DNA of 64,000 bases. Origin: Macrostomum lignano. Its lineage: Eukaryota. The stretch covers positions 620,001 through 684,000 of the forward strand of contig NIVC01000126.1 in NCBI GenBank assembly GCA_002269645.1, given 5' to 3'. The position numbers were made by a program, and so were the translations under genes. The notes below the pieces were generated by a model, which was not told where the DNA came from, ran no database searches, and saw only the letters and a program-made list of their open reading frames with translations. Below are positions 1 through 64,000 of this stretch, piece by piece (the first letter of the stretch is position 1; every line of letters begins with the position of its first letter).

Positions 1-520
1 CCAATCTACCTAATAATCTATCTACCTACATGTACCTACTAATCTACCTATCTTCCAATCCACCTACCAATCCAATCTATTTACCTACACTCAAGGGATC
101 CACCTACCTACCTACCTGGTAGTTAATTTTTCTTTCTAACATTTCTTAATCCTCATCCATCAAATCCCGTCCCTTCGAGTCCCAGCTCCCTGTTCCCCAT
201 CATTAATGCTAATTAACCACTACTCCACTCGCATCCTTTCCCACCCCGCTGGTAGGCAGCGGGGGTCCCGGACTTTCTCTCCTCTCCCATTCTCACCCCT
301 CCTCTCAAATCCTTCCTTTGTTTTCATAGCTTCATTTTTTGAGCCTATCTGCCTGTCTGTCTGTTTGCACAAGTGTCCTTTCCCATCCACTTTCCCCGCG
401 GGTGACTGACACAAACTCACTCACGGGATTTCCATAGCTACACTGAGGAAAAAAGTATGCATATCTCCTATATCGACTCCCTTTCTACCGTGACAGGACT
501 GGCTAGCCAAGAAGATCGGA

Positions 521-3500
521 ATGGTTGCTGCCCCCGTTGCTAGGCAGTTGCTATCCGTTGCAGCGGCAATTCTCATTGTCCAATTGTCCGCTGCATCCCC
601 GACAACGGGTATTGCAGCTTCATCAACGAAAAGCCATGGCTGCTCGGATGTATCTGGTAGAACTGCTCGTCTCAATTCAATGGTTTTAGCTAGCGAGTGT
701 AAGTGCCTCTGAGTATTGGCTGCTTGTGTCTGAGAATGTTCTCAATGTTTGTATTATGGACTCTGGAATGCTGTTTGAGTTCTATATGTTATTGCTTTTG
801 GGAGCATTGATGTTCTTATACAGTTATCTGAAATCTTGCAATGCCAGGTGCTATGATGCTCATTCTAGATAGTCATTCTAGATGGCCACTCCAGATCGTC
901 ACTTCAGATGGTCACTCTACGAGTAGATGGTCACTCCAGATGGTCACTCCAGATGGTCACTCCAGATGGTCACTCCAGATGGTCACTCCAGATGGTCACT
1001 CTAGATGGCCACTCCAGATGGTCACTCAAGTAGATGATCACTCCAGACAGTCACTCTAGTATCACTCCAGGTGGTCACAATAGATAGTCACACTAGATAG
1101 TTACTCAAGTAGATGGTGACTCGAGGTCGAGTAAATGATCACTCCAGACAGTCACTCTAGTATCACTCCAGGTGGTCACAATAGATAGTCACACCAGATA
1201 GTTACTCAAGTAGATGGTGACTCGAGGTCGAGCAAATGATCACTCCAGATCAGTCACTCCAGATCAATCACACCAAAGAGTCACTCCATCCGTTCCACCG
1301 TTAACTTTTGTTCGCATTCGCAGATGTGGGCGGTTCCCTGATGCCCTACACCAGAGCCACCGTGACCATAGACGGTGTGCCGGGACTGCACCAGGGCACA
1401 GGTCCAGAATTTGTCGGATCAACAGAGCAGCTGACTGGAGACAAAGCTGCAGGCTCCGATGATTTCCTACTGTTATTGAATCTCTCGGGTCTGAGATGCC
1501 TGTGCACTTACAGTTCTGATGGAGCTTTTAGCTACTGTTCCGAGTAAGTAGCGAGATGAAGGGACAGAGATGAAGGGACAGGAGATGAAGGGACAAAGAT
1601 AAAGGGACAAAGATGAAGGGACAAAGATAAAGGGACAAAGATGAAGGGACAAAGATAAAGGGACAAGAGAGGAAGGGACAAAGATAAAGAGACAGATAGG
1701 TGGGGACAGAGATGAAGGGACGAAATATAAAGGGACAAAGATAAAGGGACAAAGATAAAGGGACGAAAGATAATGAGACAAAAATGAAGGGACAAAGATG
1801 AAGGGACGAAATATAAAGAGACAGATAGGTGGGGACAAAGATGAAGGGACGAAAGATATAGGGACAGAGATGAAGGCACAGAGATGAAGGGACATGCTTT
1901 AACTTGCAAGAAATTGGACGAACTAAATTGCAGTTTGTCAACTCCGGAACCGCCTTGGCCAGCCGCTGACAATTGTCAGTGGCATCTGACAAGCGGCGGT
2001 CAGCTAGTTGAAACTGACATCTCTAACCAAAATTTCACCTGCTTGGATCGGGCGACAACGTCCGTGAGCAATCCGGATCAGTTTTGGCCGAAAGTTTCGT
2101 CGGTCAACAATGATTTTGGATTCGACGACACTCTGTTTATAAAGTACAGCTACTCCGCTGTGCAGTGTAAGATCGTCAATGAGTCTGTTTTGCTTCTATA
2201 TCGAGTCAGTAAGCTTGGAGATCTAGTGATTAGGGTTGGAGATCTAGTGATTAGGGTTGGAGATCTAGTCATTAGGGTTGGAGATCTAGTGATTAGGGTT
2301 GGAGATCTAGTGATTAGGGTTGGAGATCTAGTGATTAGGGTTGGAGATCTAGTCATTAGGGTTGGAGATCTAGTGATTAGGGTTGGAGATCTAGTCATTA
2401 GGGTTGGAGATCTAGTCATTAGGGTTGGAGATCTAGTGATTAGGGTTGGAGATCTAGTGATTAGGGTTGGAGATCTAGTGATTAGGGTTGGAGATCTAGT
2501 CATTAGGGTTGGAGATCTAGTGATTAGGGTTGGAGATCTAGTCATTAGGGTTGGAGATCTAGTGATTAGGGTTGGAGATCTAGTTATTAGGGTTGGAGAT
2601 CTAGTGATTAGGGTTGGAGATCTAGTGATTAGGGTTGGAGATCTAGTCATTAGGGTTGGAGATTTAGTCATTAGGGTTGGAGATCTAGTCAGTAAGTTTG
2701 GAGATCTAGTCATTAAGGTTGGAGATCTAGTCATTAAGATCAGAGATCTAGTCATTAAGGTTGGAGATCTAGTCATTGGGGTTGGAGATCTAGTCAGTAA
2801 GTTTGGAGATCTAGTCAGTAAGCTTGGAGATCTAGTGATTAGGGTTGGAGATCTAGTCATTAGGGTTGGAGATCTAGTGATTAGGGTTGGAGATCTAGTC
2901 ATTAGGGTTGGAGATCTAGTGATTAGGGTTGGAGATCTAGTGATTGGGGTTGGAGATCTAGTGATAGGGTTGGAGATCTAGTGATTAGGGTTGGAGATCT
3001 AGTCATTAGGGTTGGAGATCTAGTGATTAGGGTTGGAGATCTAGTCATTAGGGTTGGAGATCTAGTGATTAGGGTTGGAGATCTAGTCATTAGGGTTGGA
3101 GATCTAGTGATTAGGGTTGGAGATCTAGTGATTAGGGTTGGAGATCTAGTCATTAGGGTTGGAGATTTAGTCATTAGGGTTGGAGATCTAGTCAGTAAGT
3201 TTGGAGATCTAGTCATTAAGGTTGGAGATCTAGTCATTAAGATCAGAGATCTAGTCATTAAGGTTGGAGATCTAGTCATTGGGGTTGGAGATCTAGTCAG
3301 TAAGTTTGGAGATCTAGTCAGTAAGTTTGGAGATCTAGTCATTAAGGTTGGTGATCTAGTCATTGGGGTTGGAGATCTAGTCATTGGGGTTGGAGATCTA
3401 GTCATTGGGGTTGGAGATCTAGTCATTGGGGTTGGAGATCTAGTCATTGGGGTTGGAGATCTAGTCATTGGGGTTGGAGATCTAGTCATTGGGGTTGGAG

Positions 3501-6337
3501 ATCTAGTCATTGGGGTTGGAGATCTAGTCATTAGGGTTAGAGATCTAGTCATTGGGGTTGGAGAACTAGTCATTAAGGTTGGAGATCTAGTCATTGGGGT
3601 TGGAGATCTAGTCATTAGGGTTAGAGATCTAGTCATTGGGGTTGGAGATCTAGTCATTGGGGTTGGAGAACTAGTCATTGGGGTTGGAGATCTAGTCATT
3701 GGGGTTGGAGATCTAGTCATTGGGGTTGGAGATCTAGTCATTGGGGTTGGAGATCTAGTTAGTAAGAGCATAATTATTATATAATAAGTCTCATAAGTTA
3801 TCTCCGGCATCAAGTAAGTGAACGAAGACAGCTTGTCAGTACTAGCAAAGATTAATATATTTATCATTCATATTTTTCTACAGACTTCAATGGCAGCCGT
3901 CATTTGGCATTCCTAGCCGACGCTATCATCAATAGTCTATGGCCTGTCCGTATCAGCGTCCTGCGCCAACAGAGCGAAGGGGAGAGAGGCGGAAGCGGCG
4001 GCCAGGGGCGAGTGCTGATCTATAGGAAATATTTTGGCTGGTCAGGGCACTGCCTACACGAGTGTCGGGCTGTGTACCGGGCGGGCTCCAGCTACCGGAC
4101 TGTGGAGCAGAGTTGCACCGAGTAAGCGAAAGTGACAGATCGTGTGGAGAGAAGATGGAATTGATTAGAATTGAGTATAAGTGTGACAGATAGATTAGAA
4201 GTGAGAATAAGTGTGACAGATAGATTAGAAGTGAGAATATTACGTGAAAGACAGGTTAGAAGTGAGAATATTACGTGAAAGACAGATTAGAGTGAGAATA
4301 AGTGTGACAGACAGATTAGAAGTGAGAATATTACGTGAAAGACAGATTAGAGTGAGAATAAGTGTGAAAGACAGATTAGGAGTGAGAATAAGTGTGACAG
4401 ACAGATTAGGAGTGAGAATAAGTGTGACAGACAGATTAGGAGTGAGTATAAATGTGACAGATAGATTAGGAGTGAGAATAAGTGTGACAGACAGATTAGG
4501 AGTGAGAATAAGTGTGAAAGACAGATTAGAGTGAGAATAAGTGTGAAAGACAGATTAGGAGTGAGAATAAGTGTGACAGACAGATTAGGAGTGAGAATAA
4601 GTGTGACAGACATATTAGGAGTGAGAATAAGTGTGACAGACATATTAGGAGTGAGAATAAGTGTGACAGACAGATTAGGAGTGAGAATAAGTGTGAAAGA
4701 CAGATTAGGAGTGAGAATAAGTGTGACAGACAGATTAGAAGTGAGAATATTACGTGAAAGACAGATTAGAGTGAGAATAAGTGTGAAAGACAGATTAGGA
4801 GTGAGAATAAGTGTGACAGACAGATTAGGAGTGAGAATAAGTGTGACAGACATATTAGGAGTGAGAATAAGTGTGACAGACAGATTAGGAGTGAGAATAA
4901 GTGTGAAAGACAGATTAGGAGTGAGAATAAGTGTGACAGACAGATTAGGAGTGAGAATAAGTGTGACAGACAGATTAGAATTGAGAATAAGTGTGACAGA
5001 CAGATTAGGAGTGAGTATAAATGTGACAGATAGATTAGGAGTGAGAATAAGTGTGACAGACAGATTAGGAGTGAGAATAAGTGTGAAAGACAGATTAGGA
5101 GTGAGTATACGTGTGACAGACAGATTAGAAGTGAGAATAAGTGTGACAGACAGATTAGGAGTGAGAATAAGTGTGACAGAGAGATTAGGAGTGAGTATAA
5201 ATGTGACAGATAGATTAGGAGTGAGAATAAGTGTGACAGACAGATTAGGAGTGAGAATAAGTGACAGGCAGATTGGGAGTAAGAACCGGCGTATGTATCT
5301 GATGCACATATTCACAGACTTCAACAACTGACACCTGTCTAATTCAGGCTGGTCAGCGCTCAGACTGAAGCTCATACCGCATCTGAGTGCGTCTGGACAT
5401 TCGCAGTGGACTGCAAGCCGGTGCTGGTGAGGGCTGACAATAGAAGCTTGGCCTGTACGAACCGGCAGAATAAAGAAGATGAGTCTACTGATTTAGCTGG
5501 GACCAGGTGAGTTCTGTGGGAGATGAGTGAGTGAAGGGGTGAGATTAGAGAAGGGAGAGGGGGATTAGAGAGGGGAGAGGGGTGAGATTAGAGAGGGGTG
5601 AGGGAGTGAGATTAGAGAAGGGAGAGGGATGGAAATTAGAGAAGGGAGCTCAGGGAGTGAGATTAGAGAAGGAGGACAAAGGGAGATCAGAGAAGGGAGA
5701 GGTAAGAGAGGGAGATTAGAGAAGGTAGAGGTGAGAGAGGGAGAGGTAAGAGAGGGAGATTAGAGAATGGAGAGGTGAGAAATTGAGATTAGAGAAGGAA
5801 GAGAGGAGAGAGATTAGAGAAGGGAGAGGTGAGAGAGGGAGATTAGAGAAGGGAGAGGTGAGAGAGGGAGATTAGAGAAGTGAGAGTTGAGAAGGGAGAT
5901 TAGAGAAGTGAGAGGTGAGAGAGGGAGATTAGAAAACGGAGAGGTGAGAGAGGGAGATTAGACAGGAGAATGCACACCCTGCAGATTCTCAGAGAGCACA
6001 TTGCACACTTCTTTCGTTAAACCGCAAATTCTCAAATTTAAAAACAAACTTCAGCCCTGCAAATCCTACAACTTCAACCGCGTACATGGAACCTGAGACT
6101 TCAACTGCGAGCATTGAGGCCACTGCTCACTGGCCAGACGACAATGTCACCGACTTTGTCACACCTTCACCGAGTTCTGATTGGTCGAACGAGACTCAAT
6201 GCTACATTAAGCTGAGACTTTTTGGCGGTGGAACAGCGCTGTCCCCAAACTTGCAGCTTCTTTTCATCAGCAAAATCTTAGTTGCCATGCTTGCTGTGTA
6301 CGAATATAACTTGTTTATTGATTTTGCTTTCATTTGA
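521..6337 (+). CDS. Orphan secreted/surface protein (~436 aa): signal peptide, two Cys-patterned modules, S/T-rich stalk, hydrophobic C-terminal tail (GPI-like)
   Basis: Exons 521-698, 1324-1543, 1934-2166, 3884-4121, 5348-5506, 6055-6337. All introns are GT..AG and the phases (1,2,1,2,2) join into one stop-free frame. N-terminus MVAAPVARQLLSVAAAILIVQLSAA; C-terminus GGGTALSPNLQLLFISKILVAMLAV... No family recognised. Confidence 0.75.
865..1285. repeat. Degenerate 13-bp minisatellite (AGATGGTCACTCC)n, intron 1 of orphan gene
   Basis: Direct reading of tandem units. Confidence 0.85.
1553..1893. repeat. 14-bp purine-rich minisatellite (AGATGAAGGGACAA/G)n, intron 2
   Basis: Tandem units starting just after the GTAAGT donor at 1544. 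Confidence 0.9.
2205..3765. repeat. 21-bp minisatellite (GGAGATCTAGTCATTAGGGTT)n, intron 3
   Basis: ~70 units; source of the spurious VGDLVIR and TRSPTLI ORFs. Confidence 0.95.
4150..5265. repeat. 30-bp minisatellite (AGTGAGAATAAGTGTGACAGACAGATTAGG)n, intron 4
   Basis: Tandem units. Confidence 0.95.
5525..5968. repeat. GA-rich ~29-bp minisatellite, intron 5
   Basis: Units like GAGATTAGAGAAGGGAGAGGTGAGAGAGG. Confidence 0.85.
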
Positions 6338-6602
6338 GCACCTGGCCATTTCTAGGAAACTTTAACGTTGTGCGCAGTCTTTCATCCTGAAATACCATTG
6401 ATTGAGGCTTCTCAAAAATGTTATGATTGTGTAACATCGTAAAATATATTTAGTCTACAAGTGTTTTGGTGAAATTCCATATGCCCTAAAAACTGCTTCC
6501 CAAAAATTAGATCTGTTACACCTATTTTTCCTGACTCGCTTAACTTTTCTCCGAATTTGAATCCATGCGAAAATTTGGAAAGTTTTAACTTTCGTTTAAT
6601 TA

Positions 6603-6608
6603 AATAAA
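6603..6608 (+). terminator. Putative polyadenylation signal of the orphan gene
   Basis: AATAAA repeated in an AT-rich tract ~270 nt after the stop at 6337. Confidence 0.45.
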
Positions 6609-6804
6609 CAAATAAAACAAATAATTTAAATAATTAAATAAACAAACTGCGCAATTATTTGAATGTTTTTACAGTAAAATTTATCATTAATGATTTAAAC
6701 AGACGAGCTACTATAAGTAGAAATAAACAAAAAACTTACTTTAGGTGCATTTTTAAAAGGTGCTCATTTTAGATGGTTTTCGATGATTCTGGCTAATGTC
6801 AGAT

Positions 6805-7055
6805 GATGCCGGATGATGCTGGGTGATGCTGGGTGATGCTGGATCATGACGGATGATGCCGGATGATGCTGGGTGATGCTGGATTATGACGGATGATGCT
6901 GGGTGATGCCGGATGATGCTTCGTGATGCTGGATGATGCCGGATGATGCTGGGTGATGCCGGATAATGCTGGGTGATGCCAGATGATGCTGGTTGATGCT
7001 GAATGATGCTGTGTAATGCTGAATGATGCTGGGTGATGCTGGGTGATGCTAGATA
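6805..7055. repeat. 10-bp minisatellite (GATGCTGGGT/GATGCCGGAT)n
   Basis: Tandem units. Confidence 0.85.
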
Positions 7056-7504
7056 ATCTGATATTTAAAGAAAACATCTGGTTCATTATATGATGCAATA
7101 AAAGCTACGCTTGAGAACTGGAGGCTAAAAGAATAAATATTTTTTATGCCCTATTTTTCGAAAATTGTTGACAAGCCAGGTAATAAGTTTTTTTCGTACT
7201 ATTATCTTCCTTGAACTTGAGCTGGAAAAGGTCAACATATTCGTGTCACTGCTCCATCAAAATCGTGCTCAAGAGGTGAGCACAAAAGCTAGGAACACTC
7301 CAAGCTAGGTTAGTTGAAACCGTATTGAGTGCATTTTGTTGTTTTATGGGCCGAGCATTTCTATAAAAACCGCCTACGCTGGTAGGCTGACCTTTGAGCT
7401 GGACTTTCGCGCGAATGCTTTCAGTCAAGTGCTTCAGAATGCTTCAGGCATGAAGGGTCAAGTTTAGGAAAAAGTTATTTCTATTGGCTGTTGCTGAGGG
7501 GATG

Positions 7505-9552
7505 CCCTTTGGGGGCGCTTTGGGTGGCGCCTTGGGTAGCGCTTTTAGTGGCGCTCTGGGGGCGCTTTTAGTGGCGCTTTGGGTGGCGCTTTGGGTGGCG
7601 CTTTAGGTGGCCCCTTGTGGGTGCTTTTGTGGTGCTTTGGGTGGCGCTTTGGGTGGCGCTCTGGGGGGGGGCGCTTTGGGGGCGCTTTGGGTGGCGCTTT
7701 GGGTGACGCTTTGGGTGGCGCTCTGGGGGGCGCTTTGGGTGGCGCTTTGGGTGACGCTTTGGGTGGCGCTCTGGGGGGGCGCTTTGGGTGGCGCTTTGGG
7801 TGACGCTTTGGGTGGCGCTCTGGGGGGCACTTTGGGTGGCGCTCTGGGGGGCGCTTTGGGTGGCGCTTTGGGGGGCGCTTTGGGTGGCGCTTTGGGTGAC
7901 GCTTTGGGTGGCGCTCTGGGGGGCGCTTTGGGTGGCGCTCTGGGTGGCGCTTTGGGTGGCGCTTTGGGTGGCGCTTTGGGTGGCGCTTTGGGTGACGCTT
8001 TGGGTGGCACTCTGGGTGGCGCTTTGGGTGGCGCTCTGGGTGGCGCTTTGGGTGGCGCTTCAGGTGGCCCCTTGTGGGCGCTTTTGTGGTGTTTTGGGTG
8101 GCGCTTTGGGTGGCGCTCTGGGGGGCGCTTTGGGTGGCGCTCTGGGGGGGCGCTTTGGGTGGCGCTTTGGGTGGCGCTTTGGGTGGCGCTTTGGGTGGCG
8201 CTCTGGGTGGCGCTTTGGGTGGCGCTTCAGGTGGCCCCTTGTGGGCGCTTTTGTGGTGTTTTGGGTGGCGCTTTGGGTGGCGCTCTGGGGGGCGCTTTGG
8301 GTGGCGCTTTGGGTGGCGCTTTGGGTGGCGCTTTGGGTGGCGCTTTGGGTGGCGCTTTGGGTGGCGCTTTGGGTGGCGCTTTGGGTGGCGCTTTGGGTGG
8401 CGCTTTGGGTGGCGCTTTGGGTGGCGCTTTGGGCGGCACTTTAGATGGCGCTCTGGGTGGCGCTTTGGGCGGCACTTTGGGTGGCGCTCTGGGGGGCGCT
8501 TTGGGTGGCGCTTTGGGTGGAGCTTTGGGGGGCGCTTTGGGGGGCGCTTTGGGTGGCGCTTTGGGTGGCGCTCTGGGTGGCGCTTTGGGTGGCGCTTCAG
8601 GTGGCCCCTTGTGGGCGCTTTTGTGGTGTTTTGGGTGGCGCTTTGGGTGGCGCTCTGGGGGCGCTTTGGGTGGCGCTCTGGGGGGCGCTTTGGGTGGCGC
8701 TTTGGGTGGCGCTTTGGGTGGCGCTTTGGGTGGCGCTCTGGGTGGCGCTTTGGGTGGCGCTTCAGGTGGCCCCTTGTGGGCGCTTTTGTGGTGTTTTGGG
8801 TGGCGCTTTGGGTGGCGCTCTGGGGGGCGCTTTGGGTGGCGCTTTGGGTGGCGCTTTGGGTGGCGCTTTGGGTGGCGCTTTGGGTGGCGCTTTGGGTGGC
8901 GCTTTGGGTGGCGCTTTGGGCGGCACTTTGGATGGCGCTCTGGGTGGCGCTTTGGGCGGCACTTTGGGTGGCGCTCTGGGGGGCGCTTTGGGTGGCGCTT
9001 TGGGTGGCGCTCTGGGGGGCGCTTTGGGTGGCGCTTTGGGTGGCGCTTTGGGTGGCGCTTTGGGGGGCGCTTTGGGTGGCGCTTTGGGTGGAGCTTTGGG
9101 GGGCGCTCTGGGGGCGCTTTGAGTGGCGCTCTGGGTGGCGCTTTGGGTGGAGCTTTGGGGGGCGCTTTGGGTGGCGCTTTGGGTGGAGCTTTGGGGGCGC
9201 TTTGGGGGCGCTTTGGGTGGCGCTCTGGGGGGCGCTTTTAGTGGCGCTTTGGGTGGCGCTTTGGGTGGAGCTTTGGGGGCGCTTTGGGGGCGCTTTGGGT
9301 GGCGCTCTGGGGGGCGCTTTGAGTGGCGCTCTGGGTGGCGCTTTGGGTGGCGCTCTGGGGGGCGCTTTGGGTGGCGCTTTGGGTGGCGCTTCAGGTGGCC
9401 CCTTGTGGGCGCTTTTGTGGTGTTTTGGGTGGCGCTTTGGGTGGCGCTCTGGGGGGCGCTTTGAGTGGCGCTCTGGGTGGCGCTTTGGGTGGCGCTTGGG
9501 TGGCGCTCTGGGGGGGTGCTTTGGGTGGCGTTTCGGGTGGCGCTCTGGGTGG
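7505..9552. repeat. 12-bp G-rich minisatellite (GGGTGGCGCTTT)n with a recurring variant block
   Basis: ~2 kb of tandem units; generates the 500-670 aa low-complexity ORFs. Confidence 0.95.
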
Positions 9553-10112
9553 CTCATTATGAGCGGAAAAGAAGTTGCTTCCGTTGCGCTGTTAAATAAA
9601 CAGTTTATCTGGCCTGGTCGACCTTTGCAATCCGAAGAAGCAGGTATTTTTTAATGATTTTTTGCTTCCAAAAAAGCTACAAATATTAATCGCCCTCTGT
9701 TCGTGTATTGTACTCAGCCTAATGAGAACAGGACTCTTAGATCTGCTTTTGCCAGAATCTGGAACTCGAGCACTCACGGACGTTGCATTTCCGTACTGAA
9801 GAAAAAATTTGAGTTTTCTAAGAACTCACCATACTGTTATCTGCGAAAGCAGAAAAATGAAGAAGCGGGCAAGGAGGATTTTCTCTTTTTTATCTAGCAA
9901 TCCTTGCCTGGGGCTTTGGGATTCCAAAAGACTTCCTCAACTTGAGCGCAAAAATCAAGCCAGTTAAGAGTTCACGCGGCGTCTCCTTAGAGACTGAAGG
10001 CCAGAAGTTTGATTGACGGGGATAGACAGGCTGGCAGATTTGTATCGACCATAGACAGTGCGGCATTCTCCAGTTCCTTGCTCTGTTTAGGCTTCCTTGG
10101 CTGCTTCTGGAA

Positions 10113-11043
10113 ATTCAAGTTCGTGTCTGCTCTATTGCCTGTCTTTTATAGTGTCTGTCCTATTGCCTGTCTTTCAGTGTCTGTCCTATTGCCTGTCTTT
10201 CAGTGTCTGTCCTATTGCCTGTCTTTCGGTGTCTGTCCTATTGCCTGTCTTTCAGTGTCTGTCCTATTGCCTGTCTTTTATAGTGTCTGTCCTATTGCCT
10301 GTCTTTCAGTGTCTGTCCTATTGCCTGTCTTTCAGTGTCTGTCCTATTGCCTGTCTTTCAGTGTCTGTCCTATTGCCTGTCTTTCGGTGTCTGTCCTATT
10401 GCCTGTCTTTCAGTGTCTGTCCTATTGCCTGTCTTTCGGTGTCTGTCCTATTGCCTGTCTTTCAGTGTCTGTCCTATTGCCTGTCTTTCAGTGTCTGTCC
10501 TATTGCCTGTCTTTCGGTGTCTGTCCTATTGCCTGTCTTTCAGTGTCTGTCCTATTGCCTGTCTTTTATAGTGTCTGTCCTATTGCCTGTCTTTCAGTGT
10601 CTGTCCTATTGCCTGTCTTTCAGTGTCTGTCCTATTGCCTGTCTTTCAGTGTCTGTCCTATTGCCTGTCTTTCGGTGTCTGTCCTATTGCCTGTCTTTCA
10701 GTGTCTGTCCTATTGCCTGTCTTTCGGTGTCTGTCCTATTGCCTGTCTTTCAGTGTCTGTCCTATTGCCTGTCTTTTATAGTGTCTGTCCTATTGCCTGT
10801 CTTTTATAGTGTCTGTCCTATTGCCTGTCTTTCAGTGTCTGTCCTATTGCCTGTCTTTCAGTGTCTGTCCTATTGCCTGTCTTTCGGTGTCTGTCCTATT
10901 GCCTGTCTTTCAGTGTCTGTCCTATTGCCTGTCTTTCGGTGTCTGTCCTATTGCCTGTCTTTCAGTGTCTGTCCTATTGCCTGTCTTTCAGTGTCTGTCC
11001 TATTGCCTGTCTTTCAGTGTATGTCCTATTGCCTGTCTTTCAG

Positions 11044-11091
<48 letters not shown>

Positions 11092-11103
11092 GGTCTGTCT
11101 ATC
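10113..11103. repeat. 26-bp minisatellite (GTGTCTGTCCTATTGCCTGTCTTTCA)n grading into (TCTG)n
   Basis: Tandem units; pure TCTG from ~11045. Confidence 0.95.
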
Positions 11104-11455
11104 TGTTTTCCTTTCAACTATTGAAAAAACTCAATAGCTTAAATTAAGTAATTGAAAATTGTGAAGCTTCATTCTTCTGTTCAAATTTTCCCTTAAAAAA
11201 TAAAGCAGAAGATACAAAGAAGCCCTCAATCCCAAAGCCGTCCAGAAAGCACTTGCTTTTGTTAAAATCAACTGAGGTCGTAAAAAAGGTCTCAGAATCC
11301 GGTTCCAGAGCATTTCAAACTTTCTCAATTGAAAGCCAATTAACAAAAAATGAACTTTCAAATAACTGCAGGCTTTTTAGTTTGAATCATACGACTCATA
11401 TGTCTGTGCTTAGTAACCATTTGTATTGTAATAAGCTGAATGCTGGTGCAGCCAG

Positions 11456-11489
11456 CCCTGATTGGTTGGCGCGATTTCAGCCAATGAGA
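11456..11489. promoter_or_regulatory. Pair of inverted CCAAT (NF-Y-type) boxes upstream of the IP3R-like gene
   Basis: CTGATTGGTT (ATTGG at 11461-11465) and CAGCCAATGAG (CCAAT at 11481-11485), ~170 nt before the ATG at 11654. Confidence 0.5.
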
Positions 11490-11653
11490 GACAGAGAGAG
11501 CAGAGCTGTTTCTAAAAAAACTGATCGTGGTCCGATTGAAAAGCTGGTGTAAATCCGAGAAAAATTGGAACTAGTTTATTCTGGTTTATCGTTTCAACTA
11601 GAGAAATTCAGACAACTAGAGTAATAGTTTTATTTATTAATTTCTAACAAATA

Positions 11654-20592
<8,939 letters not shown>

Positions 20593-20702
20593 GTTGCTGG
20601 AGGGAGGGAAAGGAGCTGCATGGAACCTCTTGGGACCCTGGATGACACTTGCAAAAATTCATGATAGAAGATCGGAGAGAGTGGGCGATAAAGTGGAGTT
20701 AA

Positions 20703-23700
20703 GGACTCTGGAAGTTGGAGTGTAGCTTAATGAAGAACTCTGGAAGCTGGAGTGTAGCTTAATGAAGAACTCTGGAAGCTGGAGTGTAGCTTAATGAAGA
20801 ACTCTGGAAGCTAGAGTGTAGCTTAATGAAGGACTCTGGAAGCTGGAGTGTAGCTTAATGAAGAACTCTGGAAGCTGGAGTGTAGCTTAATGAAGAACTC
20901 TGGAAGTTGGAGTGTAGCTTAATGAAGAACTCTGGAAGCTGGAGTGTAGCTTAATGAAGGACTCTGGAAGCTGGAGTGTAGCTTAATGAAGAACTCTGGA
21001 AGCTGGAGTGTAGCTTAATGAAGAACTCTGGAAGCTGGAGTGTAGCTTAATGAAGAACTCTGGAAGCTGGAGTGTAGCTTAATGAAGGACTCTGGAAGCT
21101 GGAGTGTAGCTTAATGAAGAACTCTGGAAGCTGGAGTGTAGCTTAATGAAGAACTCTGGAAGCTGGAGTGTAGCTTAATGAAGAACTCTGGAAGCTGGAG
21201 TGTAGCTTATGGAGAACTCTGGAAGTTGGAAAGTAGCTTAATGAAGAACTATGGAAGCTGGAGTGTAGCTTAATGAAGGACTCTGGAAGATGGAGTGTAG
21301 CTTAATGAAGAACTCTGGAAGCTGGAGTGTAGCCTAATGAAGAACTCTGGAAGCTGGAGTGTAGCTTAATGAAGAACTCTGGAAGCTGGAGTGTAGCTTA
21401 ATGAAGAACTCTGGAAGCTGGAGTGTAGCTTAATGAAGAACTCTGGAAGCTGGAGTGTAGCTTAATGAAGGACTCTGGAAGCTGGAGTGTAGCTTAATGA
21501 AGAACTCTGGAAGCTGGAGTGTAGCTTAATGAAGAACTCTGGAAGTTGGAGTGTAGCTTAATGAAGAACTCTGGAAGCTGGAGTGTAGCTTAATGAAGGA
21601 CTCTGGAAGCTGGAGTGTAGCTTAATGAAGGACTCTGGAAGCTGGAGTGTAGCTTAATGAAGGACTCTGGAAGCTGGAGTGTAGCTTAATGAAGAACTCT
21701 GGAAGCTGGAGTAAAGCTTAATGAAGGACTCTGGAAGCTGGAGTGTAGCTTAATGAAGAACTCTGGAAGCTGGAGTGTAGCTTAATGAAGAACTCTGGAA
21801 GTTGGAGTGTAGCTTAATGAAGAACTATGGAAGCTGGAGTGTAGCTTAATGAAGGACTCTGGAAGCTGGAGTGTAGCCTAATGAAGAACTCTGGAAGCTG
21901 GAGTGTAGCCTAATGAAGAACTCTGGAAGCTGGAGTGTAGCTTAATGAAGAACTCTGGAAGCTGGAGTGTAGCTTAATGAAGAACTCTGGAAGCTGGAGT
22001 GTAGCTTAATGAAGAACTCTGGAAGCTGGAGTGTAGCTTAATGAAGAACTCTGGAAGCTGGAGTGTAGCCTAATGAAGAACTCTGGAAGCTGGAGTGTAG
22101 CCTAATGAAGAACTCTGGAAGCTGGAGTGTAGCCTAATGAAGAACTCTGGAAGCTGGAGTGTAGCTTAATGAAGAACTCTGGAAGCTGGAGTGTAGCTTA
22201 ATGAAGAACACTGGAAGCTAGAGTGTAGCTTAATGAAGGACTCTGGAAGCTGGAGTGTAGCTTAATGAAGGACTCTGGAAGCTGGAGTGTAGCTTAATGA
22301 AGGACTCTGGAAGCTGGAGTGTAGCTTAATGAAGAACTCTGGAAGCTGGAGTGTAGCTTAATGAAGAACTCTGGAAGCTGGAGTGTAGCCTAATGAAGAA
22401 CTCTGGAAGCTGAAGTGTAGCCTAATGAAGAACTCTGGAAGCTGGAGTGTAGCCTAATGAAGACTATGAAGTTGGAGTGTAGCTTAATGAAGGACTCTGG
22501 AAGCTGGAGTGTAGCTTAATGAAGAACACTGGAAGCTAGAGTGTAGCTTAATGAAGGACTCTGGAAGCTGGAGTGTAGCTTAATGAAGGACTCTGGAAGC
22601 TAGAGTGTAGCTTAATGAAGGACTCTGGAAGCTGGAGTGTAGCTTAATGAAGAACTCTGGAAGTTGGAGTGTAGCTTAATGAAGAACTCTGGAAGCTGGA
22701 GTGTAGCTTAATGAAGGACTCTGGAAGCTGGAGTGTAGCTTAATGAAGGACTCTGGAAGCTGGAGTGTAGCTTAATGAAGGACTCTGGAAGCTGGAGTGT
22801 AGCTTAATGAAGAACTCTGGAAGCTGGAGTAAAGCTTAATGAAGGACTCTGGAAGCTGGAGTGTAGCTTAATGAAGAACTCTGGAAGCTGGAGTGTAGCT
22901 TAATGAAGAACTCTGGAAGTTGGAGTGTAGCTTAATGAAGAACTATGGAAGCTGGAGTGTAGCTTAATGAAGGACTCTGGAAGCTGAAGTGTAGCTTAAT
23001 GAAGAACCCTGGAAGCTGGAGTGTAGCCTAATGAAGAACTCTGGAAGCTGGAGTGTACCCTAATGAAGACTATGAAGTTGGAGTGTAGCTTAATGAAGAA
23101 CTCTGGAAGCTGGAGTGTAGCCTAATGAAGAACTCTGGAAGCTGGAGTGTAGCTTAATGAAGAACTCTGGAAGCTGGAGTGTAGCCTAATGAAGAACTCT
23201 GGAAGCTGGAGTGTAGCCTAATGAAGAACTCTGGAAGCTGGAGTGTAGCTTAATGAAGAACTCTGGAAGCTGGAGTGTAGCTTAATGAAGAACTCTGGAA
23301 GCTGGAGTGTAGCCTAATGAAGAACTCTGGAAGCTGGAGTGTAGCTTAATGAAGAACTCTGGAAGCTGGAGTGTAGCTTAATGAAGGACTCTGGAAGCTA
23401 GAGTGTAGCTTAATGAAGAACTCTGGAAGCTAGAGTGTAGCCTAATGAAGGACTCTGGAAGCTAGAGTGTAGCTTAATGAAGAACTCTGGAAGCTGGAGG
23501 GTAGCTTAATGAATAACTCTGGAAGCTGGAGTGTAGCCTAATGAAGAACCCTGGAAGCTGGAGTGTAGCCTAATGAAGAACTCTGGAAGCTGGAGTGTAG
23601 CTTAATGAAGAACTCTGGAAGCTGGAGTGTAGCTTAATGAAGAACTCTGGAAGCTGGAGTGTAGCCTAATGAAGAACTCTGGAAGCTGGAGTGTAGCTTA

Positions 23701-26700
23701 ATGAAGAACTCTGGAAGCTGGAGTGTAGCTTAATGAAGAACTCTGGAAGCTGGAGTGTAGCTTAATGAAGAACTCTGGAAGCTGGAGTGTAGCTTAATGA
23801 AGAACTCTGGAAGCTGGAGTGTAGCCTAATGAAGAACTCTGGAAGCTGGAGTGTAGCTTAATGAAGAACTCTGGAAGCTGGAGGGTAGCTTAATGAATAA
23901 CTCTGGAAGCTGGAGTGTAGCCTAATGAAGAACTCTGGAAGCTGGAGTGTAGCCTAATGAAGAACTCTGGAAGCTGGAGTGTAGCCTAATGAAGAACTCT
24001 GGAAGCTGGAGTGTAGCTTAATGAAGGACTCTGGAAGCTAGAGTGTAGCTTAATGAAGAACTCTGGAAGCTAGAGTGTAGCCTAATGAAGAACTCTGGAA
24101 GCTAGAGTGTAGCTTAATGAAGGACTCTGGAAGCTGGAGGGTAGCTTAATGAATAACTCTGGAAGCTGGAGTGTAGCCTAATGAAGAACCCTGGAAGCTG
24201 GAGTGTAGCCTAATGAAGAACTCTGGAAGCTGGAGTGTAGCTTAATGAAGAACTCTGGAAGCTGGAGTGTAGCTTAATGAAGAACTCTGGAAGCTGGAGT
24301 GTAGCTTAATGAAGAACTCTGGAAGCTGGAGTGTAGCTTAATGAAGAACTCTGGAAGCTGGAGTGTAGCCTAATGAAGAACTCTGGAAGCTGGAGTGTAG
24401 CCTAATGAAGAACTCTGGAAGCTGGAGTGTAGCCTAATGAAGAACTCTGGAAGCTGGAGTGTAGCTTAATGAAGAACTCTGGAAGCTGGAGTGTAGCTTA
24501 ATGAAGAACTCTGGAAGCTGGAGTGTAGCTTAATGAAGAACCCTGGAAGCTGGAGTGTAGCTTAATGAAGAACTCTGGAAGCTGGAGTGTAGCTTAATGA
24601 AGAACTCTGGAAGCTGGAGTGTAGCTTAATGAAGAACCCTGGAAGCTGGAGTGTAGCTTAATGAAGAACTCTGGAAGCTGGAGTGTAGCTTAATGAAGAA
24701 CTCTGGAAGCTGGAGTGTAGCCTAATGAAGAACTCTGGAAGCTGGAGTGTACCCTAATGAAGACTATGAAGTTGGAGTGTAGCTTAATGAAGAACTCTGG
24801 AAGCTGGAGTGTAGCCTAATGAAGAACTCTGGAAGCTGGAGTGTAGCTTAATGAAGAACTCTGGAAGCTGGAGTGTAGCCTAATGAAGAACTCTGGAAGC
24901 TGGAGTGTACCCTAATGAAGACTATGAAGTTGGAGTGTAGCTTAATGAAGAACTCTGGAAGCTGGAGTGTAGCTTAATGAAGAACCCTGGAAGCTGGAGT
25001 GTAGCCTAATGAAGAACTCTGGAAGCTGGAGTGTAGCCTAATGAAGAACTCTGGAAGCTGGAGTGTAGCTTAATGAAGAACTCTGGAAGCTGGAGGGTAG
25101 CTTAATGAATAACTCTGGAAGCTGGAGTGTAGCCTAATGAAGAACTCTGGAAGCTGGAGTGTAGCTTAATGAAGAACTCTGGAAGCTGGAGTGTAGCTTA
25201 ATGAAGAACTCTGGAAGCTGGAGTGTAGCTTAATGAAGAACTCTGGAAGCTGGAGTGTAGCTTAATGAAGAACTCTGGAAGCTGGAGTGTAGCCTAATGA
25301 AGAACTCTGGAAGCTGGAGTGTAGCCTAATGAAGAACTCTGGAAGCTGGAGTGTAGCCTAATGAAGAACTCTGGAAGCTGGAGTGTAGCTTAATGAAGAA
25401 CTCTGGAAGCTGGAGTGTAGCTTAATGAAGAACTCTGGAAGCTGGAGTGTACCCTAATGAAGACTATGAAGTTGGAGTGTAGCTTAATGAAGAACTCTGG
25501 AAGCTGGAGTGTAGCCTAATGAAGAACTCTGGAAGCTGGAGTGTAGCTTAATGAAGAACTCTGGAAGCTGGAGTGTAGCCTAATGAAGAACTCTGGAAGC
25601 TGGAGTGTAGCCTAATGAAGAACTCTGGAAGCTGGAGTGTAGCTTAATGAAGAACTCTGGAAGCTGGAGGGTAGCTTAATGAATAACTCTGGAAGCTGGA
25701 GTGTAGCCTAATGAAGAACTCTGGAAGCTGGAGTGTAGCCTAATGAAGAACTCTGGAAGCTAGAGTGTAGCCTAATGAAGAACTCTGGAAGCTGGAGTGT
25801 AGCTTAATGAAGGACTCTGGAAGCTAGAGTGTAGCTTAATGAAGAACTCTGGAAGCTAGAGTGTAGCCTAATGAAGAACTCTGGAAGCTAGAGTGTAGCT
25901 TAATGAAGAACTCTGGAAGCTGGAGGGTAGCTTAATGAATAACTCTTGAAGCTGGAGTGTAGCTTAATGAAGAACCCTGGAAGCTGGAGTGTAGCCTAAT
26001 GAAGAACTCTGGAAGCTGGAGTGTAGCTTAATGAAGAACTCTGGAAGCTGGAGTGTAGCTTAATGAAGAACTCTGGAAGCTTGAGTGTAGCTTAATGAAG
26101 AACTCTGGAAGCTGGAGTGTAGCCTAATGAAGAACTCTGGAAGCTGGAGTGTAGCCTAATGAAGAACTCTGGAAGCTGGAGTGTAGCCTAATGAAGAACT
26201 CTGGAAGCTGGAGTGTAGCTTAATGAAGAACTCTGGAAGCTGGAGTGTAGCTTAATGAAGAACTCTGGAAGCTGGAGTGTAGCTTAATGAAGAACCTGGA
26301 AGCTGGAGTGTAGCTTAATGAAGAACTCTGGAAGCTGGAGTGTAGCTTAATGAAGAACTCTGGAAGCTGGAGTGTAGCTTAATGAAGAACCTGGAAGCTG
26401 GAGTGTAGCTTAATGAAGAACTCTGGAAGCTGGAGTGTAGCTTAATGAAGAACTCTGGAAGCTGGAGTGTAGCCTAATGAAGAACTCTGGAAGCTGGAGT
26501 GTAGCCTAATGAAGACTATGAAGTGGAGTGTAGCTTAATGAAGAACTCTGGAAGCTGGAGTGTAGCTAATGAAGAACTCTGGAAGCTGGAGTGTAGCTTA
26601 ATGAAGAACTCTGGAAGCTGGAGTGTAGCTAATGAAGAACTCTGGAAGCTGGAGTGTAGCCTAATGAAGAACTCTGGAAGCTGGAGTGTAGCTTAATGAA

Positions 26701-28809
26701 GAACTCTGGAAGCTGGAGTGTAGCTTAATGAAGAACCTGGAAGCTGGAGTGTAGCCTAATGAAGAACTCTGGAAGCTGGAGTGTAGCTAATGAAGAACTC
26801 TGGAAGCTGGAGTGTAGCTTAATGAAGAACTCTGGAAGCTGGAGGGTAGCTTAATGAATAACTCTGGAAGCTGGAGTGTAGCCTAATGAAGAACTCTGGA
26901 AGCTGGAGTGTAGCTTAATGAAGAACTCTGGAAGCTGGAGTGTAGCTTAATGAAGAACTCTGGAAGCTGGAGTGTAGCTTAATGAAGAACTCTGGAAGCT
27001 GGAGTGTAGCTTAATGAAGAACTCTGGAAGCTGGAGTGTAGCTTAATGAAGAACTCTGGAAGCTGGAGTGTAGCTAATGAAGAACTCTGGAAGCTGGAGT
27101 GTAGCTTAATGAAGAACTCTGGAAGCTGGAGTGTAGCTTAATGAAGAACTCTGGAAGCTGGAGTGTAGCTTAATGAAGAACTCTGAAGCTGGAGTGTAGC
27201 TTAATGAAGAACTCTGGAAGCTGGAGTGTAGCCTAATGAAGAACTCTGGAAGCTGGAGTGTAGCCTAATGAAGAACTCTGGAAGCTGGAGTGTAGCTAAT
27301 GAAGAACTCTGGAAGCTGGAGTGTAGCTTAATGAAGGACTCTGGAAGCTGGAGTGTAGCTTAATGAAGAACTCTGGAAGCTGGAGTGTAGCTTAATGAAG
27401 AACCCTGGAAGCTGGAGTGTAGCCTAATGAAGAACTCTGGAAGCTGGAGTGTACCCTAATGAAGACTATGAAGTTGGAGTGTAGCTTAATGAAGAACTCT
27501 GGAAGCTGGAGTGTAGCCTAATGAAGAACTCTGGAAGCTGGAGTGTAGCCTAATGAAGAACTCTGGAAGCTGGAGTGTAGCTTAATGAAGAACTCTGGAA
27601 GCTGGAGTGTAGCCTAATGAAGAACTCTGGAAGCTGGAGTGTAGCTTAATGAAGAACTCTGGAAGCTGGAGTGTAGCTTAATGAAGAACCCTGGAAGCTG
27701 GAGTGTAGCCTAATGAAGAACTCTGGAAGCTGGAGTGTAGCTTAATGAAGAACTCTGGAAGCTGGAGTGTAGCCTAATGAAGAACTCTGGAAGCTGGAGT
27801 GTAGCTTAATGAAGAACTCTGGAAGCTGGAGTGTAGCTTAATGAAGGACTCTGGAAGCTAGAGTGTAGCTTAATGAAGAACTCTGGAAGCTAGAGTGTAG
27901 CTAATGAAGACTCTGGAAGCTAGAGTGTAGCTTAATGAAGAACTCTGGAAGCTGGAGTGTAGCTTAATGAACTCTGGAAGCTGGAGTGTAGCCTAATGAA
28001 GAACCTGGAAGCTGGAGTGTAGCTAATGAAGAACTCTGGAAGCTGGAGTGTAGCTTAATGAAGAACTCTGGAAGCTGGAGTGTAGCTAATGAAGAACTCT
28101 GGAAGCTGGAGTGTAGCCTAATGAAGAACTCTGGAAGCTGGAGTGTAGCTTAATGAAGAACTCTGGAAGCTGGAGTGTAGCTTAATGAAGAACTCTGGAA
28201 GCTGGAGTGTAGCTTAATGAAGAACTCTGGAAGCTGGAGTGTAGCTAATGAAGAACTCTGGAAGCTGGAGTGTAGCTTAATGAAGAACCTGGAAGCTGGA
28301 GTGTAGCCTAATGAAGAACTCTGGAAGCTGGAGGTAGCCTAATGAAGAACTCTGGAAGCTGGAGTGTAGCCTAATGAAGAACTCTGGAAGCTGGAGTGTA
28401 GCCTAATGAAGAACTCTGGAAGCTGGAGTGTAGCTTAATGAAGGACTCTGGAAGCTAGAGTGTAGCTTAATGAAGAACTCTGGAAGCTAGGTGAGCTAAT
28501 GAAGAACTCTGGAAGCTGGAGTGTAGCTTAATGAAGAACTCTGGAAGCTGGAGGGTAGCTTAATGAAGAACTCTGGAAGCTGGAGTGTAGCCTAATGAAG
28601 AACCTGGAAGCTGGAGTGTAGCCTAATGAAGAACTCTGGTGGAGTGTAGCTTAATGAAACTCTGGAAGCTGGAGTGTAGCTTAATGAAGAACTCTGGAAG
28701 CTGGAGTGTAGCTAATGAAGAACTCTGGAAGCTGGAGTGTAGCTTAATGAAGAACTCTGGAAGCTGGAGTGTAGCTTAATGAAGAACTCTGGAAGCTGGA
28801 GTGTAGCTT
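20703..28809. repeat. 8.1-kb 32-bp satellite (CTCTGGAAGCTGGAGTGTAGCTTAATGAAGAA)n, ~250 units, running into the gap
   Basis: Direct reading; TAG/TAA/TGA in each unit closes all plus-strand frames. Confidence 0.98.
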
Positions 28810-29603
28810 NNNNNNNNNNNNNNNNNNNNNNNNNNNNNNNNNNNNNNNNNNNNNNNNNNNNNNNNNNNNNNNNNNNNNNNNNNNNNNNNNNNNNNNNNNN
28901 NNNNNNNNNNNNNNNNNNNNNNNNNNNNNNNNNNNNNNNNNNNNNNNNNNNNNNNNNNNNNNNNNNNNNNNNNNNNNNNNNNNNNNNNNNNNNNNNNNNN
29001 NNNNNNNNNNNNNNNNNNNNNNNNNNNNNNNNNNNNNNNNNNNNNNNNNNNNNNNNNNNNNNNNNNNNNNNNNNNNNNNNNNNNNNNNNNNNNNNNNNNN
29101 NNNNNNNNNNNNNNNNNNNNNNNNNNNNNNNNNNNNNNNNNNNNNNNNNNNNNNNNNNNNNNNNNNNNNNNNNNNNNNNNNNNNNNNNNNNNNNNNNNNN
29201 NNNNNNNNNNNNNNNNNNNNNNNNNNNNNNNNNNNNNNNNNNNNNNNNNNNNNNNNNNNNNNNNNNNNNNNNNNNNNNNNNNNNNNNNNNNNNNNNNNNN
29301 NNNNNNNNNNNNNNNNNNNNNNNNNNNNNNNNNNNNNNNNNNNNNNNNNNNNNNNNNNNNNNNNNNNNNNNNNNNNNNNNNNNNNNNNNNNNNNNNNNNN
29401 NNNNNNNNNNNNNNNNNNNNNNNNNNNNNNNNNNNNNNNNNNNNNNNNNNNNNNNNNNNNNNNNNNNNNNNNNNNNNNNNNNNNNNNNNNNNNNNNNNNN
29501 NNNNNNNNNNNNNNNNNNNNNNNNNNNNNNNNNNNNNNNNNNNNNNNNNNNNNNNNNNNNNNNNNNNNNNNNNNNNNNNNNNNNNNNNNNNNNNNNNNNN
29601 NNN
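28810..29603. other. Assembly gap (794 N)
   Basis: Run of N. Confidence 0.99.
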
Positions 29604-32600
29604 CCGGCAACTGCTGCGACTCCTGCCTGCAAATTTGAATCGCAAGTCCGTGCTCAGCGTGAACTGGCTGTCGGGCTCCTTTGTCGAGGTGCTGATCAAT
29701 GGTCCGCTAAGCGTGTCCGTGACTCAGCTGCCCGTGGTGCCAGCTTTCACGATTAAGCTGCAGCCGAGAATGACGCGGAGGAAAACACTGGGATGCTGAG
29801 TTCCGCGTTGCTGACAAAGTCATAAAATGCAGCCTAACGATTGACTCAAGGGTGCTTGAGCTTCGAGTTCAGACACCATTTGAACTGGTGAGGAAACTGG
29901 GAGGCAAGGTGGCTTTCAATAGCGAGCCACCGATGAAACTGAGTGCTGAGGCCAGCTTTGAACTCAATGACTATCGCTATGCTGCATCAGTAAATGCCGA
30001 TGTTAAGAAGGTGGCGCGCTATCCTCAAGGCTTGTTCAGCTGCAAGATTCAGACACCGCATCGCGCCATCAAAAGCGCCAAATTCCTGATTGAGCACCGG
30101 AGATCGGACGAGCTCTGGAGCTCCGAATTTGCTGCTCGGATCAACGAGAAGGAGCTCAAAATTGATGGCAACGCAACCAACGAGGCTGTCAGACTTCGCA
30201 TTGCTCTGCCAATTGAAGGATACGAGAAGGTTGGCTTCAAAGTTCTGACAGACCAGTCGGAGTCGGAGCCGCGAGTGCAGGCGCTGGTGCACATGCCGCA
30301 CGGCCGCTTCGGCAGAGTGTCTACCGTTGGCAGTTACAATGGACCGGCTGCCATGTCCACTCGAGTGTCAGTTGAGACCTCATTCCGCGGCTTCAGAAAT
30401 GCTGAGATTAGAGTGAAAAACCAGATGCGACAGCGCATCCTGGAGCACACGTCGAGCATGAGGGTCAATGGAGAGCAGTGGCACGACATCAAGATCAGAG
30501 CCGGCATTCAAAGTGGACAGATCGTCGTCAATCGCACACAACCGGTGGTAATTGGCTATAAAGTGACCATGACTGGTGAAATGATCAACTCCGAGATCAA
30601 AGTGAACATCGGTGACTGGGTCCCATTCCACCTGCGAGGCCAGGTGCAAGCCAGCGGCGAAGGAGTTAAAAGCAGATCGTTCCTCTCCCTGCGCACCCCG
30701 CACAGAACAGTGCAGCTGGACAGAGAGATCAGCCTCTTCTCGGGCCGGCTTGGCTACAAGCTGTCGTTCACGCCAAATCAGGGAGTTGTCCGGCCGCTCT
30801 CATTCGAGGCCTCTCTAGAAAACAAAGGAGTCTATTCTGAGGTGGATGTGGAGTCGAAACTGGCGCTTAGCACACCGGCCAGGCGAATCGAGTCGACCAT
30901 TGGCTACCAGAAGAAGACTGGAGAGTTCCGCGCTTCAGCTACCGTCAACTGGGATGCGAACGACGCCGAGTCAAACAAAATTATGGGAGTCTCAGTCCAG
31001 GGTCGCTACACGCCTGGAAGACAATTGGCTGGCACCGCCGAGCTGAGGTTTATTGACCCGAAGCCGTACTCAGTCTCAATCAGCACCGAAAGGGGAGTGG
31101 GAAAAACGTTGCACTCCACTGACATCAGGTTGGACATTACGAAGAAAATTCAGGACACAGTTGTACTTAAGTGGTCGGCGGTTCAAAAAGCTCCAGAGAG
31201 CACCCAACTCTCAGCCAGCCTGTCCCAGGCAAGCAGCAACGTCGACTTTAGGATCAATGGCGAGATGACGACGACATCGGAGGTGCGGAGCGGCAACTTG
31301 TCCATCCACTACACCGATGCTGGGGGCCGGCCCACCGTGATGCAATCTGTGGTTGAGCTCAGCTCCAGCGCGCTTCGCGTTGACCTGGTCCTGCCAACTA
31401 AACGATGCAGCCTCGAGCTAAAGAAGACAGTGAAACTGGGAGCAACAACTTACACCGCGAAGACTCACGGACAGAAACTAGAAGTCCGCGTCTCCAGTCA
31501 GCCAGATCTTCAACTAATCTACGAGCCCAGGGAGAATGACCGATTTTCAGCTGCCCTCGGATACGCCGACGACTGGCACCTAAGGGCGGACGTGCACCGA
31601 GTGACTAACCAGGTGAAGATGCAGCAGCTGCTGGCTCAGGTCCAGCTAAAGTCCCGGCACCTCATGAAAGTGAAGCTGCACTGGAATCCCACAAGCAGCC
31701 TGCTCCGCTATGCCGCTCTGCGCGAAAGCCTGCCAGCGCTGCTCAACGACGGCCGAGCCCTGATGGCGTCTATGAAGGCCTCCTGCGTGTACGAAATCCT
31801 GGCGCAGGTTCGCAACGATCTCATCCTGCCCGACCTATCGAGCGCCGCTAACAGTGTAGCTCAGGAGCTGGAACCCCTGCGTCGGGACCTCGGCTACATG
31901 AACGCTCAGTTCCGAGACATGTACATCCGAAACGAATTCTACAGCCGCGACATTTACGAAGCCGTCAGAGGAGTCACTCGCGCCGTGGTATCCAGAATCG
32001 TGGGAGCCGCACAGAGCGCGATGGACGCCTACTCAGCCTACGTCCACCCGCATGTCGTCAGTGGAGCCAACCGCATCGCCAGCCACGCCAGCCGTTGCTA
32101 TGGACACGCCAATCGAGTCTACGCCGTCTATCAACACCACCGGGACCGTCTCTACCGCAAGGTGAACGGGCACGCGCTGCGCTTCATCAACAGCGCCGTG
32201 GACGGCATTCGACCCGCTCTGGACGCGGCGCACAGCGGCTACCAGCGATTTGCCGCGGTCAACCCGCTTAGCGGCAGCGCGGCAACCCTTGGCGACCTCC
32301 GTATGCGCGTGGCGCGCTCGGTCAGCGAGGTCAACTACGAGGCATTTAACTTGCTGCACTCCGACATCCGCGAGCAGGTGCTGACAGCCCACCGGTCCAT
32401 CGAGGCCAGCATTGGCCGAGCTTCGGACAGCGCAGCCGTGATTATCACCTCCGCGAAGGCACGGGTCAGGCACCACGTGAATCGCATGGTAGGCGACGGA
32501 CTGCTCAGTTCCATGGTTTCTGGCGCGTACACGCAGTCCAGATGGTTCCTGGACCACTTCAACATCGAGCAGAATTTGAAAGACTTCGCCAGAGACAACT

Positions 32601-34600
32601 ATCTCCAGGGTGTGGAGTATCTGAGACAGAACACCATCGGCTTGGCAACTGACTATTTGGGCCTGTCCAAGAATACCATCATTGAGAACAACTTCAAGCA
32701 AGGAAAGTTCGAAGCGCACTTTTATTCGCCTATGAAGTGGAAAGATCTGAAGACGCCGCCCTCATCCGGCCTGGAAGAAGTGCAGGGACGGCTGGAGAAC
32801 AGCTACAAGTCGGCCCGGAACTCCTTCAACACCGTGCGACGAAAGCTGACGGCCGTGCGCGATGTGGTGTACGACTCCATCCCGGACTTCGACATGCCCT
32901 CCGGCTCGTGGATCCCCAAGTTCAAGGGCGTCGCCTCCGTGATCGGCGACCACTTCGTGACCTTCGATGGACGGCACTTCGACTTCCGAGGCAGCGGCGA
33001 GTGCGGCTACCTGCTCGCCAGGGACTTCCGCGGCAGGGGCTGGGCGGTCGGCCTGACCTACGGCCGGTCCGGCAAGAGCCTCGACATCTTCGCCTACGGC
33101 AAGCGCATCCGGGTGACGCCGCGCCTGCACGTGCTGGTCGATGGAGCTCAGCAGGAGCTGCCGCTCAACATTGGCGACTTGAGCATCGTCCGGACTGGCT
33201 CGGGACTGCGGGCGAAGGACCTCGGCCATCTGTTCACCATCACCGTGGACCCCGAGGCCGACACGCACACGGTCAGCGTGTCCGGCTGGTACCACGGTCG
33301 GCTGGGCGGCCTGTTCGGCAACTTCGACAACGAGCCGTTCAACGACCTGATCAGCAGCAGGGGCCGACGCTCCGACGCGGTTCTGGACTTCACCGGCTCG
33401 TGGAGACTGGGCGCCTGCCGGCACGCTAACCTAGCCAGCATCATCAAGGTGCCTGAGCGAGTTCACACAGACTGTCTGGACCTGTTCGAGTCTCCGCGCT
33501 CGTCCCCATTCCGTCGCTGCTACTCCTTCGTGGACCCGGCGCCGTTCCGGGACATCTGCGCTCAGGAGCGCCGCACAGGTGGCGCACAGCAAGTGTGCCG
33601 CGCCGCCGTCGCCTACATCCGCCACTGCGACGCCAAGGGACTTCGCGGACTGCGGGCCCCGGCCAAGTGTCTGAGCTGCAACACGCGCGGCGATGGCTAC
33701 CGGCAGCTGGCGCTCGGCCAGAGCCACCGCCTGCGGGCGCCGGACGCAGTCGCGGCCGATATCGTGCTAGTGCTGGAGGAGCGCGGCTGCATCGGCCGGG
33801 AGACCCTGCGCCGGCTTCCGCGGCTGGTCGCCCAGGTGAAGAGCAGCCTGAGCACGAGCGGCGTGTCGGACGTCCGGTTCGGCCTGCTGGGCTTCGGCAA
33901 CCCGGCGCACCTGCGCGGCAAGGCGGTGGCCACGGAGCGCAGCCGGCCGCACTGGCACACCCTGGCTGGCGAGCTCATGGGATCCGAGGAGCAGCTCCTG
34001 CGCGCGCTGGACGCCGTTGAGACGCACAACACCGCCGATGCCAGCGTCGACGGAGCCAGAGGCGCCGACGCTCTCGAGGCCGTCCGTCTGGCCGCTCGAC
34101 TCGGCGAGCTTCGACCAGAGGCGTCGCGTCACGTGATCCTGGTGGCGTGCGATGAGTGCCACGAGGGCCGCCGCACTCTGCAGTCGGTCCGGCAGTCGCT
34201 GCTCGAGTCTGGCGTCCGGCTGCACCTGCTGACTGAGGAGGCCATGCCGACCTACTTCTTCGGCCGCAGATCGCAGGCGTTCGGCGTCGACTCCGGCAAG
34301 GCCTTCTCGCTGGAGTCGCCGGAGGGCAGCGCCGAGCTGCACGGCTTCACCCGCCGGCCCGCCGGCAAGTGCGGCCGGCTCGCTGCCGAGTCGGGCGGCT
34401 CCGTCTTCGACCTGCGCTTCCTGCGACGGCGGCAGTACGCCGGCGGCCGGGCCGAGCTGTTCGGCCGGGTCTTCGCCGACCGTCTGGCGGCCGAGGTGGC
34501 GGCCGAGTCGGCCAGCGGACTGTCCGGGGGCTTCCAGGAGTGCCGTTGCTCGGCCAGCGGCTGCGGCACCCGCGGACGCCTGACCTGTCGTCCGCTGTGA
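29604..34600 (+). CDS. Apolipophorin/apolipoprotein-B-like large lipid transfer protein, 3' part (partial); beta-rich region, VWD, C8-like and C-terminal vWA-like domains
   Basis: 1582-aa ORF 29852-34600, extendable to the gap edge through one frameshift at ~29774. VWD start VIGDHFVTFDGRHFDF, GWYHGRLGGLFGNFDNEPFND; C8-like CYSFVDPAPFRDIC...CRAAVAYIRHC; then ADIVLVLEERGC and RFGLLGFG as in insect apolipophorin C-termini. Confidence 0.85.
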
Positions 34601-34755
34601 AGGTCACGTGACATGGGGACTTTCGTCCCCCACCTGACTGCATAGGGATTGGCAAACGTTTTCTATTTAAACAGACAATTCAAGACATTTTTGCTTCATT
34701 TTTGTGTCATTATTTTGACCTCAGTGCGAGCGCGGTGGGACAGGTCGGTGGCTGC

Positions 34756-34761
34756 AATAAA
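34756..34761 (+). terminator. Putative polyadenylation signal of the apolipophorin-like gene
   Basis: AATAAA 155 nt after the TGA. Confidence 0.55.
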
Positions 34762-35271
34762 AGTTAGCAAGTAGTTAACAATAGTCAAGTCTCAGAAACC
34801 AGGGCTGAAATTATCATTCCTGACTTGTCCAACCTGGTCTCTGCTCTGAATTACAGCATTAATTAATAAATCATGAATCATAAATTCACTGATTCCACAT
34901 GCAATCAATCCGTCTGATGCGTCCCAACTTAATTCGATAATTATTTTTCCACATGGGAAGTTACCTCGCTGTCTCCGTTTCGTTCTTTTGAAAGTAAAAA
35001 ATAATTTTTTTTTCTTCAAAATAGTGACAAAAAAGTTGTCAAAGCCGAGATACACAGTATTGCCTTCTCCACTTTCAGGTGTAAAGTGCATCGGACCCAA
35101 TAAACAAAATCGAGCAGTTCAAGGGCAACCAGAGTTGATTCCCATTTCAATAAACGATTTCGCTTCGCAAGCTCATTTTTGATCGTCAATTTTTTGTTCT
35201 ACAATATTTTGTGATAAACTGAATAACTATTTTCTGTAGGGTTACTATCGCTGTGATACAAATCACTTTTT

Positions 35272-36045
35272 GCAAAGATCCACAAAGATCCACAAAGATC
35301 CACAAAGTTCCACAAAGATCCACAAAGATCCACAAAGATCCACAAAGATCCACAAAGTTCCACAAAGATCCACAATGAGCCACAAAGATCCACAAAGATT
35401 CACAAAGATCCACAAAGATCCACAAAGATCCACAAAGATCCACAAAGAGCTACAAAGATCCACAAAGAGCCACAAAGTTCCACAAAGATCCACAAAGTTC
35501 CACAAAGATCCACAAAGATCCACAAAGTTCCACAAAGATCCACAAAGATCCACAGAGATCCACAAAGTTCCACAAAGATCCACAAAGTTCCACAAAGATC
35601 CACAGAGATCCACAAAGTTCCACAGAGATCCACAAAGATCCACAAAGTTCCACAAAGATCCACAATGAGCCACAAAGATCCACAAAGATTCACAAAGATC
35701 CACAAAGATCCACAAAGATCCACAAAGATCCACAAAGAGCTACAAAGATCCACAAAGATCCACAAAGTTCCACAAAGATCCACAAAGTTCCACAAAGATC
35801 CACAAAGATCCACAAAGTTCCACAAAGATCCACAAAGATCCACAATGAGCCACAGAGATCCACAAAGATTCACAAAGATCCACAAAGAGCCACAAAGATC
35901 CACAAAGATCCACAAAGATCCACAAAGATCCACAAAGAGCTACAAAGTTCCACAAAGATCCACAAAGATCCACAAAGATCCACAAAGATCCACAAAGATC
36001 CACAAAGTTCCACAACGATCCACAAAGATCCACAAAGATTCACAA
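35272..36045. repeat. 10-bp minisatellite (CACAAAGATC)n
   Basis: Tandem units. Confidence 0.95.
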
Positions 36046-36874
36046 AGATATTTCACACCTTGGCAGCCTCTAATAACCTGTGTTCGAAAAGTTTAAAAAA
36101 AATTATTGCTTTTTTAAGCTAAAAAAAACAAACCACATTTTCGAACTAATGAGACTACTATAAGTAAGCTTTCGTGCCGTATAGTTGGCAAAATGCTCGC
36201 CAACAGCTTGTCATCAGGGTAGTCAGCTTCTTGGGATTGAATATGCGTCCGCGATGCAGTCAAAGGGCTACGAGTCAGCCTCAGGAACGACTCTCTCAGA
36301 TTGCAGACAGCCGATGCTTATCGATTTTATGAACAAGGGGCAGAGGGAATAACGAGTTCAGGTCACGTGATGCTGCGCTGTGGCTCATGGAGGACTGATG
36401 CTTTCTGCTTTTAGCATCACTTTTCTCAGAATAATGACAATGCAATGTCGAAACCTTGTAATTTTATTACTACTAGATTATTGAACACATTTTAGTTGGC
36501 ATTTTTCATATAATACTATTATTAGTAAGAAATCAAGTAGAAGTTCGGTATTATTGATACTATACATGTGTATAAATGTTTAAAAAACTTTATACAACTA
36601 ATCTCTCCTTCCCTCTCGTTCTCACAATAATCGTATCACACTATTCACACTTTCACGTTGAAACAGCTACTGCTTTCACAATATTCGTAACAACCGAAAC
36701 CCCCTTTCTTCACGGTTTTGAAAATATTCAAATTACATAACTCCAATACTGATCGCACTTACGAGTATCACAAGTGTCTGTTTAAATTCATCTATAACCA
36801 ATGGTTCGATCCACCACGAAATGTTCAGATCTGTTCAAGCAGCTCAAACGATAACGCTTCCCTTGTGAAAATCA

Positions 36875-36935
36875 AACCCTAACCCCAACCCTAACCCTAC
36901 CCTAACCCTAACCCCAACCCTAACCCTACCCTAAC
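36875..36935. repeat. Short interstitial telomere-like tract, (CCCTAA)n with CCCCAA/CCCTA variants
   Basis: About 10 units, e.g. AACCCTAACCCCAACCCTAACCCTACCCTAAC. Confidence 0.75.
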
Positions 36936-37299
36936 GGAGAGACAATGGCAGGAGCACCCGCAATGACTCCAACAATTTCTCAAACTCTCACAACTTGGGG
37001 CAGGAGGCAGGGAATTGAGGAGTCGCGAGCTTCCGCCTCAAAACCATTGGCCTGCTTGGGTGGAGCCTGCAGGGGCCGGAGCTGCTCTCGCAGTTGTCTT
37101 GAGCAGGCATGGAGGAGAGACAGACGTGTAGCAGAAATGCATTTCAGCTGTACTCAAGAGCGCCTCACTCCCCTCTCTGATTCGCTGTGCGGGTCCGGGC
37201 TGTGCGGGCATCGCGGCTTGATGGAGCGAAATCCTGGGGATTCTGGACGGCCAAATCCCGCCCCCAACCCCCAAATGCTTCTCCTCCACCCCTTTCTCC

Positions 37300-37471
37300 C
37301 ACCTCATCTTCCGAATTGAGGCGGCGCCGGAGAAACCCCGCCCGGCATCCGACATCAAAGGGAGGAAAGCAAACTAGAGGAGCTCTTCTGGATTCGGCCT
37401 CTCCGAGCAGCGACTCGGAACTGATAAAGAAATTCTAAACTGGTAGCTGTGAGCACTGCCGACTGGAGCAG
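37300..37471 (+). other. Probable non-coding 5' exon of the neurensin-like gene (start uncertain)
   Basis: Strong donor CAG|GTGAGC at 37472 pairs with acceptor CTCCTCGCGCAG| at 40058; in-frame stop at 37436 and no ATG after it. Confidence 0.45.
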
Positions 37472-37589
37472 GTGAGCCCGGTTCACCAGTGACTTGCGGA
37501 AATCGTGTGCAGATTATTCATAGTTCATTCGTCTAGCGCAGTGCGGCTGTAAACTATAATATGAGATCTCCTTCACCCTCTCTACCTCT

Positions 37590-38035
37590 CCGGCCCCATC
37601 TCTCCCTCTCATCCCATCTCCCTCTCACCCTATCATCTCACTCTCACCCATCTCTCCCTCTCACCTCATCTCTCAATCTCACCCATCTCCCTCTCACCCT
37701 ATCATCTCACTCTCACCCATCTCTCCCTCTCACCTCATCTCTCAATCTCACCCATCTCCCTCTCACCCCATCATCTCACTCTCACCCATCTCTCAATCTC
37801 ACTCCGTCTCTCAATCTCACCCCATCTCTCAATCTCACCCCATCTCTCAATCTCACTCCGTCTCTCAATCTCACCCCATCTCTCAATCTCACCCCATCTC
37901 TCAATCTCACTCCGTCTCTCATTCTCACCCCGTCTCTCATTCTCACCCCGTCTCTCATTCTCACCCCGTCTCTCCCTCTCACCCCATCTCTCCCTCTGAC
38001 CCCATCTCTCCTTCTCACCCTATCTCTATCCCCAC
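37590..38035. repeat. 18-bp CT-rich minisatellite (CTCACCCCATCTCTCAAT)n
   Basis: Tandem units. Confidence 0.88.
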
Positions 38036-38534
38036 CCCATCTCATCATCTTGTACGAGCTTGCATACCGATGAGCCACTCTGTGCCACTTGCACAGCAGT
38101 CTTGCGTGTCAGCGCCAGCACTACCAGTGCTAAATACTTTTCCCCAGTTGCTGGGGACACAGACAGGCATGGATCTCCCATCGGGAGTATTTAGAATTTT
38201 CTCATCCTCTTAAGTGATCGATATGAAACTGCGCGTCTGTTGAAGTGGCCATTCAAAGCTCCAGAAGTGCTGTTAGCAAGGCCCGATGGGAGAAGCTTAT
38301 CAACTGCTCGGGAGCAAAAATACTGTTGCCTGCGAGGCAGCAGAAGCAGAAGACTGCTCGAGTAACCCGGGAAACACCTGAAGAGGTCAAGAAAATCAGG
38401 CATCGAAGAATTCATGCCAGAGCATTCTTAAGGCGGTGCAACTTTTAGACAATTTTTTCAAAACATTTCCATCAAGAATGACTTGAAAATACGAGTACAG
38501 TTGGCCCAGAAGTGTACGTATAGTACTTTTGTAG

Positions 38535-40027
38535 AAGTGTCAGACGAATCTAAAAGTGTCAGACGAATCCTAGAAATGTCAAACGAATCCTAGAAGTGTC
38601 GGATAAATCTTGACAGAAGTGTCAGACGAATCCTAAAAGTGTTAAATGAATCCGTAAAGTGTCAGGTAAACCTTGACAGTAGTGTCAGACGAATTCTAGT
38701 AGTGTCAGAAGTGTCAGACGAATCACAGTAGTGTCAGACGAATCCCAGTAGTGTCAGACGAATCCTAGAAGTGTCAGACGAGTCTCAGTAGTGTCAGACG
38801 AATCCTAGAAGTGTCAGATGAATCCTAGAAGTGTCAGATGAATGCTAGAAGTGTCAGACGAATCCCAGTAGTGTCAGACGAATCCCAGTAGTGTCAGACG
38901 AATCCCTGTAGTGTCAGACGAATCCCAGTAGTGTCAGGCGAATCCTATAAGTGTCAGACGAATCCTAGAAGTGTCAGACGAATCCCAGTAGTGTCAGACG
39001 AATCATAGAAGTGTCAGATGAATCCTAGAAGTGTCAGATGAATCCTAGAAGTGTCAGACGAGTCCCAGTAGTGTCAGACGAATCCTAGAAGTGTCAAATG
39101 AATCCCAGTAGTGTCAGACGAATCCCAGTAGTGTCAGACGAATCCCAGTAGTGTCAGGCGAATCCTATAAGTGTCAGACGAATCCTAGAAGAGTCGGGTA
39201 AACCTTGACAGTAGTTTCAGACGAATTTTAGTAGTGTCAGACGAATCCCAGTAGTGTCAGACGAATCCTAGAAGTGTCAGACGAATCCCAGTAGTGTCAG
39301 ATGAATCCTAGAAGTGTCAGACGAGTCCCAGTAGTGTCAGACGAATCCTAGAAGTGTCAGACGAATCCCAGTAGTGTCAGACGAATCCCAGTAGTGTCAG
39401 ACGAATCCCAGTAGTGTCAGGCGAATCCTATAAGTGTCAGACGAATCCTAGAAGTGTCGGGTAAACCTTGACAGTAGTTTCAGACGAATTTTAGTAGTGT
39501 CAGACGAATCCCAGTAGTGTCAGACGAATCCCTGTAGTGTCAGACGAATCCTAGAAGTGTCAGACGAATCCCAGTAGTGTCAGATGAATCCTAGAAGTGT
39601 CAGACGAATCCCAGTAGTGTCAGACGAATCCTAGAAGTGTCAGACGAATCCCAGTAGTGTCAGACGAATCCCAGTAGTGTCAGACGAATCCCAGTAGTGT
39701 CAGACGAATCCCTGTAGTGTCAGACGAATCCCAGTAGTGTCAGACGAATCCCAGTAGTGTCAGGCGAATCCTATAAGTGTCAGACGAATCCTAGAAGTGT
39801 CAGACGAATCCCAGTAGTGTCAGACGAATCCCAGTAGTGTCAGACGAATCCCAGTAGTGTCAGACGAATCCCTGTAGTGTCAGACGAATCCCAGTAGTGT
39901 CAGACGAATCCCAGTAGTGTCAGGCGAATCCTATAAGTTTCAGACGAATCCTAGAAGTGTCAGACGAATCCCAGTAGTGTCAGACGAATCCTAGAAGTGT
40001 CAAATGAATCCCAGTAGTGTCAGACGA
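38535..40027. repeat. 20-bp minisatellite (GTGTCAGACGAATCCCAGTA/CTAGAA)n
   Basis: ~70 units ending ~30 nt before the neurensin acceptor. Confidence 0.95.
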
Positions 40028-40085
40028 CCCTCAATGCAACTCCAACCTCCTCGCGCAGGCCCAGCAGCAGCCTCGGCAGTCAGGA

Positions 40086-40823
40086 ATGTCGGACGTCACA
40101 CCGCAGGCTGCGGCCGAGGCCTCCAAGCCCCAGCCGCCGCCGAGGCCCAAGGTGAAATCCTACCTGCACAAGTTCTACTGCGGCGGCGGCGGCGCTGGCG
40201 GAAGCGGCGGCCTTGACGAGGGCGCGGCGCCTCCAGCCGATGCGGCCACCGTCGATGCCAGCGACGAGATGCGACGCCTGCTGGCGAGCGGCGGCGGAGG
40301 CGGCGGCAAGCAGCGGCGGGGCTGCCACCTGCGGCCGATCGTGTGGAAGGCGATGCTGTGGATCGGCATCAACTGCCTGATCTTCGGCGCCCTCGGCCTC
40401 GCCATCGCCTTCTTCCTGCCGCACGAGCCGGAGCTCGTTGAGCTGCCCGGAGTCCAGGGCTTCGTGCGCAGCCGCACCAACCAGGAGTGGAACCGGAGCG
40501 CCAATGTGCTGAAGTACGTCGCTCTCGGCGTCTTCAGCGTTGGCGCGGTCGTCACCGCCGTCGGGCTGATCCTGCCGTCGCTGGTGTGGCGGCTGTTTGA
40601 TGAGGACGAGCAGCTGAACTCGGCGACGGACCCGGCGCAGGCGGGGCGGAGGGGGGCCAAGCGCAGCGGAGGCTTCGGCGGCTGCTGCAGCGACCGCCGC
40701 TGGCCGGGCTGTCGGGCAAGACCGTCTCCACCCGGATGGCGCCGTCCGCCGCTGCCGCCGCTCCAGCAGAGGTCGAGGAGAAGCCGGTGCAGCCGCCGAG
40801 GAGCCCCGAGGAGGGTCACGTGA
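40086..40823 (+). CDS. NRSN: Neurensin-like two-TM vesicular membrane protein (true C-terminus probably in the -1 frame, ending 40849)
   Basis: KVKSYLHKFY resembles neurensin GVRSYLHQFY. TM1 WKAMLWIGINCLIFGALGLAIAFFLP, short loop, TM2 LKYVALGVFSVGAVVTAVGLILPS. ATG at 40086, 27 nt after the acceptor. Confidence 0.8.
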   Translation: MSDVTPQAAAEASKPQPPPRPKVKSYLHKFYCGGGGAGGSGGLDEGAAPPADAATVDASDEMRRLLASGGGGGGKQRRGCHLRPIVWKAMLWIGINCLIFGALGLAIAFFLPHEPELVELPGVQGFVRSRTNQEWNRSANVLKYVALGVFSVGAVVTAVGLILPSLVWRLFDEDEQLNSATDPAQAGRRGAKRSGGFGGCCSDRRWPGCRARPSPPGWRRPPLPPLQQRSRRSRCSRRGAPRRVT

Positions 40824-40920
40824 CTCGGGGTCAGATCCAGGTCAATTGAGGTCAAACGAGGTCAACTGAAGTCAACTAAGGCCAACAGACTGAGGACTGG
40901 CCCCATAAATGGCTACAAAA

Positions 40921-40926
40921 AATAAA
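40921..40926 (+). terminator. Putative polyadenylation signal of the neurensin-like gene
   Basis: AATAAA ~70-100 nt after either stop. Confidence 0.55.
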
Positions 40927-41369
40927 AAAGCAAACGACATCATACCGTTGTTGGCTCCTCTTCTAGGAGCAAAATTGGCATGCACAAAAAAGGAGTTCCC
41001 GAACAGAGTTGCTGTGTGTTTACTCATTCTGCTCCGCAAGCAATCACTAATGGATTTATGCAAAGCTAAGGCTAGTTAACGAGGACAAAAATTGAATTAG
41101 GGTGGACCCTGCTGACTCTCCCATTGTTCCACTTGTTTTGGAGGCTGATTGAGAAAAATTGCAATGCTCCAACGCAACCCAGGGGGAACAGTGAGGTTAG
41201 TGGAGGCCAAAAAAGACTGATAAACAATGACAGAGCCAAGTCGTGAATAAAGCACGTGATAGAAGTGCTTTAGACAAAGTGTGACAGTCCTTGACAGCAT
41301 AAAACAATATTTATCCGGCAAGAATAAACCAGAAGAGAAAATTAACGAGACATAACAAAAAACTAACAA

Positions 41370-41935
41370 AGACAGTGAGAGAATCAGAGTGAGACAGTGA
41401 GTGAGACTCAGGGTGAGACAGTCAAAGAGAATCAAGGTGAGACAGTGAGTGAGAATCAGAGTGAGACAGTGAGTGAGAATCAGAGTGAGACAGTGAGTGA
41501 GAATCAGAGTGAGACAGTGAGTGAGAATCAGAGTGAGACAGTGAGTGAGAATCAGAGTGAGACAGTGAGTGAGAATCAGAGTGAGACAGTGAGAGAGACT
41601 CAGGGTGAGACAGTGAGAGAATCAGAGTGAGACAGAGTGAGAGACTATAGGTGAGACAGTCAAAGAGAATCAGGGTGAGACAGTGAGAGAGAGAGAGAGA
41701 GAGAGTCAGGGTGAGACAGTGAGAGAGAATCATGGTGAGACAGTGAGAGAGAGAGTCAGAGTGAGACAGTGAGAGAGACTCAGGGTGAGACAGTGAGAGA
41801 ATCAGAGTGAGACAGAGTGAGAGAATCAGGTTGAGACAGTGAGAGAGAATCAGGGTGAGAGACAGTGAGAGAGACTCAGGGTGAGACAGTGAGAGAATCA
41901 GAGTGAGACAGAGTGAGAGAATCAGGGTGAGACTC
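41370..41935. repeat. 24-bp minisatellite (GAGAATCAGAGTGAGACAGTGAGT)n
   Basis: Tandem units. Confidence 0.9.
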
Positions 41936-42329
41936 AGCATAATTTAATTAGCGAAAGATCTGCTGGTGTCCTGAGGCAGTATCAGATATATTAAAACGCG
42001 CTTGCGCACTGCACTCATCGATCAGTTGCATCGAAGCTGATAATGAAGGGGATTAAAGTCCCGGAGAGCCGCACCTGGTCCTAATTAGTCTAATCATAAA
42101 TCCCCGGGATTTATCGTTCGGCAGATGCGCTTACTGACGCACAGCCTTGTCGAGGCCAAGGAGGAATCACTTCAGAGGTCACGGCAGGGTCCCTGTGCAG
42201 CAGATGCTCCGTGCTGAGACTATACGAGCGTAGGGGCAAGAAAATTCGAAAAAGATCGAAAACACGAGTTCTTCTGACGCGAGGATAGTTCGGGAGATGA
42301 GGCAAAATATGAGGGTGAATACGTAAAGA

Positions 42330-43040
42330 GATAGGAGTGGAAGGTCAAGGGTAGGGATGAAAATGAAGAGAAAATTTGAAGATGGAGGGAGGAGTGGGAG
42401 ATGAAGGGAGGAGTGGAAGATAAAGGGAGGAGTGGGAGATAAAGGGAGGAGTGGGAGATAAAGGGAGGAGTGGAAGATAAAGGGAGGAGTGGGAGATAAA
42501 GGGAGGAGTGGGAGATAAAGGGAGGAGTGGGAGATGAAGGGAAAGGTTGAAGATGGAGGGAGGAGTGGGAGATAAAAGTTAGACTGGGAGATGGAGGGGA
42601 GGAAGATTAAGAGAGGACTGGGAGATGGAGGGGAGGAAGATTAAGAGAGGACTGGGAGATGGAGGGGAGGAAGATTAAGAGAGGACTGGGAGATGAATGA
42701 AAAAGTGGAAGGGAGGAGTCGAAGATGAAAGGAGTGTGAGATGAAGGGAGGAGTGAGTGGATGATGAAGGGAGGAGTGGAAGATGAAGGGAGGAGTGAGA
42801 GATGAAGGGAGTGAGAGATGAAAGGAGGAGTGAGAGATGAAGGGAGGAGTGAGAGATGAAGGGAGGAGTGAGAGATGAAGGGAGGAGTGGAAGATAGAGG
42901 AGTGAGAGATAAAGGGAGGGGTGAGAGATGAAGGGAGGAGTGTGAGATGAAGGGAGGAGTGGAAGATAGAGGAGTGAGAGATAAAGGGAGGGGTGAGAGA
43001 TAAAGGAAGGAGTGGAAGATGAAGGGAGATGTGGATGATG
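42330..43040. repeat. GA-rich ~19-20-bp minisatellite (GGGAGGAGTGGGAGATAAA)n
   Basis: Tandem degenerate units. Confidence 0.88.
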
Positions 43041-43274
43041 AAGAAAGTGACAGATGAAGCTAATATTTGAAAATAAACAAATGAAGCTGAAAATGAGTGG
43101 ATGCATAAAGGCAAAAACAAAAAACAGTGCCATATCTGTCTGTCATGTGATTAATGGCGCAGGGCTGACAGGTGCGCTTAGATAGTTTGTGCGTCTGCAT
43201 AAAATCAATTCCAACTGACAACCATCTGCTACTGCTTTCGAATGCCGCTGCAACTGTACATTGAGTGATGTGGA

Positions 43275-43790
43275 TTCTCAGAAGCAAGTGTACATTAAAG
43301 GGTGGATGAGATTCTCAGGAGCGAGTGTACATTGAAGAGTGGAGGGGATTCCCAGGAGAGAGTGTGCAACAAATGGTAGAGATTTCCAGGAGCGAGTGTA
43401 CATTGAAGGGTGGAGGGGATTCCCAGGAGTGAGTGTGGGTGGAGGGGATTCCCAGAAGTGAGTGTACATTGAAGAGTAGAGGGGATTTCCAGGAGCGAGT
43501 GTACATTGAAGGGTGGAGGGGATTCCCAGGAGCGAGGGTACATTGAAGAGTAGAGGGGATTTCCAGGAGCGAGTGTACATTGAAGGGTGGAGGGGATTCC
43601 CAGGAGCGAGGGTACATTGAAGAGTAGAGGGGATTTCCAGGAGCGAGTGTACATTGAAAGGTGGAGGGGATTCTCAGGAACGAGTGTACATTAAAGGGTG
43701 AAAGGGGAATCCCAGGAGCAAGTGTACATTGAAAGGTGGAGGGGATTCCCAGGAACGAGTGAGTGTACATTAAAGGGTGAAGGGGAATCT
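43275..43790. repeat. ~37-bp minisatellite (GAGCGAGTGTACATTGAAGGGTGGAGGGGATTCCCAG)n
   Basis: Tandem units. Confidence 0.88.
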
Positions 43791-44249
43791 CAGCAACCAA
43801 AAAGATTCCACAAAAAAGACTAGCACGTCAATATGCTTGCAACATATATTTGCATATACTCGTATAATGCACGAAATGTCACTTAGCCGGCAACAAGAAA
43901 TGATGATAATAAACGAATTTATTTTAGATTATCATTAAGTTAATTGGGCTGAAAAATGAATCATACAATAATTTATGAAATTGGAAATACCAGGATACCA
44001 GTTATTTTAATAATTTTTGCACAGCAAAGGCAAGCCAATAAATTTGGAGAAAAAGTTAAAATTAAAATTTGAAAAGATCAGAAAATTATCAAATCAAGGA
44101 AATGATTCAGTAGAACAAAAGAAACTTCTAAAACGCACTGGCAATGAAAACTGCCAGTGTACCCGTGCTAAATTACAGATAAATTATTTCAGTTTAGCTG
44201 CATAAAACCTGTACGCTATGGAACATGAATGATAGCAGAGAATTATTTA

Positions 44250-45070
44250 AACTGTGGGATTGATGGGGTGTACAATTTGAGGGTGTGGGATCGATGGGGT
44301 GTACAATTTGAGTGTGTGGGATCGATGGGGTGTACAATTGGAGGGTGTGGGATCGATGGGGTGTACAATTTGAGGGTGTGGGATCGATGGGGTGTACAAT
44401 TGGAGGGTGTGGGATAAATGGGTGAACAATTGAAGGGTGTGGGATTGATGGGTGAACAATTGAAGGGTGTGGGATAAATGGGTGAACAATTGAAAAGTGT
44501 GGGATTGATGGGTGAACAATTGAAGGGTGTGGGATTGATTGGTGAACAATTGAAGGGTGTGGGATAAATGGGTGAACAGTTGAAAAGTGTGGGATCGATG
44601 GGTGAACAATTGAAGGGTGTGGGATAAATGGGTGAACAATTGAAGGGTGTGGGATTGATTGGTGAACAATTGAAGGGTGTGGGATAAATGGGTGAACAGT
44701 TGAAAAGTGTGGGATCGATGGGTGAACAATTGAAGGGTGTGGGATAAATGGGTGAACAATTGAAGGGTGTGGGATCGATGGGTGAACAATTGAAGGGTGT
44801 GGGATAAATGGGTGAACAATTGAAGGGTGTGGGATCGATGGGTGAACAATTGAAGGGTGTGGGATAAATGGGTGAACAATTGAAGGGTGTGGGATTGATG
44901 GGTGAACAATTGAAGGGTGTGGGATTGATGGGTGAACAATTGAAGGGTGGGGGATTGATGGGTGAACAATTGAAGGGTGTGGGATTGATGGGTGAACAAT
45001 TGGAGGGTGTGGGATCGATGGGTGAACAATTGAAGGGTGTGGGATTGATTGGTGAACAATTGAAGGGTGT
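44250..45070. repeat. 30-bp minisatellite (GGGTGAACAATTGAAGGGTGTGGGATTGAT)n
   Basis: Tandem units. Confidence 0.93.
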
Positions 45071-45343
45071 AACGTAACGGGATAGTTAAAGAGTACATTG
45101 CAACACATCAGTTAGCAGTTAGGACAGGTATATATTAGTAGCAGAAATCGGAATCGAATGAATAGCAACATTTGAGCAGTCTCAACAGTAACTTCGGCTA
45201 GTTAACCATGCAAGTGAGCAGCATTTGGCAACAACTGTTACTTTTTAATAATCAGATATGTCTGTTTTACCCGAACACACAAATTTGGCGTGTTACAATC
45301 AGGAGCTCCAATCAGAAGGTGACTAGGACTGGGTGTCGAACAG

Positions 45344-48300
45344 CTACTCAGACTTGACTTTGTCCCCGGCATCGCCGCTCGATGGCTCGGCCTCGTCAAA
45401 GCTCTGGCCGAATTCGTTTGTGCGACTTTTGTCCACGGGGTACAGCCTGATGGGGGATGGGGTGGATGGCGGATAGATCTCAGGAGAGATATGGGATAGA
45501 TCTCACGATAGATATGGGATAGATCTCAGATAGATATGGAATGGATCTCAGGATACATATGGCACAGATCCCAGGATAGATATGGGATAGATTTCAGGAT
45601 AGATATGTCACAGATCCCAGGATAGATATGGGATAGATCTCCCGATAGATATGGGATAGATCTCAGGATAGATATGGAATGGATCTCAGGATAGATATGG
45701 AATGGATTTCAGGATAGATATGGGATAGATCTCAGGATAGATATGGGATAGATCTCAGGATAGATATGGGATAGATCTCAGGATAGATATGGAATGGATC
45801 TCAGGATAGATATGGAATGGATCTCAGGATAGATATGGGATAGATCTCAGGATAGATATGGGATAGATCTCACGATAGATATGGGATAGATCTCACGATA
45901 GATATGGGATAGATCTCAGGATAGATATGGGATAGATCTCAGAGACATGGGATAGATATGGAATAGATCTCAGAATATATAAGGGATAGATCTCAGAGAC
46001 ATGGGATACATATGGAATAGATCTCAGACATAGGATAGATTTCGGGATGGATATGGAATAGGGTTCAGGATAGATATGGGATAGATTTTGGGATAGATAT
46101 GGGATAGATTTTGGGATAGATATGGAATAGAGTTTAGGATATATATGGGATATTTTGGGATGGATTTTAGGATAGATGTCGAATATAAACGTAAAAAAAT
46201 ATCGAATTAAAAAATCGGCCTCACCAGCGCTGGTACATGTAGATGATGAAGATGACGTCATCGCGGAAGCAGGCCAGCCGGTGCGCGGTGGGCATTCGGA
46301 TAATAAAAGCAAACAGGTCGTCAATGAAGGTATTGAAGGCTTTGTAGGTCAGCGCCTTCCACGGCAGGTGGGCCACGGATTTCATTTTGTAGTTAATGAA
46401 CAGCTGAGGCGTCATGAACAGGAAGCCGAAGGCGTACACACCTGGGGAGGGGCGGGAAGGTGTAGGGTTGACAGCTGAACAGAGGCTGGCCCGGCAACTG
46501 ACACTCTGGGAGGCTGGCCCAGCAACTGAAACTCTGGGAGGCTAGCCCAGCAACTGATGAGGATCTGAGAGGCTGGCCCAGCAACTGATGAGGATCTGAG
46601 AGGCTGGCCCGCAACTGATGAGGATCTGGGAGGCTGGCCCGCAACTGATGAGGATCTGGGAGGCTGGCCCGCAACTGATGAGGATCTGGGAGGCTGGCCC
46701 GCAACTGATGAGGATCTGGGAGGCTGGCCCAGCAGCTGAGGATCTGGGAAGGTGGCGGTGGCCTTGCAACTGACACTCTGGGAGGCTGGCCCAGCAACTG
46801 ACACCCTGGGAGGCTGGCCCAGCAACTGACACTCTGGGAGGCTGGCCCAGTAACTGACACCCTGGGAGGCTGGCCCAGCAACTGACACCCTGGGAGGCTG
46901 GCCCAGCAACTGACACTCTGGGAGGCTGGCCCGGCAACTGACACTCTGGGAGGCTGGCCCAGCAACTGACACTCTGGGAGGCTGGCCCAGCAACTGACAC
47001 CCTGGGAGGCTGGCCCAGCAACTGACACTCTGGGAGGCTGGCCCAGCAACTGACACCCTGGGAGGCTGGCCCAGCAACTGACACTCTGGGAGGCTGGCCC
47101 GGCAACTGACACTCTGGGAGGCTGGCCCAGCAACTGACACTCTGGGAGGCTGGCCCAGCAACTGAAGATCTGGGAGGCTGGTGGTCCAGCAAATTCCGGT
47201 TAACTTGATGCAGCAAAACCTCGGAGCGCAGTCTCCTGAACATCGCTGTACTCATAGAAGGCACAAGTTCTCATCTAAAACCAACTCCAGCGATTGCTCA
47301 TTCGGTGGTACAAAAAGAGGAGCTTCAAGTGTGCTCAGGAAACTGCAGGCCTCACCCCAGCATTTCAACCTCGAGCTGAGGCAGGCTAGGAAGAGAGGCA
47401 AAGTGAAAGCAAACAGAAGAGGAACATTCAGAGCACCTCTCTTATCTATTTTTCTGCGCTAAAACTTTTCAAAGGGGTATGCAGTTAGTGCAATAAGTAT
47501 ATCGGCAGATATCTGACATTGATAGGACAAAAATTGATACAAAAAGCCAATATCCCTGTCTGGCCCAGGCTCTCGGAGAGATAAGGAAGTAAGCTAGGCT
47601 GAGTATCAATGCTTTGTGAGATGCGAGTGAGGAGGGAAGGGCTACTACTATATATAGTGGCCACTGCTCACTCCCATACAGGAAGACAGGCTATCCGGCT
47701 CTCTTAGGGAGGGATATAAATACACAGCCGCATATGACAGCCAGCGATGACTGCTGCGACCTTGAATGACCCCTCCCTATTGTTGACATTACAGCATTAC
47801 AGACAACATAGCCGTTTGCAGACAGAAACAGCCAAAAACAGACAGTTACAGACAAAACAGCCAAAAACAGGCAGTTACAGACAGAACAGCCAAAAAACAA
47901 TCAGTTACAGACAGAAACAGCCAAAAACAGGCAGTTGCAGACAGAAACAGCCAAAAACAGGCAGTTACAGACAAAAACAGCCAAAAACAGGCAGTTGCAG
48001 ACAGAAACAGCCAAAAACAGGCAGTTACAGACAAAACAGCCAAAAACAGGCAGTTACAGACAAAACAGCCAAAAACAGACAGTTACAGACAGAAACAGCC
48101 AAAAAACAGGCAGTTACAGACAGAAACAGCCAAAACACGCAGTTACAGACAGAAATCGCCAAAAACAGGCAGTTACAGACAGAAACAGCAAAAAAACAGA
48201 CAGTTACAGATAAAACAATTAGAAATGGTCAGCCCTACAAATTCTACTATGGATTGAGAAACAAGATCACTCACAATTCGCCATGCTGTTGATAGTCCAA

Positions 48301-51300
48301 GAGTACCAGGACTTGTGCGGCACGTACATCAGCGAGTAGATTGGGGCTCCTGCGCACAGAGGCAGCATCACATAGGACAGATAGCGAGTGCCCTGGGAAT
48401 CCAGGGCCCCGGTCTTGCGCTCCGCCTCCGATCGGGGCGCCCAGGCCAGGCCGCGAAAGCTGATTGACACCTCGAAGATGCGATGCAGGTGAGGGGGCGG
48501 CAGTAACAGCTGTTGATTACAGGGGTCAATGACCCCCCCCTTAGAATCCAAACAACAATTGAGATTCGAGACCCTAGGGGCAATGACCTCCTTTGAACCC
48601 AAGCCACAATTGAGGTTCCAGACCCTAGGGGCAATGACCTCCTTTGAACCCAAGCCACAATTGAGGTTCCAGACCCTAGGGGCAATGACCTCCTTTGAAC
48701 CCAAGCCACAATTGAGGTTCGAGACCCCACCCCAGGTACATGAAATTCGAAAACCACTCACAGTTGACTTCAGAAGCCACTGATTCCAGAGGTTAATGAG
48801 TAGTGACTCCCCGAGACCAAAAAATGCGCCGACCGACTTTTTATTAAAAAACCGATATCTTTTTATTAACGGAAACATCAATTGACACGTCAGGGGGTCA
48901 TTGACCTCCCCTTAAAGGAAACATCCAATCGACACGCCAGGGGGTCAGTGACCTCCCCTAAAAGGAAATATCCAATCGACACGCCAGGGGTCAGTGACCT
49001 CCCCTTAAAGGAAACATCAATCGACACGCCAGGGATCAGTGACCTCCCCTTAAAGGAAACATCAATCGACACGCCTGGGGTCAGTGACCTCCCCTTTAAG
49101 GAAACATCAATCGACACGCCAGTGGGTCAGTGACCTCCCCTTAAGGAAAACATCAATCGACACGCCAGTGGGTCATTGACCTCCCCTTAAAGGAAACATT
49201 AATCGACACGCCAGGGGTCAGTGGGTCAGTGACCTCCCCTTTGCCGAAAAATCGATATTCTGGCCCAGAGGGTCAGTGACCTCCCCTTTGCTGAAAAATC
49301 GATATTCTGGCCCAGAGGGTCAGTGACCTCTCCTTTGCCGAAAAATCGATATTCTGGCCCAGAGGGTCAGTGACCTCTCCTTTGCCGAAAAATCGATATT
49401 CTGGCCCAGAGGGTCAGTGACCTCCCCTTTGCCGAAAAATCGATATTCTGGCCCAGAGGGTCAGTGACCTCCCCTTTGCTGAAAAATCGATATTCTGGCC
49501 CAGAGGGTCAGTGACCTCTCCTTTGCCGAAAAATCGATATTCTGGCCCAGAGGGTCAGTGACCTCTCCTTTGCCGAAAAATCGATATTCTGGCCCAGAGG
49601 GTCAGTGACCTCTCCTTTGCCGAAAAATCGATATTCTGGCCCAGAGGGTCAGTGACCTCCCCTTGCTGAAAAATCGATATTCTGGCCCAGAGGGTCAGTG
49701 ACCTCTCCTTTGCCGAAAAATCGATATTCTGGCCCAGAGGGTCAGTGACCTCTCCTTTGCCGAAAAATCGATATTCTGGCCCAGAGGGTCAGTGACCTCT
49801 CCTTTGCCGAAAAATTGATATTCTGGCCCAGAGGGTCAGTGACCTCCCCTTTGCTGAAAAATCGATATTCTGGCCCAGAGGGTCAGTGACCCCACTGCCA
49901 AAACCGAAAAGCGCCCCGAGCCTCACCTTGAACACCTTGGACAATTTCCACAGTTCGATGACGAGCTGCACAGCGGCGGGTGCCACCACCAGCAGGCTGG
50001 TCTTCTCCTCGGCCAGGTACAGCAGCACCACAAAGCCGCTGATGCAGCGCCACAACACGGCAGTGCTGGAGATGCCCACACTGCGGTCCATCTGGCGCCA
50101 GAATGCGATATCATTTTTGAAAGCCAGGAAATCGAAGACCAGGTGAAAGACGGACACGAAGATGGTCAGCAGCAGCAGGTAGAAATTGGTGTCGTTAAAA
50201 ATTGCCTTCACATCGTCGATGTCGGTGTCGCGAAAGCCGAAGCTTTTCAACGATTCGACGGAGAGTTCCAGGGTCTGCAGGAGGCGAAGCTGCCCGATGC
50301 TCACGGGCTCGAAGCGGAGGGTGAGCAGGGCGCGAGTGTCCGTGGAGTTCACCTGGACCAGGTCGGCCTCTTTGAATGACAGCCGGCTGGCTGAGATGAT
50401 TGGCAGGTAGGCGTCCTGCGACTGAAGCCTGCATGCGGGGAATGAATTGATGGGGAATTCCATAAATATTATATGACCTTGAGGTGATTCCGATTATTTT
50501 ATCTAGATATATGACCTTGGGGAAATTCCACCAACGTTATATGACTCTGGGGGTATTCCATCAATGTTATTTGACCTTGGGGTAATTCCATAAATATTAT
50601 ATGACCTTGAGGTAATTCCATAAATATTATATGACCTTGAGGTAATTCCATAAATATTATATGACCTTGAGGTGATTCCATAAATATTATATGACCTTGA
50701 GGTAATTCCATAAATATTATATGACCTTGTGGTAATTCCATAAATATTATATGACCTTGAGGTAATTCCATCATATTATATGACCTTGAGGTGATTCCGA
50801 TTATTTTATCTTGATATATGACCTTGGGGAAATACCACCAACGTTATATGACTCTGGGGGTATTCCATCAATGTTATTTGACCTTGGGGAAACTCCATCA
50901 ATGCTATATGACCTTAAGGGAATTTGATAAATACCATACGGCCTTGAGGAAAGTCCATAAATATTATAGGACCTTGGGAAAACTTTAAGTAGATTCCACC
51001 CATCCAGGCGACCTTTCAGATTCAACACATTCCACACACTGACCTTGAGGAGGCTATCAAAGTAGATTGCCACTAGGGGGGACATTCCAATTAGACGGAT
51101 GACTTTACGGGCCTCAGATGGCCTTGGGGAAGAATATACTACTAGTATTTCAGATAACCTTGGGGGAACTCCAATTCATCTAGATGACTTTAGTGGCATT
51201 CAAATGGTAAAAAAATCGGGGCATCAGGGGTTCGAAATTCACAGAAAGCAGCAAAGTCCGACGCCTCACTTAACAAGATGCTGCAGCTCCGGTGGAAAAG

Positions 51301-51519
51301 CATTCCGATCGAAGGCGAAAGGCGAATTCAGCGAGTTGATGGTCAGCACCGAGCGCCAGTGAATCCAAGGTGAGTCCGACTGCTAGCGGAGGGGCGGGTT
51401 TGCTTTTATGCGCCCGTGATACTAGTAACTAAATTAACACAGGTAATTCCATTCGTCGTGCAAGCGTTCCTCTTCAATATGGTAACTTATCTACAATAGC
51501 CCATACATCTATCCACACA

Positions 51520-51562
<43 letters not shown>

Positions 51563-51821
51563 CTAACCACAAGAATACACACATATAACCACAAGAATAC
51601 ACACATATAACCACAAGAATACACACATATAACAACAAAAACACACATCTATGACACAAGAACACAAATCTAACCACAAGAACGCACACAGCTATCCACA
51701 AGAACACACGCATCTTTCTACATTAACACACACAAATCTATCACACAATAACACACATCTATCCACAATAGAACACACATCTAACCACAAGAACACACAT
51801 ACACACATATCCATCCACAAG

Positions 51822-51860
<39 letters not shown>

Positions 51861-54491
51861 CTAACCACAAGAACACACATACACACATATCCATCCACAA
51901 GAACACACACACACACACATCTATCCACAAAAACACACACACACATCTAACCACAAGAACACGTCTCTAACCACAAGAACACGTCTCTAACCACAAGAAC
52001 ACACACACACACATATCCATCCACAAGAACACACACACATATCCATTCACAAGAACACACACACATATCCATCCACAAGAACACACACACATCTATCCAC
52101 AAACACACACACACACACATCTATCCACAAAAACACACACAGATCTAACCACAAGAACACACACATCTAACCATAAGAACGCACAAATCTATCCACAAGA
52201 ACACACATCTAACCACGAGAACACACATCTATCACACAAACACATCTATCCACAATAGAACACACATCTAACCACAAGAACGCACAAATCTATCCACAAG
52301 AACGCACAAGTCTATCACACAAGAACACACAAATATATCACACAAGAACACACATCTATCCACAAGAACACAAATTGCATTAGCAAAGCCTCACTTTCGC
52401 ACTTTCGCTGCCAACGCCCAACTTTGATGACGAATCCCCGCCGGCTCCCAGAAGGTTCCGAGCTCGAGCCCCAGGCTTCCTGAAGGCCGTCACGGTGATG
52501 GTGCTGTGAACAGCGTCAGGAGAGTGAACGCCGTGACTGGCACCCTCGGGGAACAGTGCCAGAGTGATCTGGTAGTCAGAAGCATTCTTTACTACTTGAA
52601 CCGGCAGAGGCACAGAGAAGGTGCTGCAAGAAACAAGGGAAGACAATTTATGTTCCAGGTGGATTAATGTCTACGGCTAGCAGGGTCTGCGATATTCACA
52701 GGTCTCTGCTAGACTAAGAATCTTTGCATTTAACAAATCAGTAATATGCTTGCCTTTACATGTAAATATGTACAGAATCTGTCAGGCTGCTGTGTTCTGT
52801 TGTGTGTGCTGTTTTGTGTGCTGTTGTGTGTGCTGTTGTGTGTTGTTGTGTGTGCTGTTATGTGTGCTGTTTTGTGTGCTGTTTTGTGTGTTGTTGTGTG
52901 TGCTGTTATGTGTGCTGTTTTGTGTGTTGTTTTGTGTGTTGTTGTGTGTGCTGTTGTGTGTGCTGTTTTGTGTGTTGTTGTGTGTGCTGTTGTGTGTGCT
53001 GTTTTGTGTGTTGTTGTGTGTGCTGTTATGTGTGCTGTTTTGTGTGTTGTGTGCTGTTTTGTGTGTTGTGTGCTGTTACGTGGTGTTGCGCATATAACAT
53101 TAAGAAACCAGTCCAGATTTCACGCACCGTTCGAAGGGCTCCGTCAGTTTGAGGCTCCGCTCGGCGAAGATGAACTCCGCTTTGGTGCCCGGAACCGCTG
53201 AAGCCCTGCCGTAGAGCTCGAGCTGCGAGTTGGTTAGGTGCCAGTTCGAGTTTTTTGGTATCTAACCACAGTAAATCAATATCTACCCACAGTAACCCCA
53301 GTGTCTACCCACAGTAGACCAATATCTATCCACAATAGCCAATATCTATCCTCAATAACTCAATATCTATCCTCAATAACTCAATATCTATCCTCAATAA
53401 CTCAATATCTATCCACAATAACTCAATATCTATCCACAATAACTCAATATCTATCCACAATAACTCAATATCTATCCTCAATAACTCAATATCTATCCAC
53501 AATAACTCAACATCTATCCTCAATAACTCAATATCTATCCACAATAACTCAATATCTATCCACAATAACTCAATATCTATCCTCAATAACTCAATATCTA
53601 TCAACAATAACTCAATATCTATCCACAATAACTCAATATCTATCCACAATAACTCAATATCTATCCTCAATAACTCAACATCTATCCACAATAACTCAAT
53701 ATCTATCCTCAATAACTCAATATCTATCCACAATAACTCAACATCTATCCTCAATAACTCAATATCTATCCACAATAACTCAACATCTATCCTCGATAAC
53801 TCAATATCTATCCACAATAACTCAACATCTATCCTCAATAACTCAATATCTATCCACAATAACTCAACATCTATCCACAATAACTCAATATCTATCCACA
53901 ATAACTCAACATCTATCCACAATAACTCAATATCTATCCACAATAACTCAACATCTATCCACAATAACTCAATATCTATCCACAATAACTCAACATCTAT
54001 CCACAATAACTCAATATCTATCCACAATAACTCAACATTTATCCATGTTGTACAGTAACCTAATATCTATCCACGACAACCCTCGATCTATCTACAGTAA
54101 CCAAATATCTATCCACAATAACCCTCCATCTATCTACAGCCCCCCAATATCGATCCACAGTAGCCCAATATCTGTCAAAACTAACGCTAATATGCTTTAA
54201 AATATGTCGAATACGTAAACTTCCCAAGCTACTCAAATATCTATCTACAATAACTCAAAAACCTAATCAGTTTAAAGTAAATACTCTGAACGCCAAAAAG
54301 TCAGCCTCCATTCAGCCTGCATCACTCACGGTAAACTTGGCTTTGCCCAAAGGAAACGCTGGCTGCAAGCAGTAGGCAGTGGACGAGGAGGCCGTGCATT
54401 CTTTCGGATAGAAGATGGACAGAAACTGGTAGCCCACGTAGGCCACGTAGATGCAGGCCAGACTGATCAGAACTCCGCCGAATGAAGGCAT
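45344..54491 (-). CDS. CLPTM1L: Cleft lip and palate transmembrane protein 1-like (lipid scramblase), complete, 8 exons, ~537 aa
   Basis: Exons (minus) 54491-54330, 53222-53128, 52623-52395, 51379-51270, 50428-49927, 48470-48275, 46441-46225, 45446-45344; 1614 nt, phase-consistent. Motifs FDFLAFKNDIAFW, HKSWYSWTINS, YAFGFLFMTPQLFINYKMKSVAHLPWK, HRLACFRDD, YQRWLYPVDK..NEFG. Confidence 0.95.
45470..46175. repeat. 22-bp minisatellite (GGATAGATATGGGATAGATCTC)n, CLPTM1L intron 7
   Basis: Tandem units. Confidence 0.9.
46475..47180. repeat. 28-bp minisatellite (GCAACTGACACTCTGGGAGGCTGGCCCA)n, CLPTM1L intron 6
   Basis: Tandem units with a GATGAGGATCT variant block. Confidence 0.92.
47815..48215. 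repeat. 30-bp minisatellite (ACAGAAACAGCCAAAAACAGGCAGTTACAG)n, CLPTM1L intron 6
   Basis: Tandem units. Confidence 0.9.
48520..49895. repeat. Three successive arrays (51-, 45- and 47-bp units) sharing a GG(T/G)CA-N-TGACC core, CLPTM1L intron 5
   Basis: 47-mer GGGTCAGTGACCTCCCCTTTGCCGAAAAATCGATATTCTGGCCCAGA x~15; 45-mer TCGACACGCCAGGGGTCAGTGACCTCCCCTTAAAGGAAACATCAA; 51-mer containing GGGGCAATGACCT. Confidence 0.92.
50440..51000. repeat. 30-bp minisatellite (ATATGACCTTGAGGTAATTCCATAAATATT)n, CLPTM1L intron 4
   Basis: Tandem units. Confidence 0.9.
51495..52375. repeat. CA-rich compound repeat (CTATCCACAAGAACACACACAT / (CA)n), CLPTM1L intron 3
   Basis: Direct reading. Confidence 0.88.
52790..53080. 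repeat. TG-rich repeat (TGTGTGCTGTT)n, CLPTM1L intron 2
   Basis: Direct reading. Confidence 0.88.
53270..54170. repeat. 21-bp minisatellite (TATCTATCCACAATAACTCAA)n, CLPTM1L intron 1
   Basis: Tandem units. Confidence 0.93.
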
Positions 54492-54694
54492 TTCTTTTTA
54501 AAATAAAAATCTGTTAGTAAGGAATGATCTACTGATGAGTAGTGAAGTCGAATTTTTATCGAAGATCAGTTTAAAATCGAAGCATTGTCATGAATTTACG
54601 CGTGCAAAATTGACGATTAAAGAGTGGGATTCATTAATTCAAAAAGTTTTCGTTTGGCTACTATCAGTAGTGAGTAGTAGGAAGTAGTGGGTGT

Positions 54695-56915
54695 CAAATT
54701 CAATGTCAGGATGCCAAACTCAATGTCAGAATGTCAAACTCAATGTCAGGATGCCAAACTCAATGTCAGAATGTCAAACTCAATGTCAGGCTGCCAAACT
54801 CAATGTCAGGATGCCGAACTCAATGTCAGGCTGCCAAACTCAATGTCAGGATGCCGAACTCAATGTCAGGATGCCGAACTCAATGTCAGGATGTCAAACT
54901 CAATGTCAGGATGTCAAAATCAATGTCAGGATGCCGAACTCAATGTCAGAATGTCAAACTCAATGTCAGGCTGCCAAACTCAATGTCAGGATGCCGAACT
55001 CAATGTCAGGCTGCCGAACTCAATGTCAGGATGCCGAAATCAATGTCAGGATGCCGAACTCAATGTCAGGATGCCAAACTCAATGTCAGAATGTCAAACT
55101 CAATGTCAGCACGTCAAAATCAATGTCAGGATGCCAAACTCAATGTCAGGATGCCAAACTCAATGTCAGGATGTCAAAATCAATGTCAGGATGCCAAACT
55201 CAATGTCAGGATGTCAAACTCAATGTCAGGATGCCAAACTCAATGTCAGAATGTCAAACTCAATGTCAGGCTGCCAAACTCAATGTCAGGATGCCGAACT
55301 CAATGTCAGGATGTCAAAATCAATGTCAGGATGCCGAACTCAATGTCAGAATGTCAAAATCAATGTCAGGATGCCAAACTCAATGTCAGAATGTCAAAAT
55401 GAATGTCAGGATGTCAAACTCAATGTCAGGATGCCAAACTCACTGTCAGGATGCTAAACTCAATGTCAGGATGCCAAACTGAATGTCAGGACGCCAAACT
55501 GAATGTCAGGACGCCAAACTCAATGTCAGGATGCCGAACTTAATGTCAGGATGCCAAACACAATGTCAAGATGCCAAACTCAATGTCAAGATGCCAAACT
55601 CAATGTCAGGATGCCGAACTTAATGTCAGGAGGCCAAACTCAATGTCAGGATGTCAAAATCAATGTCAGGATGCCAAACTCAATGTCAGGATGTCAAAAT
55701 CAATGTCAGGATGCCAAACTCAATGTCAGGATGTCAAAATCAATGTCAGGATGCCAAACTCAATGTCAGGATGCCAAACTCAATGTCAGCACGTCAAAAT
55801 CAATGTCAGGATGCCAAACTCAATGTCAGGATGCCAAACTCAATGTCAGGATGTCAAAATCAATGTCAGGATGCCAAACTCAATGTCAGGATGTCAAACT
55901 CAATGTCAGGATGCCAAACTCAATGTCAGAATGTCAAACTCAATGTCAGGCTGCCAAACTCAATGTCAGGATGCCGAACTCAATGTCAGGATGTCAAAAT
56001 CAATGTCAGGATGCCGAACTCAATGTCAGAATGTCAAAATCAATGTCAGGATGCCAAACTCAATGTCAGAATGTCAAAATGAATGTCAGGATGTCAAACT
56101 CAATGTCAGGATGCCAAACTCACTGTCAGGATGCTAAACTCAATGTCAGGATGCCAAACTGAATGTCAGGACGCCAAACTGAATGTCAGGACGCCAAACT
56201 CAATGTCAGGATGCCGAACTTAATGTCAGGATGCCAAACACAATGTCAAGATGCCAAACTCAATGTCAAGATGCCAAACTCAATGTCAGGATGCCGAACT
56301 TAATGTCAGGAGGCCAAACTCAATGTCAGGATGTCAAAATCAATGTCAGGATGCCAAACTCAATGTCAGGATGTCAAAATCAATGTCAGGATGCCAAACT
56401 CAATGTCAGGATGTCAAAATCAATGTCAGGATGCCGAACTCAATGTCAGGATGCCAAACTGAATGTCAAGATGCCAAACTCAATGTCAGGATGCCGAACT
56501 TAATGTCAGGATGCCAAACTCAATGTCAGGATGCCGAACTTAATGTCAGGATGCCAAACTCAATGTCAGGATGCCAAACTCAATGTCAGGATGCCAAACT
56601 CAATGTCAGGATGCCAAACTCAATGTCAGGATGCCGAACTCAATGTCAGGACGCCAAACTCAATGTCAGGCTGCCAAACTCAATGTCAGGATGCCGAACT
56701 CAATGTCAGGATGCCAAACTCAATGTCAGGATGCCAAACTCAATGTCAGGACGCCAAACTCAATGTCAGGACGCCAAACTCAATGTCAGGACGCCAAACT
56801 GAATGTCAGGACGCCAAAATGAATGTCAAACATGTCGAAATTAATGTCAAACATGTCAAAATTAATGTCAAACATGTCAAAATGAATGTCAAACATGTCG
56901 AAATGAATGTCAGGA
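54695..56915. repeat. 20-bp minisatellite (CAATGTCAGGATGCCAAACT)n, ~110 units with a 680-bp higher-order duplication
   Basis: Diagnostic variants recur at +680 (55101/55781, 55441/56121). Confidence 0.95.
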
Positions 56916-57661
56916 TACCAGGATTACTTTCAAATCGTACTGCATATTAAATTTAAAACAAGGAAAGACCGCACAAACACGTACAAAGCTCAAATAAATT
57001 GAAAATTTGCTTTTCAGCAGTTTGTCTTTATTGGCTGTTATATTTATCGATCACGCAGGTGTTCAAGGCAGGCAGAAGCATAAATATTATGAGAATAAAC
57101 ACACAAGGGATTAAATATATAGGAAAAAGTAGCGTCAAATTGGACAAAAAAATTCACAAAAACAGCGCCGAGAGCACGCTTGCAAGGCCGAGTAAAATGA
57201 GTCGTGCATTTTCAAATGTGCAACAATATAACAAAATAATAATAATAATTAGGCAAACAAACAGTGCACAGCAAAATGTTTAGCAGAGTGATCGCTGGCA
57301 GCTAAATTAAACACACAATACGCATATTATATTACTCCTACTACTGCTAAATAGTAATTAGCAACTACAAAAGGGTAAAATTCTACAACGGTTCACATCT
57401 GCTTAATAGCAAACACCGTTGCCATAGTAACACAGTTGCCACACAATATTTGGCGGGAATGCAAGCGGAGGGCTAATTGGAGCGCAAAAATGGTTATTAC
57501 GTTCGTAATAATGTTGCAAATAATTAATTATAGGATTCTGCTGCCTACACGGTGCAATGTGTGCAGGAACTCATCGACACATCGGGGCAGAAATCACAAA
57601 AGGACGGAGATAAAAGTCATTCTCATAAAATTGCGACACATTACATTTGCTTTTGAGACAC

Positions 57662-57838
57662 TCAATCAGTTGATCAATTGATCAATTTGCTGATCAATCA
57701 CTCAATCAATCAATCAGCTGATCAATCACTCAATCAGCTGATCAATCACTCAATCAATCAGCTGATCAATCACTCAACGAGCTGATCAATCAATCACTCA
57801 ATCAGCTGATCAATCACTCAATCAGCTGATCAATCAAA
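57662..57838. repeat. ATCA-based repeat (GCTGATCAATCACTCAATCA)n
   Basis: Direct reading. Confidence 0.8.
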
Positions 57839-57948
57839 AGCACACTCGTCTATAAAAATTTGTAACGGCAACCATCATTGAACAAGCAATAAAAAGTATA
57901 AAAAAATCAAGAAGGGAATTAAGCAATGAGTATCAATCAATCAATCAA

Positions 57949-58644
57949 TCACCAGTCGTCCTCATCAGACGAGTCGTCATCTCCGCCGCCTCGCACCTTC
58001 TTCTGCCTGCCGGCTCCCAGAATGGAGGCGGCGCCCCCAGACTTGCCACCAGAAGCGGCGGTCTGCTGGTCTGGCGGGTTCATCAAGTCGCCTTTGTAGT
58101 CGATGACCTCGGACCGGCCAAGGCGCCATTCCAGCATCTCCGTGCTGAAGTCGTCGCGCCCGCCAAGATCGTCAAAGCCAACAATATAATCCTTGGTCTT
58201 CTCCTGGCGCACGATGCACAGGGTGGGAATGACCCGGATGTTCAGGCGCTGGGTGAGGAACGGCGCCTTGTCAACTGACAGCTTGATGAACTTGCACTCC
58301 ACGTGGCGCGGAGCCAAGATGGCCAGGTGCTTGTCGAATATCTTGCAGCGGAACGTGCTGTCCCGGTAGAAATGGCACACCAGATTGCGGCTTTTCTTGC
58401 CCTCCTCGAAGAACTCCTTCTCGTTGGAGATTTCAAAGTAGCGGCCGTGGCCGTTGGCCACCCATTCGTCCCGCTGTTTGGCCTGCTCCTTCATCTGCCG
58501 CAGCCGGCGCTCCCTCAGCTGCTCGATGTCGTCCTCTTTCAGGTTGTCCAGCCGCTCGATCTGAGAGTCCAGGCGCTCCTCAATCACTTGAGCAGCTTTC
58601 ACCAGCTGCGACTCCAGCGCTTTGCCCATGTTTGAGCCTGCCAT
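57949..58644 (-). CDS. TXNDC9: Thioredoxin domain-containing protein 9 (phosducin-like protein 3), single coding exon, 231 aa
   Basis: MAGSNMGKALESQLVKAAQVIEERLD...LRERRLRQMK...GHGRYFEI...VCHFYRDSTFRCKIFDKHL...APFLTQRLNIRVIPTL...GFDDLGGRDDFSTEMLEWRLG...DDDSSDEDDW; typical PhLP3 motifs. Confidence 0.95.
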   Translation of the reverse strand: MAGSNMGKALESQLVKAAQVIEERLDSQIERLDNLKEDDIEQLRERRLRQMKEQAKQRDEWVANGHGRYFEISNEKEFFEEGKKSRNLVCHFYRDSTFRCKIFDKHLAILAPRHVECKFIKLSVDKAPFLTQRLNIRVIPTLCIVRQEKTKDYIVGFDDLGGRDDFSTEMLEWRLGRSEVIDYKGDLMNPPDQQTAASGGKSGGAASILGAGRQKKVRGGGDDDSSDEDDW

Positions 58645-58699
58645 TGAGCTGCTGGTTGATGCGGACAGGTGGGACCAGGTGATGCTACAGCTGCCTATC

Positions 58700-59065
58700 C
58701 TAATTCCGCTGTCTACACTACACATCCGCTGTCTACCCTACAAATCCACTGTCTACCCTACAAATCCGCTGTCTACACTACACATCCGCTGTCTACCCTA
58801 CAAATCCGCTGTCTACCCTCCAAATTCGCTGTCTACCCTATAAATCCGCTTTCTACCCTACAAATCCGCTGTCTACCCTACAAATCCACTGTCTACCCTA
58901 CAAATCCGCTGTCTACCCTACAAATCCGCTGTCTACCCTACAAATCCACTGTCTACCCTACAAATCCGCTGTCTACCCTACAAATCCGCTGTCTACCCTA
59001 TAAATCCACCGTCTCCTTATAAACCTGCTGTCGTCTCTATAAAAAATCCGGTGTCTACCCTAAAA
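58700..59065. repeat. 20-bp minisatellite (CTACAAATCCGCTGTCTACC)n in a probable 5'UTR intron of TXNDC9
   Basis: Tandem units between a minus-strand GTGAGG donor at 59079 and a CAG acceptor just before the ATG. Confidence 0.85.
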
Positions 59066-59649
59066 ACCCGCTTCCTCACTCCTATAAACCAGCAAAGTAG
59101 TTTAATGAACGAAACTAATAAAACAAAAATTCGAAGATACCGAAGCAAAAAAGACGCTGCATAAAAAATAATATGTATTAAAAGTACATTTTGTACTGCA
59201 CAAAAATACTCAGAATCATTCGATCGAAACGATGGGAGGGGGTAGCGGCTAAACTAGAGGCGGTCGCGCTGATAAAATATACAAAATCCATCAGTTCCTA
59301 CAGTAATACGATTTCCCAACTGATTTGTGAGGACAAAATAAACTTTTATTTATAACCAACATGGCCTATGAGTACGTAAGCGAGAATACAGCTTTGATTG
59401 CGCAATGGCTACAAAAATATATAAGTTTGATTATAACAAGCAAATCAACACTTGATAAACCCGCGATGTAAAATACAATTTTTTAATCAATTTTCATTGA
59501 GTATGAGAAACTATTCAAACAAATTAATTTGCGGCTAAGGCTCGAATAGCGAAGACATCGTTTAACAGTGCCATTGTGACTTTGTAAAATAATATTATAA
59601 AATATATTGGTGAGACAAGAAAAGTACACAGGTTTTGAGATGCCAGTGA

Positions 59650-59975
59650 TATCATTGAGTCATTGTGCCACTCATCACATACATCATCATGAGTCATTGT
59701 GCCACTCATCACATACATCATCATGAGTCATTGTGCCACTCATCACATACATCATCATGAGTCATTGTGCCACTCATCACATACATCATCATGAGTCATT
59801 GTGCTACTCATTACATACATCATCATGAGTCATTGTGCCACTCATCACATACATCATCATGAGTCATTGTGCCACTCATCACATACATCATCATGAGTCA
59901 TTGTGCTACTCATTACATACATCACCATGACCCATTGTGCTACTCATCACTAATATCACCATCAATCATTGTGCC
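59650..59975. repeat. 34-bp minisatellite (ATGAGTCATTGTGCCACTCATCACATACATCATC)n
   Basis: TGAGTCA at 59656 plus multiples of 34, 8 times. Confidence 0.92.
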
Positions 59976-60619
59976 ATTCATATCACACATGAAAACAAAT
60001 CATTTTGCTCCTAGATAAAAATTGACGCAGAAAGCAAACTTGCACTTGTGCCAGAACGATTTGTTGCCAGAATATAGAAAGACTGCGACCAAAATCTACT
60101 AGATAACGTACAATACTAACACAAGTTACTGACTAACACTACTTGTATAAATTGATTCAAGTAGTATATACTATAGTATAAAGTAACGTCATTCAAACAT
60201 AGCGAATGACAACGGGACAATGGGTTCGCTCGTGTAGCTTTCTCGTCTGCAAATCGCGTGTCAATCAAAACTGGAAGATGTAATTCTATTGCGAATAAAA
60301 AACAAAATTAATTACACACGAAACGTAATGCAAATCAAATGACAAATAGTTACTGACACTAATGATACTGTGCGGGATGCTACTTGATTAAAGCAGCAAT
60401 ATTGATTTCACAACAGTAGGAGCGGACGCCGTAAACGCTGAGTGTTTTGCAAATACAAGTATTAACACTGATGAATACTTGTCCGAGAGACTTTGGTCTG
60501 GGATTCAATGGGCAGACAGATATAGAGGAAGAAAGCTAACACTGGGCTTACAGGCCAACAGACAGACTAGTTCAGGCAGTCACGGGCACCAAGACAGTCA
60601 GTAGAATGCACTGAGGGAA

Positions 60620-60895
60620 AATACACTTTACGACAGACAGTGAGACAGACACCAAGCCAGACAGGTAGACATAAATTAAGACACACGGGCAGACAGACAA
60701 ACAGGCATACGGACAGACGGACAGACAGACACAGGCAGACAGCCAGACAGACAGGCAGACAGACAGACAGACAGGCAGACAGACAGAGATACACAGACAC
60801 AGACAGGCAGGCAGGCAGGCAGACAGACAGACAAGCAGGCAGGCAGACAGACAGACAAGCAGGCAGGCAGACAGACAGACAGGCAGACAGTCAGA
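60620..60895. repeat. (CAGA/CAGG)n microsatellite directly after the SIDT stop (3'UTR)
   Basis: Direct reading. Confidence 0.88.
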
Positions 60896-60905
60896 GCCGG
60901 AACGC

Positions 60906-63900
60906 TCAGAACACGCGAATCCGGTCGCGCCTCACGTAGGCGAGGTCGTCATCCATAGTGAGGATGATGTTGAAGCCGAGGAACATGGCCACCGCGGACA
61001 GGAAGTGCCAGATGTCGTGCACATCGTAGAAGCCGGCCAGCACGCAGGCCTGGTTGCGGATGCGGGAGCCGCTGGCGCTGTCCTCCCAGTTGGTGGGGCT
61101 CTGCAGGAAGAAGTAGCCGGCCCCGGCCCAGGCGGCGATGTCCAGCAGGGTGAAGGCCACCGGGGTGAAGGCGAGCCGCTCGCCGTTGCGCAGCTTCATG
61201 ATGATGTAGAACACAAAGTACATCATCATGTTGACCATGAGGATGCTCAGCATGAAGGTGCTGAAATCCTCTGGCCGCTTGAATGCGCCGTAGAGGCCGA
61301 TGGACCAGTTGATGGAGTTGGCGAAGATCAGCAGCACCAGGCGGTCCCGCCGCTGCGGCCGGAAGCAGGACAGCCCGTCTGTGCGGACCAGCAGGTACAG
61401 CCGCTTCAGCCGGCCGACGTTCATCTTCCAGCGGCCAACATAGTACACCTCCAGGGTGAGCAGGATGCTGGTCACGATGACCAGGATGCAGAACAGGGTG
61501 TAGAATGTGGTGCTCTCTTTGCTGTAGAAGACACCAAGCAGGCCGGTGAAGATGATGATGGCCAGGGCCATGTAGGCCATGTGGGCCGAGGCGTTCACGT
61601 CCGGGTGTCTGGGGGTTGGGGAGGGGGTATGACAGCTGATATTATGACAGCTTGCGATTGTACATTTAAATCTCGCCCCTACATGGTACACTTGTAAAAT
61701 TCTCTTCCCATAGTACATTTGTTAAACTCTCACCCCTGTGTAGTTTGATGTTTGATGTCTCAAAATCTCACACCTGCATAGTAGATGTCTCAAAACCTCA
61801 CCCCCAACACAGTAATGTTTCATTTCAAAATCTTAGCCCTACATAGTTAGATATCTCAAGATCTCCCCTGCATAGTAGACGACTTAAAACCTCACTTATA
61901 CGTAGTTAGATGTCTCAAAATCTCACCCCTGCATGAGTTGATGTCTCAAAATCTCACCCTTCGTAGTAGATGTTTCAAAATCTCACCCTTAAATAGAAGA
62001 TGTATCAAAATCTCACCCTTCGTATCTAGATGTCCCAAAATATCACCCTTAAATAATAGATGTCTCAAAATCTCATCCCATGTAGTTAGATGTCTCAAAA
62101 TCTCATCCCTACATAGTAGATGCCTTAAAATCTCACCCTTCGTAGCTAGATGTCTCAAAATCTCATCCTTCGTAGCTAGATGTCTCAAAATCTCATCCAT
62201 TGCAGCTAGATTTCTCAAAATCTCATCCTTCGTAGCTAGATGTCTTAAAATCTCACCCCATGTAGTTGGATGTCTCAAAATCTCACCCCTACATAGTAGA
62301 TGTCTCAAAATCTCACCCTTCGTAGCTAGATGTCTCAAAATCTCATCCCATGTAGGTAGATGTCTCAAAATCTCACCCTACATAGTAGATGTCTCAAAAT
62401 CTCACTGCGCATAGTTAGATGTCTTTTAATCTCACCCTTAAATAGTAGATGTCTCAAAATCTCACCCTTAAATAGTAGATGTCTCAAAATCTCACCCCAC
62501 GTAGTTAGATGTCTCAAAATCGCACCCTACATAGTACCTCTACCCCTACATACCCAGCGCCGCGCTCACCTAGTCTGGTAGATCTTCAGCATGCAGAGTC
62601 CGGACAGCATGTACATAAACGCCGTATCGAACTGGAAGTTATTGTAGCTGGGACAGATATGATAGCAGCCGGAGAGTACACCCTCCATGATCAGGGCGAT
62701 GCCGACGGCATAGTACAGTCCGTAGTGATGCGGAATGCCGTACTGGCTGGCCCGGGGGTCGCGGCGGACCAGATTCTGGTGCAGCAAGTCCCGGCGCCAG
62801 CACAGCAGAAGAAACAGCAGGCCCAATAGCACGTAGCTGATGTTGGAGAAGACATTGTTGAACGAGGAGATGACGCCCAGAGTGTGGGCGCAATCGAAGT
62901 TGTAATAGCACATGTCCTCGTCTCCGCTAGTGTTCAACACCTTCTGGTAGGTCAGCACCAGCTGGATCACCGGCAAGCAGTAGAAGATCGATATGATGAT
63001 CAAATACCAATAGTACAGCTTGTACTTTTTGCGCAGCCTGCTGGGCGGCTTTCTGGACAAATCCTGCACCGTCATGTCTTTGCGCAGGCGGAAAATCTCC
63101 TTCTCCTGGTTGGCCTCCGCCATCAGGTCGACAAATCCGCCGTCTTCGCCGACTCCCGTGCCGACGCCGACGGTGGCAGAGGCGGAAGCGGCCGAGGTCG
63201 AAGCCAGCGCATCCGATGCGTTCGTCGACGCCGAAGTTGTCGCCGAATTGGCCGAGGCCGGAGGCTCGACGACGCTCATCTGGCTGGGCAGGGTGCCTCT
63301 CTGCATGGACAAAGACGACATTGCCGCGGTAGAGAAGGTGGCAGTTGTCGACATTGTCGCCGTTCTCACCGTTGGAGTCTCCCCCACGGCGAGATAATTA
63401 CGCGGCGATGAATTTGACGCCTCGTTAAAATCTGTCGAGTTATCACCAACGTCGGCTGCATCGCCGCGTTGACGAAGCGGCGACTCTGGAGTGTCCTCGA
63501 TTGGCGCGTTGTTGCCGTCGTAGTTGTTAGCGGCGCCGGCGCGGCTGCGAGCCAGCAAGCGCCTGGTCTCGTAGGTGTGATGAAGCAGCGCTATGATAAA
63601 GGCGGCAGCGTAGAACAATAGAAAGAAGAATATTGTGCCAAACACTGGCAGAAAGTATTCGTTGATGCCAAGCGAAGGCAGTACGGTGATGTTCAACTGT
63701 TTGGTGCGCCGGTACAGTTCCCGACCGTGCTCTCCGGGATCTGGCGGCACCAGCTGGGCGGGAATATTTGGCCGGCAGTTGGCGTCAGTGGGGTACACGA
63801 CCAGCACCACGTAGAATGCTGTGGCCGAAGCCAGCGCCGGGTCGCTGGTGGTAACACTCAGACTGGCCTTCTTAGATGCCGTCTGCCTGATGCCAGTGAA

Positions 63901-63990
63901 TTCTACATTCCTAGCCAGATCGTACACTGGGCAGTTGACCGCCTGTACAGACACCCGCATGCACAGCATGTCGTCTGACACCATTCTAAC
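60906..63990 (-). CDS. SIDT: SID-1 transmembrane family member (SIDT1/2-like, ChUP/CREST family), last two exons; 5' part lies beyond the window
   Basis: Exons 63990-62570 and 61608-60906 (phase 2 junction R|HPDVNASA). Motifs CPVYDL..NVEF.G..Q...KKA, LPVIQLV...Q...N.SGDEDMCYYNF.CAH..G..S.FNNVFSN, SGCYHICPSYNNFQFDT.FMY, NQACVLAGFYDVHDIWHFLSA, DDDLAYVRRDRIRVF. Confidence 0.95.
61750..62545. repeat. 30-bp minisatellite (TAGATGTCTCAAAATCTCACCCTTCGTAGC)n, last SIDT intron
   Basis: Tandem degenerate units. Confidence 0.9.
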
Positions 63991-64000
63991 CTGCACAGAC

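What the first reader, a model, noticed from the sequence alone, without database searches (positions are those of the whole stretch)
521..6337. Orphan surface protein built from a duplicated two-exon Cys module (possible cystatin-like fold)
Seen: exons 2+3 and exons 4+5 open with the same intron phases (1 then 2) and share the exact spacing C-x15-C-x-W with a further C 21 residues after the second C (CSDLSTPEPPWPAADNCQW...NFTC vs CTELVSAQTEAHTASECVW...RSLAC). Both modules begin with a split Tyr codon and carry an N-glycosylation sequon just before the last Cys, although the rest of the sequence has diverged. A signal peptide, S/T stalk and hydrophobic tail flank them. Inference: this is an ancient internal domain duplication in a GPI-anchored or membrane-tethered protein. 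The four-Cys spacing recalls type-2 cystatin/cathelin domains (about C-x9-C-x13-C-x19-C), but no QxVxG motif is clear. The ORF track misses this gene almost entirely.
Basis: partly seen in the sequence, partly recalled or inferred. Interest (0 to 1): 0.7.

Follow-up and report, generated by a model that had tools for sequence, protein, structure and literature searches.

The report
Flatworm-only surface glycoprotein, duplicated Cys module
This is a real six-exon gene of the flatworm Macrostomum lignano, already in GenBank as a hypothetical protein, that encodes a probably GPI-anchored surface glycoprotein with two ancient copies of a small cysteine module; it has no relatives outside this species in the databases, no support for a cystatin fold, and only a weak resemblance to CUB domains.

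Summary
Six GT-AG exons (521-698, 1324-1543, 1934-2166, 3884-4121, 5348-5506, 6055-6337) splice into a 436-aa ORF. It is 98-99% identical to M. lignano hypothetical proteins PAA93624.1 and PAA90150.1. Intron phases are 1,2,1,2,2. C-x15-C-x-W-x19-C occurs twice (0 of 50,000 shuffles).

Internal duplication is supported. hhalign of module A against module B gives P about 0.001-0.002, and no column or block shuffle reached the observed score. The phase-2 intron falls in the same aligned codon in both modules. A 38%-identical paralogue (PAA82898.1) has the same six-exon and phase layout and both modules.

"Orphan" is supported. An exhaustive phmmer search of 1.84 billion representatives and a profile search found only M. 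lignano proteins. Pfam and PDB sequence searches found nothing.

The cystatin idea is not supported: no QxVxG, wrong Cys spacing, hhalign P 0.05 and 0.75. The nearest known motif is the P-x-x-[YW]-P...C-x-W start of CUB domains. UniProt auto-names some copies "CUB domain-containing". The Pfam CUB model does not hit, and my own CUB profile gives only 26% probability.

The fold is unresolved because both AlphaFold runs failed (pLDDT 27 and 33). The signal peptide, S/T stalk and C-terminal hydrophobic tail fit a GPI-anchored protein. Modest interest.

The parts
521..698 (+). Exon 1: start codon, signal peptide (aa 1-~26, nt 521-598), first Cys (C41). Ends in phase 1 (GAG T|gtaagt).
   Evidence: Identical exon in the NCBI copies L002 and L003.
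1324..1543 (+). Exon 2 (first exon of module A): Y60...C118-L-C120...C131-S-(D). Ends in phase 2 (GA|gtaagt).
   Evidence: Poorly conserved in the paralogue except for its C-terminal Cys part.
1934..2166 (+). Exon 3 (second exon of module A): LSTPEPPWPAADN-C147-Q-W...NFT-C169...TLFIKYSYSAVQ. Donor is CAGT|gtaaga. The unconserved alternative donor at 2208 would add 14 aa.
   Evidence: This is the region with the weak co-linear match to a CUB profile.
1497..2042 (+). Module A Cys core (C118 to C169), interrupted by intron 2.
   Evidence: Aligned to module B by Smith-Waterman and hhalign.
3884..4121 (+). Exon 4 (first exon of module B): Y211-FNGS...LWPVRISVL...YFGWSGH-C267-LHE-C271...S-C288-T-(E). 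Ends in phase 2 (GA|gtaagc).
   Evidence: The best-conserved block between the paralogues.
5348..5506 (+). Exon 5 (second exon of module B): LVSAQTEAHTASE-C304-V-W-TFAVD-C312...NRS-LA-C326, then the start of the acidic and S/T-rich stalk.
4051..5456 (+). Module B Cys core (C267 to C326), interrupted by intron 4.
6055..6337 (+). Exon 6: S/T/P-rich stalk with sequons NVT and NET; a possible GPI omega region G-G-G (aa 400-402); the hydrophobic C-terminal tail aa 408-436 (nt 6248-6334); stop codon TGA at 6335-6337.
   Evidence: AATAAA signals from 6603.
855..1266 (.). Intron 1 minisatellite (13-mer GATGGTCACTCCA and derivatives).
   Evidence: Same unit in L002 and L003.
1554..1894 (.). Intron 2 minisatellite (14-mer AGATGAAGGGACAA).
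2200..3759 (.). Intron 3 minisatellite (21-mer, 74 copies).
   Evidence: L003 has 37 copies and L002 has none.
4163..5285 (.). Intron 4 minisatellite (30-mer, 37 copies).
5541..5962 (.). Intron 5 minisatellite (29/57-mer, purine-rich).

Best explanation
A genuine protein-coding gene of Macrostomum lignano, one of at least three near-identical copies plus one old paralogue. It encodes a secreted, N- and probably O-glycosylated protein held at the cell surface, most likely by a GPI anchor.

The ectodomain carries two copies of a disulfide-bonded module with the core C...C-x(15-22)-C-x-W-x19-C and a sequon before the last Cys. The copies arose by tandem duplication of an exon pair before the two paralogue lineages split. 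A mucin-like S/T stalk lifts the modules off the membrane.

The family is found only in this species in current databases and evolves fast.

The fold is unresolved. It looks beta-rich, and its N-terminal motif resembles the start of a CUB domain. The most likely role is therefore extracellular binding or recognition at the cell surface, not protease inhibition.

Shown: the gene structure, the duplication signal, the restricted distribution and the sequence features of targeting.
Inferred: the GPI anchoring, the glycosylation, the disulfide pairing and the binding function.
For: - Gene model. Clean GT-AG splicing gives a 436-aa ORF. It is 98-99% identical to NCBI models, which come from a genome-guided RNA-seq transcriptome annotation (PMC5730564). 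The same six exons and phases occur in L002, L003 and the 38%-identical paralogue L001. All copies keep intact ORFs.
- Duplication. Smith-Waterman score 43 against a shuffle mean of 27, p = 0.005-0.008. hhalign P = 0.0018 and 0.001 over 45 columns. No column shuffle (0/300) or block shuffle (0/200) reached the observed score, and the reversed control scored 10.2 against 26.3. The phase-2 intron lies in the same aligned codon in both modules (A codon 74 aligns with B codon 80, the alignment offset being 6). The distance from the phase-1 intron to the phase-2 intron is 74 vs 80 codons here and 70 vs 72 in the paralogue. The motif was seen in 0 of 50,000 shuffles. Both modules are present in the paralogue.
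- Targeting. Hydrophobic N-terminus at 9-25, a hydrophobic tail that ends the protein, small residues GGG about 8 residues before the tail, and a stalk that is 37% S/T/P. The paralogue keeps the same features with unrelated sequence.
- Restriction. phmmer against 1.84e9 representatives gave 6 hits, all M. lignano. The profile search gave the same result.
- Fast evolution. dN/dS is 0.56-0.78 between recent copies.
Against: - No structural model. AlphaFold gave pLDDT 27 and 33, so the superposition of the two modules could not be tested.
- Exon 2 and exon 4 are not detectably similar.
- The signal peptide and GPI calls are heuristic. No SignalP or NetGPI was available.
- No expression, localisation or functional data were found. 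Literature searches for the gene ids returned nothing.
- dN/dS near 0.6-0.8 between recent copies is also compatible with relaxed constraint after polyploidisation.
- The databases may hold few other macrostomid sequences, so "restricted to M. lignano" may really mean restricted to the genus or order.
Confidence: 0.6

Rival explanations
1. It is a highly divergent CUB-domain protein. Module A (about aa 127-220) is a degenerate CUB beta-sandwich. Module B is a second, partly eroded CUB-derived unit. The family is then not a new domain but a fast-evolving CUB offshoot.
For: - UniProt automatic names call several copies "CUB domain-containing protein".
- In both modules, the best local matches to a CUB HMM built from 8 PDB CUB domains fall exactly on the P-x-x-W-P...C-x-W and the C-V-W motifs.
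- hhalign of module A against that CUB profile is co-linear over 81 columns (CUB positions 8-97). It gives P = 7e-4 and 26% probability. No column shuffle reached the score (0/300), 2 of 200 block shuffles did, and the reversed control scored 15.8 against 26.3.
- The low-confidence AlphaFold models are almost all beta.
Against: - The Pfam CUB model gives no hit even at E <= 10, for the whole proteins or for the isolated modules.
- The custom CUB HMM scores about 0.8 bits.
- The C1-C2 spacing is 15, not about 26. The fourth CUB Cys is missing. In the hhalign alignment, Cys169 sits about 4 columns away from CUB Cys3.
- Module B against CUB gives P = 0.045 and stops after about 40 residues, where the stalk begins.
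- Other fragments of the same gene are auto-named "Ricin B-type lectin" or "Homeobox", so these names are unreliable.
Confidence: 0.25
2. The two modules are not homologous. The shared Cys spacing and intron phases are coincidence or convergence in a Cys-rich secreted protein.
For: - Sequence identity in the aligned core is only about 20% and is dominated by Cys and Trp.
- Exon 2 against exon 4 shows no similarity.
- The x15 spacing is x22 in the paralogue's module B.
- hhalign probability is only 15-21%.
Against: - No shuffle control of either kind reaches the observed profile score.
- The motif was seen in 0 of 50,000 shuffles.
- The intron falls in the identical aligned codon and phase. I estimate roughly 1 in 400 for that by chance, independent of the sequence score.
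- Both features are conserved in a paralogue whose dS against this gene is saturated.
Confidence: 0.12
3. One reading: the modules are cystatin/cathelin-like domains, making this a membrane-tethered cysteine-protease inhibitor.
For: The only support is a loose resemblance in having several Cys in the C-terminal part of a ~100-residue module. hhalign of module A against cystatin C gives P = 0.05.
Against: - No QxVxG in any copy.
- Spacing of x15/x21 against x9/x13/x19 in cystatin C (sequence confirmed against 1g96).
- Module B gives P = 0.75.
- No Pfam cystatin hit at E <= 10.
- The low-confidence models lack the long cystatin helix.
Confidence: 0.02
4. It is not a functional gene: an annotation artefact or a decaying duplicate.
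For: dN/dS is 0.56-0.78 between recent copies and 1.36 in the stalk and tail. UniProt holds several aberrant, frame-shifted or exon-skipping fragment models of it.
Against: - Four loci keep intact ORFs with identical exon-intron structure and canonical splice sites, while the introns change length several-fold.
- The core blocks are strongly conserved between paralogues, with dN/dS about 0.2 (dS saturated).
Confidence: 0.02

Closest known systems
CUB domain (Pfam PF00431; e.g. cubilin, neuropilin, PCPE-1, C1r/C1s)
   Same: It is an extracellular module that opens with a Cys, then P-x-x-[YW]-P-x(3-4)-C-x-W-x-[ILF], followed by alternating hydrophobic (beta-like) stretches and a hydrophobic "l.v.F/Y.s" strand near the end. 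Module A aligns co-linearly with CUB positions 8-97.
   Different: There is no significant HMM match. The first loop is shorter (15 vs ~26 residues). The fourth Cys is missing, and extra Cys lie upstream (C118/C120, C267/C271). Module B is only about half the length of a CUB domain before the stalk starts.
GPI-anchored Cys-rich, mucin-stalked surface glycoproteins of flatworms and other metazoans (general class)
   Same: Signal peptide, disulfide-rich ectodomain, S/T-rich stalk with sequons, and a C-terminal hydrophobic signal with no cytoplasmic tail. It is lineage-restricted and fast-evolving.
   Different: The Cys pattern matches no described family (Ly6/uPAR, CUB, sushi and others gave no Pfam hit). 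The anchoring has not been demonstrated.
Type-2 cystatins / cathelin domain
   Same: Small secreted disulfide-bonded modules that can occur in tandem.
   Different: No QxVxG, different Cys spacing, no profile similarity, and predicted to be all-beta rather than helix plus sheet.

Membership tests
CUB domain (PF00431 / PROSITE PS01180) | Significant match to a CUB sequence profile | tested here: not met
   Pfam-A gave no CUB hit at E <= 10 for the full proteins or the isolated modules. An HMM built from 8 PDB CUB domains scored 0.8 bits over 17 residues.
CUB domain (PF00431 / PROSITE PS01180) | Profile-profile similarity across the ~110-residue domain | tested here: inconclusive
   Module A by hhalign: 81 columns, P = 7e-4, probability 26%. 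No column shuffle reached the score (0/300), but 2 of 200 block shuffles did. Module B: P = 0.045, probability 1%.
CUB domain (PF00431 / PROSITE PS01180) | Four conserved Cys (C1-C2, C3-C4) with spacings of about 26, 26 and 20, and C-x-W after C2 | tested here: not met
   C-x-W is present in both modules. However C1-C2 is 15 residues (22 in the paralogue's module B), C2-C3 is 21, and there is no C4.
CUB domain (PF00431 / PROSITE PS01180) | Beta-sandwich (jelly-roll) fold | tested here: inconclusive
   AlphaFold2 gave mean pLDDT 27.1 and 32.8. Foldseek against the PDB gave nothing at E <= 0.001.
Type-2 cystatin / cathelin | QxVxG hairpin motif | tested here: not met
   A regex search found none in the window product, P0001, P0009 or P0015.
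Type-2 cystatin / cathelin | Cys spacing of about C-x9-C-x13-C-x19-C, and a profile match | tested here: not met
   Observed spacing is x15/x21. hhalign against cystatin C (1g96) gives P = 0.05 for module A and 0.75 for module B. No Pfam cystatin hit.
Ricin B-type lectin (beta-trefoil; UniProt auto-name of some fragments) | Match to the Ricin_B_lectin profile, or three QxW repeats | tested here: not met
   No Pfam hit at E <= 10. There is a single QFW at residue 182 in this gene and none in the paralogue.
GPI-anchored surface protein | N-terminal signal peptide, plus a C-terminal hydrophobic segment that ends the protein and is preceded by small residues and a short spacer | tested here: met
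   By Kyte-Doolittle profile, 9-25 and 408-436 are the main hydrophobic segments, with a weaker one at 107-121. GGG at 400-402 lies 8 residues before the tail. There are no residues after the tail. The same layout occurs in the paralogue. This is heuristic only.
GPI-anchored surface protein | Actual GPI attachment (dedicated predictor, PI-PLC release) | not testable with these tools
   No NetGPI, PredGPI or experimental data were available.
Internally duplicated (two-module) protein | Significant module-to-module similarity and shared intron position and phase | tested here: met
   hhalign P = 0.001-0.002. No column shuffle (0/300) or block shuffle (0/200) reached the observed score. The intron is in the same aligned codon, phase 2, in this gene and in the paralogue.
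Internally duplicated (two-module) protein | The two modules superimpose structurally | tested here: inconclusive
   Both AlphaFold runs gave unusable models.

The most novel reading that the evidence does not exclude
The family (Mlig016975 / Mlig014724 / Mlig003854) may define a previously undescribed extracellular disulfide-bonded domain that is unrelated to CUB. It would have arisen within macrostomid flatworms, been duplicated in tandem inside the gene, and be displayed on a GPI-anchored mucin stalk. That would make it a lineage-specific surface recognition molecule.
Probability: 0.35. Interest if true: 0.4.

Novelty: new member of a known kind. Interest (0 to 1): 0.25.

Why it matters
Lineage-restricted surface glycoproteins are common in flatworms. 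They are candidates for cell-cell recognition, epidermal or gut surface functions and reproductive interactions in a regeneration model organism.

This one gives a clean small example of exon-pair duplication that sequence alone barely reveals but intron position and phase preserve. It also shows that the public automatic names for this gene (CUB, ricin B lectin, homeobox) are unreliable.

It does not open a long-standing question. Its value lies mainly in annotation and as a candidate for expression and RNAi screens.

Tried and rejected
- AlphaFold2 on the full-length NCBI copy with a 3-row alignment (pLDDT 27.1) and on the 219-aa core of the paralogue with 7 rows (pLDDT 32.8). Both are unusable because the family has only two effective sequences.
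- Foldseek of the second model against the PDB: nothing at E <= 0.001, and the top hits are a mixed bag. I did not run the viral library.
- The spliced window protein could not be submitted for structure prediction, so P0001 stood in for it.
- Pfam on the whole proteins and isolated modules: no domain.
- PDB sequence searches with the single protein and with a profile: only chance hits at E about 1.
- Cystatin hypothesis: rejected.
- Ricin B lectin auto-name: rejected.
- My first model used the donor at 2208 and gave 450 aa. I rejected it in favour of 2166, which the NCBI models and the paralogue support and because the extension is closed by a stop in copy L002.
- tblastn of the protein against the rest of the window: no second copy.
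- All three word-indexed homology searches and the exhaustive representative search found only M. lignano proteins.
- A look-up of P0006 by exact sequence found no contig. Its full-length form P0015 did.
- Literature searches for the three gene ids: no papers.
- Rfam and tRNA scans of the window: nothing.
Full report
**What the window is.** The best protein matches are all from the free-living flatworm Macrostomum lignano. The window is packed with minisatellites (72 TRF rows). That fits the published genome, in which simple and tandem repeats make up 15% (PMC5730564). It carries ordinary metazoan genes: a VWD/C8 protein, a neurensin-like protein, CLPTM1, a TXNDC9/phosducin-like protein and SID-1. 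It also has one assembly gap at 28810-29603.

**Checking the observation.** I read 1-7000 and spliced the exons.
- With donors and acceptors at 698/1324, 1543/1934, 2166/3884, 4121/5348 and 5506/6055, all GT-AG, the ORF runs from ATG 521 to TGA 6335-6337. It encodes 436 aa, with exon start phases 0,1,2,1,2,2.
- My first attempt used a second in-frame donor at 2208 and gave 450 aa. The shorter form is the one in NCBI (PAA93624.1, 436 aa, 426/436 identical; PAA90150.1, 433/436 identical) and the one that matches the paralogue.
- The 14-aa extension is closed by a stop in copy L002.
- Chance does not give this. A repeated three-Cys spacing with W at +2 in both copies occurred in 0 of 50,000 shuffles.

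**Is the gene real?** Four loci were compared: the window, L003 (PAA93624.1), L002 (PAA58531.1) and L001 (PAA82898.1, the paralogue).
- All have six exons with the same phases and intact ORFs, although intron lengths differ several-fold.
- The NCBI models stem from a genome-guided RNA-seq transcriptome annotation (PMC5730564).
- dS is 0.013-0.053 among the three close copies, in line with the assembly redundancy described for this genome.
- Among those copies dN/dS is 0.56-0.78. Against the old paralogue it is about 0.2, with dS saturated.
- The gene is therefore coding, conserved in its core and evolving fast.

**Is the duplication real?**
- Pairwise Smith-Waterman of exons 2+3 against exons 4+5 scores 43, against a shuffle mean of 27 (p about 0.005-0.008). 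The similarity is confined to about 68 residues from C118/C271 to just past C169/C326.
- Exon 2 and exon 4 are otherwise dissimilar, with z below 0.
- Using alignments that include the paralogue, hhalign gives P = 0.0018 (A as query) and 0.001 (B as query) over 45 columns, at 15-21% probability.
- No column-shuffled control (0/300) or block-shuffled control (0/200) reached the observed score. The reversed alignment scored 10.2 against 26.3.
- Independently of sequence, the phase-2 intron lies in exactly the aligned codon (A codon 74, B codon 80, alignment offset 6).
- The distance from the phase-1 intron to the phase-2 intron is 74 vs 80 codons here and 70 vs 72 in the paralogue.
- Both modules exist in the paralogue, so the duplication predates a split at which synonymous sites are saturated.
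- I conclude that an exon-pair duplication is likely, at about 0.8. Only the Cys core retains recognisable similarity.

**Orphan status.**
- An exhaustive phmmer search of 1.84 billion representative proteins returned six hits, all M. lignano.
- The three word-indexed searches, including a profile of both paralogue groups, returned the same set.
- Pfam and PDB sequence searches gave nothing.
- The family comprises at least two paralogue groups: Mlig016975/Mlig014724 and Mlig003854.

**What fold?** The cystatin proposal fails every test I could run.
- There is no QxVxG.
- The Cys spacing differs from cystatin C, whose sequence I confirmed against 1g96.
- hhalign gives P = 0.05 for module A and 0.75 for module B.
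- Pfam finds no cystatin.

A different lead came from UniProt's automatic names, "CUB domain-containing protein" for several copies. I took eight real CUB domains from PDB alignments (cubilin, PCPE-1 and neuropilin-2) and built a profile.
- With HMMER, the only matches fall on PEPPWPAADNCQWHLTSG and ASECVWTFAVD. They score about 0 bits.
- With hhalign, module A aligns co-linearly to CUB positions 8-97 at P = 7e-4 and 26% probability. No column shuffle beat it (0/300), but 2 of 200 block shuffles did. Module B gives P = 0.045.
- The first loop is too short, and the fourth CUB Cys is missing.
- The same gene's fragments are elsewhere auto-named "Ricin B-type lectin" and "Homeobox", so those labels carry little weight.

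Two AlphaFold runs failed (pLDDT 27 and 33, mostly beta in both), and Foldseek on the second model was uninformative. My verdict is that CUB-like is the closest known resemblance, that membership is not established, and that the fold is unknown.

**How it most likely works.**
- The N-terminal hydrophobic stretch (9-25) is followed by AAS|P.
- There are six N-x-S/T sequons.
- The acidic and S/T/P-rich stretch at 331-400 looks like a stalk.
- The hydrophobic tail (408-436) ends the protein and is preceded by GGG and an 8-residue spacer.
- This is the classic layout of a GPI-anchored, glycosylated surface protein. The paralogue keeps the layout with unrelated sequence.
- Each half has an even number of Cys (six, if C41 is counted with module A). 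That is consistent with three disulfides per half, though this is inference.
- I therefore read it as a membrane-tethered, stalked pair of small disulfide-bonded binding modules on the cell surface. The ligand and the tissue are unknown.

**Novelty and score.** The gene is already deposited as a hypothetical protein. Its internal duplication, architecture and family limits are not described in any paper I could find. It is a new, uncharacterised member of a familiar class: lineage-specific, GPI-type, Cys-rich surface glycoproteins. Interest is modest, at 0.25. The most novel reading still open is a new macrostomid-specific extracellular domain, with probability about 0.35.

Noticed in passing
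window 699-6054 (introns of the gene); L003 3001-7889; L002 3001-8761; L001 10001-15914: Each of the five introns is mostly one minisatellite: a 13-mer, a 14-mer, a 21-mer x74, a 30-mer x37 and a 29-mer. The same units sit in the same introns of the two other near-identical copies, but copy numbers differ widely. The 21-mer has 74, 37 and 0 copies. Intron lengths are 625/390/1717/1226/548 vs 878/686/941/509/564 vs 828/1047/254/1222/1114. The old paralogue has unrelated minisatellites in three of its five introns.
   Followed up: partly
window 20701-29603: An 8.1-kb satellite of a 32-bp unit (about 255 copies, 95% matches) runs straight into the only assembly gap (N run at 28810-29603). The true array is probably longer.
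   Followed up: no
window 29852-34600 (+): An uninterrupted 1582-aa ORF with a von Willebrand type D domain and a C8 domain. It starts right after the assembly gap, so its 5' part is probably missing.
   Followed up: partly
window 60906-63996 (-): A SID-1 (dsRNA channel) homologue in two long exons, 62566-63996 and 60906-61718. They are separated by an intron filled with a 30-bp minisatellite at 61754-62536.
   Followed up: partly
window 40017-40823 (+), 49789-50463 (-), 57949-58725 (-): Further neighbouring genes: a neurensin/TMEM74-like ORF just below the Pfam threshold, a CLPTM1 exon, and a thioredoxin/phosducin-like (TXNDC9-type) ORF.
   Followed up: partly
window 2167-2208; L003 5196-5237; L002 5507-5550: An in-frame alternative donor 42 nt downstream of the exon-3 donor would insert CKIVNESVLLLYRV, which adds one Cys and one sequon. 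The extension stays open in the window and in L003 but contains a stop in L002, so it is probably not functional.
   Followed up: yes
L001 10158 (intron 1 of paralogue Mlig003854g3): The first intron of the paralogue uses a GC-AG splice pair (TTGAAG|gcaagt). All introns of the window gene are GT-AG.
   Followed up: no
UniRef entries for this gene (P0003-P0008, P0011-P0014): Public fragment models of this one gene are frame-shifted, exon-skipping or chimeric. They carry conflicting automatic names: CUB, Ricin B-type lectin, Homeobox and uncharacterized.
   Followed up: partly
CDS of window gene vs L002/L003 copies: dN/dS between recent copies is 0.56-0.78 overall. In the window vs L002 comparison it is 0.12 in the signal-peptide exon region, 0.74 in the core and 1.36 in the stalk and tail. 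The counts are small, at 14-16 synonymous differences.
   Followed up: partly
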